The notes beneath the pieces were generated by a model. That model searched no databases. It worked only from the letters and a program-made list of their open reading frames with translations, and was not told the DNA's origin. Positions 1 through 64,000 of a stretch of DNA of 64,000 nt are shown here, piece after piece. Origin of the DNA: Candidatus Omnitrophota bacterium. Its GTDB lineage: Bacteria; Omnitrophota; Gorgyraeia; Zapsychrales; Zapsychraceae. Location of the stretch: positions 72,968-136,967 of the forward strand of contig JAHFGL010000004.1 of assembly GCA_023247445.1 (NCBI GenBank), written 5' to 3'. The stretch's first letter is position 1, and every line of letters starts with the position of its first letter. The position numbers and the translations under genes are program-made.

Positions 1-2
1 AC

Positions 3-3000
3 CAGCCCATCAAATTAATCGACGCATTGCTTTACTTGGCGGTTACTCAGAAGAAACAAGAGGCGTTGGATCACTTGATAAGTATTGTTCGTTCAAGAGA
101 TCAAATTAAAGGTGTTGATGAAAAAGTTAAAGAGCGAATTGTAACAGAATTAACAAAGATTAATGATCCTTCCAAAGAATTACTATCAGCTCTTATGAGC
201 ATTTTAGCGGATGACACTGTTTCAAGCGAATTGCGGTTACCTTGTGTAAGAACTCTTCATAAAGTTTATAGTCGAAATCCAAAGCAGTTGACATTAGGTT
301 TATATTTTATGGTTTATGATAATTATTCAACGGATAAGCACGATATTTCAGTAGGGCTTTATTCTGCTGAAGTCCTGGCGCGATACAATCAAATGGAACA
401 ACAAGGCGAGCTAGAATTACGCAGAATGCTTATTGATCGAAATTTTACAGCCGTTAAAGCAGCGCTCGCGCAAAACCGTTTTACGCCCGAAGCAGTGGCC
501 CAGGCTATTTTGTTGAATAACTTAAATAACATTGTTGTACAGACAACCGGATTGATTGAAGATGTCAAGAAGGCCGACGTAAAAAATCGTAAAGGACTTA
601 TGGATGGGATGGTATCTATTCGTGACAAATTGCAGGGAATTGTCAGGCCATTTAGTTTAACCGATTGGGAGAGTAGTTTGACTAGTTGTGGGATTAGCGG
701 TCTTAATTTAAACCAATTTGGGTTTCGATCAGTTGGGAATGGGGTCATTATCCCAACGGTCTTTGATGTTTTGTTATCGACTTACCGTGGATCTGCCGAA
801 GTCGATAGTATACATAACACCTATTTAACACATGCTATTACAACAGCCATTATCCATTATGCCAATAAGGGAGGCGAAAATGCACGTTCTGATGGTGCGG
901 AAGGATTCAACGCCTTTCATGAATTTGATCAGGGGGCTCTTAATTTGTTGGGAGAGAATAATCGACGTAAGGATGATCACGTCACATTAGCTTTTAGTTA
1001 TCCTAATGATAAACCCATGCCTGAATACACTCGCAAGCGAACGATGCTTCTAAGAGACAGAACGATCATGGAGATTTTACTTCAACTAGGTCAATGGCAA
1101 GCTAAGGAACGAAAAGCGAAACAAAATATTTTCAAACTTTTGAAACTTCTCACGGAAGGCAAAGTCGCTAAACAGAAGTTAGATGAATTAATCAATGTTT
1201 TCAAAGCACAGCTTGATATCTTGCGTTCGCAGTGCGGTTTAAATAAAGCCTATTTTGATTTTCTCTTTGGATATATCAATGATAGTTTTTTTGATAATTT
1301 AAGAAAAGCGTATCAACCTCAAAGGGATAATGGAGAGATTTTACATAGATTATTACAATCGGCAATGACCGGCTTTCATGTTGTTAAGAAATCTCCTCGA
1401 CAAGGAATTAGAGAGGTCACTGATAAACATTCCTGGATTGACAGCCATATTATGTTGGGACGAAAACATCGCGCGCCGCTAACACTATTAACTTATTTAG
1501 GGAATGAAGAATATATTAGAAAATACACTTATGATGATGTCGATTTAAGCGACAAGATGGATTTTTCCGTTCCTGTAGTAGCTGTGCCTGCTGTAGCAAC
1601 TCTTGCTAGAGCGCCTTTGGTTGGCCCTGATTTAGCGGCAGCTACTGTTGCCGCACAACCCAACGCAGATAAAACGATTGATTTATTTTTTGCTGGCCGT
1701 GTCACGGAAGATAAGGGTGCCAGCGATTTTCTCCTCGTGCTAAGTGATATCCAAGCAAAATATAAAGCGAACGGCATAACAGTCAGAGGTCATTTCCTGG
1801 GAGCGGTCGAGGACTCGTTTAAACAACAATTACAAAATCTTGCGTTTGCCAATAATATTACACATTTAGAATTTCATGGGCCCTACTCACCGGAAGATTT
1901 TGTTTTGACCCTTAATCGACTTAATCGACCCAATTGTATTTTTGTTCATACGCTAGGATTGGTTACTAAAGAAGTTATGGCGATGGGATTTCCGATTGTT
2001 TCAAGAGATACGATGGCTGATCGTGGGACCTATAAAGTTGCGGAAAATCAGTATCGACAAGCGATTGAAGATTTGATTGATCATCCAGAAAAGCGTGAAG
2101 CGTTAACCGCTTATGCCCGACAGGAGGCCGAACGTTTATATGGTTCACGGCAGTGGTTGCAAACGATGTTTGATGTGGTTGAACGCGTAACTGGTCGAAA
2201 AGTTAATGATCGTTTCCGCGCGAGTTTTAGTTTTTCTGGATTTGGTTACGGCAAGCATGGAGTCAATGAATACTATAATAAATTCTTTAGATACTTAGCG
2301 AAGCTCCAAGGGGTCCAATCGGAGGTGGCTGTTGTGAGTATGCAGCAAAGACAATTTATGCAAGCTCAATTTCCGTCGTCAATGTTTGTTGATGGCGTTT
2401 TTGAGCAAAGTCAGTTGCAGGAGGTTAATACTTATCAACATATCGGAACGCATAAAAAAGGAACAGTTCCTTCAGATGCGGTTATTCGTCAGCAATTTTT
2501 ACCTGCGCTCACAAGATTAATTAAGGCTATTCAATCCGTTGATCTTGATGCTAAAAATATATTTAAGGTGACGAATCAATCTTCTCAAATGACGCAAGAG
2601 GCGCTAGAGGCCATGGTGCAGATGCAGGAATATTTTGTTAAAGGGGGTTATGATGTAGAAAAAACAATGTTGCATCCTCTCGTGGAGGAGGTTATGAAAA
2701 ATATTTTTCCAGGGAGCGATGGTAAATTTAAAGGTCTTCAAGCGAACATGGTTTCATTTGATAAGAGAGATAAACCGTTAGACCACTTCTCCAAATTAAT
2801 TACTTTGATGTATATGTTGGCGCAGCCGATGCCTGATGGCAAAGATGTCAGTTTCACGATGCAATTATTTCCCCCCATTCTTGATATTGTTCATCATAGG
2901 CAGGGCGGCCCGCCCGTCATTTATGTTGAGCATACTCGTCTGGGATATAATGAAAGAGCTGTCATCAAAAGTATTGACGATGGAAAATATCCAGGACACG

Positions 3001-4580
3001 TTAAACAATTTATGAAACAGTATGTGGCTTTGATGAAGATGATTATGGTACATCATGTGGATGGATATATTAATCCTTGGGATGGTAATGCGATGACGGA
3101 AACTTATGGTGGATTTTTTAGAGGCCAATCTTTTTATTTGCCCCATGCCGTTGATACGGAATTTTATCAATATGCCTCAAGTGGGCAGACAAATACTGCA
3201 ATAGCGGAATCATCGGCTCAAGATTTTATCAGCGTCAAAGATGGATTGGTGCCGCAAACTGACGAACGTACTCAGCGAGCAGAATTGTTAGGAATTGTTC
3301 AATCGAGTTTAACTACTTCTGTTGGCTCAAGAGGACGGGTTCTTGCTCAAGGCTCGGTGGGGCGCAACACCGATTTGCCGGGGAAATTTGATTTGGATTT
3401 GTTAGGAGTTTTCAAAAACAGTTTTAATCCGACACAGGAGGGAGAAAAAATAATCGCTGCTTTAAAGAGTAAATTTGAAGAACGAGGATATACCATTAAC
3501 AACATTAAACAGAGACCACATAATAGTCATCAATGGTTGATTTCATTTATTGTCTATGAAAAGAGTGGTCGGCCATTAACTAAAGTGGAGATTACCCTTC
3601 GGCAAGAAGGAAAGGTTTATCCTGATCTATTTAACGCTCAGATGAATCAAATTCAAGAACAATTTTCTCTGGCTGGTCAAGAAGCGACTCTTTCAGACAT
3701 ACGTTTTATGAAACATTTGTTACAAGAAGGGATTGAATCTTACAAATGGTTTCATGGAGGGTTAAGTGGGATTGGGGCGGAGCAGCTTATTATTCAGTCC
3801 GGCGGAGTGGAACAAAATGGATGGAAGATTAATGGACAAGGGTCTTTTGCTAAAGCCATGAAGTTGATCTACTCCATTGGATATGATCAACAGAATAAAA
3901 CGATTCGTCCTGTTAGCGAAGTGATCAATTCTTTTCAAATTTATAATATGGATGGAAGTAATCTGATGCAAAGTCTAAACGATTGGAGTTGGCGTCGTTT
4001 GGTTCATGCGGCGCGAGTTTACACAGAGGGCAAGGCGCAAGGCACCACATTTAGTGATCCTGAGGCATTAAGGTATAACTTGTCCGACGCTATTAAATAT
4101 CGAAAAGGATTCTTTAGAGGTTACGAATTAGAAATGGAAAATCATATAGGCGATTCTTTAGCTAACAGTAGTTTTGTGTTCGAAAGAGTTGGAGCTAATC
4201 GATATTACGTTTTTGTTACAGATCAGGCTGAGGCGCGAAGGTTTGAGCAAGGAGAGTTTTCTCAGTCTATTAAAAATACAGCTGATCAGGCTTTGTTAAC
4301 TAAAGCGGGATCAGCGGCTATCGATGAGGCAACTGGAACGGCTCCTGTTGGTGCAGATATTGATAGAAAAGGGGGTATCGATTTTGATATCAACAAGATC
4401 GATTTGTTTATCCAGAATGATGGAGCGCCGATTCAGTTTGAATTTGATCCTGCCCAATTGAAAGATTTTGAAGTCGATGGTTTTACTCCGCTTATTATCA
4501 AAATCGAACCCATTCCCAGCCTTCCTTTATTTTTGGGTTCTTTAAACCCGGAAGAGCAGCAAACGGCACTTATTAATTAA
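3..4580 (+). CDS. Very large multidomain protein, 5'-truncated at the window edge. It contains an internal GT-B (GT4-like) glycosyltransferase domain. Overall function unknown.
   Basis: The reading frame is open from position 3 with no upstream stop. The TTG at 27 has no RBS, so the gene probably continues off-window. Residues around aa 560-720 (IDLFFAGRVTEDKG...GFPIVSRD...) resemble the C-terminal half of GT4 glycosyltransferases. The rest is helical repeat-like sequence with no recognisable family. Confidence 0.55.
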   Translation, partial: QPIKLIDALLYLAVTQKKQEALDHLISIVRSRDQIKGVDEKVKERIVTELTKINDPSKELLSALMSILADDTVSSELRLPCVRTLHKVYSRNPKQLTLGLYFMVYDNYSTDKHDISVGLYSAEVLARYNQMEQQGELELRRMLIDRNFTAVKAALAQNRFTPEAVAQAILLNNLNNIVVQTTGLIEDVKKADVKNRKGLMDGMVSIRDKLQGIVRPFSLTDWESSLTSCGISGLNLNQFGFRSVGNGVIIPTVFDVLLSTYRGSAEVDSIHNTYLTHAITTAIIHYANKGGENARSDGAEGFNAFHEFDQGALNLLGENNRRKDDHVTLAFSYPNDKPMPEYTRKRTMLLRDRTIMEILLQLGQWQAKERKAKQNIFKLLKLLTEGKVAKQKLDELINVFKAQLDILRSQCGLNKAYFDFLFGYINDSFFDNLRKAYQPQRDNGEILHRLLQSAMTGFHVVKKSPRQGIREVTDKHSWIDSHIMLGRKHRAPLTLLTYLGNEEYIRKYTYDDVDLSDKMDFSVPVVAVPAVATLARAPLVGPDLAAATVAAQPNADKTIDLFFAGRVTEDKGASDFLLVLSDIQAKYKANGITVRGHFLGAVEDSFKQQLQNLAFANNITHLEFHGPYSPEDFVLTLNRLNRPNCIFVHTLGLVTKEVMAMGFPIVSRDTMADRGTYKVAENQYRQAIEDLIDHPEKREALTAYARQEAERLYGSRQWLQTMFDVVERVTGRKVNDRFRASFSFSGFGYGKHGVNEYYNKFFRYLAKLQGVQSEVAVVSMQQRQFMQAQFPSSMFVDGVFEQSQLQEVNTYQHIGTHKKGTVPSDAVIRQQFLPALTRLIKAIQSVDLDAKNIFKVTNQSSQMTQEALEAMVQMQEYFVKGGYDVEKTMLHPLVEEVMKNIFPGSDGKFKGLQANMVSFDKRDKPLDHFSKLITLMYMLAQPMPDGKDVSFTMQLFPPILDIVHHRQGGPPVIYVEHTRLGYNERAVIKSIDDGKYPGHVKQFMKQYVALMKMIMVHHVDGYINPWDGNAMTETYGGFFRGQSFYLPHAVDTEFYQYASSGQTNTAIAESSAQDFISVKDGLVPQTDERTQRAELLGIVQSSLTTSVGSRGRVLAQGSVGRNTDLPGKFDLDLLGVFKNSFNPTQEGEKIIAALKSKFEERGYTINNIKQRPHNSHQWLISFIVYEKSGRPLTKVEITLRQEGKVYPDLFNAQMNQIQEQFSLAGQEATLSDIRFMKHLLQEGIESYKWFHGGLSGIGAEQLIIQSGGVEQNGWKINGQGSFAKAMKLIYSIGYDQQNKTIRPVSEVINSFQIYNMDGSNLMQSLNDWSWRRLVHAARVYTEGKAQGTTFSDPEALRYNLSDAIKYRKGFFRGYELEMENHIGDSLANSSFVFERVGANRYYVFVTDQAEARRFEQGEFSQSIKNTADQALLTKAGSAAIDEATGTAPVGADIDRKGGIDFDINKIDLFIQNDGAPIQFEFDPAQLKDFEVDGFTPLIIKIEPIPSLPLFLGSLNPEEQQTALIN

Positions 4581-4781
4581 GTCATTTCTGGAGTATGATC
4601 GACGGCGCATATCCCGTTATCATTAACATCCAATCCGCCCCAAATTTTCTTATGCTGCTGGGAATCAATCAACAGGAGAAAGAAGACAGTTTAAGTTTAG
4701 TACACTAACCCCCTTAGCCTGTCCTAGTTTGTTCTAGTCTGTCCTCTTGCGCAATATTATATATGATGTTAAAGTTTGCCC

Positions 4782-5495
4782 ATGAACATTAAAAGAATTC
4801 TCCTGTTTTTAAGCATTATAAGTTTAGTTGTTATTCCTCTTCATCAAGCCGAGGCGTTGGTCAACGGCGGTTTTGAGTCGGGGTTCACAGGCTGGACGAC
4901 AGCCGGGGACGTGACGATTGACACCTCTTTATTTGGCAGCGGCCCAACGGCAGGTTTACAAGAAGCCCGTCTTAAAACCAATGGCCCAACAGAACAAACC
5001 CTCAGTCAGTTACAATCATTCTTTTCATTACCCGCAGGAACATTAAATGGTTTAGGTAATGGTAATGTTGATGAAGGTTCCGCTATTAAACAGACCTTTG
5101 CAGCCAATGCTGGTGATGTCTTATCATTTGATTGGAATTTTTTAACCAGACAAACAACCCCCGATGTTCTTAATGATTTTGCTTATGTTGTTTTAAATGG
5201 CCAGGCGATAACCTTAGCCAATACACATTCGACGTTTTTCCCGACAGCCACAACTTATTTTCACGAAACGCATTTTCAAACCTACACTTATAATATTCCA
5301 ACAACAGGTAATTTTACGCTTGGATTTTCGGTCGTTGACGTTGGCATCCCTGGCAATCATGGCAGAATAATTTCAGCTCTTGAGCTTGATAATATTCAAC
5401 TCGTAACCCCTTCATCGCCCGTCCCTGAACCAGCAACGGTTCTTTTGCTGGGAAGTAGCTTTCTTGGCATGATGGGTTTTAGAAGAAAATCATAA
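4782..5495 (+). CDS. PEP-CTERM domain protein, a putative exosortase substrate and secreted protein.
   Basis: N-terminal signal peptide (MNIKRILLFLSIISLVVIPLHQAEA). The C-terminus is PVPEPATVLLLGSSFLGMMGFRRKS, which is a PEP motif plus a TM helix and an Arg-rich tail. This is the canonical PEP-CTERM sorting signal. An ATG at 4782 is preferred over the TTG at 4776. Confidence 0.75.
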   Translation: MNIKRILLFLSIISLVVIPLHQAEALVNGGFESGFTGWTTAGDVTIDTSLFGSGPTAGLQEARLKTNGPTEQTLSQLQSFFSLPAGTLNGLGNGNVDEGSAIKQTFAANAGDVLSFDWNFLTRQTTPDVLNDFAYVVLNGQAITLANTHSTFFPTATTYFHETHFQTYTYNIPTTGNFTLGFSVVDVGIPGNHGRIISALELDNIQLVTPSSPVPEPATVLLLGSSFLGMMGFRRKS

Positions 5496-5602
5496 GAACC
5501 GCTCGATTTATTTTTTCCCATCCAGAATTTTTTATATGTCCCGCATGTTTGTCTCGATTAAATAATTGACAACCCCATCTATTTGACTTATCTTAAACAT
5601 TC

Positions 5603-8600
5603 ATGAAACTTCCATTATTAAATCATCCGCTGCACGAGCTTTTGAAAAAACGTATCCTAATTTTAGATGGCGCGATGGGGACGATGATTCAAAAATATAA
5701 GCTTGATGAAGCGGCCTATCGCGGAAAAGAATTTGCCAATTACCATCGAGATTTAAAAGGCAATAACGATCTTCTTTCCTTGACGCAACCGCAAATTATC
5801 GAAGCCATCCATAGAGAATATTTAGACGCTGGTGCGGATATTATTGAGACCAATACCTTTAATTCCAATTCGGTCAGCATGGCGGATTATGGAATGGAGG
5901 ATCAGGTGTACGCGCTTAATCTTGCGTCGGCAAAAATCGCTAAAATGAGCGCGCAGGAATTTTCTAAAAAGAATCCAGCCAAGCCACGCTTTGTCGCTGG
6001 GGCCATTGGTCCAACCACCAAAACTTCATCGCTTTCCCCGGATGTGAATGATCCTGGCTTTCGCGCGATTAATTTCGATCAGCTAGTGACTTCTTACACT
6101 GAACAACTACGCGGACTTATCGACGGCGGAGTTGATCTTCTTCTTATTGAAACAATTTTTGATACGCTCAATGCCAAGGCCGCGATTTTTGCCATTCAAT
6201 CGTATTTTGAAAAGATTGGAAAAGAACTTCCCATTATGATTTCCGGAACAATCACGGATTTAAGCGGCCGCACACTTTCCGGTCAAACAACTGAAGCCTT
6301 TTGGATTTCCGTTTCCCACGCGAATCCGCTGATGATGGGTCTTAACTGTGCGCTGGGCGCTAAAGATATGCGTCCGTATGTCGAGGAATTATCGCGCGTC
6401 GTTCCTTGTTATGTCAGCTGCTATCCCAACGCGGGATTGCCAAATGCCTTTGGCGAATACGATCAAGGGCCGGAAGAAATGGCGAGCCTGGTGAAAGAAT
6501 TTGCGCAAAGTGGACTCATCAATGTTTTGGGCGGATGCTGTGGAACAACGCCGGATCACATTCGGGTTATTGCCCAGGCGGTTGAAGGCATTGCCCCTCG
6601 ACAAATTAAAGATATTCCGGTTCAAACGTGTTTTAGCGGATTGGAACCTCTCATTGTCCGCGCTAATAGTAATTTTATAAATATTGGCGAGCGAACCAAC
6701 GTTACAGGATCAAAGCAATTTGCGCGATTAATTTTAGCTGGCGATTATGACACGGCGCTATCGATTGCCCGTCAACAAGTAGAGAGTGGCGCACAGGTTA
6801 TTGATATTAATATGGACGAAGCGATGCTTGATTCGCAGGCCGCGATGGTGAAATTCTTAAATCTAATTGCCGCAGAGCCAGACATCTCGCGTGTGCCGGT
6901 TATGATTGACTCCTCGAAATGGTCAGTTATTGAAGCAGGATTAAAATGCGTCCAAGGCAAATCGATCGTCAATTCCATTAGCATGAAAGAAGGCGAGGCG
7001 GCCTTTAAAGAGCAGGCCAAAAAAGTTCTGCGTTATGGCGCGGCGGCTGTCGTTATGGCCTTTGATGAAAAAGGACAGGCCGATACAATCGATCGTAAAG
7101 TGGAGATTTGTACGCGCGCTTACAAAATTTTGACGCAAGAGATTGGATTTGCGCCACAGGATATTATTTTTGATCCCAATATTTTTGCGATTGCAACGGG
7201 AATCGAAGAACATAATAATTACGCCGTTGATTTTATTGAAGCCACGCGGATTATTAAACAAACATTACCGCATTGTTTGGTCAGCGGCGGCGTCAGTAAC
7301 GTCTCATTTTCGTTTCGCGGCAATGATGTCGTGCGTGAGGCAATGCATTCGGCCTTTTTGTATCACGCGATTAAAGCCGGCATGACGATGGGCATTGTCA
7401 ACGCTGGGATGATTGCCGTCTACGATGAAATTCCTAAGGATTTATTAAAACTGGTGGAAGATGTTATTTTAAATCGTCGACCAGAGGCGACCGAGAGACT
7501 CGTTACTTTTGCCGAAACGGTTAAAGCCAAGGGTAAAAAGGTTGAAGAGGATTTAGTTTGGCGCAAAGAGCCGGTTGAAAAACGTCTAGCCCATTCGTTA
7601 GTTAAAGGCATTGTTGAATTTATTGACGAAGATGTGGAAGAGGCGCGTCAGAAAACCAAGCGGCCGCTGGACATCATCGAGGGACCGCTCATGGATGGGA
7701 TGAACATTGTCGGCGATTTGTTTGGCGCCGGAAAAATGTTTTTACCTCAAGTTGTCAAAAGCGCTCGCGTTATGAAAAAAGCGGTTGCGTATCTAACTCC
7801 TTTTATTGAGAAAGAAAAGTCCGGCGATGCCCATCAATTTATTGGCACGATTGTCATGGCAACCGTCAAAGGCGATGTCCATGATATTGGCAAAAATATC
7901 GTCGGCGTTGTCTTGGGTTGTAATAATTTTAAAGTGATTGATTTGGGCGTTATGGTTTCGTGCGACAAAATTTTAAAGGCAGCGCAAGATGAAAAGGCGG
8001 ATATCATCGGATTAAGCGGACTCATCACACCATCCTTGGATGAAATGGTTCATGTTGCCTCAGAAATAGAGCGACAGAAAATCAATCTTCCCTTATTAAT
8101 TGGTGGAGCGACAACTTCGATTAATCATACCGCGGTTAAGATTGAGCCAGCGTATCATGGGATGACGGTGTACGTTAAAGATGCGTCGCGTAGTGTCGGC
8201 ATTGCGCGCAGTTTAATGGATCCGAAATTAAAAGCCGAGTTAAATGATAAGACCAAAAAAGATTATGCGCAGTTGCGTGAAGATCATCTCACACGCCAGC
8301 ATCAAAAACGTTTTCTGTCCATCGCAGAGGCTAGAAAGCGTGGACTAAAAACTGATTGGACCAAGCGGCAGATTACAAAACCAACATTTTTGGGCGTTCG
8401 CACGTTTAAAGATTTTGATTTTAAGGAACTTGTTGAGCGAATTGATTGGACACCATTTTTTATCACGTGGGAGTTAAAAGGAAAATATCCGAAGATCCTG
8501 ACGGATCCGAGCCTTGGCAAAGAGGCGACCAAACTATTTGCCGATGCCCAGACGATGCTCGCTGAAATTATTGCGCGAAAATCCTTTAAAGCCCATGGAA

Positions 8601-9289
8601 CAATTGGATTTTTTGCGGCCAATAGTATTGGTGATGATATCGAGGTTTATCTGGATGATCGCCGGTCAAAAGTTTTAACAACGCTTCATACAATAAGGGA
8701 GCAAACCGAAAAGCGCGAAGGCAATCAACCTTATTATGCTTTGTCAGATTTCATTGCGCCCAAAGAAACAGGCGTTAAAGATTATATCGGATTTTTTGCC
8801 GTCACAACTGGCTTTGGCGTAGATGAGTTGGCAAAAATTTATGAGAAGCAGCACGATGATTATAAAAGTATTATGGTCAAAGCGCTCGCTGATCGTTTGG
8901 CGGAGGCGTTTGCGGAACGGCTTCATGAGCAGGTGCGCAAAAAATATTGGGGATATGTTCCCAATGAGGATTTAACGAATGAAGAATTAATCGAATGTAA
9001 ATATCAGGGAATCCGCCCAGCGCCGGGTTATCCCGCCTGTCCAGATCATACGGAGAAGCCATCCTTATTTAAGTTAATTGATGCCGAAAAAAATACTGGC
9101 ATCTTGCTGACGGAATCCTTTGCGATGTTGCCCGCGGCTTCTGTCTGCGGCGTTTATTTTTCTCATCCGCAATCAAAATATTTTTGGATTGATAAAATCA
9201 ATAAAGATCAAGTCATCGACTACGCCGCGCGAAAGAAAATGGATATAAAGCTAGTCGAAAAATGGCTTGGACCGAATTTGGGGTATTAG
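5603..9289 (+). CDS. metH: Cobalamin-dependent methionine synthase (5-methyltetrahydrofolate-homocysteine methyltransferase).
   Basis: 1228 aa. The canonical MetH N-terminus ([18 protein letters not shown]) marks the Hcy-binding domain. It is followed by the pterin-binding, B12-binding ([12 protein letters not shown]) and AdoMet-activation domains. Confidence 0.95.
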
Positions 9290-9375
9290 TCGTAGTTCCT
9301 AGTCTTAAGTAGCATTCGATTTTAAAAGAAACTTATAGTATATTTAAAGCAAAGCGACGAATAGAAAGGGTGCGT

Positions 9376-9690
9376 ATGACAAAGATAATTCATTTTAAGG
9401 ACAAAGATGGTAGAAGTTTTATTTTATCACCAATTGGATATGAACATATTCAACGCGAACATTGTATAGATGATCCTGTCAAATTTATAAAAGATACTCT
9501 TTTAGAGCCGTTCGCGATTGTTGAAGACAAATCAAAACATGACCGTTGGATATATCATAAGGATTATAAGCGAGGTCTTTATAAAGTTGTTGTTGTGAGT
9601 TTAGCGGATAATCGAATTAAGACGGCTTTTATTAGTGATTCAATTAAGGGAGGGAAAATTGTATGGCTAAAGAAAAAATGGATCAATTAA
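9376..9690 (+). CDS. Small hypothetical protein. It may be the DUF4258-like partner of the downstream DUF2283 gene.
   Basis: ATG at 9376 preceded by GAAAGGG. The product is about 104 aa. Its 3' end overlaps the next small gene, as is typical of two-gene toxin-antitoxin-like cassettes. Confidence 0.45.
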   Translation: MTKIIHFKDKDGRSFILSPIGYEHIQREHCIDDPVKFIKDTLLEPFAIVEDKSKHDRWIYHKDYKRGLYKVVVVSLADNRIKTAFISDSIKGGKIVWLKKKWIN

Positions 9691-9920
9691 CAGTTTCTTA
9701 TGATAAAGGGGCAGATGTTCTTTATATCACCGAGGGAAAACGTCGCCAAACCATTGGCGAATTGATGGATGATGGTGTTATTGTTCGCCGTGACCCTAAG
9801 ACTAAGAAAATTGTTGGGTTCACTATTGTAGATTTTATAGAACACTTTACAAATGCAAAGCCTCAGCGGATACCCCTTAAGGCAAGATTCTCTTCGTTGC
9901 AGCTTGTCAGTCACCATTAA
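9663..9920 (+). CDS. DUF2283-family small protein.
   Basis: 85 aa. The YDKGADVLYI motif near the N-terminus is characteristic of DUF2283. It overlaps the upstream small ORF. Confidence 0.5.
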   Translation: MAKEKMDQLTVSYDKGADVLYITEGKRRQTIGELMDDGVIVRRDPKTKKIVGFTIVDFIEHFTNAKPQRIPLKARFSSLQLVSHH

Positions 9921-9996
9921 AGATGTTTTGAATTTGAATTCGGGCACTAACGCCCGAATTAGGTTAGTAGATAAACGCGAAAATAATTTTGTCTTA

Positions 9997-11139
9997 ATGG
10001 TAAGAAAACAAAAAATTATCTCATCCTGTAAAATTCCGCTGATTTTTCTATCTTTAACTTTTTTGACCGCCTGTCGCGCCTATTCCGATGACACGCCTGA
10101 TTTGAGGCAGCCAAATGATAATGAAATTCTTTATCATTACGCGGCGGTGAGCGTTAATGAGCCAGAACTTTGTGCAAAAATTTCTCCGAATGCTTATTTG
10201 TCCGCTGGTTGGACTCAAAAAGGGTATCAGATTAGCCTCGAGCGTTCAGAATGTTATTATGATGTAGCAATCCGATTTGCCAGAGAAGATCTGTGTGAGA
10301 AAGTTAAACCAATTAATCAAGGTTCTCTGGATGGGAGTCAGTATTCTCCATCACCTTGCCGAGAAAAAATTCGAAAAAACGGCCCTGACGATAGTAGTGG
10401 TAATGATCTCCCGAGTAATGACAAGCTTGTAACAATTTTTTCTCAAATGGGATATACTCCCGCGGTTGTGATTGAACAGAAGTTAACCCGCAATCCGTTG
10501 AATCTTTTTGACGTCTATGCAAAATTGGGTGAAGAGAAAGATATTCTTGAGCGTATTAAGGCCGTGACAGATTCTCCCGACATGAATCGTGTAACAATCG
10601 AACAGCTTGAAATACTTTATGATCTTGCCGCCCACAAAACAAATGATGTTCATTGGTGTGAAAAAATTCGTGAGGATGTCTTACGCCCAGATTCGCATTA
10701 TGGAGAGAACACAAGTCATGAGTTTTCGCGAGATTGGTGTATTTTTGAAGTGGCGTGTAATGCGAAGGATACTTCTTTGTGTCAATCTATGCCCGAACGA
10801 CCGCGGATTAAGGATAGGTTTTTTACTTTGAAAGAATCTTGCGCGCATCAGATTACTGAATCTTTAAAATTTAAAGATAATAAATCTCATTATGGATATT
10901 TTCTCCCACGGGATGAAGAGATAATTGCTTCTATTCTTAAGATCCTCAATTATCCTTTGCCTGATTTTAAAGATCTTTCTCAGGATGAAATTCACAAGAT
11001 CTATTCTGATTTTTTGCTTGAGCTCACATACCCAGAAAAGGACGATTCTTTTAATCCTCCAAGTTTCTTATATAAGGAGATATATAAAACTGCCCGAGAA
11101 GAATTTATTAGACGAGTTAAAACATTACCTGATTTTTAA
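9997..11139 (+). CDS. Cys-rich putative lipoprotein, function unknown.
   Basis: ATG at 9997 is in frame with the listed ORF and gives [26 protein letters not shown]. This is a signal peptide with a lipobox-like LTAC. There are many Cys residues in the mature part and no recognisable catalytic motifs. Confidence 0.5.
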
Positions 11140-11171
11140 TAGATACGTTGGTTAGCTACAGGGGAACTACG

Positions 11172-11585
11172 ATGACTACAGATCGATATAAAAAAGGTTG
11201 GGCAACGCTTGGGAAGATTAATAGTGACGCCGGCAAGCGGATTATGAAGTCGCTAAAGGATATCAGTCCCGACATGGCGCGGCTTGTTATTGAGTTTCCG
11301 TATGGTGATATTTATTCACGTCCACAGTTGGATTTAAAAACACGAGAGCTTGTCACAATCGCATCTTTAACAACGCTTGGCTTTGCCGCGCATGAATTAA
11401 AAGCCCATGTCAATAATGCCTTAAACGCTGGTTGTAGCAAAGAAGAAATCGTTGAAGTCATTATGCAGATGAGCATTTACGCTGGTTTTCCTGCTTCCTT
11501 AAATGCGCTTTTTGTCGCCGCTGATGTCTTTGCCAAAATAAAATCAAAGAAAAAGAATGGAAGAAAATCTAAAAGAGGGCATTGA
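11172..11585 (+). CDS. Carboxymuconolactone decarboxylase (AhpD-like) family protein.
   Basis: ATG at 11172 with an AGGGGAA RBS. The sequence (...[28 protein letters not shown]...[20 protein letters not shown]) fits the CMD/AhpD-like fold. Confidence 0.7.
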
Positions 11586-11730
11586 TTATTACATCGATGA
11601 ATGTGGGCGATGGGTCTTTACCCGCGAATATCATTTAAAGCGCGGATTTTGTTGTGAGAATGGTTGCAAGCATTGTCCTTTTGGTGCTACCGATAAATTA
11701 CATCGTAAAGAAAATGAGAGTGAAGAATGA
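11557..11730 (+). CDS. Unlisted small Cys-rich protein of 57 aa, a CxxC/CC zinc-ribbon-like hypothetical.
   Basis: It is not in the ORF track because it is under 60 aa. Translation is [57 protein letters not shown]. It has six Cys residues in a C..CC..C.HC pattern, overlaps the end of the CMD gene, and its stop overlaps the next ATG (ATGA). Confidence 0.5.
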
Positions 11731-12482
11731 AGAAAGCTATCTTTAATTGGAGCGGCGGGAAAGATTCATCGCTTACGCTTTATGACGTCCTACAAAAAAA
11801 GGAATTTGATATTCAGTGCCTTTTAACATCCGTAAACACCCAATACCGTCGTATTTCAATGCATGGGGTACGCGAGGAATTGTTAGAAGCTCAGGCGAAA
11901 AGTATTGGAATCCCGCTACATAAGTTAATGGTCCCCGAAATGCCTTCGATGGAAGATTACAATAATCTCATGTCTAAAACATTAAAGCCGTTTGTTAAGA
12001 ATGGCGTTGAGCATTCCATTTTTGGTGATATTTTCCTGGAAGATTTAAAGCTTTATCGCGAAGAGCAGTTGGCTAAAGTAAACATGAAGGGTGTTTTTCC
12101 TATTTGGAAGAAAGATACAACAAAACTCGTAAGAGATTTTATTGATTTAGGTTTCAAAGCCGTTTTGGTTTGTGTTAATGAGCGTTTCCTAGATCAATCT
12201 TTTGCTGGACGCGCAATTGATAAAAGTTTTTTAAAGGATTTGCCTAAGAATGTCGATCCGTGTGGCGAGAATGGTGAGTATCATTCCTTTGTTTATGACG
12301 GCCCGATCTTTAAAAAGCCAATTGCTTTTAAAAAAGGAGAGGTTGTTTATCGAAATTATAAACCCGTTGCCTGCTCACCCAATACTTCCTCGAATGATCA
12401 GTACTCTGCGAATAGTTCCATGCAGAATGTTGACACAGGTTTTTGGTATTGTGATTTGTTATCTAACTCGAATAATAGCTGA
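11727..12482 (+). CDS. PP-loop ATP-pyrophosphatase of the MJ0570/Dph6-related family (annotated as diphthine-ammonia ligase-like in bacteria).
   Basis: An SGGKDS PP-loop at the N-terminus (IFNWSGGKDSSLTLY). Length and layout match the MJ0570-type ATP-binding domain. Confidence 0.65.
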   Translation: MKKAIFNWSGGKDSSLTLYDVLQKKEFDIQCLLTSVNTQYRRISMHGVREELLEAQAKSIGIPLHKLMVPEMPSMEDYNNLMSKTLKPFVKNGVEHSIFGDIFLEDLKLYREEQLAKVNMKGVFPIWKKDTTKLVRDFIDLGFKAVLVCVNERFLDQSFAGRAIDKSFLKDLPKNVDPCGENGEYHSFVYDGPIFKKPIAFKKGEVVYRNYKPVACSPNTSSNDQYSANSSMQNVDTGFWYCDLLSNSNNS

Positions 12483-12509
12483 TAATTAAGTGCCTAAGAA
12501 AATAATTAC

Positions 12510-12538
12510 TTGACTTCTTATGGGAAGTTTTCTATATT
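12510..12538 (+). promoter_or_regulatory. Putative sigma70-type promoter for the riboswitch-btuB operon.
   Basis: TTGACT at 12510-12515, a 17-nt spacer, then TATATT at 12533-12538, directly upstream of the riboswitch-like leader. Confidence 0.4.
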
Positions 12539-12574
12539 AGCAAAGTTTCTTACTGCTCTTTTGGATGAATAAAA

Positions 12575-12720
12575 TTTTCTATGTGGTCTCTCATAAGTTT
12601 TTGGGGAGTTAAAAGGAAATCCTGTACCAGTCAGGAACGGTCCCGCCGCTGTATCTAGGGAAGTCAAGCCTAGGAGTCAGAATACTGCCATATAGTTAGT
12701 CAATTAACTGCGCGCGACAG
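12575..12720 (+). promoter_or_regulatory. Cobalamin (adenosylcobalamin) riboswitch aptamer, Rfam RF00174-like.
   Basis: The leader contains ...AAAAGGAAATCCTG...AGTCAGGAACGGTCCCGCCGCTGTA...AGTCAGAATACTGCC.... This matches the conserved B12-element core (GGTCCCGCC(A/G)CTGT B12 box and the AGTCAG..CTGCC 3' strand). It sits directly upstream of the btuB/btuF/btuD/btuC-like genes, which is the classical genomic context. Confidence 0.7.
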
Positions 12721-12763
12721 TGTTAATTGAATATATATTAGGGAACAAGAATCAGGGTGCATT

Positions 12764-12801
12764 CCCAATCGAAAATAACTTCGATTGGGATTTTTTATTT
12801 T
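12764..12801 (+). terminator. Intrinsic terminator that acts as the riboswitch expression platform.
   Basis: A perfect 9-bp stem, CCCAATCGA (12764-12772) paired with TCGATTGGG (12781-12789), with an 8-nt loop. It is followed by ATTTTTTATTTT and lies immediately before the AAGGAGG RBS and GTG start of the receptor gene. Confidence 0.75.
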
Positions 12802-12814
12802 AAGGAGGATTAAA

Positions 12815-14800
12815 GTGAAGAAGATTATTTGTATTGTTTTTTGTTTGTTGTTAATGAGTGTGGCTACAGTTAAAGCAGAAGAGGCCGCTGAAGATTTAGG
12901 TAATATTGTTATTACTGCCAGCCGCATGGCGCAATACGATTATAAGGTGGCGGGGAATGTGACCGTCCTTGACCGTAAATATATCGAGGCCTCTAACGCA
13001 CAGAACATTCCCGATCTACTCAAGCAGGGATTGGGCGTGCATGTGGTTGATAACAGTTCCACTAAAACAACCACGATTGATATTCGCGGATTTGGTGACA
13101 CTGCTTCGCGAAACGTTTTAGTTTTAGTCAACGACCGTATTTTAAATACCGTTGATATCTCCAGTCCTGACTTAACCCAAATTCCACTGAGCTCTGTTGA
13201 ACGGATTGAAATTATCCGTGGAGCAGGATCTGTTCTTTACGGAGATCGGGCGGTTGGTGGAATTGTGAATATCATTACTAAAAAAGGAACAGGGCCTTTA
13301 ACGGGACGTTTCGGAACTTATTTTGGCAGTTACGATCGCCGGGCAACCGATGTGGAAGTCTCTGGATCTAAGAATAAACTCGGATATTATTTTTACTCAA
13401 AATACAATGATGATCATGGTTATCGTCAAAATAGCGATGTCCTTTCCAAAGATTTTAAAACTCGCCTTGATTACGATTGGTTGCAAAAGATCAAAGTGGA
13501 TGTGGACTACTCCTATCACGAAGATCAATATGGGTTCCCAGGTGGACTCAGTGGGGCTAATTTATCTGCCATGGGCCCACGGGCTACTACGACACCGAAT
13601 AATTTTGCAAGAAGCAAGGATAGCAGTTTAAAAACAGGTTTTGCCATTACTCCTTGGTTGCAAGATATTTATTATGGTCAATTTGTTCTTGATCTTTATT
13701 TACGAGACCGTGATGTGTTTGATAGTTTTTCTGGATTTGATACCGGCCGTGGCACACGAACAACGGGTATCACCGGTAAATATGTTTTTGATCATACGAT
13801 TTTTGATAAGCAATTTAATTTTGTCACAGGTGTCGATATTTATGATCATGAAACAGATATCCAGGGAAGCGGCAGCAATACCGATGATCTGACGATATCA
13901 AGAACAGATTTTGGTGTTTTTGGTTTTGCAGAATATGAAGCCCTAAAAAATCTTTTTGTTAATGGCGGCGGTCGTTACTATCAAGCTAAATATGCCTTTA
14001 GCCAACGTAACGGTGTAGCTGTCGATGAGAGGCAAAAGCCCGACGTTTTGGTTTATATGGGCGGATTAAAGTATGAATATGCGAAGGGTTCTAATGTGCA
14101 TGCTAGCGTACAACGAACATTTCGTTTCTTAGCGACCGATGAATGGTATAGTTCTTTCTCGGGAACTCTTAACACGGATTTAAAGCAACAAAAAGGGATC
14201 CAGTATGAAGTCGGTCTTAAACATAATTTTGCTGATAAGGTTACTTTTACGGTGACTCCTTATTGGATTGATAATCAGGATGAAATTTATTTTGATCCAA
14301 GCAACTTTGTCAATACAAATTATGATCGAACCATAAGACGGGGAGTTGAAATTGGACAAGAAACTAAGCTTTCAAAATTGATGCCTATCCCTTTTGTAGA
14401 TGAATTAAATTTCATCACCAATTATAATTTGCAAAAAGCCCAATTTAAGGGAGGGGCTAATGATAAAAAAGATATTCCACTGGTTCCACATCAACAGTTT
14501 AGCGGAGGATTTTTAACAAGATTCTTAGACCATTATAATTACTCCGTGATGGGCAACTATGTTGGCGCGCAGTTTGCTATTAACGATTTAGGCAACGTTA
14601 GTCCAAAGATTGAGCCATATTTTACTCTGGATACTAAACTCAGTTATGAATTGCCTAATTGGGAAGTTTATGGTGCAATTAATAATATTTTTAATCAACA
14701 ATATTCATCCACGGTTGTTTATTCGACCGGTAGCGGGGCACAAAGTTTTTATCCATCCCCTGGACGTAATTTTAACGTAGGGGTTAATGTGAAGTTTTAA
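12815..14800 (+). CDS. btuB: TonB-dependent outer-membrane receptor, a BtuB-like cobalamin/corrinoid receptor.
   Basis: GTG at 12815 with a strong AAGGAGG RBS. Features are a signal peptide, a TonB-box-like NIVITASR, a plug domain and a C-terminal beta-barrel ending in an aromatic residue (VKF). It lies behind the cobalamin riboswitch. Confidence 0.85.
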   Translation: MKKIICIVFCLLLMSVATVKAEEAAEDLGNIVITASRMAQYDYKVAGNVTVLDRKYIEASNAQNIPDLLKQGLGVHVVDNSSTKTTTIDIRGFGDTASRNVLVLVNDRILNTVDISSPDLTQIPLSSVERIEIIRGAGSVLYGDRAVGGIVNIITKKGTGPLTGRFGTYFGSYDRRATDVEVSGSKNKLGYYFYSKYNDDHGYRQNSDVLSKDFKTRLDYDWLQKIKVDVDYSYHEDQYGFPGGLSGANLSAMGPRATTTPNNFARSKDSSLKTGFAITPWLQDIYYGQFVLDLYLRDRDVFDSFSGFDTGRGTRTTGITGKYVFDHTIFDKQFNFVTGVDIYDHETDIQGSGSNTDDLTISRTDFGVFGFAEYEALKNLFVNGGGRYYQAKYAFSQRNGVAVDERQKPDVLVYMGGLKYEYAKGSNVHASVQRTFRFLATDEWYSSFSGTLNTDLKQQKGIQYEVGLKHNFADKVTFTVTPYWIDNQDEIYFDPSNFVNTNYDRTIRRGVEIGQETKLSKLMPIPFVDELNFITNYNLQKAQFKGGANDKKDIPLVPHQQFSGGFLTRFLDHYNYSVMGNYVGAQFAINDLGNVSPKIEPYFTLDTKLSYELPNWEVYGAINNIFNQQYSSTVVYSTGSGAQSFYPSPGRNFNVGVNVKF

Positions 14801-14818
14801 GTTAGGACAGAAATAAAA

Positions 14819-15724
14819 ATGATGAAGAAGATTGTTGGGATATTGCTGTGCTTGATTCTATTTGGATTCGGGAATCTGCCTGCGATAGCCCAACAATCTT
14901 CGGTTGTTCCTTTCCCAAAATATCAACGTATTATTTCTCTTGCTCCTTCGGGTACCGAAATTCTCTTCGCCCTTGGGTTAGGGGATCAAGTCGTCGGTGT
15001 AACCCGCTATTGCCGTTTCCCTCCAGAGGCTCAACAAAAAACAATCATTGGAACATTTTTGGATACTAATTTTGAATTAGTCTATCGGCTTAATCCAGAT
15101 TTGGTTGTTTTACTTAATACCGAAATGGGCCCTAAATTAAAGTTGGAACAAATGGGGTTTAATGTCTTGATGCTTGAGACAAATAAAGTAAGCGACGTCA
15201 TTGAGGCGATTACCAGAATCGGTTCGTATTGTGATCGCAAGGCACAAGCCACCGAGATTACGGATCGCATCAAGGAAAGAATTCAGGATATCCAATCTAA
15301 AACGAAGAGTTCATCGCGCCCTCGTGTGTTGGTGACCTTTGCCCGGACGCTAGGTGAAGGGAATATTAATAATGTTTATGTGGCTGGGACAAAATCTTTT
15401 TTTCATGATATTATCACAATCGCTGGCGGTCAAAATGCGTATAATGGATTAGAGGCCATTGCTAGTCCCGTTGTTTCCGCCGAAGGGGTTTTACAGATGA
15501 ATCCCGATGTTATTATCGAAGTTCTGTCAGATTTAAAAGAAACAAATTTAAATCCAGCTGAGGTGATCAAAGATTGGGATACCTTGCCTGAACTTAAAGC
15601 TTATCAAAATAAACAAATTTATATTTTCACCGATGATTATTTAGGTATTTCTGGCCCGCGCATTACGCAAACCTTGGATCGCATCGCCCGATCTATCCAT
15701 CCTGAAATCAAATGGGATCCTTAA
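14819..15724 (+). CDS. btuF: ABC transporter periplasmic substrate-binding protein of the BtuF/FecB cluster (cobalamin/siderophore type).
   Basis: Signal peptide, then ISLAPSGTEILFALGLGDQVVGVTRYC, typical of the BtuF/FhuD class III binding proteins. Confidence 0.8.
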   Translation: MMKKIVGILLCLILFGFGNLPAIAQQSSVVPFPKYQRIISLAPSGTEILFALGLGDQVVGVTRYCRFPPEAQQKTIIGTFLDTNFELVYRLNPDLVVLLNTEMGPKLKLEQMGFNVLMLETNKVSDVIEAITRIGSYCDRKAQATEITDRIKERIQDIQSKTKSSSRPRVLVTFARTLGEGNINNVYVAGTKSFFHDIITIAGGQNAYNGLEAIASPVVSAEGVLQMNPDVIIEVLSDLKETNLNPAEVIKDWDTLPELKAYQNKQIYIFTDDYLGISGPRITQTLDRIARSIHPEIKWDP

Positions 15725-16515
15725 AGATGAAAAAAAACATCGTTACGATTCAGGGATTTTCTTTCTCTTACGATCAAAAGAAAGTTTTAGATCAGATTAC
15801 TTGCTTCATTGACGAAGGAGATTATGTCTCGATTATTGGCCCCAATGGCGCGGGTAAATCAACTTTACTCAAATGTTTAAATCGTATTCTTACGAGTCAA
15901 GAAGGTGAAATTCATTTATTTGGTCAAAAGCTGTCGGGCTATAAACAAAAAGAGCTAGGAAGATTGATTGGATATGTGCCGCAAGGCCGTGAACAACTTT
16001 TTCCGTACACAGTTTATGAATTTGTGATGATGGGCCGCTATGCGTATGTTCCGGCTTTTTCTTATACCACCGCCGAAGATCATCGGGCTGTGGAACAAGC
16101 TCTTTCGATGACAGGCATTATGGATTTAGCAAAGCGCCCTGTAAATGCCTTAAGCGGCGGTGAACGGCAAAAGGTTTATCTGGCCGGAGCTTTAGCGCAA
16201 GAACCGAAAATTCTTTTATTAGATGAGCCGACAACCCATTTAGATCCTAAGCATCAAGTGGAGATTCAAAAGATGATTTGGGATATTTCATCGCAATGCG
16301 GTATGACGGTTATTCATGTGACGCATGACCTGCAGCATCTATGTCTTGGGCCGCAGAAAATTTTAGCCTTAAAAGAGGGGCGTTTAATATTTTCTGGACC
16401 GTCTGAGGAGATATTAACACCGGCTAATTTAAAAACAATTTTTGGAACAGCATTTGTTTTTCTTCCATTTCCATCCAGCGGCAAGAAATTCATCGTTGCC
16501 GAAGCCATGCTATGA
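15712..16515 (+). CDS. btuD: ABC transporter ATP-binding protein, BtuD/FecE-like.
   Basis: Walker A (GPNGAGKST), the ABC signature (LSGGERQKV) and Walker B (ILLLDEPT). An alternative start at 15727 (MKKNIV) is also possible. Confidence 0.85.
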   Translation: MGSLKMKKNIVTIQGFSFSYDQKKVLDQITCFIDEGDYVSIIGPNGAGKSTLLKCLNRILTSQEGEIHLFGQKLSGYKQKELGRLIGYVPQGREQLFPYTVYEFVMMGRYAYVPAFSYTTAEDHRAVEQALSMTGIMDLAKRPVNALSGGERQKVYLAGALAQEPKILLLDEPTTHLDPKHQVEIQKMIWDISSQCGMTVIHVTHDLQHLCLGPQKILALKEGRLIFSGPSEEILTPANLKTIFGTAFVFLPFPSSGKKFIVAEAML

Positions 16516-17534
16516 AAATAATTGTGTTAGATAAAAAGAATAAATTGGCGATATTGTTAATTTTACTTCTGGGATCATTAGTTGTGATCTTCACCTCGCC
16601 ATTTGCAGGCTCAAAATTGATTTCATTAAATAACATTTTTAGCCTTGAACCGGGGAGCAGTGATTTTAAAATATTTTGGGTCATCAGGATTCCGCGTGTC
16701 TTATTGGCTTATATGGTGGGTGCGATTTTGGCGCTTAGCGGAATGGTTTTTCAAGCGGTTTTTCGCAATCCCTTAGTATGTCCATTTACCCTCGGGGTTT
16801 CATCCGGGGCTTCTTTTGGTGCAGCGATTTACATTGCCTTAGGATTTTCATTTACCCTTTTGGGAATTTCAGGGATTTCTTTCTTCTCGTTTTTAGGAGC
16901 AGTTTTTGCCATTGCCATCGTTTGGTATTTATCGAGAATGAAACAAGGTTCATCTGTTGCTAAAATGCTTTTAGCTGGGATCGCTGTGAGCTTTTTCTTT
17001 TTAAGTATCATTATGTTTATTCAGTTTATCAGTGGGGTTATCCAATCACTGCGAATCTCCCGATGGCTGATGGGAGGGATCTACGCATTTGGATATGATA
17101 CGCTTATTCAGGCCAGCATTATCGCTTTCCTGGGACTTTTTATTATTTGGTATTTTTCTCATGATTTAAATTTATTTACAACCGGTGAAGAGTTAGCCAT
17201 AAGCCGTGGCGTTGATGTCAAATTGACAGTAACAATTTTATTTTTCTTAATATCGATTATGATTGGCGGGATTGTGGCCATTTGCGGACCCATTGGCTTT
17301 GTTGGGATCATTGCGCCGCATATTTGTCGTCTCTGGATTGGTCCTGACCATCGATATTTAACCCCAGCAACATTTTTATTCGGCGGTTTATTTTTAGCCC
17401 TGTGCGACACTTTAGCCCGCAGCTTACTGCCACCTACAGAAATTCCCGTGGGTGTTATTACCGCCATTTTGGGTGGACCATTCTTTCTGTGGCTCCTACA
17501 CGCCAAATTTTCCGATTCGAGTATTTCTTTGTAA
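16512..17534 (+). CDS. btuC: FecCD-family ABC permease, BtuC-like.
   Basis: About 9-10 TM segments with FecCD hallmarks (IRIPRVLLAYMVGA, GxxxAxxGxI). The ATGA overlap with btuD indicates translational coupling. Confidence 0.85.
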   Translation: MKIIVLDKKNKLAILLILLLGSLVVIFTSPFAGSKLISLNNIFSLEPGSSDFKIFWVIRIPRVLLAYMVGAILALSGMVFQAVFRNPLVCPFTLGVSSGASFGAAIYIALGFSFTLLGISGISFFSFLGAVFAIAIVWYLSRMKQGSSVAKMLLAGIAVSFFFLSIIMFIQFISGVIQSLRISRWLMGGIYAFGYDTLIQASIIAFLGLFIIWYFSHDLNLFTTGEELAISRGVDVKLTVTILFFLISIMIGGIVAICGPIGFVGIIAPHICRLWIGPDHRYLTPATFLFGGLFLALCDTLARSLLPPTEIPVGVITAILGGPFFLWLLHAKFSDSSISL

Positions 17535-17578
17535 TACAAACACAAATTCTTTTCGTTTTATAAAATTATAAATAATAA

Positions 17579-17606
17579 TTGTGATCGTAACAAAAAATCG
17601 TATTAT
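17579..17606 (+). promoter_or_regulatory. Putative sigma70 promoter giving a near-leaderless transcript.
   Basis: TTGTGA at 17579-84, a 16-nt spacer, then TATTAT at 17601-06. This is only 6 nt upstream of the ATG at 17613. Confidence 0.3.
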
Positions 17607-17612
17607 ATAACT

Positions 17613-18974
17613 ATGCATCCATTAGAAAAACGTAACCTTCTGCAGCCAGACCTGCGATCAATTAATTCCTTAGATGAGTATAAAGCTATCGGCGGCCTTG
17701 TCGGACTTACCCGCGCACGGACAATGAATCCTAAAGACGTGATTGCTGAAGTTAAGAAATCTAGCTTGCGTGGACGAGGTGGGGCGGGATTTCCAACGGC
17801 GATTAAATGGGAAACTGTATCCAATGCGCCCGACGCTAAGAAATATTTGGTCTGCAATTTTGCCGAAGGCGAACCTGGAACATACAAAGACCGCTATTTT
17901 TTAAATAAAAATCCTTATATCGTTTTGGAGGGGATGCTCATTGCCGCGTATGCCATTGGCGCCAAACAGGCGATCATTGGAACGAAAGAAAAGTTTAAGA
18001 AAATTGGTTTAGTCCAGCGCTTGCAACAAGCGATTAAAGAATATGAAGACGCTGGCGTTTGTCCAAAAGGATATTTGCGATTAGTTTTAGGCCCCGATGC
18101 CTATTTATTTGGAGAAGAGAAGGCGCTTCTTGAAGTCATTGATGGCCGCACGCCGATGCCGCGATTTTTTCCGCCATTTTTAGTTGGGGTGGGCGTTGGT
18201 CCAACTGAAACCAATCCTACCGTCGTTAATAATGCGGAATCGTTAAGTCACGTGGCGAATATTTTAGCCAAGGGCCCGGATTGGTTTAAGTCGATGGGCG
18301 ATCAAGATACGCCAGGAACAGTTATTTTGACTTTAACCGGAGATTTAAAACGCCCGGGGATGTATGAAGTGGCAACGGGTCTAACCGTTCGTCAGATGCT
18401 TTACGATTTAGCCGGAGGCCCAGCAACGGATAAACCAATTAAAGCCGTTTTTTCTGGGGTTGCCAATCGTGTCATGACGCCTGATCAATTTGATTTAAAT
18501 GTTAATTTTGGGACGCTACGCACCAACGGCGTTGGACTTGGTTCTGCTGGATTTATGGTTTATGACGAGAGTCGCTGCATGGTTCAGGTCGCTCATATGT
18601 TTTCACATTTTTTGGCGTTTTCTTCTTGCGGTCAATGTGTTCCTTGTAATATGGGAACGCGGGTTATCACCGAGCATCTTAAGAAATTATTAGATCAGAC
18701 CGGCTCACCAGAAGATCGAGATGCGATCCTTTCTGAGACAGCCCGTTGTACCAATCAAACCCGATGCTTTTTACCTCAGCAAGAATCTATTTTAATTAGC
18801 AGCATTATTAAGAAATTTCCTGCCGAATTTACGGCCCATGCCAATCATAGCTGTTCGCTCAGCCATGCACCGCTCGTCATTCCTAAAGTAGAAAATTTTG
18901 ACGACCAATCCGGGCAATTTACATTTGAAAAGTATCCAATTGAGTTTCAAGAACCGCAATTAAGTCCGTTCTAA
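17613..18974 (+). CDS. NuoF-like FMN/NADH-binding iron-sulfur flavoprotein (51-kDa subunit family), present as an orphan.
   Basis: The SLRGRGGAGFPTAIKWE glycine-rich FMN/NADH site, an EGEPGTYKDR motif and the 4Fe-4S motif SSCGQCVPCNMGT. No nuoE or other nuo genes are adjacent. Confidence 0.75.
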   Translation: MHPLEKRNLLQPDLRSINSLDEYKAIGGLVGLTRARTMNPKDVIAEVKKSSLRGRGGAGFPTAIKWETVSNAPDAKKYLVCNFAEGEPGTYKDRYFLNKNPYIVLEGMLIAAYAIGAKQAIIGTKEKFKKIGLVQRLQQAIKEYEDAGVCPKGYLRLVLGPDAYLFGEEKALLEVIDGRTPMPRFFPPFLVGVGVGPTETNPTVVNNAESLSHVANILAKGPDWFKSMGDQDTPGTVILTLTGDLKRPGMYEVATGLTVRQMLYDLAGGPATDKPIKAVFSGVANRVMTPDQFDLNVNFGTLRTNGVGLGSAGFMVYDESRCMVQVAHMFSHFLAFSSCGQCVPCNMGTRVITEHLKKLLDQTGSPEDRDAILSETARCTNQTRCFLPQQESILISSIIKKFPAEFTAHANHSCSLSHAPLVIPKVENFDDQSGQFTFEKYPIEFQEPQLSPF

Positions 18975-18982
18975 CATCTTTT

Positions 18983-20182
18983 ATGTTCTCTCCAGATATA
19001 AACAAGAGCATAAATACCCAAAATAATAAACAAATCTGTGAGCGAATAGCCGCTGGTATTTTTATTGTTTGTCTTATCATTGGCTTTGCCTTGGCCACCT
19101 TACTGTCCGCTGGTGGTGATGAAGTCGTTTCGCTACGCAATATTTTACGATCTAGTTATCTGAAAATTTTTCTTGGCCAATTAACGATGGAGTCAAATAA
19201 TTTCCCCGGTTTTTATTTAATTCAAAAGTTGATTTGTGATATTTCTGGATATCCTTTCAAAGAACATTTGGAAACTCTCTATTGGGGGTGGGCCTTTCGC
19301 GATCTCCCCGCTTCTTTGATTTTGAGAATTTTTCCGAATGTTTGCATTTCTTTAGCCTTTAGCTTTATGTTTTACTTTTTTTCGCGATATTATTCATGGT
19401 GGACCGCAATTTATTCTTTATTTTTAGCCGGGACCTCTTATATGACGTGGATCTATTGGGCCGATGGCCGTCCTTACGCCGTCTGGTATTTCTTAACAAC
19501 AGCTCAATTCTTTACTTTCTTGCGTTTAGTGGAAGACAAAGAAAATAGAAAGTTATGGCAGTGGCTTGTGATAATTAATATTTCATTATGTTTTACCGTA
19601 GTTTTTAGTGTGCTTCAGGTTTTTTTGATATCTTTTTTGTTGTGGCTTATGGTCAGCCGCCAGTGGCATCGCTATATAATGGTTACCGTAATCCCCACTA
19701 TCATTTGTTATCTTTATATTCTGCCAATTCCTAAAAGTTTTAGTACTTTCTTTTTTGATGATAAACCGCCAGAATTGATAAGTTCAGGTTTTTCCAAAGA
19801 AAGATTGTTAATTTTGTTTGTGTTTGGACTAATTCTTTTGTATGTCGGAGTTCAAAAGAAGACGAAAATTTTTGATAGAAAATTACTGTTGGCATCTTTT
19901 CCCGCGCTTATGGTTACCATGTTAACGTTATTATCGGCTATTTTACTGCTCTTTACGTTTATGTTACGTCCCGGGCCGCATGCCCCGGTTGTGAATCGAT
20001 ATATGGTTTTCTTGACGCCAGTGGCGGTTATTGGAACAACCATCTTTTCATATCACTTGATAAAGTCGCTTCGAAACAATAAAACCATACAAATAATGGC
20101 CATCTTAATTTTGGCTGGCTTAATGATCGGTCGTATTCCAGCAACGATCAGTCTTATCAGTACACATTATTTTACTAATTAG
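18983..20182 (+). CDS. Polytopic membrane protein, function unknown. It may be a GT-C-like glycosyltransferase fold.
   Basis: About 10 predicted TM helices, rich in aromatic residues, no soluble domain. Confidence 0.4.
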   Translation: MFSPDINKSINTQNNKQICERIAAGIFIVCLIIGFALATLLSAGGDEVVSLRNILRSSYLKIFLGQLTMESNNFPGFYLIQKLICDISGYPFKEHLETLYWGWAFRDLPASLILRIFPNVCISLAFSFMFYFFSRYYSWWTAIYSLFLAGTSYMTWIYWADGRPYAVWYFLTTAQFFTFLRLVEDKENRKLWQWLVIINISLCFTVVFSVLQVFLISFLLWLMVSRQWHRYIMVTVIPTIICYLYILPIPKSFSTFFFDDKPPELISSGFSKERLLILFVFGLILLYVGVQKKTKIFDRKLLLASFPALMVTMLTLLSAILLLFTFMLRPGPHAPVVNRYMVFLTPVAVIGTTIFSYHLIKSLRNNKTIQIMAILILAGLMIGRIPATISLISTHYFTN

Positions 20183-20193
20183 AAGGGGGGGAT

Positions 20194-20871
20194 ATGAACC
20201 TTACGGGAAGTTTTCTTGATTACTTTATTGTCTTTGGCAGTGGGGTGTTGGTCAGTTTTACGCCTTGTGTCTATCCTGTTATGCCTTTGACGGCCAGCTT
20301 TATTGGGGGCATTAATACAAAAGGAACAAAGCTTAACGGACTTTTTCTTTCCTTAATATATGTTTTTGGGATGGCGATTGTTTATTGTTCTTTTGCTGTC
20401 TTTGCCGCTTTGACTGGGAAGGTTTTCGGCCAAATCCAAAACAATCCGATTATTTACCTTATTGTCGCCAATGTTCTTATCCTTTCCGCCTTGGCGATGT
20501 TTGATATTATTCCGTTACCAACCCTTGGTTTTTCTACGCATCATAAAATTAAATCAAAAAATTTATGGGCGGTCGTTCTTTTTGGCATGGCCTCAGGACT
20601 TGTGGTTGGTCCTTGCACAGCCCCTGTTTTAGGGACATTACTTTTTTATGTGGCTTCTAAACAGAATATTTGGCATGGGATAAGCCTTTTGTTTGTTTTT
20701 TCCTATGGAGTGGGGGCTTCTCTAATACTATTAGGAACTTTTAGCGGGATGATTGCTAATTTACCGAAGTCTGGGCTGTGGCTTGTGCGGGTAAAGCAGT
20801 TTTGTGGGGTGATTTTATTAATAGCTGCTGAGTATTTTTTAATCAAATCGGGATCTTTGTGGTTATTTTAG
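20194..20871 (+). CDS. ccdA: Cytochrome c-type biogenesis / thiol-disulfide transporter CcdA (DsbD transmembrane domain family).
   Basis: Two conserved Cys in TM helices (FTPCVYPV and VVGPCTAP), six TM segments and a GGGGGG-type RBS. Confidence 0.8.
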   Translation: MNLTGSFLDYFIVFGSGVLVSFTPCVYPVMPLTASFIGGINTKGTKLNGLFLSLIYVFGMAIVYCSFAVFAALTGKVFGQIQNNPIIYLIVANVLILSALAMFDIIPLPTLGFSTHHKIKSKNLWAVVLFGMASGLVVGPCTAPVLGTLLFYVASKQNIWHGISLLFVFSYGVGASLILLGTFSGMIANLPKSGLWLVRVKQFCGVILLIAAEYFLIKSGSLWLF

Positions 20872-20915
20872 GGGTGTTAAAGAATTAAAAAAAATAATGT
20901 GATATTTTAAAAGAT

Positions 20916-20924
20916 TGGTATAAT
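20916..20924 (+). promoter_or_regulatory. Extended -10 promoter element (TGgTATAAT).
   Basis: TGGTATAAT lies about 100 nt upstream of the Met-rich protein gene. Confidence 0.35.
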
Positions 20925-21023
20925 TACCGTTAATCTAAATTGGCCTTAGAAAATAACGTCAACTAAACCAAGTTGGCCAAACAATTTACAATTTTAACAA
21001 GTATTAACGAAAGGACAGAACAA

Positions 21024-21320
21024 ATGAAAAAAGTCAGTATGTTAACCATCGCCCTAATGCTTATCTTAGGCACAACAACCTTTGTTAAAGCCGAGGGTGA
21101 TGAAAAGGCCGTTGCTGCCCAGGGAGCTTATACAGATGAAGGTTATGCTGTTGGGCAAGATGCCATGATGGATGCAGGGGCAGAGATGATGAATGGTACC
21201 GAAGAAAACATGATGGAAGGTATGGAAGAGAATATGAATGCCATGGAAGAAAACATGAATGCCATGATGGAAGATAACGCAGGAATGAATGACGGCATGA
21301 TGAAGGAAAGTGGTTATTAA
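21024..21320 (+). CDS. Secreted methionine-rich low-complexity protein, a putative periplasmic Cu(I)/metal-binding protein.
   Basis: ATG at 21024 with an AAGGACAG RBS. A signal peptide (MKKVSMLTIALMLILGTTTFVKA) is followed by MEENMNAM-type Met/Glu/Asn repeats (about 25% Met). Confidence 0.55.
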   Translation: MKKVSMLTIALMLILGTTTFVKAEGDEKAVAAQGAYTDEGYAVGQDAMMDAGAEMMNGTEENMMEGMEENMNAMEENMNAMMEDNAGMNDGMMKESGY

Positions 21321-21345
21321 TTTTCAAATTTAAGGAGCGAGGTAT

Positions 21346-21945
21346 ATGCGATTTAGAAAACAATTATTAAGCCTGGCAGCATCTTTCTTGGTTGTTGGGT
21401 TTTTAGCACAACCTCTCTTGGCTGCGGATAAATATGAGATTGATTCCGTCCATTCCAATATAGGCTTTTCTGTTAAACATTTAATGGTTAGTACAGTATT
21501 AGGCCATTTTAATGACTATACAGGGGCCATCGAGTTTGATAAGAGCGATGATGCTGCCTTTAAAGCTGATGTGACGATTCAAACTCAGAGTATTGACACC
21601 AACAATGAGAATCGAGATAAGCATCTTCGTAATGCGGATTTTTTTGATGCTGAGAAATATCCAACGATAACTTTCCAAAGCAAAAAACTTACGGCCGCAG
21701 GTGATGGTTATGAAATTGTAGGGGATCTTACGATGCATGGTGTAACAAAAGAGATCACCATCCCTGTAACTATTGCTGGGCCTGTTAAAGGTCCTTCAGG
21801 TGCTGACGTCATTGGTCTTTCAGGAACGACCACGATTAATCGACAAGATTTTGGTATTTCCTGGAATAAAGGTTTGGATAGTGGTGGACTTGTTGTTGAA
21901 GATAACGTTAAGCTTATTATTGATATAGAAGCACATAAAAAGTAG
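21346..21945 (+). CDS. YceI-family periplasmic polyisoprenoid-binding protein.
   Basis: A signal peptide plus YEIDSVHSNIGFSVKHLMVSTVLGHF, which is the YceI lipocalin-like signature. Confidence 0.8.
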   Translation: MRFRKQLLSLAASFLVVGFLAQPLLAADKYEIDSVHSNIGFSVKHLMVSTVLGHFNDYTGAIEFDKSDDAAFKADVTIQTQSIDTNNENRDKHLRNADFFDAEKYPTITFQSKKLTAAGDGYEIVGDLTMHGVTKEITIPVTIAGPVKGPSGADVIGLSGTTTINRQDFGISWNKGLDSGGLVVEDNVKLIIDIEAHKK

Positions 21946-21963
21946 TTTGATCTTTTATTGACT

Positions 21964-21998
21964 AAAGGCAGCCTTCAAAAGAGGCTGCCTTTTTTATT
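21964..21998 (+). terminator. Rho-independent terminator.
   Basis: GGCAGCCttcaaaagaGGCTGCC followed by TTTTTTATT, immediately after the YceI stop. Confidence 0.7.
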
Positions 21999-22479
21999 GA
22001 GCGCGAAAAGAAACTGGCGTAAGCTCGTGGATGAAGCGCCTCCGAGATTACAAAGATCGAGGACAAACGTAGCTTGTAATACAAGACGGTCAGAATGCCA
22101 CGTCCGTAATGGCGTGGAAATTTACTTTTAAACCCTTATTATAGAGAAATTTTGTAGTTTTCAGGTAGCGGTTTCTTTTATACAAGATGAAATTGCTTTA
22201 TCGACGACAATTAGATTAAAAAGTAGATTTATTGGTTTAATAAAAATCATGAAAATTCTTTAGATTTTATATTACGACAGAAAATAGATTGTATACTTAG
22301 GATGTAGATAAAATTTGAGGAAAATCCTAATTTTTAGGAGCCCTGTGAAGTTACAGGGGGGCAAACCTAGGGAAACCTAGGGACCCACGCGCCACGTAGG
22401 GCGCGTGGCCATGAAATTACGTTAAGTTCATGGGCAAAGCCAAAAGGATCCTTCGGGATGGCCAGGCTACCGAATCAAA

Positions 22480-25400
22480 ATGAATATTTTTAGATTAAAC
22501 TTAGATAAAAGTAAAAACAAATTACTAAGCCAGAATAGCTTTAGCCGTGCTATCCTGGCATCTTTTTTGGTGACGAAGATTAGAAGAAACATTTTCTTAC
22601 TGTTTTACTTCTTATCCTTGACCCATGGGGCTTTAGCTTTGCCTATTGAGCCTTTGGAAGATAAGACTGTGAGCTGCCAGGCGAATCAACAGCCGTTTTA
22701 TGGACAATGTATGGATACGCTCAAAATTTTTGGCCAGCGTAGTATTAAAGAAATTGTTCCTGATTTAACAACGGGCCGCTCGCAAGGGACGCATGGCCCA
22801 GGAGTCCTTGTTGATCGAAGAAAACGCCCTAATATATTTTATGTTTTTGATACAGGGAATAATCGTGTTTTAGGGTTTCGTTCTTTAGGACAATGTGCCT
22901 TAAGCCAGCAATATTGTACGAATAATACCGACTGTCCACAGAGTGGTGATCAATGTCTTCTTGATCTTAGGGAAGCTGATCTAGTTTTTGGTCAACCAGA
23001 TAGGAGATCTTCAAGCTGTAATGGCGACAGTAATTTAGGGTATTTTAAAAAGCCGTCAAAAGAAAGTTTGTGTTTGATGGATATTCCAACTAATACCAAT
23101 TTTGCTGAACAGTGGACGCATATTAATTTTGATGTTGATCAAAAGGGTAATCTCTATATTCCAGATGTCTATAATAACCGTGTGTTACGTTACAATGAAC
23201 CTTTTTGCCAGGGAAGTAGTTGTCCTTCGGGTGCTGGAGATACGATAGCTGATATGGTTTGGGGACAAAACGACTTTAATTTTAATGAACGTAATCGACC
23301 AGTTTCTCTGACAACATTAGAATTGTCACAGCGATTAGGATCTTCACGCGGAGTGTCTATTGATCTTGCCGGAAACCTTTGGATCGCGGATATCCATAAT
23401 CATCGCGTTCTGCGGTTTGCTTTTAATTCAAAAGAACCAAATTTAGTTATAGGACAAAAGGATTTTTATTCCAGGTCATCAGAATGCCGTTTAGACAATT
23501 TAACGCTAGATAAACTTTGTCGTCCTACATTAGCTAAAATAAATCCGAATGATAATCGTTTGTATGTTATTGATGAAATTGATTTTGAAGGATTCCGCGC
23601 TCGAATCCTTGTTTATGATCCGCCTTTTACGACGGGAAAACCAGCATCTCGTGTTATTGTTCCCGAGGATCCTTCCTCTGAAAGTTATTTTACAGCTAGC
23701 ACATTAATGTTTAATACATTTTATAAAGAGGGAAGCTGTCAAGCAGTGGAAATGATTGTCAGCGAACACTCAAGAGTTGATGGCCCACAAAAGACGTTAA
23801 TGCTTAATAAAGATGGAGAATTTATCAATTATTTCGGATTGCAAAGTTCATGGCCGTCAGGAAATATGGGGTTAGATAATGATAAAAATGTGTATGTTAA
23901 TTTGGAAACAGATTTAATGAATACGGTATGGCGTTATTATTTAGATGGAAGTGAAGGATCTTGTAAAACTAATCTGCTGGATAACTTTTTTGGAAATAAT
24001 GAAAAAAGCCAGCGAACAATTCATGGCTCTATAGGAATCGCTATTCATGAAGGGAATTTAATTGTTAATGATAAAAAGAGGACGTTAGTTTGGGAAAATT
24101 ATAAAAACAAAATGGATTTTGGGAGTCCCGCGGATCAAGTTGTTGCCACTCAATCAACGGGTCGTGCTCATTTTGCTATTGATGATCAAAATAGATTTTG
24201 GACAACCAATGAAACGGGACAATTAGCGGTGTATCAACTTCCTTTAACAAAGGATAGTGTTCCTTTAAATGCAGATGTTAAGCTTAGAGATTTTTATACT
24301 ACTTCCGGCCCTACTTTTTATAAGGATCCGATAGATTCTACTAAAAATGCTCTTTTTATTCCTGTTGGACGGAGAATATATCGTATACGAGATTATAATA
24401 ATTTTCAGGACAGACTTCTTGAGGATGTTTATTTTGGTGGGGATCCTAGACAAGATGGGTGCAGCACGCTACACCCAATGTTCTTATGTAATCCACTCTC
24501 AGTTGAATTTGATAAGTTGGGAAATATGTATGTCCTTGATAGTAATTATGAATGTCATGGAAATAATAGTATTGTGGTCTATCCTAATTCGCAAGTTAGG
24601 GGTCCTATAGGTCCTATGGAAGCTCATAAAATTTTTATCAGAGATTCTTTTTATAAACCCAAAAGTTGTGATAGGGCTCCGCAGGGAATATCCGTTCCTG
24701 TGGCCATTGCTTTTAATGATAAGAATAATATGGTTGTTGGCAGAGATGGTTATGGCAATGATCAATTTGGCAAAAGACCAGAAGTTCGTCCTTTGGAACA
24801 ACTCGCCTTTTATAAAAATCCTTTAGAACAATACGCGGATGGCAGTTATGTCATGGGTCAAAATCCAGACGCGTTTATACGCTATCCAATGGGGGCTTCA
24901 GGGAGCATGGTCTTTAACGACAATGGACATCTTGTCATCCAGGATCATACTTGGAGCAGGGTCTCTGTGATTGATATCTTTGAGAAAGGTAGCGCGGGAA
25001 AGTACAAGTGGTTAATTCCCGTTAAACGAGATGATGATGGCGACGGCATCATTAATTTTGATGATAATTGTCCGTATATTGCCAATAATAACCAAAGCGA
25101 TGTTGATATAGATGGTAAAGGCGATGTCTGTGATAACGTCTTTGTTCCAGTCAAAAGCCAATATGATACAACTTTTAGAACATTCGTAAGATTTAGGTTA
25201 AATGTCATTAATCCCGACTTCCCGCATAGTTTATTTTTTAAAAAATCTGGAGATGAATATGGTACTTTAGATGAAAAAACAGGAATGTTTCAACTGGTTT
25301 TTGGTGATAATCCCCCCACGCAAAAAATTTTTAACTTTCGGTTTGAGATTACTGATGGACATCAGTTAAATGTTTCTCAAAATGTAACAGTTAACTATCA

Positions 25401-26772
25401 TTCAACATTGCCTTATTTTAATGTAATACAAAATTCAGACGCTATCGTTGGGCAGGCACATACTTTAAAGGTCGGAACCAACCGACAAAATGCTTTTTTA
25501 TCTCCTAAGGACGAGGATCTTTTGCCAGGGGCTACGAGAATTGTCGATCCCACTGAGATGACCATCAATTGGATCCCTACAAGTGTTCCTGCGGTTAACC
25601 CAATTGTTATGTTTAGAGTACTTAGTGAGAGCAAAGAGACAATAGAGTTCCCTGTTGAAATTAAATTTGCCAGGCCCCAATTAAGTAATTTGGAATATTC
25701 ATATCACGCGGTTTTAGACAGAAAGCTTCATATCCCATTATATGTTATTAATCGAGATGTGAATTATCCGGTTACGTTTTCAATGGAGGGAGCCCCACAA
25801 GGCGCAACGCTTAACGCACAGACGGGTGTCTTTGAGTTTACGCCCACATGGCAGGATTTAGGTAAAGAATATGTAATAACCTTTAATGCTAAAGATAATC
25901 ATAAAATTAATGATTATAAATTCTCTGTTATCAGAGTTGATTATGATATGCCTCCTCAAATGCAACTTACAGGAAGCACAACAGCTATTGTCTCGCAGCC
26001 TATGCAGTTTACGGTTCATATTTATGATTCAGATAATCTGGAAGATTTAAAGATTTTAGCTCCAACAGCGGAGAATCTGCCACCGGGAGCAACATTGACA
26101 ATAGTCAAATCAAGTGATCATTATCGTATGGTTGTGGATTGGACTCCAAGAGAATATTCTACGAATACTTTTGAGATTCCTTTTCGTGCCAATGACGGGC
26201 ATATGGACGTAGAAAAAATAGTTAAGGTTCGATTTGCCGCCGCGCCTAAAATTACTCCGATTGAAACTAGGGAATATGTACTCGGCAACATTAAGAAAAT
26301 TCCATTTATAGCTAGGGATGTTAATGATGATATAACAGAATTTTCAGTTGAGGCTTTTAATCCGCAAAGTAATTTAAGTCTTACATTAACTGACGTTATA
26401 CAGCCTATTAACAATCTAATTTTTACTCATGAATTCAAATGGAAACCGCCCAGTGGAGGTTTGTGGAAGATAATCATTACAGCTAAAGATAAAACAAACC
26501 TAACAACTAAGTCAGAGTTTTATCTTCAACAAACAGGCTGTTTTATCGCAACAGCCGCTTATGGATCAGCGATGGTTAACGAGGTGGGGGTTTTGCGCAA
26601 TTTGCGTGATGACGTGCTATTAAAATTCAAAGCAGGCAGGAATTTTGTAAGTTGGTATTATCAAACAAGTCCTCCGGTTGCTGAAGAATTAGCTAAACAT
26701 CAAAAGCTTCGCTTAGTTATTCGGGCGACTTTAATGCCGCTAATTAAGGTAAGCTTGTGGTTACAAAATTAA
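22480..26772 (+). CDS. Giant surface/extracellular protein with NHL repeats, thrombospondin type-3 Ca-binding repeats, Ig/cadherin-like domains and a conserved C-terminal anchoring-type motif.
   Basis: 1430 aa. NHL-like propeller blades (NNRVLRY, HNHRVLRF). A TSP3 repeat (DDDGDGIINFDDNCPYIANNNQSDVDIDGKGDVCDN). Repeated roughly 100-aa beta-rich modules. The C-terminal TGCFIATAAYGS...LRNLRDDVL... motif plus a hydrophobic tail suggests a C-terminal sorting/anchor domain. Confidence 0.7.
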   Translation: MNIFRLNLDKSKNKLLSQNSFSRAILASFLVTKIRRNIFLLFYFLSLTHGALALPIEPLEDKTVSCQANQQPFYGQCMDTLKIFGQRSIKEIVPDLTTGRSQGTHGPGVLVDRRKRPNIFYVFDTGNNRVLGFRSLGQCALSQQYCTNNTDCPQSGDQCLLDLREADLVFGQPDRRSSSCNGDSNLGYFKKPSKESLCLMDIPTNTNFAEQWTHINFDVDQKGNLYIPDVYNNRVLRYNEPFCQGSSCPSGAGDTIADMVWGQNDFNFNERNRPVSLTTLELSQRLGSSRGVSIDLAGNLWIADIHNHRVLRFAFNSKEPNLVIGQKDFYSRSSECRLDNLTLDKLCRPTLAKINPNDNRLYVIDEIDFEGFRARILVYDPPFTTGKPASRVIVPEDPSSESYFTASTLMFNTFYKEGSCQAVEMIVSEHSRVDGPQKTLMLNKDGEFINYFGLQSSWPSGNMGLDNDKNVYVNLETDLMNTVWRYYLDGSEGSCKTNLLDNFFGNNEKSQRTIHGSIGIAIHEGNLIVNDKKRTLVWENYKNKMDFGSPADQVVATQSTGRAHFAIDDQNRFWTTNETGQLAVYQLPLTKDSVPLNADVKLRDFYTTSGPTFYKDPIDSTKNALFIPVGRRIYRIRDYNNFQDRLLEDVYFGGDPRQDGCSTLHPMFLCNPLSVEFDKLGNMYVLDSNYECHGNNSIVVYPNSQVRGPIGPMEAHKIFIRDSFYKPKSCDRAPQGISVPVAIAFNDKNNMVVGRDGYGNDQFGKRPEVRPLEQLAFYKNPLEQYADGSYVMGQNPDAFIRYPMGASGSMVFNDNGHLVIQDHTWSRVSVIDIFEKGSAGKYKWLIPVKRDDDGDGIINFDDNCPYIANNNQSDVDIDGKGDVCDNVFVPVKSQYDTTFRTFVRFRLNVINPDFPHSLFFKKSGDEYGTLDEKTGMFQLVFGDNPPTQKIFNFRFEITDGHQLNVSQNVTVNYHSTLPYFNVIQNSDAIVGQAHTLKVGTNRQNAFLSPKDEDLLPGATRIVDPTEMTINWIPTSVPAVNPIVMFRVLSESKETIEFPVEIKFARPQLSNLEYSYHAVLDRKLHIPLYVINRDVNYPVTFSMEGAPQGATLNAQTGVFEFTPTWQDLGKEYVITFNAKDNHKINDYKFSVIRVDYDMPPQMQLTGSTTAIVSQPMQFTVHIYDSDNLEDLKILAPTAENLPPGATLTIVKSSDHYRMVVDWTPREYSTNTFEIPFRANDGHMDVEKIVKVRFAAAPKITPIETREYVLGNIKKIPFIARDVNDDITEFSVEAFNPQSNLSLTLTDVIQPINNLIFTHEFKWKPPSGGLWKIIITAKDKTNLTTKSEFYLQQTGCFIATAAYGSAMVNEVGVLRNLRDDVLLKFKAGRNFVSWYYQTSPPVAEELAKHQKLRLVIRATLMPLIKVSLWLQN

Positions 26773-26980
26773 CAATAAATATTTATTACTCCCCGAAGGG
26801 ACAGAATGCCACGGGCTTGCCCGTGGATGAATGTTGAGAAGCCGATATAATAGAATGAGCGGGATGGAAAATTGATTTTATGGTCATGGAGTATATCGGA
26901 CGCAATATTATATCGTTTGGACAGCAAAATATCGGTGACCAATCCTGAATCCTGGGATAGTAAGTTATTGAGAATATCTT

Positions 26981-27604
26981 ATGATGTTATCAAAACGATT
27001 TAGCAAAGTCATTATTCCACTAGTTGCGTTCTTTTTATTGTTCCCGTGCGTTATCTTTGCCCAGCAGAAATACACAGTTGATCCTACCCAGTCGACCATT
27101 GAAGGTTCCATTAAATATACCTTGATTGGAAGATATAAGGCTCATTTCGAAGAATTCACCGGAGGTATTCATTTTGATCCCCAGAATCTTACGAAGACTT
27201 CGGTTGTCTTAAAGGTTAAAACAAAAAGCATTAAATCAAGATTTCCTAAGCTGGATCGTATGGTTCTTTCTCCACGGTTACTTAATGCCCATGAATTTCC
27301 AGAAATGATATTTGAAAGCAAGTCGATTGAAGAAAGAAATGGGAAATATTATGTTACGGGAATTTTTAATTTACGCGGGATTAAAAAAGAGATGACGTTG
27401 CCTTTTTCTATTGAAGGACCATTTATTGATAAAAAGGGGCGGGGATATTTGATCGCCAGCGGTAAATGGTTAATTAATCGTAAAGCCTTTAATTTTGTTT
27501 GGAATAAGTTTCTTGATAAGGGAGGGATTATTGTTGGCAATACGATTACCCTTGACTGGAAAATGATGGCTTTTAGAGAGAATCCTGGGCCAAAGAAGAA
27601 GTAA
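26981..27604 (+). CDS. YceI-family protein, second paralog.
   Basis: Signal peptide plus VDPTQSTIEGSIKYTLIGRYKAHFEEFTGGIHFDP, the YceI signature. Confidence 0.75.
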   Translation: MMLSKRFSKVIIPLVAFFLLFPCVIFAQQKYTVDPTQSTIEGSIKYTLIGRYKAHFEEFTGGIHFDPQNLTKTSVVLKVKTKSIKSRFPKLDRMVLSPRLLNAHEFPEMIFESKSIEERNGKYYVTGIFNLRGIKKEMTLPFSIEGPFIDKKGRGYLIASGKWLINRKAFNFVWNKFLDKGGIIVGNTITLDWKMMAFRENPGPKKK

Positions 27605-28477
27605 CTATATCCGCACTTCTTTTAGAACAGACTTGCAGGGTTCAAGTTTATTAAGGCAGTAGAAGTGAAGACCTGGCGCCCCGCCTTTTAGAAGATCACG
27701 ACATTGCTTAATCGCAAATTCTGTTCCAGCTTTAACCACGGCTTCTTTGTCATTTTGGATGGGTTCAAAGATTCTTTTTATTTCTTCAGTGATCGTTGTT
27801 CCGCAAAGACTGGTAAAGCGTAGTAGAGCCTGGTAATCGGTGATAGGAAGAACTCCAGGGATGACAGGATTTGTAACGCCGAGACTGCGTAGGCGTTTAA
27901 CATAGTCAAAGTAATCTTGGTTGTTAAAGAAAAGCTGGGTGATAACAAAATCGGCACCGTTATCAACTTTTATTTTTAGATACTCCGCGTCTTTACTACG
28001 ATCTTTACATAAGACATGTCCTTCAGGAAAACCCGCGACACCAATTCCAAAATAATCTTTAAAATTTAGACGAATAAAAGCGCAGAGTTCGCTGCTATAT
28101 TTAAAATTATCATTGGTTGGTTGCCAATTAGGATCGCTTTGAGGTGGATCACCGCGTAAGGCCAGGACATTTTGTATCCCGCGCGATTTTATATCTTCCA
28201 ATATTCTTTTCATATCATCTTTGGTGTTTAAAACACAGGTCAAGTGAGCTAAGCCCACCGTATGATTTTTATTTTGGATATGCTCAACGATATCAAAGGT
28301 TTTGTCGCGACTGCCGCCACCGGCGCCATAAGTGCAGGAGATAAAGTCAGGCTTTAACTTACAGAGTTCATCAATGGTCACAAGAATATTTTGATAACCC
28401 TGGTCTGTCTTTGGAGGGAAAAGTTCAAACGAATAGGATCGCTGTTTGGTCTTAAAAATATCTGCTATTTTTTTCAT
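27605..28477 (-). CDS. metF: 5,10-methylenetetrahydrofolate reductase.
   Basis: SFELFPPKT...TYGAGGGSRDKT are the hallmark MetF motifs. It functionally partners with metH in this window. Confidence 0.9.
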   Translation of the reverse strand: MKKIADIFKTKQRSYSFELFPPKTDQGYQNILVTIDELCKLKPDFISCTYGAGGGSRDKTFDIVEHIQNKNHTVGLAHLTCVLNTKDDMKRILEDIKSRGIQNVLALRGDPPQSDPNWQPTNDNFKYSSELCAFIRLNFKDYFGIGVAGFPEGHVLCKDRSKDAEYLKIKVDNGADFVITQLFFNNQDYFDYVKRLRSLGVTNPVIPGVLPITDYQALLRFTSLCGTTITEEIKRIFEPIQNDKEAVVKAGTEFAIKQCRDLLKGGAPGLHFYCLNKLEPCKSVLKEVRI

Positions 28478-28566
28478 TTTTTTCCTTAATTTGGTAATAT
28501 AAACTATTCAATAATATAGAAAGTAATGTCAAATTAATCAAATAATTTTATTGTAATATCTACCTT

Positions 28567-29625
28567 ATGAAAATCGCCTTAATCACCGGATCATTAGGCT
28601 TGATCGGATCAGAATCGGCAGAATTCTTTGCTGACCAAGGATTTAAAATTGTGGGCATCGACAATGATATGCGCCGCTATTTCTTTGGCAAAGAAGCGTC
28701 AACGGCTTGGAATAAGAAACGGCTTAAAAATAACATCAAAGATTACATCCACAACGATATTGATATCCGCAACATTGCGCAACTAGAAAGAGTTTTTAAG
28801 AAATATACCAAAGATATTAGCGTGGTGATTCATACGGCTGCTCAACCTTCTCACGATTGGGCCGCCAAGGAGCCACAGACCGATTTCACGATTAATGCCA
28901 ACGGCACGCTTAATTTATTGGAATTAACTAGGCAGCATTGCCCCAAAGCCGTTTTTATTTTCACCAGCACAAATAAAGTTTATGGCGATCGACCCAATAC
29001 GTTGCCCTTGGTTGAACAAAAACAGCGGTGGGATATTTCCAGTCGACATCCTTTTTATAACGGCATTGATGAATCGATGAGTATCGATAACTCGAAACAT
29101 TCTCTTTTTGGCGCTTCTAAAGTTGCCGCGGACATTCTTGTCCAAGAGTATGGACGATATTTTGGAATGAACACGGTTTCATTTCGAGGTGGATGTTTGA
29201 CGGGCCCACATCATTCACCGGCTGTCCTACATGGCTTTTTAGCTTATTTGATGAAATGTTGTTTGACCAAAACCCCATACACGATCTTTGGTTATAAAGG
29301 AAAGCAGGTTAGGGACAATATTCACAGCCATGATTTGGTTACAGCATTTTATGCTTTCTATAAGAATCCGCGAAAAGGGGAAGTTTATAATATCGGTGGT
29401 GGCCGGGAAAATAGCTGTTCAATTATCGAGGCCATCAGTTTGTGTCAGAAAATTTCTGGCAATAAATTAAATTATCGCGTTGTAGAAAAGAATAGAATTG
29501 GTGATCACATATGGTATATTACTGCTCTTAAAAAATTCAAAAGCCATTATCCAGCGTGGCGGTTGAAATATGATTTAGAAGAGACTTTAGGCCAAATTTA
29601 TAACAACCTTATTAAACGAGCTTAA
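28567..29625 (+). CDS. NAD-dependent nucleotide-sugar epimerase/dehydratase (extended SDR).
   Basis: N-terminal Rossmann [10 protein letters not shown] and the catalytic YxxxK ([11 protein letters not shown]). Overall similar to the CDP-paratose 2-epimerase/UDP-sugar epimerase class. Confidence 0.7.
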
Positions 29626-29628
29626 TTT

Positions 29629-30393
29629 ATGATTAATGGTAAGAAAATTATTGTTGTTCTTCCTGCCTATAATGCTGAGAAGACGCTAGAAAAAACTTAC
29701 GAAGAGATCCCCAAAGGTGTGGTTGATGAGGTTATTTTAGTTGATGATTCCTCCAAAGATCAGACCGCCCAAGTTGCTAAGAAAATTGGCATTCACACTG
29801 TTGTTCATCAAAAGAATTTAGGGTATGGAGGGAATCAAAAGACCTGTTACACAGAAGCGCTTAAGCGCGGGGCTGATATTGTGGTTATGCTTCACCCCGA
29901 TTATCAATATCCTCCTAAACTGGTGACCCCCATGGCGGCTTTAATTGCGGAAGGAATGTTTGATGTTGTTTTGGGTTCTAGGATTTTAGGTGGTTACTCA
30001 TTAAAAGGTGGTATGCCATTCTATAAATATGTAGCGAATCGTTTTTTAACTGCGTTTGAGAATATTCTTACCGGGCAGAAATTATCAGAATATCATACGG
30101 GGTACCGGGCGTTTTCAAGAGATGTGCTGCTTTCCATTCCTCTTTTAGAGAATTCAGATGATTTTATTTTTGATAACGAGATCCTAACCCAAATCTTTTA
30201 TTTTAATTATCGCGTTGGGGAAGTTACGTCGCCATGCAATTACAATAAAGATTGTTCTTCAATTAATTTTAAACGAAGCTCGATTTATGGATTGGGCGTT
30301 CTTTCTAACAGCGTAAAATATTTTCTGCAAAAAAGAAGGTTGAAGAGCTATCCTCTTTACGACGATAGAAATGGACGTAAGATCGTTATTTAA
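29629..30393 (+). CDS. GT2 glycosyltransferase, a polyprenyl-phosphate sugar synthase (DPM1/GtrB/ArnC-like).
   Basis: [13 protein letters not shown]...[11 protein letters not shown] and a DxD-type region. The 254-aa size is typical of GtrB-like enzymes. Confidence 0.8.
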
Positions 30394-31834
30394 CTCTTTT
30401 GGTTAATTTTTGTTCGAAGTAAAAAGCAATAGCGATTAGATAAAAAGGGACAATCGTAAAAAGGTAGCGCGGGATTATCTGGATCAGAGAATATAATCCA
30501 ACAAAAATCCCAATTAAAACCAGCATAAAGAAGTATATCTGAACGATTTCACTCTCCGCAGACTTGACATCAAAAATAAATTTCCTTTTCCGCCAAACAA
30601 ACCCAGCAAGATAGATCATTGACCAGATTGTAATAATAGATATGGTGAATCTCAGGCCATTTTTAAATATGGCGTTATCAAACAATCCTTCAAGCCAACT
30701 GGGATAAGTAACTGATCCAATCTTTGTCGATTCCCAAAAAAACATTTTAAGACTTTCGAGAAAAGTAAAGAATATATAAGGGATAGGACTCTTTAAAACT
30801 CTATCGACCGCAGCAGAGTTTAAGTGGCTTTCGAGTTCTGTTCGCGGAACTCCTTCATCAAGCAAGGCCATGCATTTACGATAACCAAACCCATCCGCGG
30901 AGGCGATCGACCAATAATAACAATCATCTTTGTGATCGGCCATTGATGGACAAAGACCTTCTCCTGGTATATAAGCGATGGCAGCTTTTAATTTAGTCAT
31001 GGAAAAGGGAATAGTTCGTCGGGCACTATTGGCATAGAGTAAATAACCACGATCCGCAAAATTAAAAAAACCATTGTATTTTTTGTTAAGAGATTTAAAA
31101 GAAAACATAAATAGTCCAAGAAGAATTAGAAAAGTTGTTATAAAAACAAAACTATTTAAAGTCACTCTATAATTTTTTTTAAAAAGAGATCGCATGAGAA
31201 GGATGATAAACGGAAAAAGAAGTGCAACCGCGATATAGCCAAAGATGGCTTTCACACACGTAATAAGAATAAAAAGAAAAGTTAATAAAGCCGCCTGTAA
31301 AAAAGCTTTTCCAATGGAGCATTGTTCAAACATGCGCCAGGTTTTTAAGATCACAAAAATGATGGCTAAAATCAGGGGATAAGTAATGATTTCAGAGTAT
31401 AGGCTAAAGGTTGAATTAATGAGCGCCGGAGAGAACCCTATATAGAGAATAGTTGTACTTATGATCCAAGGCGTAATATTTAATCTTCTTAAAAGTCGAT
31501 AGGTCAGAAACTGGGTTAGTAATAAAAAAGCAATTTGGATGATTGTTTGGATTTTTAGATAAGAGAAAGATGTCCAGCTAGCGATTTTCATCGATAGCGT
31601 AATCAAAAGCGGATAAAGTGGTTCGCGGGCTGGGCCATTTTGAAAATAGCCAACGAGTCCGTGCTCATAAATAATTTTCCCTAAACGTTCATACTCCAGG
31701 GCATCATTGGTAACTTGTATGGAACTAAAAAAGAAAAGATAGGTGGTGTAGAGAAGGGTCGTTAAGAAAGGAATTATGAATATAAGTTTTGTTTGGTTGG
31801 GCGATATTGTGCGTCCATTCATTGCCCCCATCAT
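30386..31834 (-). CDS. GT-C fold membrane glycosyltransferase (ArnT/PMT, GT39/GT83-like).
   Basis: 482 aa and polytopic. The conserved N-terminal region [34 protein letters not shown] matches the aminoarabinose/mannosyl transferase-like family. It is paralogous to the product of 32745..34178. Confidence 0.65.
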
Positions 31835-31858
31835 AGCGTAAAATGAAAAGAATTCAAG

Positions 31859-32575
31859 TTAGGAGAGAAAATTATACCTTAAAATACAATAAATCGCGTG
31901 AAGACCATCTTTCCAGCTAATTTTCTTACCTTGCTGGTATGTCCGTCCGCTATAGGAAACACCAACCTCATAGATTCGACAGTTTAGTTTTGCTACTTTT
32001 GCTGTAATCTCAGGTTCAAAACCAAAACGGTTTTCTTGTATGTCAATTTGTTTGATAATCTCTTTGCGGAAAACTTTATAACATGATTCCATGTCGGTTA
32101 AATTGATATTTGTACACATGTTAGAAAGAAGGGTTAAGAATTTATTTCCCACCATATGCCAGAAATAAAGGACACGATGTTCTTTCCCGCCAATAAAGCG
32201 TGAGCCATATACGACATCGGCCTTGCCATCTAAGAGAGGTTTAATGAGAACAGGATATTCGCTGGGATCATATTCTAAATCAGCATCTTGGATAATGATG
32301 ATATCGCCGGTCGCCGCTTTAAATCCACTGCGTAGCGCAGCCCCTTTGCCCATGTTTTGTTCATGGTAGATGATTTTAGCCACGGTGCCTTCGAGTTTTG
32401 TTTTTAATATATCCCGCGTTCCATCGGTTGAATAATCATCAATGATGATGATTTCGCGATGAGGGATGTCAGCGGCCTGGACGCGTTTAACGATTTCTAG
32501 AATGTATTCTTTTTCGTTAAAGCAAGGGATGACGATCGAAATAAGGACGTTACTAACTTTTTGGGAACCCTGCAC
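31859..32575 (-). CDS. GT2 glycosyltransferase, a polyprenyl-phosphate sugar synthase (GtrB/ArnC-like).
   Basis: [14 protein letters not shown]...[12 protein letters not shown]...[11 protein letters not shown] are classic GT2 motifs. Confidence 0.8.
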
Positions 32576-32744
32576 TCACATTCTCCACATAAAATTTATA
32601 CAAGACTAAACAAAAACATCACTAATCTAAAACTATTTTTAGATAAAGTAAAGTTAAATATTTTTTGTCATTGATTTTGAAATAGGGAAGACGCCAATTG
32701 TATTCTTCTGATTTTTCATTAAAATAGGGTTTAATAATAATTCT

Positions 32745-34178
32745 ATGAATATAAGAAATCACATGCCCAAATCCCGCGCCAAAATTGCTATTTTTGTATC
32801 CTTTGCCCTATGCTTGCTTTATTGGGGATACTTGTTTAAAACAGCTCGAATGGAAATCATTTTTGACGCCATTAGTTATGAAAATTCGGGGCAGTTGCTT
32901 TATAAACAAGGATGGCTTGAATATTTTAGAACAGGTCCTAATCGCGAACCGTTATACCCATTTCTCATCTCAATATCGATGCGGCTGGCGGATGTTTTTC
33001 TGGTGCCTTATCAATCTATTCAGATTTTTCTACAGCTTATTATTTTATTTATTACTCAGCTTTTAACACTGAACATCCTTAAAAAGTTAAAGGTCAGTTC
33101 CCTAATTGAAGTCTTAACCATTTTATATATTGGTTTCTCTCCCGCGCTTGTTAATTCAGCATTTAGCTTGTTTTCAGAAATTGCCACGTATCCGTTTGTT
33201 TTATTAATTATCCTAACAGGGGTAAGATCGTGGTCACTACTTCTTACGGGCAGCAACATGAGTCGGTGCATTCGCAGTGGTTTTTTATTAGGAATACTGT
33301 TTATTTTAGCTACCTGTACCAAGGTTACATTTCAGTACATTCTGTTATTTTTCCTAATCCCCTATATTTATTTAATGTTTGATGCTTTCTTAAATAAAAA
33401 TAAGGAACGTCTGTTTAAGGTCATCATTTTTTTAGTTATTTTTAGTGCCACATTTTTTTCCTTCCTCATCACATATAAATCATTAAATAGAATATATAAT
33501 GGCCACTACACCTTTACTGATCGTGGGCCGTACCTTTTGTATGGAAATACCGCCAAGCGCCTACAGGAATTGACGCCACGTAAGATTCTTACCTGCGCCG
33601 CATATACATTGGGCGAGGGACTTTGTTATTCTCTTTTTGATAAAAAGGATTGCGACGTTTGGAATCTTTGGCGAGTTGAAACACTCGGGGCTTTTAAAAG
33701 ACAAGAGGCCGATAAAACTTATCTGCCGGCGGATGTTGATGCTCAGATTATGAAAAGTGCTATTAGCGAGGCCCTTAAGAATCCTTTGCAATATGTTTTT
33801 ATTACATCCATTGAGTCTTTTAAAATATTCTTTTGGGAATCAACTAGAATCGGATGTGTTACTTATCCTGCGTGGCTTTCGACAATTTACAACATGTCAT
33901 TTTTTAAGAATTTCTTAAGATTAATTCTGTCGGCCCTATCATTTATTTCGATTGTGTATGTTGTAAAGTATATTGTTTCTCGGCGAAAACTATTGATAAG
34001 CCCTACAGGTGAAGAACAGGAGAGTGTTCGGATTTTCTTTTTTATAATGGTTCTAATGGCAGGATTTTTATTTATACACTTATTCTTTTTTCTTGTTACC
34101 CGCTATATTTTCCCCATCGTCCCGTTATTTCTTATTTGCATCGCCGTTAGCTTCCAAAAACTTGTTATTAAGAAATAG
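32745..34178 (+). CDS. GT-C fold membrane glycosyltransferase (ArnT/PMT-like), a paralog of 30386..31834.
   Basis: 477 aa and polytopic. DAISYENSGQLLYKQGWLEYFRTGPNREPLYPFLISISMR aligns with the paralog's N-terminal loop. Confidence 0.65.
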   Translation: MNIRNHMPKSRAKIAIFVSFALCLLYWGYLFKTARMEIIFDAISYENSGQLLYKQGWLEYFRTGPNREPLYPFLISISMRLADVFLVPYQSIQIFLQLIILFITQLLTLNILKKLKVSSLIEVLTILYIGFSPALVNSAFSLFSEIATYPFVLLIILTGVRSWSLLLTGSNMSRCIRSGFLLGILFILATCTKVTFQYILLFFLIPYIYLMFDAFLNKNKERLFKVIIFLVIFSATFFSFLITYKSLNRIYNGHYTFTDRGPYLLYGNTAKRLQELTPRKILTCAAYTLGEGLCYSLFDKKDCDVWNLWRVETLGAFKRQEADKTYLPADVDAQIMKSAISEALKNPLQYVFITSIESFKIFFWESTRIGCVTYPAWLSTIYNMSFFKNFLRLILSALSFISIVYVVKYIVSRRKLLISPTGEEQESVRIFFFIMVLMAGFLFIHLFFFLVTRYIFPIVPLFLICIAVSFQKLVIKK

Positions 34179-34180
34179 AT

Positions 34181-34801
34181 TTAACGAAAGGGAACCCGGG
34201 GGTTGGTTTTAAATCTTTCTTCTAACGCACGTGTTAGGACGGGTTTATTATTAACTTTTTTTAGATGCTGAAGTTGTTCTTTCGCTTTGGGAATATTGCC
34301 AAGCTTGATGTAATTAATACCCATCTCATAATAGGCTTCGGTAAAAAGATCGCTATGTTTGACGGTTTCCTCAAATAAGTTAATGGCCTTAAGATATTCA
34401 CCTTTTTGGGTGTAATCCAGCCCCAGTTGGTAAGCCGCTGTTGCATAATCAACATCGCGTCTGTAATCTTTTTTGACAAGATGTACCTTGTCGGGATCTT
34501 GGCCTAGGTTAACGAATTCTTGAAAATACGCTAATTTTTGCTGATCATCGCCCATTTTTCCATAAAGCACGCCTAATTCGTAATATGTCTGATTATAAGA
34601 CGGATTATGGTGCAACGCTTTTTTGTATAATTGTATGGCCCTAGGATAGTCATTCTTTTGTTCATATTTTTGGGCTAATGTACCATAAAGCTTTGCGTAG
34701 GTAGGGATGGGGATAAAAAGCTCAATTAATCGTAAGAGAAGTAGGCCAGCTACGGCGGCGATGATAATTCTGGGTTGCAGGTTGGATATTTTCATGTCCA
34801 T
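34181..34801 (-). CDS. Membrane-anchored TPR-repeat protein.
   Basis: An N-terminal TM helix followed by several 34-aa TPR-like repeats (AIQLYKKALHHNPSYNQTYYELGVLYGKMG...). Confidence 0.65.
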   Translation of the reverse strand: MDMKISNLQPRIIIAAVAGLLLLRLIELFIPIPTYAKLYGTLAQKYEQKNDYPRAIQLYKKALHHNPSYNQTYYELGVLYGKMGDDQQKLAYFQEFVNLGQDPDKVHLVKKDYRRDVDYATAAYQLGLDYTQKGEYLKAINLFEETVKHSDLFTEAYYEMGINYIKLGNIPKAKEQLQHLKKVNNKPVLTRALEERFKTNPRVPFR

Positions 34802-34927
34802 TGAAAAGCCATTGTAATATTAAAATTTATGGGTATCAATGAAATTGTTGTGCATGTATCTAACCCCTTGAGGTTTCGGATGTTTCTTTTCTGTTAAAAT
34901 TGAGATAAATTTTCATCGATTGATTGC

Positions 34928-34955
34928 TTGACAATTGAAGGTTCTTTTCTATAAT
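34928..34955 (+). promoter_or_regulatory. Near-consensus sigma70 promoter.
   Basis: TTGACA at 34928-33, a 16-nt spacer, then TATAAT at 34950-55. It lies inside the 5' part of the listed ORF 34935.., which argues that the real start is the downstream ATG at 34983. Confidence 0.55.
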
Positions 34956-34982
34956 GATGTTCATAAACTGAACATCACTGCC

Positions 34983-35567
34983 ATGCCACAAGAAACCCTA
35001 AACGAAAGAGAATTTGAACTTGTTAATATCATTGGCGCCAAGCTCGGCTCCAATCAGCGCGATTTGTCGCGCATTATGGATCTTTCTTTAGGGATGATCA
35101 ACATGCTCGTCCGCCGAATGATCGCCAAAGGCTATATCCGCATCAACCAGCTTAGTAAACGTAAAGTCGAATATCTCCTAACAACAAAAGGTTTTAGTGA
35201 AAAGACGCGTAAATCTGTTAAGTATACGCTTAAGACTATTGATTCCATTAGTCGTATCAAAATTCGACTTAAAGATGTTTTAAAGGAAGTTGTTCACAAA
35301 GACCAAATCAAAGAATTTATTATTTTAGGGAAGTCAGATTTTGCCTTTATTGTTGAAATGGTTTTAAGAGAATTAGATACACAGAATTATAAGATTTTGC
35401 ATGTTGAGGAGCCGCCATCCAAACAAAATGGGGCTTTACTTTTAATTTGTCGGGAAGGCTATGACGCGCTTAAAGGAGATCATGTGGTTAATGTGATCCA
35501 TGAGCTTGCGAAAGATTATCATTTCGCTGAATTTAAAACAGAAGGGGCTGGTAAAGGTGCAAGTTAA
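34983..35567 (+). CDS. Putative winged-helix (MarR/HTH-like) transcriptional regulator.
   Basis: The N-terminal EFELVNIIGAKLGSNQRDLSRIMDLSLGMINMLVRRMIAKGYIRI is a wHTH-like segment. The start is reassigned downstream of the consensus promoter. Confidence 0.45.
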   Translation: MPQETLNEREFELVNIIGAKLGSNQRDLSRIMDLSLGMINMLVRRMIAKGYIRINQLSKRKVEYLLTTKGFSEKTRKSVKYTLKTIDSISRIKIRLKDVLKEVVHKDQIKEFIILGKSDFAFIVEMVLRELDTQNYKILHVEEPPSKQNGALLLICREGYDALKGDHVVNVIHELAKDYHFAEFKTEGAGKGAS

Positions 35568-37362
35568 AAAGAGATTTGAAGATCTCAAGATTTTATTATT
35601 TTTCTTTCGCGAGCACAAGATAAGTGCTGGTTATGTTTTTTTGATGATGGTCCTTTCTAGTGTTTTTGAATCCGTTAATGTGGCGGCCCTTTATCCTGTC
35701 ATTAATTATGGTCTAAAGATGGATGGCGGCGGGCAAGGGCTCAAATGGCTTGAATTTGTGCTACATTCGTTCCGCTTTAATAATTTGTTTTTAGGATCTT
35801 GTTTACTTTTAATAGCGATTACGATGGTGGCTACTTCGTTAAAGATTTATTATCACTACTTGTCTAATAAGCTCATTATGCGGATCATTGCCGAGAATCA
35901 GAATAGTATTTTTCAGAAGCTCGCCTCTATGGAATATAAATATTTTGTTAAAAGTCAGCAAGGAAAGCTTATTTATGCCTCAACGGTTGCTCCAATAGGG
36001 ATTTCTTCTAATATTTTTTCTGCAGTCCGAAGTGCCAACTCTTTTGTCACCATTTTATTTTTGGCAACATTGATGATGTTTTTAACCTGGCAAGGCATGG
36101 TCTTTGTTATTGTTCTTGGAATTTTTTATATTTTCTTTGTCAGAAAAATTCTTAATCATTTTGTTCGTCAATTTTCACATTTAAGTGTCGAGGAAGATGA
36201 GAAAAAGAATATTATTCTCAATGAATTTATTAGTGGTATTAAGTCGATTAAGGCCTTTCATGTGGAATCTCTTTGGCAGGAGAGATTTTCTCAATCCGTT
36301 TTGCGCAGTGCCCAGTTTCGTTTTCAAGTTGTGCTTGGGCATGTTCTTCCTGACAGTTTTCTTAAGTTTATTTTTTTTAGCGGGATCGGTCTTATGGGAT
36401 TAGCGCTGGGCTTCTCTAATACAGGCAACATGATGAGTTTACTTCCGGCCTTGGGAACCTTTGCCATTGTCGCTAGCCGGATCATTCCCTATATCAACCT
36501 TTTTGGTAACGATATTGTTGCGGTCGCCCGTTACATGCCAGATATGAAAATTGTTTATGATCTTTTACACGAACAGATGGCAGAAAATTGGACAGGAACA
36601 AAAGCCCTCGGTCATTTCCAGAATAAGATTCAATTTCGAGATGTTTGGTTTAAATATGATGGGGCAGCAAATTTTTTATTTAAGGGACTAAACTTCTCGA
36701 TTGAAAAGGGAAAAGTCACCGCGGTTGTCGGACCATCAGGCGCTGGAAAATCTACGATTATTAATCTTCTTCTTAGCCTATTTTCAGTCGCAAAAGGAGA
36801 GATTTTATTGGATGGAATAAATATTAAAGAGTTTAGTCGTGAGTCTTATTTGCAAAAAGTTGGCTATATTTCGCAAGAGACATTTATTTTTAATGGCACG
36901 ATTCGCGATAATATTTGTTTTGGACTTAGTTATTCAGATGAAGAGATAATCGCCGCGGCTCAACTCGCCAATGCGCATGAATTTATTTTAGCTGCCGAGA
37001 AAGGGTATGACACGATTGTCGGTGATGCCGGGATTAAGCTTTCCGGTGGACAACGCCAGCGTCTCGCGATTGCTCGCGCCATGCTTCGCCGTCCAGAAAT
37101 TCTCATTTTGGATGAGGCAACGAGCTCTCTAGATAATGTTAGCGAACGACAAGTTCAACAAGCCATTAATAATATTGCTCATCGCACAACCGTTTTTCTT
37201 GTGGCTCATCGCCTTTCAACGGTTCAGAACGCTGATAAAATTGTTGTCTTAGAACATGGTCAGATTGCGGAAGAGGGAACGCATGAGCAATTGATAAAGA
37301 ATCGCCGGGCATATTTTCAACTTTATACAACGACGCAAATAGGGGATGAAATAAAAATATGA
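35557..37362 (+). CDS. ABC exporter with fused TMD-NBD, MsbA/lipid-glycan flippase-like.
   Basis: Six TM helices followed by an NBD with Walker A (GPSGAGKST), the signature LSGGQRQRLAIARA and Walker B (ILILDEAT). A GTG at 35557 is chosen as the start so that TM1 is retained. Confidence 0.8.
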   Translation: MQVKKRFEDLKILLFFFREHKISAGYVFLMMVLSSVFESVNVAALYPVINYGLKMDGGGQGLKWLEFVLHSFRFNNLFLGSCLLLIAITMVATSLKIYYHYLSNKLIMRIIAENQNSIFQKLASMEYKYFVKSQQGKLIYASTVAPIGISSNIFSAVRSANSFVTILFLATLMMFLTWQGMVFVIVLGIFYIFFVRKILNHFVRQFSHLSVEEDEKKNIILNEFISGIKSIKAFHVESLWQERFSQSVLRSAQFRFQVVLGHVLPDSFLKFIFFSGIGLMGLALGFSNTGNMMSLLPALGTFAIVASRIIPYINLFGNDIVAVARYMPDMKIVYDLLHEQMAENWTGTKALGHFQNKIQFRDVWFKYDGAANFLFKGLNFSIEKGKVTAVVGPSGAGKSTIINLLLSLFSVAKGEILLDGINIKEFSRESYLQKVGYISQETFIFNGTIRDNICFGLSYSDEEIIAAAQLANAHEFILAAEKGYDTIVGDAGIKLSGGQRQRLAIARAMLRRPEILILDEATSSLDNVSERQVQQAINNIAHRTTVFLVAHRLSTVQNADKIVVLEHGQIAEEGTHEQLIKNRRAYFQLYTTTQIGDEIKI

Positions 37363-38333
37363 AAACAGTGCTTATTACGGGAGCTGGAGGTTTTATTGGT
37401 TCTCATCTGACGGAATTATGTGTTGCGCGCGGACTTAAAGTCAGGGCCTTTGTTCGATATAACTCAATGAACAAGCGCGGCTGGTTAGAAGATTCAAAAT
37501 ATAAGGATGATATTGAATTTATATCGGGAGATATTAGGGATTATGATTCTGTTGTTAAAGCGATGAAAGGCTCTGAGGAGGTTTATCATCTGGCTGCTTT
37601 AATTGGGATTCCGTATTCCTATGTTTCGCCGCTGGCCTATATTAAAACGAATGTCGAGGGAACTTACAATGTGCTTGAGGCGGCCAAGGAACTTAATTTG
37701 AAAAAGATTTTAGTGACATCAACAAGTGAGACTTATGGAACAGCCCAATATGTTCCTATCGATGAAAAACATCCGGCCAATGGTCAATCTCCGTATGCGG
37801 CCACTAAGGTGGCGGCTGATCAATTAGCGCAAAGTTATTATTTATCGTTTGGCCTACCGGTTAAGATTATCCGTCCATTTAATACCTTTGGCCCACGCCA
37901 ATCGGCGCGCGCAATTATTCCCACGATTATCACTCAACTTCTAAACGATAAAAAACAACTGCGTTTAGGCAATACAAATCCTACACGCGATTTTACATTT
38001 GTTAAAGATACGGCGAGCGCATTTCTTGAAGTGGCCAAAGCCAAGGGTTTATATGCGGATGTGGTCAATGTTGGGATGAATGAAGAGATCTCGATTAAAG
38101 ATTTAGCGTACCTTATTGGAAAAATTTTAAAGAAACCTGTCGATATTGCAGAAGACAAGCAGAGAGTTCGGCGTAAGGGCACGGAAGTCGAGAGACTTCG
38201 TTGTCAAAACGCCAAGATTAGAAAAATGACAAATTGGAAACCGCGCTACAGCTTGGAAAAAGGTCTTGTTGAGACGATTGCGTTTATGAAAGATCAATTG
38301 AGTTTATATAAAGCAGATATTTATAACATTTAA
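37359..38333 (+). CDS. NAD-dependent epimerase/dehydratase, a candidate nucleotide-sugar 4,6-dehydratase (LegB/RmlB-like).
   Basis: ITGAGGFIGSHL Rossmann motif, TSTSETYG and YAATKVAADQL (YxxxK). It is the first gene of the nonulosonic acid cluster. Confidence 0.65.
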   Translation: MKTVLITGAGGFIGSHLTELCVARGLKVRAFVRYNSMNKRGWLEDSKYKDDIEFISGDIRDYDSVVKAMKGSEEVYHLAALIGIPYSYVSPLAYIKTNVEGTYNVLEAAKELNLKKILVTSTSETYGTAQYVPIDEKHPANGQSPYAATKVAADQLAQSYYLSFGLPVKIIRPFNTFGPRQSARAIIPTIITQLLNDKKQLRLGNTNPTRDFTFVKDTASAFLEVAKAKGLYADVVNVGMNEEISIKDLAYLIGKILKKPVDIAEDKQRVRRKGTEVERLRCQNAKIRKMTNWKPRYSLEKGLVETIAFMKDQLSLYKADIYNI

Positions 38334-38348
38334 TTAATTGTTTGGAGC

Positions 38349-39302
38349 ATGATGAAGAAAAAGAAAATTTTATTATTTGGATCAGGGTATATGGCCAATG
38401 AATATCTTAAGGTTCTTAAGGCCTTATCATGTGATGTTTTTATTATTGGACGCAACAGACAGAAAGTGAAAGCTTTGGCTGATTCCTATGGTTTTAAGGG
38501 TTGTGGCGGAGGCACCAGTGGGCTCAAGAATGTGGATTGCGGAGATTTTGATTGGGTCATTAATGCTGTTCCGGTGGATAAGTTGTTTGAAGTTACTTCA
38601 GCGTGCGTACAACATGGATTATCCAATATTTTGATTGAGAAGCCAGGGGCATTAAATCTCAATGAATTAAATGCATTAAAAAAGAAAGAAAAAAAAGGCA
38701 TCAATATTAGAGTTGCGTGCAACCGAAGATTCTATGGTTCGGTTCAGGCTCTTCGTGAACGGATTAAAGAAGATGGCGGCATCGTTGGATGCTTTTTTGA
38801 TTTTACGGATAGAGAAAAAGATATTTTCGAAGCGGCGAAGGGAAGTTCCTTTGTTGATCGGTGGGGCTGGGCTAATTCCATGCATGTGATTGACTTGGCA
38901 TTTCATTTGATTGGATTGCCGCAGCAGATAAAGACGTTTCGGGATGCTGGCTGGAAATTTCATCCTACAGGAAATGTTTTTACTGGCAGTGGACGCAGTG
39001 AAAAAAGTTTGTTTAGTTATTATTCGACATGGTCCGGAGGCGGCCGTTGGGCTGTTGAGATTTCAACACCAGAAGGCCGGTACAAACTTTCTCCGTTAGA
39101 AAAGTTGGCTTTTTGTAAGAAAAATCAGTTTAATTGGGAAGAAAAAGAATTTGCGATGGAACATGATACGCAATTTAAGCCCGGGCTTTATAAAATGGTT
39201 AACGAAGTCATATTAAATAACCGGCCAAATACGTTACCAACCTTGGATGAACAAATTAGACTTTATAAGGTTACTCAGAAAATTTTTGGTTATGAAAATT
39301 AA
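38349..39302 (+). CDS. Gfo/Idh/MocA-family oxidoreductase.
   Basis: An N-terminal Rossmann fold and the family's EKP motif (ILIEKPGA). Confidence 0.6.
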   Translation: MMKKKKILLFGSGYMANEYLKVLKALSCDVFIIGRNRQKVKALADSYGFKGCGGGTSGLKNVDCGDFDWVINAVPVDKLFEVTSACVQHGLSNILIEKPGALNLNELNALKKKEKKGINIRVACNRRFYGSVQALRERIKEDGGIVGCFFDFTDREKDIFEAAKGSSFVDRWGWANSMHVIDLAFHLIGLPQQIKTFRDAGWKFHPTGNVFTGSGRSEKSLFSYYSTWSGGGRWAVEISTPEGRYKLSPLEKLAFCKKNQFNWEEKEFAMEHDTQFKPGLYKMVNEVILNNRPNTLPTLDEQIRLYKVTQKIFGYEN

Positions 39303-40236
39303 TATCGTCATCATAGGTTTGGGCAATATTGGCAAACGACATTTGCAGGCAGTCAGCCGACTTTCCTATTGTTCTGAAATTCTAGGTTATGTTCTTAACT
39401 TGGAAGACAAGAAGGTGATTGCTGAGTTTTGTCAGAAAAATAATATTTCGACAGAAAATTTAAGATTGGTCACAAATTTTGATGATACCCTTAAGGCAAT
39501 TACAGAACGCACGATTGTGATCGTTTCCACAACCGCCAAAGGTCGGGTCAAAATCATAGAGCAGGTTTTAAAACATCGACCGTTAGCGATTATTGCCGAG
39601 AAACCCTTATGCCAAAATCCATCGGAATATGAACATTTGATCAATTTAGTTAAGGAATATAATATTCCAATCTACGGCAATTTTCCTAAACATATGTACC
39701 CTGTTTACCAGAAAATAAATCATTTGTTGAAGGCGGGTTCGATTACATCCTTTAATGCCATAACCTGGGGCGGGATGGCGTGCGCTGGTATCCATGCATT
39801 GGAACTGATGACTTGGCTTTTAGCTGTCAAAGATTACAAAATATTAAAAGCCGTTTGCCATAAAGAGTTTGCTTCCAAACGAGATGGGTTTATGGACTTT
39901 GCCGCTGATTTAGTTTTAGAAGTCAATGGCGGAATTGTCTGTTCATTGTCGGCATCGGAAGATAAAAAGTTAGAAATTTATGACATCGCCTCAGAAGAAA
40001 AAAAATATAGTGTTTGTGAATCTTCTGGAAAAATACTTGAGGTTAATAATAACGCAGAGTTCTTGGTTTCTGATCTTGAGATTCTTCATGTTAGTCAAAT
40101 TACTGACCAGATTGTTGATGATATTGTCAAAGGGGGCAAGGTCAGGCTTCCCGATGTTTATGAGTCCTATACTGCGCATAAGATATTATTTGAGTGCATG
40201 AAGTTATGTAATTTGGAGAGGCTTAATATCACATGA
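39292..40236 (+). CDS. Gfo/Idh/MocA-family oxidoreductase.
   Basis: MKINIVIIGLGNIGKRH Rossmann motif and IIAEKPLC (EKP motif). Start set at the ATG at 39292, which overlaps the upstream stop. Confidence 0.6.
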   Translation: MKINIVIIGLGNIGKRHLQAVSRLSYCSEILGYVLNLEDKKVIAEFCQKNNISTENLRLVTNFDDTLKAITERTIVIVSTTAKGRVKIIEQVLKHRPLAIIAEKPLCQNPSEYEHLINLVKEYNIPIYGNFPKHMYPVYQKINHLLKAGSITSFNAITWGGMACAGIHALELMTWLLAVKDYKILKAVCHKEFASKRDGFMDFAADLVLEVNGGIVCSLSASEDKKLEIYDIASEEKKYSVCESSGKILEVNNNAEFLVSDLEILHVSQITDQIVDDIVKGGKVRLPDVYESYTAHKILFECMKLCNLERLNIT

Positions 40237-41339
40237 AATGTTCAGTTGTTTTTGATGCCCCCAATATTGGTCGAGAAGAGAAAACTTCTTTGGTGCGTAT
40301 CATAAATACGGGATATGTTTCAACGGCTGGACATTGTGTGGCTGAGTTTGAAGAGAAATTTGCTGGATATTTTGGAATTAAAAAATCCGTTGCTGTCCAA
40401 AGTGGCACGGCAGCCATTCATATTGCTCTTTGTGAATTAGGAATTGGTCCAGGCGATGAGGTGATTGTCCCGGTTATGACATTTGTAGCGACGGTTAACC
40501 CGATTATCTATAACTATGCCAAACCTGTTTTTGTTGATGTTGATCCGGCCACATGGAACATTGATAGTTGTGCCATTGAAAATCATATAAGCAAAAAAAC
40601 AAAAGCCATTTTGCCGGTACATCTTTACGGAAATCCTTGCGCGATGGATCGTATTTTATCGATTGCTCGTAAACATAAATTATATGTTATTGAAGATGCG
40701 GCGGAGAGTTTGGGGGCAACATATAAAGGACGCTACACCGGAATCTTCGGAGATATTGGATGTTTTAGTTTTAATGGCAATAAAATTATTACCACCGGTA
40801 GCGGCGGAATGGTGGTTGGCCAAAACGCAAAACGGTTACAGCACATTAAATTTCTCGTGAATCAAGCCAAAGATCCCAAGAATAGTTTTTTTCACCCAGA
40901 GGTTGGTTACAACTATCGGATGACGAACCTTCAGGCCGCTTTAGGATTGGCCCAGATGGATAAGTTGAATGATTTTTTAGCAAAGAAAAGAAACTTTAAT
41001 AAATTGTACAGAAAATATTTATCAACTATCGATGGCATCGCTTTTCAAGAGAATTTGCCGACAGCAGAAAGTTCCTGGTGGTTAACGGGCATTGTTTTAA
41101 ATAAAACCAAAGATATTACGCGTATCCAACGAAAATTAATGGAGCAAGGCATTCCAACGCGCCGAAATTTTATGCCGATCACTGACTTTCCAGCCTATAA
41201 AAAATATAAAAAAGGCCGGTATCCTCAGGCGCAGTACATTTATAAACATGGTTTATGTTTGCCGGGTTCGACATTAAATTCTTTTAAGAATATTGAACAT
41301 GTTTGTCAGATATTAAAGAAAGTGGTTTCTAAGAATTAA
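40233..41339 (+). CDS. DegT/DnrJ/EryC1 family PLP-dependent sugar aminotransferase (LegC/PseC-like).
   Basis: 368 aa. The ...SGTAAIHIAL..., FSFNGNKIITTGSGGMV region contains the Lys that binds PLP. This is the aminotransferase class of nonulosonic acid pathways. Confidence 0.85.
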   Translation: MKCSVVFDAPNIGREEKTSLVRIINTGYVSTAGHCVAEFEEKFAGYFGIKKSVAVQSGTAAIHIALCELGIGPGDEVIVPVMTFVATVNPIIYNYAKPVFVDVDPATWNIDSCAIENHISKKTKAILPVHLYGNPCAMDRILSIARKHKLYVIEDAAESLGATYKGRYTGIFGDIGCFSFNGNKIITTGSGGMVVGQNAKRLQHIKFLVNQAKDPKNSFFHPEVGYNYRMTNLQAALGLAQMDKLNDFLAKKRNFNKLYRKYLSTIDGIAFQENLPTAESSWWLTGIVLNKTKDITRIQRKLMEQGIPTRRNFMPITDFPAYKKYKKGRYPQAQYIYKHGLCLPGSTLNSFKNIEHVCQILKKVVSKN

Positions 41340-41978
41340 ATGAGACAAAAAGAAATTATTGTTATTGGCGGCGGTGGTCATGCCAAGGTTGTCATTAGCC
41401 TTTTGTTGGCGGATGACAATTATAAAGTGTTGGGCTATACCGATAAATCTGATCGTGGTCCAATTTTAGGTGTTAAATTTTTGGGCAATGATGAAATCCT
41501 GCCGAAACTTAAAAGTAAATATCCCAGACTTTCAGCCGCCATTGGCGTTGGAAAGGTCACGAAAGAAAATATCCGGATCGAGGTTAGAAAGAAAATATTA
41601 AAGAATGGTTTTGAGTTGCCCGTAATTATATCCAAGAAGGCATTGATTCATAAAGACGCTGTTATTGGCGAAGGTACGGTTATTAGTGATGGCGCCATTA
41701 TCCAAGTGGGGGCAAAAATAGGAGCATGCGCCATTATTAATACGGGAAGTATTGTTGAACACGATTGTGTTATTGGAGACTTTGTTCATGTGGCCAGCGG
41801 CGCGACAGTTTCTGGCGGCGTGACAATTGGTAAAAACACAATGGTTGGCGCGGGTTCCACCATTATTCAATATAAGAAAATTGGTCATGATTGTTTGATT
41901 GCCGCGGGAGCGGTTGTTGTTGATGATTGTCAATCAAATGGTTTCTATGCCGGCGTTCCGGCAGTTTTGAAAAAATAA
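41340..41978 (+). CDS. NeuD/PglD/LegH-family sugar N-acetyltransferase (hexapeptide repeats).
   Basis: IIVIGGGGHAKVV N-terminal Rossmann-like motif plus left-handed beta-helix hexapeptide repeats. Confidence 0.8.
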   Translation: MRQKEIIVIGGGGHAKVVISLLLADDNYKVLGYTDKSDRGPILGVKFLGNDEILPKLKSKYPRLSAAIGVGKVTKENIRIEVRKKILKNGFELPVIISKKALIHKDAVIGEGTVISDGAIIQVGAKIGACAIINTGSIVEHDCVIGDFVHVASGATVSGGVTIGKNTMVGAGSTIIQYKKIGHDCLIAAGAVVVDDCQSNGFYAGVPAVLKK

Positions 41979-41980
41979 AT

Positions 41981-42997
41981 ATGCGTAAGAAAGTTTTTAT
42001 TATTGCGGAAGCGGGCGTCAATCATAACGGAAAACTTCATTTGGCCAAACAATTGGTCAATAAGGCGAAGTTAACAGGTTGTGATGCGATAAAATTTCAG
42101 ATATTTCAAGCTGATGAAATAACTTCGTCTAAAGCGAATATTGCCGACTATCAGAAGAGAAACACCAAAGGTAAATTTCACAACCAAAAGGATATGCTTA
42201 AAGAGTTGGAGTTATCCCTTGATCAATTTAAAGAACTGAAGAATTATTGCCGTGAAAAAGATATTTTGTTTTTGGCAACGCCTTTTGATGATGCCAGCCT
42301 CGCTTGGCTTGTTAAACAGAATGCGCCTATTATTAAAGTTGCTTCGGGAGAAATTACCAATCATCCGTTTTTAGAAAAGATAGCGCGTAGTCATAAGGGA
42401 ATTATTTTATCGACAGGCATGTCGAATTTAAATGAAGTCAAGGAAGCGGTTCAAACAATTTTTAAGGCTGGCAATAAGAAATTATCTTTGCTTCATTGTG
42501 TGACGGAATATCCTGCGCCTTATGATCAGATGAATTTACGGGCGATGGCAACGCTTGAAAAGACTTTTAAACTACCCGTTGGCCTTTCTGATCATACACT
42601 GGGGTTTCATATGAGTTTGGCGGCGGTGGCGCTAGGTGCAACCATTATTGAAAAGCATATTACCCTTGATAAAAATTTACCAGGACCTGATCATCGGGCC
42701 TCGTTAGATCCAACGGAATTTAAGATGATGGTTAATGCGATTCGCGATATTGAAGGAGCGCTTGGTAGTGGGATTAAAAAACCATCCGCTTGTGAAGTAA
42801 AATATCGTGATGTGGTCAGAAAAAGTATTGTCTTAACCAGTGGCGTGACGCGCGGCGAAAAGGTCACTGAAAAGGTCATTGGGATCAAGCGTCCAGCCGG
42901 CGGCATTGAACCAAAATATTTTAATAGGATTGTTGGAAAGAATTTTAAGAAAAATATGCGCGCAGGAGATATTTTGCAGTGGGGGCATCTATCATAA
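41981..42997 (+). CDS. neuB: NeuB-family nonulosonic acid synthase (N-acetylneuraminate / legionaminic acid synthase, LegI-like).
   Basis: VFIIAEAGVNHNGKLHLAKQLVNKAKLTGCDAIKFQ is the NeuB TIM-barrel signature, with a C-terminal antifreeze-like domain. ATG at 41981. Confidence 0.9.
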   Translation: MRKKVFIIAEAGVNHNGKLHLAKQLVNKAKLTGCDAIKFQIFQADEITSSKANIADYQKRNTKGKFHNQKDMLKELELSLDQFKELKNYCREKDILFLATPFDDASLAWLVKQNAPIIKVASGEITNHPFLEKIARSHKGIILSTGMSNLNEVKEAVQTIFKAGNKKLSLLHCVTEYPAPYDQMNLRAMATLEKTFKLPVGLSDHTLGFHMSLAAVALGATIIEKHITLDKNLPGPDHRASLDPTEFKMMVNAIRDIEGALGSGIKKPSACEVKYRDVVRKSIVLTSGVTRGEKVTEKVIGIKRPAGGIEPKYFNRIVGKNFKKNMRAGDILQWGHLS

Positions 42998-44160
42998 AAA
43001 AAAAAAAGATTTGTGTGGCGACCGGCGCCCGTTCGGATTACGGCCATCTTTATAGTTTTCTTAAGGCGATTGCGGCGGATAAGGATTTAGAGCTTGCCAT
43101 TATCGCAACGGGAATGCATTTAGCGAAAGATCATGGCCTAACGTATCGAGAGATTATTAAGGATGGATTCAAAATTAAAGCCTTTGTTCCAATTCTTTTA
43201 TTTTCAAATTCGAAAAAAGGAGTTGTTCAATCGATCGCAGAAGCGTGTAAGGGATTTTCCAAAGCTTTAAGCAATTTAAAACCAGATATGCTGGTCATTC
43301 TAGGTGATCGATTTGAAATGCTGGGGGCCGCAATCGCTGCGTACATCTTAAGAATTCCGATTGTTCATATTCATGGTGGAGAAACAACAGAAGGCGTTAT
43401 TGATGAAGGCATTCGGCACGCGATTACCAAAATGGCGACCGTTCATTTTCCAGCAACGGAAGTTTATCGAAAAAGGATTATTCAAATGGGAGAAGATCCC
43501 AGCCGTGTTTTTAACTTTGGGGCACCTGGGTTAGATATTTTAAAAGAAATGGAATTCTTAAGCCGGGAAGAGATTGCTCAAAAAATCAATTTTGATTTAA
43601 GTGGCAAGGTCGCCATTGTTACCTTTCATCCCGTTGTAGACGATGGCAAATTATTATTAACCTATGTTGATCATCTGTGTAAGGCGCTTGATTCGTTTAA
43701 AATTAAAGTCGTGTTTACACAATCTAATGCGGATGCCCAAGGCAATCTTATTAATCAATATCTAAAGAATTTTGTTAAAAAGGATCCGGGGAAATATAAA
43801 TTTTATCCAAGCCTGGGATTTAAAATGTACATGAGCTGTTTAAAACATTTTGATGTGGTCGTTGGGAATTCTTCCAGCGGCTTTATTGAAGCGCCTTCCC
43901 TTGGGATTCCAGTTGTCAATATTGGCGATCGCCAAAAGGGTCGTGTGCGCTCTCAAAATATTATTGATACAGGCTATGATCTTAATTCGATCAAGCGGGC
44001 CATCAGTAAGGCTTTAATTCCAAAGAAGAGAAAATTTATCAATCCTTATCAAAAATATAGAGATGGCAAGACAGGTTATCGCATTAAAGAAAAGATAAAG
44101 ACATTTCGTTTTGGTGAAAATGTTCTTAAGAAAAGTTTTTATGATGTCGATTTTAAATAA
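42979..44160 (+). CDS. neuC: UDP/GDP-GlcNAc 2-epimerase, hydrolysing (NeuC/LegG-like).
   Basis: ICVATGARSDYGHL...AIIATGMHL...HIHGGE are NeuC-family motifs. Confidence 0.85.
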   Translation: MGASIIKKKKICVATGARSDYGHLYSFLKAIAADKDLELAIIATGMHLAKDHGLTYREIIKDGFKIKAFVPILLFSNSKKGVVQSIAEACKGFSKALSNLKPDMLVILGDRFEMLGAAIAAYILRIPIVHIHGGETTEGVIDEGIRHAITKMATVHFPATEVYRKRIIQMGEDPSRVFNFGAPGLDILKEMEFLSREEIAQKINFDLSGKVAIVTFHPVVDDGKLLLTYVDHLCKALDSFKIKVVFTQSNADAQGNLINQYLKNFVKKDPGKYKFYPSLGFKMYMSCLKHFDVVVGNSSSGFIEAPSLGIPVVNIGDRQKGRVRSQNIIDTGYDLNSIKRAISKALIPKKRKFINPYQKYRDGKTGYRIKEKIKTFRFGENVLKKSFYDVDFK

Positions 44161-44163
44161 GCT

Positions 44164-45234
44164 ATGAAAAAGAAAGTTAAATATCTATTAATCAAAGGAA
44201 ACTTTACCGTTAAGCAGGCCATGCGGCAGTTGGCGAAGGCGGGCGAGAAGATCCTGTTTGTCGTTGATGGCAAGGCAAAGCTCGTTGGCTCTTTAACCGA
44301 TGGCGATATCCGCCGATGGATTTTAGGCGGTGGACATTTATCTTCGGCGGTTGAAAATGCCTGTAATAAGAAACCGGTGTGTGTTCCTCTAGCGTATGAT
44401 GCCGAAGCGATTAAAAGCATGATGATTAGAAGAAAGATTCAGGTTATTCCTGTCGTTAATGAAGAGAAGGTTATTGAGGATGTCCTTTTATGGAATAATC
44501 TCTTTGGACAAGCAAGACAAATAACAAAGAGAAAGATATCAACGCCCGTTGTCATTATGGCGGGAGGACGAGGTACACGTTTGGATCCTTTCACCAGGGT
44601 TTTGCCTAAGCCGCTGATTCCGCTCGGTGATAAAACGATTATTGAATCAATCATGGAACGATTTTTTAAGCATGGCGTTTTAGAATTTCATTTATCGATT
44701 AACCATAAATCACAAATGATTAAGGCTTATTTTGCTGAGATAAAACTGCCGTATAAGATTCATATGGTTGAAGAAAATAAACCGCTGGGAACCGCTGGTA
44801 GTTTAAGATTTTTAAGGAATAAATTTAAAGATTCTTTAATGGTTTCTAATTGCGACATTATTGTGGAGACTGATTATCATGAACTCGAGACGTTTCATAA
44901 GTCCAAGGGCTATGATATCACGATCGTCGGATCATTTCGGCATTTTACGATTCCTTATGGGATCTGCGACATTGAAAACGGTGGAGAACTTCTTAATATA
45001 AAAGAAAAACCCGAATACGATTTCTTGGTCAATACGGGGATGTATGTTTTAAAGCAAAAGGTGCTAAACCTGATCCCGAAAAATGAGTTTTTTAATATGA
45101 CGGATTTAATTGAAAAGGTTAAGGCCAAAGGCGGCAAGGTTGGTGTGTTTCCTATTGATGAAAAATCCTGGATTGACGTCGGTCAACTGGAAGAATATCA
45201 CCGCGTGATTAGTTTGTTGGAGCGTAAGGAATGA
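44164..45234 (+). CDS. CBS-domain nucleotidyltransferase, PtmE-like sugar-1-phosphate guanylyl/nucleotidyltransferase.
   Basis: An N-terminal CBS pair (TDGDIRRWILGG) and a C-terminal NTP-transferase (VIMAGGRGTRLDPFTRVLPKPLIPL). The domain layout and position match C. jejuni ptmE (Cj1329). Confidence 0.75.
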   Translation: MKKKVKYLLIKGNFTVKQAMRQLAKAGEKILFVVDGKAKLVGSLTDGDIRRWILGGGHLSSAVENACNKKPVCVPLAYDAEAIKSMMIRRKIQVIPVVNEEKVIEDVLLWNNLFGQARQITKRKISTPVVIMAGGRGTRLDPFTRVLPKPLIPLGDKTIIESIMERFFKHGVLEFHLSINHKSQMIKAYFAEIKLPYKIHMVEENKPLGTAGSLRFLRNKFKDSLMVSNCDIIVETDYHELETFHKSKGYDITIVGSFRHFTIPYGICDIENGGELLNIKEKPEYDFLVNTGMYVLKQKVLNLIPKNEFFNMTDLIEKVKAKGGKVGVFPIDEKSWIDVGQLEEYHRVISLLERKE

Positions 45235-46175
45235 AGATTGTTATTTTTGGATTAGGTTCAATTGGTTTAAAACACGCGGGAGTACTAAGTGATAATTTTT
45301 CTCATCAGTTATATGCCTTTCGTTCCAATCGAACAGAGATGACGAATAAAGGTAACATTAAGAATATTTCTTCATGGAAAGAAGTAGATCAGATTAGTCC
45401 GGATATCGCTTTAATTTCGAACCCGACAGACTTGCATATTGCAACCGCGATCGAATGTGCGCGATGTGGAATGCATCTATTTATTGAAAAGCCGTTAGGA
45501 GCCAGCCTTAAAGATTTGGATAAATTATTAGCGGTTGTGAAAAAGAAGAAGCTAGCAACGTATGTGGCTTATCTTTTAAGGTTTCATCCAGTTGTTATGT
45601 ATGTGAAGAAAATTCTTTCAGCCAAAAAGTTTTTACATATGCGGGTTGTGACAAGTTCTTATTTGCCGTCATGGCGTGCTGGAACGGATTACCGTAGCGG
45701 TTATTCAGCTTCTCGCAAAAGAGGCGGCGGCGTTATCTTAGACCTGTCGCATGAACTTGATTATATTTCTTATATTACTGATGGCGTTAAAGATGTGTCA
45801 GCTCAATTTGAGAGACGAAGTGATCTAACAATCGATGCGGAAGATTTTGCAGATATCTTGGTCAAAACAAATAAAGGTCCAGCTAATTTACACATAAATT
45901 TTTTCAGTCACATCAATAAACGCCAGATCTCGGTTGATTTTAAAGATTCTTCCCTAACAGGTGATCTTTTAGAAAATAAAGTTTGTTGGTATAAAAAGGG
46001 TAAATTGCTTAAGACGGTTAAGTTCAAGGACGGTGTTCAAGATTGTCTGCTTAAGGAATGGAAATACTTTTTATCGAATTTAAACAAGCGTCGGATGATG
46101 AACAATGTGTTTGAGGCCACGGTGCTATTTAAAAAGATGCATGCGCTAAAGACAGGAAAGACAACTTATGCTTAA
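45231..46175 (+). CDS. Gfo/Idh/MocA-family oxidoreductase at the PtmF position.
   Basis: MKIVIFGLGSIGLKH and LFIEKPLG (EKP motif). Confidence 0.6.
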   Translation: MKIVIFGLGSIGLKHAGVLSDNFSHQLYAFRSNRTEMTNKGNIKNISSWKEVDQISPDIALISNPTDLHIATAIECARCGMHLFIEKPLGASLKDLDKLLAVVKKKKLATYVAYLLRFHPVVMYVKKILSAKKFLHMRVVTSSYLPSWRAGTDYRSGYSASRKRGGGVILDLSHELDYISYITDGVKDVSAQFERRSDLTIDAEDFADILVKTNKGPANLHINFFSHINKRQISVDFKDSSLTGDLLENKVCWYKKGKLLKTVKFKDGVQDCLLKEWKYFLSNLNKRRMMNNVFEATVLFKKMHALKTGKTTYA

Positions 46176-46878
46176 TATCCTTTTAACGATCGCGGCCCGT
46201 GGAGGGTCAAAGGGGGTTAAGAAAAAGAATATCAAACTTTTAGCGGGGCGCCCTTTAATTTCATATACGATTGCCCAGGCGAAAAGATGGGGAAAGGCCA
46301 AACATATTGTGGTCACGACCGATTCTTTAGAAATTGCTAAGGCGGCCAAGAAATTTGGCGCTGATGTTCCTTTCTTGCGGCCGAAAAATTTAGCGACTAG
46401 CACAGCATCTAAGGTCGATGTCATCAAACATGCGCTCATAGCCTCGGAAAATTATTATAAACAGAAGTTTGATGTTGTCGTGGACTTGGATGTAACGAGT
46501 CCGATAAGAACAGTTAAAGATTTAGATAACTGTTTAAAACTTTTTTTAAGAAAAAAACCGAATACTTTATTTAGTGTCGTTACGGCCAAGAAGAATCCTT
46601 ATTTTAATATGGTTGAAGAAAATAATGGCAAGGTTGTTTTATCTAAGCAATTGCCCGGCCGCATTGTTCGTCGGCAAGATGCACCCAAAGTTTATAGCAT
46701 GAACGCCTCGATTTATTTTTATGATCGTAAATATTTATTAACGGCAAAAGTTCCATCGCCTATTAATAATCGATGCTGCATGTATGAGATGGATGAGTTG
46801 TCCAGCGTTGATATCGATTCTGAACTTGATTTTAAATATATTGACCTATTGGTTAAGGAAAAATTGGTGCGCTTATGA
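46168..46878 (+). CDS. neuA: CMP-nonulosonic acid synthetase (acylneuraminate cytidylyltransferase; NeuA/LegF-like).
   Basis: ILLTIAARGGSKGVKKKNIKLLAGRPLISYTI is the CMP-NeuAc synthetase N-terminal signature. Size 236 aa. Confidence 0.85.
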   Translation: MLNILLTIAARGGSKGVKKKNIKLLAGRPLISYTIAQAKRWGKAKHIVVTTDSLEIAKAAKKFGADVPFLRPKNLATSTASKVDVIKHALIASENYYKQKFDVVVDLDVTSPIRTVKDLDNCLKLFLRKKPNTLFSVVTAKKNPYFNMVEENNGKVVLSKQLPGRIVRRQDAPKVYSMNASIYFYDRKYLLTAKVPSPINNRCCMYEMDELSSVDIDSELDFKYIDLLVKEKLVRL

Positions 46879-47669
46879 AAAATTATTCCCAAGATTTTAG
46901 TTTAGAAAACAAAGTCGCTTTCGTCTGTGGCGGCGCTGGTTTAATTGGTCGGGAAATTGCGATGGCGCTCGCTAATTTTGGCGCTAAGGTCATTGTCCTT
47001 GATGTCAATCGTACAAAGGCGATGAGTATCGTTAAAGAAATTCGGCATGCCGGTGGCAGTGCTCATTTTGAATTCTTTGACAGCACTAAACTAACCACAT
47101 TCGAGAAGAAGCTTGCTCAGTGGTACAAAAAATATTCAGGGATGGATGTTTGGGTCAATGTCACTTATCCACGCACATCCGATTGGGGACTTGCTGTTGA
47201 GAAACTAAAACTTGATTCATTTAAGAAAAATGTCGACATGCATTTAGTTTCGTATGTTTGGATGAGCCGTTGTGTGGGCTTGGCGATGAAGAAAAACAAA
47301 ATCAAAGGATCGATTATCAATTTTGGATCTATTTATGGCGTCCAGGCGAGTGACTTTACCGTTTATGAAGGCACCGATCTAACAATGCCCATGGCCTATG
47401 CCGCGATTAAGGCCGGGATTGTTAATTCCTCGCGTTATCTGGCTTCATATTTTGGTAAAGATGGAATCCGTTTTAATACGATTTGTCCCGGTGGCGTTAA
47501 AGATAATCAGCCATCGGCGTTTGTGAAAAAATATGAGCACAAGGTTCCGCTTAAACGAATGGCGGTGAAAGAAGAAATTCCTATGAGCGTTGTCTTTTTA
47601 GCCTCGAAGGCATCATCTTATATTACCGGTGAAACATTGATGGTAGATGGCGGATGGACAGTCGTTTAA
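46875..47669 (+). CDS. Short-chain dehydrogenase/reductase (SDR) at the PtmA position.
   Basis: VAFVCGGAGLIGREIA (TGxxxGIG-like) and YAAIKAG (YxxxK). Confidence 0.75.
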   Translation: MKNYSQDFSLENKVAFVCGGAGLIGREIAMALANFGAKVIVLDVNRTKAMSIVKEIRHAGGSAHFEFFDSTKLTTFEKKLAQWYKKYSGMDVWVNVTYPRTSDWGLAVEKLKLDSFKKNVDMHLVSYVWMSRCVGLAMKKNKIKGSIINFGSIYGVQASDFTVYEGTDLTMPMAYAAIKAGIVNSSRYLASYFGKDGIRFNTICPGGVKDNQPSAFVKKYEHKVPLKRMAVKEEIPMSVVFLASKASSYITGETLMVDGGWTVV

Positions 47670-47676
47670 ACAGATT

Positions 47677-48555
47677 ATGAAAAATATTAGAATCATTCCA
47701 CGCTTAGATATTAAAGGTCCCAATTTAGTTAAGGGAATTCATTTGGAGGGTTTGCGCGTTTTAGGAAAGCCCGAGCAGTATGCCAAATATTATTATGAAA
47801 CAGGGGCGGATGAATTAATTTATATGGATATCGTCGCGAGTTTGTATGGCCGTAACAGCTTGCTTAATATTATTGAAAAAACCGCGAGAGAAATTTTCAT
47901 TCCATTAACCGTTGGCGGTGGATTACGAACAATTGCTGATATTAACAATGTGTTAAGAGCCGGGGCTGATAAAGTTGCCATTAATACAGCCGCGATCCGT
48001 AATCCAGCTTTTATTAAAGAGGCCGCCAATCGTTTTGGATCATCAACGATTCTTATTTCCATTGAGGCGATCAAACAATCCGACGGACTTTATTATGCGT
48101 TTACAGATAACGGTAGAGAATATACGGGTAAGGAAGTTGTGGCATGGGCCAAAGAGGCCGCGTCCTTTGGCGCTGGCGAAATTCTTCTCACTTGCGTTGA
48201 TAACGAAGGTGCTGGATTTGGCTATGATAGTAATTTAGTTCGACAGGTCTCGGAAGCTGTTAACATTCCTGTCATTGCCTGCGGCGGCGCGGGGAAACCA
48301 GAAGATTTAGCAAAAGTTATTGGCGAAGGGAAAGCGGATGCGGTTTGTTTATCTTCGATGCTTCATTATGACTACATCGAACATCATAAGGTTGAGGGGG
48401 ATTTTTCAGCGGAAGGCAATATTGAATTCTTAAAAAGCCGGGAAATTTTTAAGAAGATAAAAAGTACAGATCTTAAAACAATAAAAACATTTTTATTTGA
48501 TGCGGGCATCTGTTGCCGTCATGAACTGAGTGCAAATTTAATGAGGGCGATTTAA
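47677..48555 (+). CDS. HisF-like cyclase subunit of a glutamine amidotransferase (WbuZ-like; acetamidino-sugar formation).
   Basis: MKNIRIIPRLDIKGPNLVKGIHLEG aligns to the HisF N-terminus (IIPCLDV..G.VVKG). It is paired with HisH-like and WbuX-like genes inside a glycan cluster. Confidence 0.75.
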   Translation: MKNIRIIPRLDIKGPNLVKGIHLEGLRVLGKPEQYAKYYYETGADELIYMDIVASLYGRNSLLNIIEKTAREIFIPLTVGGGLRTIADINNVLRAGADKVAINTAAIRNPAFIKEAANRFGSSTILISIEAIKQSDGLYYAFTDNGREYTGKEVVAWAKEAASFGAGEILLTCVDNEGAGFGYDSNLVRQVSEAVNIPVIACGGAGKPEDLAKVIGEGKADAVCLSSMLHYDYIEHHKVEGDFSAEGNIEFLKSREIFKKIKSTDLKTIKTFLFDAGICCRHELSANLMRAI

Positions 48556-49239
48556 GTGAAACCAAAAGTTGCAATCATCGATTTAAATATGGGAAATTTG
48601 TTCAGCATCAAGCAGGCCTGTGCGCATGTTGGGTTAGAAACTTTTATTACGTCGGATGCGCAAGAAATAAAAATGGCTGATGCTGTTATTTTGCCAGGGG
48701 TTGGCGCCTTTGGTAATGCGATGGAACATCTCAAAGAAAAAGATTTGATTAAGACGATTCATGAGGTGATTGCGCAAGGCAAACCTTTCTTTGGCATTTG
48801 TTTGGGAATGCAGATGCTTATGTCGGAAAGCGAAGAATTTGGTCGACACAAAGGTTTAGATATTATTCCAGGACGAGTTATTCGTTTTCCAAGTCGTGGG
48901 GCTAAAGAAAATGTTATCAAAGTTCCTCAGGTCGGCTGGAATCAGGTTTATCTGGCGGATCAATTTAAATTAAATCCTGAAAGAAGTTGTTGGAGTGATT
49001 TGGCCAATGGTGAGTATATGTATTTTGTGCATTCTTATTATGTTATTCCCCAGAATTCCAATGTCGTCGCGCTGGAAACAGTTTATGAAGATGTGAAGTA
49101 TTGTTCAGGATTGGTTAAGAACAATATTTTTGCGACACAATTTCATCCTGAAAAAAGCGCTGACAAGGGAATTAAGATTTATCAGAATTGGGCTAAGTTA
49201 GTTGAGAAGTCATTAATAAAAAGTATTCTGCTACGCTAA
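48556..49239 (+). CDS. HisH-like glutamine amidotransferase subunit (WbuY-like).
   Basis: VAIIDLNMGNLFSIKQAC..., a class I GATase with a Cys in GICLGMQ, and His/Glu near FHPEKS. Confidence 0.8.
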   Translation: MKPKVAIIDLNMGNLFSIKQACAHVGLETFITSDAQEIKMADAVILPGVGAFGNAMEHLKEKDLIKTIHEVIAQGKPFFGICLGMQMLMSESEEFGRHKGLDIIPGRVIRFPSRGAKENVIKVPQVGWNQVYLADQFKLNPERSCWSDLANGEYMYFVHSYYVIPQNSNVVALETVYEDVKYCSGLVKNNIFATQFHPEKSADKGIKIYQNWAKLVEKSLIKSILLR

Positions 49240-49318
49240 ATGCTTCCGCGTTAAGCTTCGCAGGAATTCCTACGAAGCTCAAACATGAAAATATTTGAGC
49301 GAAGTAGAAAGGAGTCGT

Positions 49319-50521
49319 ATGTTATTTCCTAATACAACATTAGATAAGTTTATTGGGCATCCCAACCGTCCCAAAGACATTACCTTTTGTACGAAATGCG
49401 TTGTCTCTAATCAGCGTCCACGGATTACTTTTAATAAAGATGGTGTTTGCAGCGCCTGTGGATTTGCCAATGAGAAACATCATGTCATCAATTGGAAAGA
49501 TCGTGAGGAACAGTTAGTGGCGCTTTTAGATAAATATCGTTCAAAAAATGGGGAATATGATTGTGTCGTTCCAGGAAGCGGGGGTAAAGACAGTAGCTAC
49601 ACCGCCCATCAACTAAAATATAAATATGGAATGCATCCTTTGACAGTTACCTGGGCTCCTTTTCTTTATACTGATATTGGTTGGCAGAATTATATTAATT
49701 TTAAAGATGCTGGATTTGAAAATCTATTATGTTTTCCAAACGGCATGATGCACCGCAAATTAGCGCGACTGGCTTTTGAGCTTTTAGGCGATGCGTGGGA
49801 ACCTTTTGCGTATGGTCAGAAAAGTTATGCCTTTCAGATTGCGGTTAAGTTTAATATTCCTTTAATTTTTTACGGAGAAAGTGGCGAAATTGAATATGGC
49901 GGTTCGTCTAAAAATAAAACCAAACCGTATGAAGACGTGGAGGATTGGAAGGATCTTTATTATAAAGGTTCGGGGTTGGATGATTTATTGGCTCACGGAC
50001 TTAAAGCCGGCCTTTTAACCGAAAAAGAAATTAAACAAACGTCGTTTGAGTTTTATAAACCGCCATCCGTTGAAAGTATTCGAAAACTCGGCATTCAGAT
50101 GCACTGGTTTTCGTATTATAAAAAATGGGTGCCGCAGGAAAATTATTATTACGCGACAGAACACACGGGATTTAAAGCCAATCCTGGGCGATCGGAAGGA
50201 ACCTATTCCAAATATGCAAGTTTAGATGATAAGACCGATGGCTTTCATTTTTATTTGGCGTATATTAAATTTGGGATTGCGCGCGCCACCTCAGATGCGG
50301 CGCATGAGATACGCGATGGTCATTTAACAAGAGAAGAAGGGGTTGCGTTGGTTCATCGTTATGATGGAGAATTTCCTCAGAAATATTTTAAAGAGTTTCT
50401 AGAGTATTTGAATATGACGGAAAAAGAATTCTGGGAAGTGATTGATTTTTACCGTTCTTTGTCTCCCCATGTGTGGCGTAGAAAAGATGGCCAATGGGAA
50501 TTAGTTAAAAAGGTTTCATAG
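49319..50521 (+). CDS. N-acetyl sugar amidotransferase (PP-loop; WbuX/PseA/WbpG-like).
   Basis: The DCVVPGSGGKDSSYTAHQL PP-loop. ATG at 49319 with an AAAGGAG RBS. It is the third member of the WbuX/Y/Z triad that makes acetamidino groups on amino sugars and nonulosonic acids. Confidence 0.75.
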   Translation: MLFPNTTLDKFIGHPNRPKDITFCTKCVVSNQRPRITFNKDGVCSACGFANEKHHVINWKDREEQLVALLDKYRSKNGEYDCVVPGSGGKDSSYTAHQLKYKYGMHPLTVTWAPFLYTDIGWQNYINFKDAGFENLLCFPNGMMHRKLARLAFELLGDAWEPFAYGQKSYAFQIAVKFNIPLIFYGESGEIEYGGSSKNKTKPYEDVEDWKDLYYKGSGLDDLLAHGLKAGLLTEKEIKQTSFEFYKPPSVESIRKLGIQMHWFSYYKKWVPQENYYYATEHTGFKANPGRSEGTYSKYASLDDKTDGFHFYLAYIKFGIARATSDAAHEIRDGHLTREEGVALVHRYDGEFPQKYFKEFLEYLNMTEKEFWEVIDFYRSLSPHVWRRKDGQWELVKKVS

Positions 50522-50685
50522 AGGGCTGAAACCTCTCTAAATTTCGTAGGTTACGGTAGGTTTTCTTATCGAGAAATGAAACGATTTTTAAGAAAAATAA
50601 CCTATGTTTTATGATGAAAAAATAGTACAATTAGGGTCAATAATTATATATAAAAGTATCAAATCTTATTTTAAGGGGTAGACCT

Positions 50686-52314
50686 ATGCAGAATAGGATC
50701 CAAGGTAAAAGAATTGATGGTGTTTTAGGTAATAATGAGCTGCGTGATTATTTGGCTAACAAAGAAGAGACCGCCGCCGTTGAGGTTGTCAAATCCAGTC
50801 AAGATCTCTATCAATACCAAAAACCTTTTACACGTCCAATCCAAACATTGCTCATTGCGCCGCCAATTACGATCCCGCGCAATATGCAAAAAAGGTGCAT
50901 TCCTCCTTTAGGGTTAAGTTATATTGCCGCCTCAATTGAAAAAGCTGGTTTAAATGTCAAGATGCTCGATGCCATGATTGAAGGTTATCATCATGATGAG
51001 TTTAATGGCAATCTTATGACCTATGGCCTTTCGATGCAGCAGTTAGAGGATCGACTTCGTCAAATGCCGGTCGCCCCCGATGTTATTGGTACATCGGTAT
51101 TATTCTCAACGGATTTACATAATCTTTATAACGTTGCTAAGGTGATCAAGAGAGTCTTTCCAGAAAGCATCATGATTGTTGGCGGACTTCATCCAACAAT
51201 TTATCCCAAAGAAATTTTTGAAATTGATGAGCAGATAAATGGAAAGAATCGCACCGTTGATTTTGTCATCCGCGGCGAAGGAGAAGTACGTTTTGTTGAG
51301 TTTATTAAGCTGATGCAAAAAGGCTTGATTGATCGAAAAGGCGATGGATTAGTTGGTTATCTTAATGGCGAGTTTTTCTGTAACCATCAAAAGGGAACAA
51401 TTGAAAATATCGATTCCTTACCTTTTCCCGCCTATCATTTACTTCCCATGGAAAAATATTTAAGTATCAATATCCCATTTTCACCGGTTCCGCAAGGAAA
51501 TCGCGTGGCCCAAATTCTAACTTCGCGGGGTTGCCCGATTGGATGCAGTTTTTGTGCGAGTACGAATATGTATAAAAGATATCGTCATCGTTCGGTTGAA
51601 AATATTATGCAGGAGATATTTCAGCTTAAAGAAAGATACGATATTGATGAAATTCAATTTGCCGACGATAATTTAACATTAAATCGTGAACATTCGATTC
51701 AGTTTTTTAATGAACTAAAAAAAGCTGGCCTAAAATGGTGTACGCCCAACGGGACCATGATCAATACGTTGACGCCGGATCTTTTGGATTTAATGGCTCA
51801 ATCGGGTTTGTATCAGATTACGTTGTCTGTTGATAGCGCTAATGCCAAGACCCTTAAAAACCTTCATCATAAACCGGTTAATTTAAACAGTATTCCGGGG
51901 CTTATTGCCAAAGCGAAAGAATATGGCATCTTTACGCATGGAACGCTTGTTGTCGGAATGCCAGGGGAAACAATTGATGATGTGAAAGAAGGTTTTGATT
52001 ATGTCAAAAGCAACTTGGGTTTTACCAGTATTTCAACATTTATCGCGGCCGCTATTCCCGGATCAGAGCTTTATCATCAATCATTAGACAAAGGATTAAT
52101 TACTCGAGAAGAGGCGCGGATGATTGATACGACAAAAAATAAAATTCATTTGTCGGAGATGAATCCAGAAGTTTTAGAAACCATGGTCATGGATTTTCAG
52201 GCAGAGTTTACGGAGATTGCTAAGAACCGTGATCCCGAAGAATATTATCGTAAATATAAAAAATTAATTGAATCAGGTCGATTAAAGGGCGCCTATGGGG
52301 GACGTTTAACATGA
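50686..52314 (+). CDS. Cobalamin-binding (class B) radical SAM enzyme, a putative radical methyltransferase.
   Basis: An N-terminal B12-binding Rossmann segment (CIPPLGLSYIAASIEKAGLNVKMLD). The radical SAM CxxxCxxC lies in ILTSRGCPIGCSFCAS. 542 aa. Confidence 0.75.
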   Translation: MQNRIQGKRIDGVLGNNELRDYLANKEETAAVEVVKSSQDLYQYQKPFTRPIQTLLIAPPITIPRNMQKRCIPPLGLSYIAASIEKAGLNVKMLDAMIEGYHHDEFNGNLMTYGLSMQQLEDRLRQMPVAPDVIGTSVLFSTDLHNLYNVAKVIKRVFPESIMIVGGLHPTIYPKEIFEIDEQINGKNRTVDFVIRGEGEVRFVEFIKLMQKGLIDRKGDGLVGYLNGEFFCNHQKGTIENIDSLPFPAYHLLPMEKYLSINIPFSPVPQGNRVAQILTSRGCPIGCSFCASTNMYKRYRHRSVENIMQEIFQLKERYDIDEIQFADDNLTLNREHSIQFFNELKKAGLKWCTPNGTMINTLTPDLLDLMAQSGLYQITLSVDSANAKTLKNLHHKPVNLNSIPGLIAKAKEYGIFTHGTLVVGMPGETIDDVKEGFDYVKSNLGFTSISTFIAAAIPGSELYHQSLDKGLITREEARMIDTTKNKIHLSEMNPEVLETMVMDFQAEFTEIAKNRDPEEYYRKYKKLIESGRLKGAYGGRLT

Positions 52315-53063
52315 GTTTGTCCATGGTCAGAGCGCAAAATTTAAAATTCGCTGAGAGTTTTGATGTTGTAAAAAAACATTTTATGCGGGAAGGATTTTAT
52401 TCGACCGCCATAACGGAATGCGTATATGATCTTATTACATATTATTTTGCGCCAATTATCCTTAAATTAAAATTGAGCTTAAATGACATTTCTCTTATAA
52501 GAATTGCTTTAGTTATTTCTTGTGTGTTATTTACAATTTTTGGTGGGCTTGAGGGTTGGCGGATAGGTTTTCTACTTTTCTTTATCGCTAATATTCTAGA
52601 TTATGTCGATGGGCGGGTTGCTCGGGCAACCAGTAAAGGGACTTATTTTGGTCACTTTATTGATGGATTAATTGATATCGCTTCTGAAACCATGATTCGC
52701 TTTGCGTTAGCTTGGGGAATCTATCATCAGTTTGGGTTTACCCCGTTATTTTGGTTAGGAATTCTAAGTATGATGTTAACATCATTTCATATTTTTCTTT
52801 ATGACCGTTATTCAGCTTTTGCCCGATGGATAAGCTCGACAAATAATATGAATATTTCCCCTGTTCTGCAGAGAAAAGGCCTTTTAAAACCTCAAAATGT
52901 AATGTGGGATTTAGAATGGTTATCTTTGTTTTTTTCTTTGGCTTTTTTTGTGCAAGCAATTTGGATCTATTTTATTTTAAGTCTGATTCACCAGGTGTTT
53001 TTTATTACCTATATTATAAACGGAGCCCATGACAACATGAGAGTTCCTAATGAGGCCCATTAA
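52311..53063 (+). CDS. CDP-alcohol phosphatidyltransferase family membrane protein.
   Basis: The diagnostic D-G-x2-A-R-x8-G-x3-D-x3-D motif is present as DYVDGRVARATSKGTYFGHFIDGLIDIASE, within a protein of about 6 TM helices. Confidence 0.7.
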   Translation: MSLSMVRAQNLKFAESFDVVKKHFMREGFYSTAITECVYDLITYYFAPIILKLKLSLNDISLIRIALVISCVLFTIFGGLEGWRIGFLLFFIANILDYVDGRVARATSKGTYFGHFIDGLIDIASETMIRFALAWGIYHQFGFTPLFWLGILSMMLTSFHIFLYDRYSAFARWISSTNNMNISPVLQRKGLLKPQNVMWDLEWLSLFFSLAFFVQAIWIYFILSLIHQVFFITYIINGAHDNMRVPNEAH

Positions 53064-53080
53064 AATTGTGAGAAGAAAAT

Positions 53081-54757
53081 ATGATAAAGACAAAAAAACT
53101 TCGTAAATTATTTAACGACAAAGAAGTCATTTATGTGATGGGTGCGCATAATGGATTAAGCGCCAAACTAGTCGAGCAAAGTGGTTATGATGCTGTTTGG
53201 GCCAGCGGGCTTGAGATATCAGCTTCTTACGCGGTTCCCGATGCCAATATTTTAACGATGACTCAGTACTTAGAAAAGTCATCAGAGATGAATGAAGCGG
53301 GATCTCTACCTATTGTCAGCGACTGTGATACGGGTTATGGAAATTCGAATAATGTTATTTATCTTGTTAAGAAATATGAATCCGCCGGAATTGCTGCTAT
53401 TTGTTTGGAAGATAAACTTTTTCCTAAGGTGAATAGTTTTATTGGTGGTCGGCAAGAGTTGGCCCCCATTGCAGAATTTGTCGGAAAGATCATGGCGGCA
53501 AAAAATACTCAACGTGATGAAAATTTTATGGTGATTGCTCGTGTTGAAGCTTTGATTGCGGGTTGGGGGGAACGCGAAGCTTTATTAAGAGCGGAAAAGT
53601 ATGTTGAAGCAGGCGCCGATGCGATTTTAATTCATTCGAAGAGAACGGATCCTGATGAGATTATCAGCTTTGCCAAGAAATGGGACAAACGTGCTCCTTT
53701 GGTTGTGGTTCCGACCACTTATCCCTCTTTAATGCAGAATTTTTCTGACACAGATTTATCTGGTTTAGGAATCAAAATGGTCATTTTTGCCAATCAAGGC
53801 ATTCGTGCTTCAATTAAAGCGATGGGAAAAATTATGTCAGATATGCGACAGTCTCGAGGGGCTGTTTCCGTTGAGAAAGAAGTCGCTACATTAAAAGAGG
53901 TTTTTGAATTGCAGGGAATGATCCAAATGAAAGATAGTGAAAAGAAATTCCTTAAATCTGAAAATAGTGATTTCAACGTGATTATTCTTGCGGCCGGAGC
54001 CCCTCAGCATGGAGATGATCTTGAGCCTTTGCTACGTGATCGTCCTGTCGCGCTTCTCGATATTAATGGCCAGTCGCTTATTAAACGTAACCTTGAAACA
54101 TTATCGCGATTTAGCGTCAATGAAGTTTGTGTTGTGACTGGTTATTGTAGTGAACAGTTTAATTTACCGGACGCAACTTTAATCCACAACCCAGATTACG
54201 AAGGTAAGAATGTTTTACATTCTATCGTCGCGGCTGAAGAGAAATTAAAAGGCAAGACACTACTGGCTTATGCGGATATTCTTTTTGATCGGGGCATTAT
54301 TGAAAAGCTTTTAAAGTGCGATGAAGACATTGTTTTGGTTGGTGATGCTACATTTAAGAAAGTGAATATGAATAACCGCCGAAAAGACTTTCTTGTGACC
54401 GATGAGATGCCCAAGATCACGTATCGCTCGATTGATCTTAATAAATTAAAATGTATCCGAAAAATTGGTGGTGATACTCTTCCTGAAGAAGCGCATTATG
54501 AATTTGTGGGATTGGCGCTTCTTAGTGATCGTGGGTCAAAGATATTTAAAGAAATGTATCACACCATGGCTAAAGAAAATAAGATGGAGATTCTTAACGA
54601 CAAAATTACAATTAACGATGTCTTTCAGGAAATTATTAATCGAAATATCCCCATATCAATGTTAGAGGTTAATTCGGGCTGGATTGAGATTCAGACATTT
54701 GAAAATTATAAAACAGCTTGTTATTTGCTTTCTCCACAGACAGAAGGAACCAGATGA
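53081..54757 (+). CDS. pepM: Phosphoenolpyruvate mutase (PepM) fused to a C-terminal nucleotidyltransferase domain.
   Basis: The N-terminal ~290 aa have the PepM-specific EDKLFPKVNS motif of the ICL/PEPM superfamily (distinct from isocitrate lyase), plus SDCDTGYG. The C-terminal ~250 aa (VIILAAGAPQHGDDLEPLL...) is an NTP-transferase fold. Confidence 0.8.
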   Translation: MIKTKKLRKLFNDKEVIYVMGAHNGLSAKLVEQSGYDAVWASGLEISASYAVPDANILTMTQYLEKSSEMNEAGSLPIVSDCDTGYGNSNNVIYLVKKYESAGIAAICLEDKLFPKVNSFIGGRQELAPIAEFVGKIMAAKNTQRDENFMVIARVEALIAGWGEREALLRAEKYVEAGADAILIHSKRTDPDEIISFAKKWDKRAPLVVVPTTYPSLMQNFSDTDLSGLGIKMVIFANQGIRASIKAMGKIMSDMRQSRGAVSVEKEVATLKEVFELQGMIQMKDSEKKFLKSENSDFNVIILAAGAPQHGDDLEPLLRDRPVALLDINGQSLIKRNLETLSRFSVNEVCVVTGYCSEQFNLPDATLIHNPDYEGKNVLHSIVAAEEKLKGKTLLAYADILFDRGIIEKLLKCDEDIVLVGDATFKKVNMNNRRKDFLVTDEMPKITYRSIDLNKLKCIRKIGGDTLPEEAHYEFVGLALLSDRGSKIFKEMYHTMAKENKMEILNDKITINDVFQEIINRNIPISMLEVNSGWIEIQTFENYKTACYLLSPQTEGTR

Positions 54758-55524
54758 TAAAAACTGTGATAACGGCTGTTATTCTAGCAGCGGGATTAGG
54801 GAGACGATTAAAAGAACTTGGGCACAATGCCCCGAAAGGATTTTTGAAGTTTGGGGAAAAGCCAATTATTGAAGAGTCCATTGAAAAGCTTCTTGAGTCA
54901 GGAATAACCCAGATTATTTTGGTCACAGGATTTTTAAGCGAGTTTTATGAAGATTTTGCTTCTAAGTATCCAGAAGTAAAAATTGTAAAAAATGAGCGAT
55001 ATGCGACTTCGGGAAGTATGTATTCCTTATTTTGTGCCCGCGCATTGATTAATAAAGATTTCTTGTTAGTTGAATCCGATCTTATTTACGAGCGATTAGC
55101 CTTAGAAACACTTTTGCAGTCTGTGAAAGAGAATTGTCTTTTGGTTTGTGGAGAAACAGAATTTGGTGATGAGGTTCATGTTGAGGTATTAAACGGCTGC
55201 GTCTCTAAGATTTCAAAAAAGAGAGAAGAGGTTAAGAACGTTTATGGAGAATTTATTGGGATTTCGAAAATTTCTTTTCCCATGTATCAAGTGATGCTAA
55301 GAGAATGCGAAAAATTATTTCAGAAGGATCTAAACATCGAATACGATACCGGATGTATTTCTGCTTTAGCCAATCAAGTTAAAGTTGGCGCCGAGAAAGT
55401 TGAAGATCTTCTCTGGTCAGAGATTGATAACAAAGAACAATGGCAACGGGTTCAAAAAATTATTTATCCCGCCATCCAAAGCAAAGATGGTCAGGCTCAG
55501 GTTGATTTAAGGAAAAAATGCTAA
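54754..55524 (+). CDS. LicC/PntC-like cytidylyltransferase (phosphonate / phospho-headgroup nucleotidyltransferase).
   Basis: VILAAGLGRRLKELGHNAPKGFLKFGEKPIIEESIE is the LicC-type CTP:phosphocholine/AEP cytidylyltransferase signature. ATGA overlap with pepM. Confidence 0.7.
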   Translation: MIKTVITAVILAAGLGRRLKELGHNAPKGFLKFGEKPIIEESIEKLLESGITQIILVTGFLSEFYEDFASKYPEVKIVKNERYATSGSMYSLFCARALINKDFLLVESDLIYERLALETLLQSVKENCLLVCGETEFGDEVHVEVLNGCVSKISKKREEVKNVYGEFIGISKISFPMYQVMLRECEKLFQKDLNIEYDTGCISALANQVKVGAEKVEDLLWSEIDNKEQWQRVQKIIYPAIQSKDGQAQVDLRKKC

Positions 55525-56681
55525 ACACAAAATTATTTGGTCAAGAATTAAAAACGTATGGATTTAACTTCTTTTCCGGCGTTCCATGTTCTTTTTTAAA
55601 AGACCTTATTAATTATGCGATTAATGATTTGCGTTATGTCGCGGCCGCTAACGAAGGCGATGCCGTTGCCATTGCGGCAGGCGCTTATCTTGGCGGCATT
55701 AAATCCGCGGTCCTCATGCAAAATTCTGGATTAACGAATGCGACCTCACCATTAACATCATTGGTTTATACTTTTAAGATTCCGATTTTGGGGTTTGTTA
55801 GTCTTCGGGGAGAAACAGGAATTACTGATGAACCGCAGCACGAACTTATGGGAACGATAACAACCAAGTTTTTAGATACAATGCAAATTCCATGGGCATT
55901 TCTTTCTGACCAAATCGAAGAAGCGCGAGAGCAATTAAAGCAGGCCAACGCTTTTATTGAAGAGAATAAGCCATTTTTCTTTGTTGTGCGCAAGGGAACC
56001 TTTGAGCAAGAATCTCTTAAAGCCCGGACGATCCCTTCTGTTAAAAATAATCGAAAGGTTTTAGAATCAAAATCTAGTCATCTTGTTAGCCGTAACGACG
56101 CTTTAACTGAGATTCATAAAATTAAGGATGACGACACTGTTTTTTTGGCAACGACGGGAGTAACGGGAAGAGAGCTTTATGAGATTGATGATGCGGAAAA
56201 TAATCTTTACATGGTTGGATCCATGGGATGTGTCAGTTCATTAGGATTAGGCCTGGCGCTGGCTACGCCGCAAAAAAAAGTTGTGGTCATTGATGGCGAT
56301 GGATCTTTACTCATGCGGATGGGAGCACTCGCGACTAACGCAGCGTATGGGCCAAAAAATTTATTGCATATTACTTTGGATAACGGGATTCATGATTCAA
56401 CGGGCGGACAAGACACCGCTTCTCTAAATCTGAGTTTTGTCGAAATTACGGCCGCCTGTGGTTATGATCAAGCCTTATATGCTCACGATCTTGATGAATT
56501 AAAAAAATATATCAATCAATGGAAAAGTAATCCGGCATTAACTTTTATTCATTTAAAGATTAAGAAAGGGACAAGAGAAGATTTGTCTCGTCCTAAAATT
56601 AAACCTTTTGAAGTTAAGAATCGGTTAATGAAATTTTTAATCAAGAAGAGTAACGTTTTGCATTCACAACATGCAAAATGA
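55518..56681 (+). CDS. ppd: Phosphonopyruvate decarboxylase (TPP-dependent).
   Basis: YGFNFFSGVPCSFLKDLINYA...VAAANEGDAVAIAAGAYLGG (N-terminal PYR domain) and GSMGCVSSLGLGLALA...IDGDGSLLM (TPP-binding GDG). It is directly downstream of pepM, as in all AEP pathways. Confidence 0.8.
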   Translation: MLNTKLFGQELKTYGFNFFSGVPCSFLKDLINYAINDLRYVAAANEGDAVAIAAGAYLGGIKSAVLMQNSGLTNATSPLTSLVYTFKIPILGFVSLRGETGITDEPQHELMGTITTKFLDTMQIPWAFLSDQIEEAREQLKQANAFIEENKPFFFVVRKGTFEQESLKARTIPSVKNNRKVLESKSSHLVSRNDALTEIHKIKDDDTVFLATTGVTGRELYEIDDAENNLYMVGSMGCVSSLGLGLALATPQKKVVVIDGDGSLLMRMGALATNAAYGPKNLLHITLDNGIHDSTGGQDTASLNLSFVEITAACGYDQALYAHDLDELKKYINQWKSNPALTFIHLKIKKGTREDLSRPKIKPFEVKNRLMKFLIKKSNVLHSQHAK

Positions 56682-58378
56682 AAGGAGATTTTATGGAGCA
56701 AGCTCCTGAAGTATCTTCAAAAATTCGCAATCCTGTTTTAGAAAAAAATATTCCCGAAGATAGTGGACTGCGTGAATATTTGGCTGGTAAGGAAGAGACG
56801 GGTTTTGTTAAAGCCTCTATCAGAACGACAAATCTTATCCGCACTCATGAAGGTAGCGATAACTGGCCACGAACACTTTTACTTATGCCTCCGATTACTT
56901 TGTCGGAAGGAACGGTTAAACGAGTTATTCCGCCGTTAGGCTTAGCTTATATTGGGGGATACTTAGAGTCACAAAATATTCCCTTTGATATTCTTGACTG
57001 CGTGGTTGAGGCCTTGCACGAAGAACGTTTGATTAGTGATAAAACATGGCAATATGGGATGTCGTATGATCAAATTCGGAAATATATCGAAAATTATAAA
57101 CCGGATATTTTGGGCCTTTCCATCATGTATTCGTCAGATCTACATGCCCTTTATGAGGTGGCTCAAATTGCCAAGGAAATTAATCCTAAGATAATAACGA
57201 TTGGGGGAGGGATTCATCTTTCAATTTACCCCAAAGAAGTTTTAAATGAAAGTTTGATTGATGGAAAGCCAACCCTGGATTATCTTATCCGTGGGGAAGG
57301 TGAAATCCGTCTCGCCGAGTTTATTAAAAATTATAAACAAGGACTGATAGATATTAATGCGGATGGTTTATGTGGTTGGAATAATGGCAAAATTTTTCTA
57401 AATCCTCAAGTTGAAACAATCAAAAATTTAGACGACATGCCTTTCCCCGCTTATCATCGATTGCCGATGGAAAAATATTTTGAGTGGAATGTTCCGTTTT
57501 CTCCATATCCTCGAGGGAAAAGAGTTATGCAACTTTATACCTCCCGCGGATGTCCGGTTGGCTGTACGTTTTGCGCCAGTACCAATTTCAATAAAGCTTA
57601 TCGTGGGCGTTCTCCAGAAAATATCATCAAGGAAATTAAATATTATCAGGAAGTCTACAATATTGATGAAATTCAATTTGCTGATGATAATTTAACTTTT
57701 GATCGAACGCGGTCCATGGAGTTCTTTGAACTCTTGAAAGATTGTAACCTCCCTTGGTGTACACCCAATGGAACGATGGTCAATACGTTGACAGAAGAAG
57801 TGCTGGAGAAAATGATTGCTTCAGGTCTTTATCAAGTCACCCTTTCTTTAGACAGTGGTAGTGTTAAGACCTTAAAGCAGTTTCATCGAAAGCCTGTAAA
57901 CCTACAAAAGGTCCCGGGGTTAATTGCTTATTTAAAACCTAGGGGTATTTTAAGTCATGGGACAATTGTTGTTGGGATGCCAGGAGAAACGATTGCGGAC
58001 ATTGAAGAAGGTTTTGATTATACCCGTAATTTAGCCTTAGACAGCGTCGCTGTTTTTATTGCTCAGGCCTTGCCAGGTTCTGAGCTTTATGAAAAGGCTA
58101 TCGCGAGTGGCACCATTGATCGTTTTAAGGCCCGCATCATTGATACGCAGCAAAATTTAATTAATCTTTCTGATGTTCCCCGGGAATATCTTGAAAGACG
58201 TGTGAGGGAATTTGTCGCTGAATTTAATCAGGTTGTTCGTAAAAACGATCCTGAAACTTTTGATAAGAAATACGCAAAGCATAAGGACCGTCTAAGACAA
58301 ATTTGTATTGGAATGGCTCATCATAATGTAGACGGCATACTTAAAGCCTATGAGTCATCGCCGGTAGAAACAGTTTAA
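56678..58378 (+). CDS. Cobalamin-binding (class B) radical SAM enzyme, a paralog of 50686..52314.
   Basis: VIPPLGLAYIGGYLESQNIPFDILD (B12 domain) and LYTSRGCPVGCTFCAS (CxxxCxxC). It is roughly 40-45% identical to the first copy along its length. Confidence 0.75.
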   Translation: MKGDFMEQAPEVSSKIRNPVLEKNIPEDSGLREYLAGKEETGFVKASIRTTNLIRTHEGSDNWPRTLLLMPPITLSEGTVKRVIPPLGLAYIGGYLESQNIPFDILDCVVEALHEERLISDKTWQYGMSYDQIRKYIENYKPDILGLSIMYSSDLHALYEVAQIAKEINPKIITIGGGIHLSIYPKEVLNESLIDGKPTLDYLIRGEGEIRLAEFIKNYKQGLIDINADGLCGWNNGKIFLNPQVETIKNLDDMPFPAYHRLPMEKYFEWNVPFSPYPRGKRVMQLYTSRGCPVGCTFCASTNFNKAYRGRSPENIIKEIKYYQEVYNIDEIQFADDNLTFDRTRSMEFFELLKDCNLPWCTPNGTMVNTLTEEVLEKMIASGLYQVTLSLDSGSVKTLKQFHRKPVNLQKVPGLIAYLKPRGILSHGTIVVGMPGETIADIEEGFDYTRNLALDSVAVFIAQALPGSELYEKAIASGTIDRFKARIIDTQQNLINLSDVPREYLERRVREFVAEFNQVVRKNDPETFDKKYAKHKDRLRQICIGMAHHNVDGILKAYESSPVETV

Positions 58379-58419
58379 AAAAGAAAATAAACAATATAGT
58401 TAAAAAGGGGGATTGAAGT

Positions 58420-59193
58420 ATGCTCAAAACAAATTATTTTACCAAGTCGGAGTTAGAAGCGTATGACAGGGATGGATTTATCCTTGTTAAAAACTTTTTT
58501 GATGCCGAGAAATTAAAACACGTTATTAAGATGGTGGATGAATTAATCGCGATGCCTGATAGGGTTGGATTCATTTGGAAGTTTTACGAAGATTTATCAT
58601 CAAATGGAGCAGGTAAAATTCTAGATCGTATTGAGAATTATACTTTTTTGGTTGATGGATGGAAGGGGCTTATCGCTGAAGGAGAATTGCGAGATCGTTC
58701 TTCGGAGCTTTTTGGTGAAGACGCAATTCTATTTAAGGATAAAATTAATTTTAAATATCCTGGTGGACGAGGATTTAAACCTCATCAAGATATGCATGGT
58801 GATTGGCAGATTTATGCCGAGAAATTTTTGACAGCATCAATTGCCTTAGATCGATGCACTATTGAAAATGGATGTCTTTATGTTTCCGCAGGTGATCATA
58901 AAAGAGGCCTTTTTGGAAAAATGTGGGAACCAATTCCTGATGAGTTATTAAAGAAAGAAAATATTAAGTGGATTCCATTAGAAATGGAAGCGGGAGATGT
59001 GGCCTTTTTTGATGCTTATACGCCTCATTATTCAGAGCGTAATTTAAGTAAAATCCGTCGAGCCATGATCCATTTAACTTATAATAATAAAACCGCTGGC
59101 GATTTTTATCAAAAGCATCTTGATGATAAAAGAGTGAACTATCCTCCGGATATCGAGCGAAAAGAAGGTAAAAGCTATGTTTATCGTGTCTAA
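58420..59193 (+). CDS. Phytanoyl-CoA dioxygenase (PhyH) family Fe(II)/2-oxoglutarate oxygenase.
   Basis: 257 aa. An HxD...H facial-triad arrangement (HQDMHGDW ... TPHYSERN) and a PhyH-like N-terminal region (DGFILVKNFF). Confidence 0.65.
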   Translation: MLKTNYFTKSELEAYDRDGFILVKNFFDAEKLKHVIKMVDELIAMPDRVGFIWKFYEDLSSNGAGKILDRIENYTFLVDGWKGLIAEGELRDRSSELFGEDAILFKDKINFKYPGGRGFKPHQDMHGDWQIYAEKFLTASIALDRCTIENGCLYVSAGDHKRGLFGKMWEPIPDELLKKENIKWIPLEMEAGDVAFFDAYTPHYSERNLSKIRRAMIHLTYNNKTAGDFYQKHLDDKRVNYPPDIERKEGKSYVYRV

Positions 59194-59208
59194 AACATAA
59201 CTTTTAAT

Positions 59209-60327
59209 ATGAAAGTAAGAAGAAACATACTTCTTAATCCCGGTCCAGCGACAACGAGTGATAGTGTTAAGAAGGCCCTCATCGTTGCGGATATTTGCCC
59301 GCGGGAAAAAGAATTCGTCAAGGTTGTTGATGGTGTCCGTCTAGATTTAGTCAAGATAGTTAAAGGCGATGGGCAGTATGCCTGTATTCTCTTGGCTGGA
59401 TCTGGAACGGCCGCCATGGATGCCTGCATTAATTCAGTTGCCCCACCCAAAAGTAGGATTGCGATTATCAACAATGGTGCCTATGGTAAGCGCTTAATTG
59501 ACATTGCAAAGTCTTATTCTCTAGATTATGTCGAAATACAATCAGCTTGGGAAAAGCCGCTCGATCCAAGTGTCGTTGAAGCAGTGCTTAAAAATGATCC
59601 ATCAATACGTTGTTTAGCGATGGTCCATCATGAGACAACAACCGGCCTGTTGAATCCATTAAAAGAGGTGGGAGCGATTGCGAAAAATTATAATTGCACA
59701 TTTATTGTCGATGCCATTTCTAGTTTTGCGGGTATTCCAATTGACATAAAAAAATGTCATGTCGATTTTTTGATATCGACCGCTAATAAGTGCATTCAGG
59801 GAATGCCTGGACTGGCTTTTATTATCTGCCACCAACCGGAATTAGCAAAGATTAGAAATTATCCTCGCCGTTCTTTTTATTTAAGTTTGTTTGATGAATA
59901 TAGTTATTATCAAAAAACAGGAGAGACGCGCTTTACCCCTCCGGTACAGGTGGTATATGCCCTGCGGCAGGCGATTAAGGAATATTCAAAGGAAGGCGCC
60001 ACGGGGCGTTATAAGCGTTATACGGCCAATTGGAAGGTCTTGCGCGATGGATTAGAGAGGATGGGATTTAAGTTTTTATTAAGGAAAGAAGATGAGTCAC
60101 ATATTTTAATGACCATGATGGAGCCGAATCATCCCAAATATAATTTTGATAAAATGCATGATCTTTTGTACAAGAAAGGTTTTACGATTTATCCCGGGAA
60201 GATTGGCCAGCTCAAAACATTTCGATTAGCGAATATGGGGGACATTAACCCAGCAGATATTAAACGTTTTTTACAAGAGTTAAAGAATGTATTAAAGAAA
60301 ATGGAAGTTTATTTAAAGAATGACTAA
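59209..60327 (+). CDS. 2-aminoethylphosphonate:pyruvate aminotransferase (class V aminotransferase; PhnW/AepZ-like).
   Basis: ILLNPGPATTSDSVKKAL...ACILLAGSGTAAMDA...STANKCIQGMPGLAFI places the PLP Lys in the xNKC motif. It belongs to the serine-pyruvate/AEP transaminase family and sits in the cluster with pepM and ppd. Confidence 0.75.
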   Translation: MKVRRNILLNPGPATTSDSVKKALIVADICPREKEFVKVVDGVRLDLVKIVKGDGQYACILLAGSGTAAMDACINSVAPPKSRIAIINNGAYGKRLIDIAKSYSLDYVEIQSAWEKPLDPSVVEAVLKNDPSIRCLAMVHHETTTGLLNPLKEVGAIAKNYNCTFIVDAISSFAGIPIDIKKCHVDFLISTANKCIQGMPGLAFIICHQPELAKIRNYPRRSFYLSLFDEYSYYQKTGETRFTPPVQVVYALRQAIKEYSKEGATGRYKRYTANWKVLRDGLERMGFKFLLRKEDESHILMTMMEPNHPKYNFDKMHDLLYKKGFTIYPGKIGQLKTFRLANMGDINPADIKRFLQELKNVLKKMEVYLKND

Positions 60328-62425
60328 GGATCAAAATAAAAATGAGTCTCCCTATGTGTGCTGGGTTGATCACGTAAGTTTTTTAGCTCTGGCCAGAATC
60401 CTTTTCTTAAGGCTACAGTATCCTTTCACAGCCATCCGTTACATCACGATCAGTCTCCAGGTTAAGAAAATCGTCGAGCGTTTCTTAAAATCACTCAAAT
60501 TTGAAAATGTGTATTTATTCGCGAATAATGTATCTCCTCACGAAGAGATGGCGATTACCAATAAGACATATGACGATACGGTTTCTTTCATCGATCAAGT
60601 CATCAAACCTTCAGAATCTGTTACGCCAATGCTTAGTTTTATTGACGAGCGTTACAACAAAGAAACAATTGATTTCTTTATGAAGCAAGAAATTGCCTTT
60701 GAGATCGATGTCCCTTTAAGGCTTTTTAACTGTATTATTTTTCAAAGTCAAAAGACCAGAGGAACAGCAGCATCTAAAAATATCGTTCTTATCAAAGATA
60801 ATTATTGGATAGATTATTTTAGGTCTTTTTATGCTTCACATGTTATCCAGGTGAGTGCGTATCCAAATATTAAAGAATTTATCAACAAAATTTATGTTTT
60901 CTTTAAATTAATCGTTGAGATTTTTTTAAATGGAATTCTTTTAGTGTTGGGTAAGAAAATAAATGATCAGGAGTTTAATGCCTCGGCTAAAATTGCTGTC
61001 TTACATGCGCAAGGAGTAAATCTAGAGAAAAAGACTGATTATTTCTGGTTTCCCGGTTCTGGCATAAATTCAGAGCAGATTCTTCTGTACTTTAAATATC
61101 CTACCAGACCACCCAGTCCAGAGGTTTTAGAGTTTGTGAATCGTAATAAAATTCCTTGGATTAACCTTTTGCCATGGAAAATTGGACATAAGAAATTATT
61201 GGGCGCAACGGCAGAATTCAATCGTTTCCCTGACAAGGGGTATCTTAAATTATTAATGCAGACACTCAAAACAAGCATCCGGATATTGTTTTTTTGTTTA
61301 ATCAATCGCCGACGAAAACTGTTTGGTTTTTGGAAATTTTTAACAGCGCTGTTGGCCACGATCAATTTTTTTGAAGCTTTTTTTAAGACTTACAATATCA
61401 AAGTCCATTTTGCCATGCATGATGGAGGGCGTGATATGGTGGCGGCCAATATTGCCATTGAGGTCGTTGGTGGAATTGATTTGTGCACGCACTGGTCTAG
61501 TTATGACACTACGATGTTAACGATGGGCAAAAGTCACGATGTTTGTTTTACCTGGGGCCCTTTTTTTACTAAGCATTTTTTTAGTAAGCCCTACTATTCA
61601 TTTAAAAATTTTGTTTATAGTGGCTATCTTTTTGATCGATCATTTGAATCATGTCAGAAAAAATCTAAGAAATATCGGCAACAACTTTTAAATGAAGGGG
61701 CAGAGTTTATTATTTGTCTATTTGACCAAAATAATCCCATCGAACGGCCTTTATGGAATCAGGAAGTTGAGAAATTATATCGTCGTCTCCTTGAGCTTGT
61801 CATTAAAGATAAAAAGTTGGGTCTTATTATCAAACCTAAAAAAATAAATCCAAAGGTCAAGCTATCGGCGATTGCTTCATTACTTCAAGAAGCTGAAACG
61901 ACCAAACGGTGTTTTGTTTTGATGGGAGATACTTTCCCTAATGAGGCCTCGCAAGCTTCTGATTTAGCTATCGGAGTATCGGTTGCCAGTACACCAACCG
62001 TCGAGGCTGCTTTGGCTGGGGCGAAGTGCATTACCTTTGATTTGGAAAGTCATTACGAGCATCCGTTTTATAAAGAGGGTCATCATAAGATTGTTTTTGA
62101 TGATTTGGATGAAATGTTTGAAACCATCGCCCGTTTTCGTTTAGAGCCATTATCTAGAAAAGGATTTGGCGATTATTCTTTTATTCTGCCTGAGATTGAT
62201 CCTTTCCGTGATCATAAAGCCTCAGAACGTATTGGGATTTATATCCGTGTTTTGCTGGAAGAGTTTGTTAAAGGGCATAATAAAGCAAGGGTTATCAACG
62301 TTGCCAACGAGTTTTATCGCCGTCAATATGGTCAAGATAAAGTGCTTGAGAGAAGCTTAAGCAGTGATGCAACGAGTGTTGAAAACATGGTGGATTCAAT
62401 TGTGTTGTCCAAAAGAGGAATTTAA
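60320..62425 (+). CDS. Large hypothetical protein of 701 aa, a candidate glycosyl/phospho(no)transferase.
   Basis: No firm motif. The C-terminal third (GDTFPNEASQASDLAIGVSVASTPTVEAALAGAKCITFD) looks like the last Rossmann unit of GT-B or TagF/KpsC-type transferases. It is translationally coupled to the AEP transaminase. Confidence 0.35.
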   Translation: MTKDQNKNESPYVCWVDHVSFLALARILFLRLQYPFTAIRYITISLQVKKIVERFLKSLKFENVYLFANNVSPHEEMAITNKTYDDTVSFIDQVIKPSESVTPMLSFIDERYNKETIDFFMKQEIAFEIDVPLRLFNCIIFQSQKTRGTAASKNIVLIKDNYWIDYFRSFYASHVIQVSAYPNIKEFINKIYVFFKLIVEIFLNGILLVLGKKINDQEFNASAKIAVLHAQGVNLEKKTDYFWFPGSGINSEQILLYFKYPTRPPSPEVLEFVNRNKIPWINLLPWKIGHKKLLGATAEFNRFPDKGYLKLLMQTLKTSIRILFFCLINRRRKLFGFWKFLTALLATINFFEAFFKTYNIKVHFAMHDGGRDMVAANIAIEVVGGIDLCTHWSSYDTTMLTMGKSHDVCFTWGPFFTKHFFSKPYYSFKNFVYSGYLFDRSFESCQKKSKKYRQQLLNEGAEFIICLFDQNNPIERPLWNQEVEKLYRRLLELVIKDKKLGLIIKPKKINPKVKLSAIASLLQEAETTKRCFVLMGDTFPNEASQASDLAIGVSVASTPTVEAALAGAKCITFDLESHYEHPFYKEGHHKIVFDDLDEMFETIARFRLEPLSRKGFGDYSFILPEIDPFRDHKASERIGIYIRVLLEEFVKGHNKARVINVANEFYRRQYGQDKVLERSLSSDATSVENMVDSIVLSKRGI

Positions 62426-62427
62426 TC

Positions 62428-63519
62428 GTGCAAGTCAAAGATGATGCGGCATTATTAAAGATGATGATGGAGGATTTGAAAAAAGCGCCGGAGCTTTATC
62501 GACCAACCAATTATTGGCAATGTTATGAAGAAAAATTTGCTGCTGAATTATTTAAGGTTGGGTTACATGATTTTCGTCGTCGAAATAATTCCGTTCTTTC
62601 GAGCTTCGCTGGAACAGATTTAGCCGAGAAATATGCAATTGATCTTTTGGCGAGCCGGTTATTTAACAATCGCTATACACGTCTGATTCCGTTTTGGCAT
62701 AAATTTCTTTCTTTTTGGAATTCTATACTTAACAAGCTTCTGCCCATTACAACACCATATAACATAACAACCGAGGATATTCAGCACTTGGCGTATTCGG
62801 TTGCCCGTTTAAAGGCTGAGAAGACAAACGCAAAACCTATTGATCAATTTGACACCTCATTAGCGGGTAATCCCGAAGATGTTTTTGTTATTAATGACAA
62901 GGCGTATACAACGCATCACTTTGATTACTATCTTAATTACGTCTACTGCACCAAATTTCTTGATTTTAGCAAAGTTAAATTGTTTGTAGAGTTAGGCAGC
63001 GGCGCTGGACGGCAGATTGAGGTTTTAAAGAAACTATATCCGCAGATGACATTTTGTCTTTATGACATTCCACCACAGATTTATGTTTGTGAACAATATT
63101 TGAGTTCGGTTTTTCCTGGGCAGGTGGTTTCTTATCGTCAGACACGAGGGATGAAAACAGTCCCATCGGGTGACGGAAAGATTTATATCTTTGGCAGCTG
63201 GGATTTTGAAATGGTTAAGAATATGCCGGTTGATCTATTCTGGAATTGTGCCAGCTTTCAAGAAATGGAACCGGAGATTGTGGCAAATTATCTTTCCTTC
63301 GTGAATAAAAGCGCGGCCAATGTGTTTTTATTAGAGGCCACCCGTGGCCAACATGTGGCCAAGCAAAAAGGTGAGCCAGGGGTTCTGCGTAAGACAACAT
63401 TTGATGATTACAAACAAGGGCTTAAGGATTTTAAGTTAGTTGATTTGTCGCCTGTTGTTTCAATCCCAAAGATGCATTCAGAAAACGATCACAGCATATC
63501 TTTCTGGAAAAAAAGTTAA
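62428..63519 (+). CDS. Hypothetical protein with a putative class I SAM-methyltransferase fold.
   Basis: A glycine-rich VELGSGAGRQIEVLKKLYPQMTFCLYDIPPQI resembles an AdoMet-binding motif I/II. Otherwise unknown. Confidence 0.35.
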   Translation: MQVKDDAALLKMMMEDLKKAPELYRPTNYWQCYEEKFAAELFKVGLHDFRRRNNSVLSSFAGTDLAEKYAIDLLASRLFNNRYTRLIPFWHKFLSFWNSILNKLLPITTPYNITTEDIQHLAYSVARLKAEKTNAKPIDQFDTSLAGNPEDVFVINDKAYTTHHFDYYLNYVYCTKFLDFSKVKLFVELGSGAGRQIEVLKKLYPQMTFCLYDIPPQIYVCEQYLSSVFPGQVVSYRQTRGMKTVPSGDGKIYIFGSWDFEMVKNMPVDLFWNCASFQEMEPEIVANYLSFVNKSAANVFLLEATRGQHVAKQKGEPGVLRKTTFDDYKQGLKDFKLVDLSPVVSIPKMHSENDHSISFWKKS

Positions 63520-63520
63520 T

Positions 63521-64000
63521 ATGAAGATTGTCCTTTTAGAATTTATTGATGAAGCCAAGGCCTTGATGGACAGCTATGGGAGAGATTTCTTTACCCAAAA
63601 AGATATCAAAGTCATTTGTCTTCATCCGAAGGTGCATGCGTATTTTAAAAAAGAAGGGATTGAGGCGCTTGATACAATTCCATTTTTAAGTAATGAAGCT
63701 CAGCATCGGATTATTCGTAAGAGTGAAGATCTTACGTTGAAATTAATGGCTGAACTAAATTTGGTCGATGGATTTAATATCCGCCAAGGATATCGAGAGG
63801 TTTGCATCCATCACCTGCGTTTATATCTGAATCATTTTCTTTGGATATTAGAAGTTCTAAACGGCGTTCGCGAAAAATATAAGATTGAACAAGTGTATGC
63901 GTGTGTGCCAAGTAACCGTCAATCGATGTATTTACGAAAAGGATATATTCAGAAAACAGAACGGTTTTTAGGGTTACTCGCCAAAGATTTTTGTGACAAG
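63521..64000 (+). CDS. Hypothetical protein, 3'-partial and not in the ORF track.
   Basis: ATG at 63521, 1 nt after the previous stop. The frame is open for 160 codons to the window end (MKIVLLEFIDEAKALMDSYGRDFF...). Confidence 0.45.
   Translation, partial: MKIVLLEFIDEAKALMDSYGRDFFTQKDIKVICLHPKVHAYFKKEGIEALDTIPFLSNEAQHRIIRKSEDLTLKLMAELNLVDGFNIRQGYREVCIHHLRLYLNHFLWILEVLNGVREKYKIEQVYACVPSNRQSMYLRKGYIQKTERFLGLLAKDFCDK

What the first reader, a model, noticed from the sequence alone, without database searches (positions are those of the whole stretch)
60320..64000. Three uncharacterised proteins are translationally coupled to the phosphonate genes
A 701-aa protein has no clear family but a GT-B/TagF/KpsC-like C-terminal Rossmann unit. 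A 363-aa protein is methyltransferase-like. A third ORF is cut by the window end. They follow the AEP transaminase with 8-nt, 3-nt and 1-nt junctions, so they are almost certainly co-expressed. They are the best candidates for a transferase that attaches the phosphonate, or a nonulosonic acid, to its acceptor. They could be new enzyme families.
Basis: inference. Interest (0 to 1): 0.6.

Follow-up and report, generated by a model that had tools for sequence, protein, structure and literature searches.

The report
Sugar-acid transferases beside phosphonate genes
The three genes after the phosphonate genes are two large, untested glycosyltransferase-like proteins and a sugar methyltransferase; all three sit at the end of a sialic-acid-like sugar cluster, and relatives of the two large proteins keep turning up in such clusters rather than with phosphonate genes, so they are ordinary but poorly studied.

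Summary
Three tightly packed + strand ORFs follow the AEP transaminase: ORF-A (60320-62425, 701 aa), ORF-B (62428-63519, 363 aa) and ORF-C (63521 onwards, cut by the window end). The middle junction is a 2-nt gap, not 3.

- **ORF-B** is a confident member of NCBIfam TIGR04371, a "putative sugar O-methyltransferase" family (E 1e-67). It is not a new family.
- **ORF-A** passes no curated model. It folds as a GT-B enzyme (pLDDT 83) and belongs to a large unnamed family (2035 cluster representatives).
- **ORF-C** is the start of a 656-aa GT-B protein, a weak match to the LIC12162 family.
- Relatives of ORF-A and ORF-C give repeated sub-threshold C-terminal matches to the Tannerella forsythia pseudaminic/legionaminic acid transferase family.

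In 18 informative related loci, ORF-A homologues sit with nonulosonic acid (NulO) genes in 17. Only 4 have phosphonate genes, and 4 have sulfation genes instead.

ORF-A and ORF-C are most likely transferases for CMP-activated sugar acids, not phosphonate transferases. The CDP-alcohol phosphotransferase at 52311-53063 is the better candidate for attaching the phosphonate. I rate this a new member of a known kind, of moderate interest.

The parts
60320..62425 (+). ORF-A, 701 aa. A GT-B-fold protein from a large uncharacterised family linked to nonulosonic acid clusters. It is a putative transferase for a CMP-activated nonulosonic acid. It has a conserved H581-P582 and one strongly hydrophobic helix at 190-212.
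   Evidence: ORF and junction. No curated family. Homologues: 12 close and 2035 cluster representatives. AF2 model pLDDT 83, pTM 0.84. GT-B matches in Foldseek. Family members give sub-threshold matches to PFTS_polysacc (22/69) and the BFO_1060 glycosyltransferase (14/69). Synteny. Residue conservation. Hydropathy.
62428..63519 (+). ORF-B, 363 aa. A member of TIGR04371 (methyltran_NanM), described as a putative sugar O-methyltransferase. It carries a class I SAM-binding motif, ELGSGAG.
   Evidence: TIGR04371 E 1e-67, 228.6 bits against a cut-off of 44. Pfam Methyltransf_2 E 2.7e-6, above its cut-off. Translation. GAGGA lies 8 nt before the GTG. No homologue in any of the 22 related loci.
63521..64000 (+). 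ORF-C, the first 160 aa of a 656-aa protein. A second GT-B-fold protein of the LIC12162 / surface carbohydrate biosynthesis group. It is a putative transferase for a second CMP-activated sugar acid.
   Evidence: Start and 1-nt gap. 47-63% identity to the N-termini of 650-690-aa proteins next to ORF-A homologues. A metagenome contig carrying an identical ORF-B has a 656-aa gene 1 nt downstream, then a cytidylyltransferase. The closest full-length homologue models at pLDDT 93 and is GT-B. Family matches: TIGR04396 41/47, BFO_1060 37/47. A precomputed PF27859 LIC12162 hit is on record.
59209..60327 (+). Context: the 2-aminoethylphosphonate transaminase, last gene of the phosphonate cassette. Its stop overlaps the ORF-A start.
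   Evidence: TIGR03301 E 1e-133. Overlap read.
52311..53063 (+). Context: a membrane protein of the CDP-alcohol phosphotransferase family inside the phosphonate cassette. It is the better candidate for transferring the phosphonate from CMP-AEP.
   Evidence: PF01066 E 5e-10. Several hydrophobic segments. A homologue lies beside pepM in L004 and L006 and was found in no locus without pepM; the two other phosphonate loci, L022 and L024, show none.
46168..46878 (+). Context: CMP-nonulosonic acid synthetase of the upstream legionaminic-acid-type pathway. It would supply the presumed donor for ORF-A.
   Evidence: Translation. 52-56% identical homologues sit in the ORF-A loci L010, L011, L015, L023, L024, L026 and L027; the L010, L011, L015 and L023 copies lie 1-8 kb upstream of ORF-A. 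The equivalent genes are annotated CTP_transf_3 in related loci. The window gene itself was not scanned against Pfam.
35500..37362 (+). Context: a fused ABC exporter (membrane plus ATPase domains) at the head of the same-strand cluster. Homologues recur next to ORF-A and ORF-C.
   Evidence: PF00005 and PF00664. Homologues in L004, L010, L014, L022 and L024.

Best explanation
The three genes are the assembly and tailoring end of a surface-glycan operon, about 35.5 kb to beyond 64 kb on the + strand. The operon makes a legionaminic-acid-type nonulosonic acid (NulO) and a phosphonate decoration.

ORF-A and ORF-C are two structurally similar GT-B-fold enzymes. Each has an N-terminal alpha/beta domain of about 180 aa, one hydrophobic helix, and a GT-B core. 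Most likely each takes a CMP-activated sugar acid and transfers it to the growing glycan. ORF-A would use the CMP-NulO made by the upstream cassette. ORF-C would use the product of the cytidylyltransferase cassette that directly follows it beyond the window.

ORF-B is a SAM-dependent sugar O-methyltransferase that tailors the sugar or glycan. The phosphonate is activated as CMP-AEP by the PepM-nucleotidyltransferase fusion. It is more likely attached by the cassette's own CDP-alcohol phosphotransferase than by ORF-A or ORF-C.

Shown here: the gene structure, the GT-B fold, the family relations and the synteny. Inferred: the donor, the acceptor and the division of labour between the two large proteins.
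For: - Fold: the ORF-A model (pLDDT 83, pTM 0.84) and the model of the closest ORF-C homologue (pLDDT 93) match many GT-B enzymes over 450-500 alignment columns. These include a bacterial polysialyltransferase, TarL and TagF.
- Remote homology: C-terminal domains of family members repeatedly match NF046086, the BFO_1060 family glycosyltransferase (14/69 for ORF-A relatives, 37/47 for ORF-C relatives). They also match TIGR04417 (22/69) and TIGR04396 (41/47). BFO_1060 is a homologue of the T. forsythia Pse/Leg-derivative transferases, whose requirement was shown by knock-out and complementation (PMC5420450).
- Synteny: NulO genes flank ORF-A homologues in 17 of 18 informative loci, including members only 25-30% identical. 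In 7 loci ORF-A directly follows the WbuX amidotransferase.
- Fusions: two family members carry an N-terminal PseH-like acetyltransferase domain.
- ORF-C: its homologues are followed directly by a conserved cytidylyltransferase (69-77% identical) in six loci. The same holds on the contig that continues this locus.
- Motif: H581-P582 is kept in the close homologues, with H in 12/12 and P in 10/12. From my own knowledge, this resembles the HP motif of CMP-sugar-using GT-B enzymes.
- ORF-B: TIGR04371 at E 1e-67.
Against: - No family member has been tested biochemically.
- All matches to curated transferase families fall below their cut-offs and cover only the C-terminal nucleotide-binding domain.
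- The window's ORF-A itself matches none of these models, even at E <= 1.
- The top Foldseek matches are UDP-GlcNAc 2-epimerases, and Foldseek does not separate GT-B subfamilies.
- The D/E-D/E-G motif of bacterial sialyltransferases is not conserved across the family, and H581 is kept in only 42 of 69 diverse members.
- ORF-A and ORF-C are not significantly related by profile comparison (hhalign E about 0.005, probability 6-7%).
- The acceptor is unknown.
Confidence: 0.6

Rival explanations
1. ORF-A, or ORF-C, is the phosphonate transferase. It would act like TagF, moving the AEP phosphonyl group from CMP-AEP onto a glycan hydroxyl.
For: ORF-A directly follows the AEP transaminase, with overlapping or adjacent codons, in the window and in L004, L006 and L022. 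The GT-B fold is shared with the CDP-glycerol and CDP-ribitol phosphotransferases TagF and TarL, which appear among the Foldseek matches. The donor would also be a CMP conjugate.
Against: Only 4 of 18 informative loci with an ORF-A homologue have any pepM/AEP gene. Most have none, and all but one have NulO genes. In L001, L011 and L023 sulfation genes (a sulfotransferase, in two of them with ATP sulfurylase and APS kinase) occupy the same upstream slot. No Glyphos_transf (TagF) match occurs in 69 family members. The phosphonate cassette has its own CDP-alcohol phosphotransferase, and a homologue lies beside pepM in L004 and L006.
Confidence: 0.1
2. ORF-A and/or ORF-C are GT-B-fold enzymes that are not transferases. 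They could be nucleotide-sugar 2-epimerases or hydrolases like NeuC, acting in sugar-acid biosynthesis.
For: The best Foldseek matches for both models are UDP-GlcNAc 2-epimerases and NeuC, with TM-scores of 0.55-0.65 normalised to the target. One ORF-C relative carries a precomputed PF02350 Epimerase_2 hit.
Against: Several of the clusters with NulO genes, including the window, already encode a canonical NeuC-type epimerase. No Epimerase_2 hit occurs in 69 ORF-A relatives. Sequence-level matches go to putative transferase families, BFO_1060 and LIC12162. The proteins are nearly twice the size of the epimerases and have an extra N-terminal domain and a hydrophobic helix.
Confidence: 0.12
3. ORF-A is a processive polymerase that builds a homopolymer of the nonulosonic acid, comparable to polysialic or polylegionaminic acid. 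The polymer would then be decorated with phosphonate or sulfate and exported by the ABC transporter.
For: A polysialyltransferase is among the structural matches. ABC exporters recur beside ORF-A and ORF-C. Several clusters carry two or three of these large paralogues and few other glycosyltransferases. Anionic-modification cassettes sit next to ORF-A.
Against: There is no direct evidence of processivity, and no glycan structure is known. The window also encodes GT2 enzymes upstream.
Confidence: 0.15

Closest known systems
Tannerella forsythia Pse/Leg-derivative transferases Tanf_01245 and TFUB4_00887 (NCBIfam NF046086, BFO_1060 family glycosyltransferase)
   Same: They are encoded at the end of a CMP-NulO biosynthesis locus. 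In strain UB4 only a putative methyltransferase separates the transferase from that locus (PMC5420450). A GT-B/TagB-like fold is predicted for them. The C-terminal domain matches ORF-C relatives (37/47, best E 4e-9) and ORF-A relatives (14/69, best E 4e-6).
   Different: The Tannerella enzymes are about 445 aa, against 701 and 656 aa here. All matches fall far below the family cut-off of 200 bits and cover only the C-terminal domain. The window's ORF-A itself gives no match. The N-terminal 180-aa domain and the hydrophobic helix were not compared with the Tannerella enzymes; their size leaves little room for both.
TIGR04417 / PF27878 PFTS_polysacc (polysaccharide biosynthesis PFTS motif protein)
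   Same: It is a large uncharacterised protein of NulO and polysaccharide clusters. A true member (E 1e-40) lies in the same cluster as an ORF-A homologue in L006. 22 of 69 ORF-A relatives match it sub-threshold. Two close homologues carry a weak precomputed PF27878 hit.
   Different: ORF-A has VAST where that family has PFTS. No match reaches the 100-bit cut-off. Pairwise BLASTP of ORF-A against the L006 member gives only E 0.022.
TIGR04331 / PF27859 LIC12162 family transferase, and TIGR04396 surface carbohydrate biosynthesis protein
   Same: ORF-C relatives carry precomputed PF27859 hits in 13 of 51 proteins. They match TIGR04396 in 41 of 47 and TIGR04331 in 8 of 47. The size is similar and the context is a surface-glycan cluster.
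   Different: All matches are below the curated cut-offs. The window holds only the first 160 aa, which lie outside the matched C-terminal domain. No family member has a demonstrated activity.
TIGR04371 methyltran_NanM (putative sugar O-methyltransferase)
   Same: ORF-B matches nearly the full profile (positions 2-271 of 273) at 228.6 bits against a cut-off of 44.
   Different: Nothing differs at family level. The substrate is unknown, and ORF-B is absent from every related locus examined.
Bacterial GT-B enzymes that use CMP or CDP donors: polysialyltransferase (GT38, PDB 5wc6) and TagF/TarL
   Same: They share the GT-B fold. ORF-A has an HP dipeptide in the C-terminal domain.
   Different: There is no sequence-level match to their Pfam families. 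The D/E-D/E-G motif is not conserved. The structural similarity is no better than to unrelated GT-B enzymes.

Membership tests
TIGR04371 methyltran_NanM (ORF-B) | Whole-protein score above the curated cut-off of 44 bits, with near full-length profile coverage | tested here: met
   228.6 bits, E 1e-67, profile positions 2-271 of 273.
TIGR04371 methyltran_NanM (ORF-B) | Class I SAM-binding glycine-rich motif | tested here: met
   ELGSGAG is visible in the translation. It lies inside the Methyltransf_2 match, residues 176-249.
GT-B fold glycosyltransferase superfamily (ORF-A) | Two facing Rossmann-like domains | tested here: met
   AF2 model with pLDDT 83 and pTM 0.84. 78 PDB matches at E <= 0.001, the listed top 50 almost all GT-B enzymes, over 450-500 columns.
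GT-B fold glycosyltransferase superfamily (ORF-C) | Two facing Rossmann-like domains | tested here: inconclusive
   The closest full-length homologue, P0184 (63% identical over the window's 158 aa), models at pLDDT 93 and matches GT-B enzymes. The window holds only the N-terminal 160 aa.
TIGR04417 / PF27878 PFTS_polysacc (ORF-A) | Score above the curated cut-off of 100 bits | tested here: not met
   ORF-A gives no hit at E <= 1. 22 of 69 relatives hit below the cut-off, best E 2e-11.
TIGR04417 / PF27878 PFTS_polysacc (ORF-A) | The PFTS sequence motif | tested here: not met
   ORF-A has V-A-S-T (555-558) where the L006 member has P-F-T-S, in the only pairwise alignment obtained, which is weak (E 0.022).
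NF046086 BFO_1060 family glycosyltransferase (NulO transferase) | Score above the curated cut-off of 200 bits | tested here: not met
   ORF-A gives no hit. Relatives of ORF-A (14/69) and ORF-C (37/47) match only the C-terminal part of the profile, roughly positions 196-364, at under 40 bits.
TIGR04331 / PF27859 LIC12162 family (ORF-C) | Score above the curated cut-off of 225 bits | tested here: inconclusive
   The window fragment lacks the matched region. 8 of 47 relatives match sub-threshold, and 13 of 51 carry a precomputed PF27859 hit; the one shown in detail, P0166, is marked weak.
TagF / Glyphos_transf (PF04464) | Pfam match | tested here: not met
   ORF-A gives no hit at E <= 1. 0 of 69 relatives hit at E <= 0.01. 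TagF and TarL appear only as generic GT-B structural matches.
KpsC/KpsS Capsule_synth (PF05159) | Pfam match | tested here: not met
   No hit. Not among the top 50 structural matches.
Maf / DUF115 (PF01973) | Pfam match | tested here: not met
   No hit for ORF-A, ORF-B or ORF-C, nor for 69 ORF-A relatives.
LicD (PF04991) | Pfam match | tested here: not met
   No hit.
Bacterial GT-B sialyltransferases (GT38/52/80) | Conserved HP and D/E-D/E-G motifs. These definitions come from my own knowledge and from PMC5420450. | tested here: inconclusive
   For H581-P582, H is kept in 12/12 and P in 10/12 close homologues, but H in only 42/69 and P in 41/69 of the wider family. No conserved D/E-D/E-G was found.
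Any of the above transferase families | Demonstrated transfer from a CMP-activated donor | not testable with these tools
   This needs enzyme assays.

The most novel reading that the evidence does not exclude
ORF-A and ORF-C define two uncharacterised classes of large, membrane-associated GT-B polymerases. Together they would build a polymer of two different CMP-activated sugar acids in Omnitrophota-like bacteria. Interchangeable cassettes, phosphonate in some genomes and sulfate in others, would then give that polymer an anionic decoration. ORF-A would be the adaptor step that accepts the modified sugar.
Probability: 0.15. Interest if true: 0.65.

Novelty: new member of a known kind. Interest (0 to 1): 0.35.

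Why it matters
Few enzymes that transfer bacterial nonulosonic acids are known (PMC5420450). ORF-A belongs to a family of about 2000 sequence clusters that almost always sits in nonulosonic acid clusters and has no solved structure or assay. That makes it a reasonable target for finding new legionaminic or pseudaminic acid transferases.

For phosphonate biology the result is mainly a correction. The gene next to the AEP transaminase is probably not the phosphonate transferase. The cassette's own CDP-alcohol phosphotransferase should be tested first.

The swap between phosphonate and sulfate cassettes at the same position hints at modular anionic decoration of these glycans.

Tried and rejected
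- Exact look-ups of ORF-A and of its identical database copy P0001 found no contig.
- The homology search with the 160-aa ORF-C fragment gave one short hit. I repeated it with a full-length homologue.
- Profile searches of the PDB sequences found no relatives for ORF-A, ORF-B or the ORF-C family.
- The metagenome scan with ORF-B found nothing.
- Literature searches for 'PFTS', 'PF27878', 'LIC12162' and nonulosonic plus pepM gave nothing useful.
- Profile-profile comparison of the ORF-A and ORF-C families was not significant. I do not claim sequence-level homology between them.
- Considered and rejected by sequence: membership of TagF, KpsC/KpsS, Maf/DUF115 or LicD, and a specific functional tie to pepM (synteny counts).


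Full report
**Observation**

The window carries an uninterrupted + strand gene array from about 35.5 kb to its end. The last complete phosphonate gene is the 2-aminoethylphosphonate transaminase at 59209-60327 (TIGR03301, E 1e-133). Three ORFs follow it.
- ORF-A is 60320-62425, 701 aa. Its ATG overlaps the transaminase stop by 8 nt.
- ORF-B is 62428-63519, 363 aa. It starts at a GTG, 2 nt after the ORF-A stop, with GAGGA 8 nt upstream.
- ORF-C starts at ATG 63521, 1 nt after the ORF-B stop, and is cut by the window end after 160 codons.

Promoter- and terminator-like sites in 49000-64000 are no more frequent than in shuffled sequence. That fits co-transcription but does not prove it.

**Surroundings**

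Upstream is a legionaminic-acid-type nonulosonic acid (NulO) pathway. By my reading of the translations, backed by homologues in related loci, it holds a dehydratase/epimerase, a DegT aminotransferase, an acetyltransferase, NeuB and NeuC homologues, a CBS-nucleotidyltransferase, oxidoreductases and a CMP-NulO synthetase. These window genes were not scanned against a profile library. It also holds HisF, HisH and a WbuX amidotransferase (TIGR03573, E 1e-106). A fused ABC exporter heads the array.

The phosphonate cassette (50686-60327) follows. It holds:
- two B12-radical SAM methyltransferases of the Sden_1168 family;
- a CDP-alcohol phosphotransferase family membrane protein;
- a PepM fused to a nucleotidyltransferase domain, and a second nucleotidyltransferase;
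- phosphonopyruvate decarboxylase;
- a PhyH-type dioxygenase;
- the transaminase.

PepM-nucleotidyltransferase fusions are the commonest form of the enzyme, and stand-alone nucleotidyltransferases of the same Pfam family encoded in ppm clusters were shown to make CMP-AEP (PMC6697681).

**ORF-B**

ORF-B matches NCBIfam TIGR04371 (methyltran_NanM, "putative sugar O-methyltransferase") at E 1e-67. The score is 228.6 bits against a cut-off of 44, over almost the whole profile. It also passes Pfam Methyltransf_2. It is an ordinary member of a known, though biochemically untested, family.

No homologue was found in any of the 22 related loci. ORF-B is therefore an accessory of this particular cluster. 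In T. forsythia UB4 a putative methyltransferase likewise sits between the CMP-Leg locus and the Leg transferase (PMC5420450).

**ORF-A**

No Pfam or NCBIfam model reaches threshold, and no PDB sequence is related. The word-indexed search gave only 12 homologues, at 36-100% identity. A profile of those found 2035 cluster representatives, 1013 of them at E <= 1e-30. The family is therefore large and simply unnamed.

The AlphaFold model is confident (pLDDT 83, pTM 0.84). Foldseek against the PDB returns GT-B enzymes over 450-500 columns. They include UDP-GlcNAc 2-epimerases, HepE, OtsA, a bacterial polysialyltransferase, TarL and OGT/SPY, with no preferred subfamily.

Scanning 69 diverse family members against NCBIfam gave repeated sub-threshold hits of the C-terminal domain:
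- TIGR04417 PFTS_polysacc: 22 of 69;
- NF046086 BFO_1060 family glycosyltransferase: 14 of 69;
- TIGR04396 surface carbohydrate biosynthesis protein: 5 of 69.

Against Pfam, none of the 69 matched TagF, Capsule_synth, DUF115 or LicD. BFO_1060 is a homologue of the T. forsythia pseudaminic/legionaminic acid transferases, whose requirement was shown by knock-out and complementation (PMC5420450). Two family members carry an N-terminal PseH-like acetyltransferase domain.

Residues conserved across the wide family include D469, K505, R530, D548, E562, G567, D631 and R637. For H581-P582, H is kept in 12/12 and P in 10/12 close homologues, and H in 42/69 of diverse ones.

**ORF-C**

The 160 aa in the window are 47-63% identical to the N-termini of 650-690-aa proteins encoded next to ORF-A homologues. 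A metagenome contig (ENA ERZ27296333, 23.9 kb) carries an identical ORF-B. On it a 656-aa gene follows 1 nt downstream, and then a cytidylyltransferase.

The closest full-length homologue models at pLDDT 93 and is again GT-B. Of 47 family members, 41 hit TIGR04396, 37 hit BFO_1060, 10 hit TIGR04326 and 8 hit TIGR04331, all below cut-off. Precomputed annotation labels 13 of 51 as PF27859 LIC12162.

ORF-A and ORF-C share the same order of secondary-structure elements. Each also has a single strongly hydrophobic helix at the same place, 190-212 in ORF-A and 185-204 in the ORF-C homologue. Even so, they are not significantly related by profile comparison.

**Synteny**

I collected 22 non-redundant loci with an ORF-A homologue, from Omnitrophota, "Planctomycetales" and Firestonebacteria MAGs and from metagenomes. 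I mapped the window's proteins onto them with tblastn. Of the 18 loci with enough flanking DNA:

| Feature near the ORF-A homologue | Loci (of 18) |
|---|---|
| NulO genes | 17 |
| pepM/AEP genes | 4 (L004, L006, L022, L024) |
| Sulfation genes (sulfotransferase, ATP sulfurylase, APS kinase; not all three in every locus) | 4 (L001, L011, L022, L023) |

The gene directly upstream of the ORF-A homologue is WbuX in 7 loci. It is the AEP transaminase in 3 loci, as in the window, and a sulfation gene in 3.

ORF-C homologues occur in 9 of the 22 loci. By matching contig lengths, they also lie on at least three further ORF-A contigs. In six loci they are directly followed by a conserved cytidylyltransferase, 69-77% identical between loci, usually with HAD, HpcH-aldolase and 2-hydroxyacid dehydrogenase genes.

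A homologue of the CDP-alcohol phosphotransferase lies beside pepM in L004 and L006 and was found in no locus without pepM; L022 and L024 show none.

**Interpretation**

ORF-A and ORF-C are best read as GT-B transferases for CMP-activated sugar acids, in a NulO glycan pathway. ORF-A would serve the upstream NulO. ORF-C would serve the product of the downstream cytidylyltransferase cassette. ORF-B is a tailoring O-methyltransferase.

The phosphonate cassette is one of at least two interchangeable modification modules inserted just upstream of ORF-A. Its own CDP-alcohol phosphotransferase is the more economical candidate for AEP transfer. I put about 0.6 on the sugar-acid transferase reading, 0.1 on ORF-A being the phosphonate transferase, and about 0.12 on a non-transferase GT-B role such as an epimerase. 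A processive polymerase role (0.15) is a special case of the main reading.

**Novelty and limits**

ORF-B is already known at family level. ORF-A and ORF-C are divergent members of a set of curated but uncharacterised NulO-cluster families. The case is therefore a new member of a known kind and of moderate interest.

Several limits apply:
- No biochemical data exist for any family member.
- All transferase-family matches are sub-threshold and confined to the C-terminal domain.
- Foldseek cannot separate GT-B subfamilies.
- The synteny sample is small and taxonomically narrow.

Noticed in passing
L001:6298-10000; L011:9003-9950; L023:6269-9953; L022:6670-9236: In related loci, sulfation genes (a sulfotransferase alone in L011; with ATP sulfurylase and APS kinase in L001 and L023) occupy the slot just upstream of the ORF-A homologue, where the window has the phosphonate cassette. 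L022 has the AEP transaminase upstream and sulfate-activation genes downstream. This suggests swappable modules for anionic decoration of the same kind of glycan.
   Followed up: partly
P0027 (836 aa, on the contig of L014) and P0120 (862 aa): Two ORF-A family members carry an N-terminal PseH-like GNAT acetyltransferase domain (TIGR03585, E 2e-15 and 1e-30). The fusion links the family to pseudaminic-acid-type pathways.
   Followed up: partly
beyond window 64000; ENA contig ERZ27296333; L004:15882-21437; L020:12129-16073: ORF-C is followed by a second sugar-acid-like cassette: two cytidylyltransferases, a HAD hydrolase and a 2-hydroxyacid dehydrogenase, with radical SAM enzymes on the ERZ27296333 contig and L020 and an HpcH aldolase in L004 and L020. 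The product was not identified.
   Followed up: partly
window 50686-52314, 56678-58378 and 58420-59193: The phosphonate cassette has two B12-radical SAM enzymes of the Sden_1168 'P-methyltransferase' family (E 2e-179 and 5e-230). It also has a PhyH dioxygenase that resembles methylphosphonate hydroxylase (E 1e-40, below cut-off). The product may therefore be a methylated or hydroxylated AEP derivative rather than plain AEP.
   Followed up: no
window 60887-60955 (ORF-A residues 190-212) and P0184 residues 185-204: ORF-A and the ORF-C homologue each have one strongly hydrophobic helix (Kyte-Doolittle 2.2 and 1.9) at the same position. It lies between an N-terminal alpha/beta domain of about 180 aa and the GT-B core. 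It could be a membrane anchor or a buried core helix.
   Followed up: partly
window 54718-55524: The listed TTG start overlaps the PepM gene by 40 nt. An in-frame ATG at residue 13 (54754) would give a 4-nt ATGA overlap with the PepM stop, and is the more likely start.
   Followed up: no
L016:8001-12019; L018:6069-14362: Distant clusters carry two or three adjacent proteins of 640-695 aa of this kind, alongside two NeuB/cytidylyltransferase pairs and a Wzx-like flippase. This suggests glycans rich in several different sugar acids.
   Followed up: no
window 27-4580, 5603-9289 and 22480-26772: Three very large + strand ORFs (1517, 1228 and 1430 aa) lie upstream of the glycan cluster. They were not examined.
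   Followed up: no
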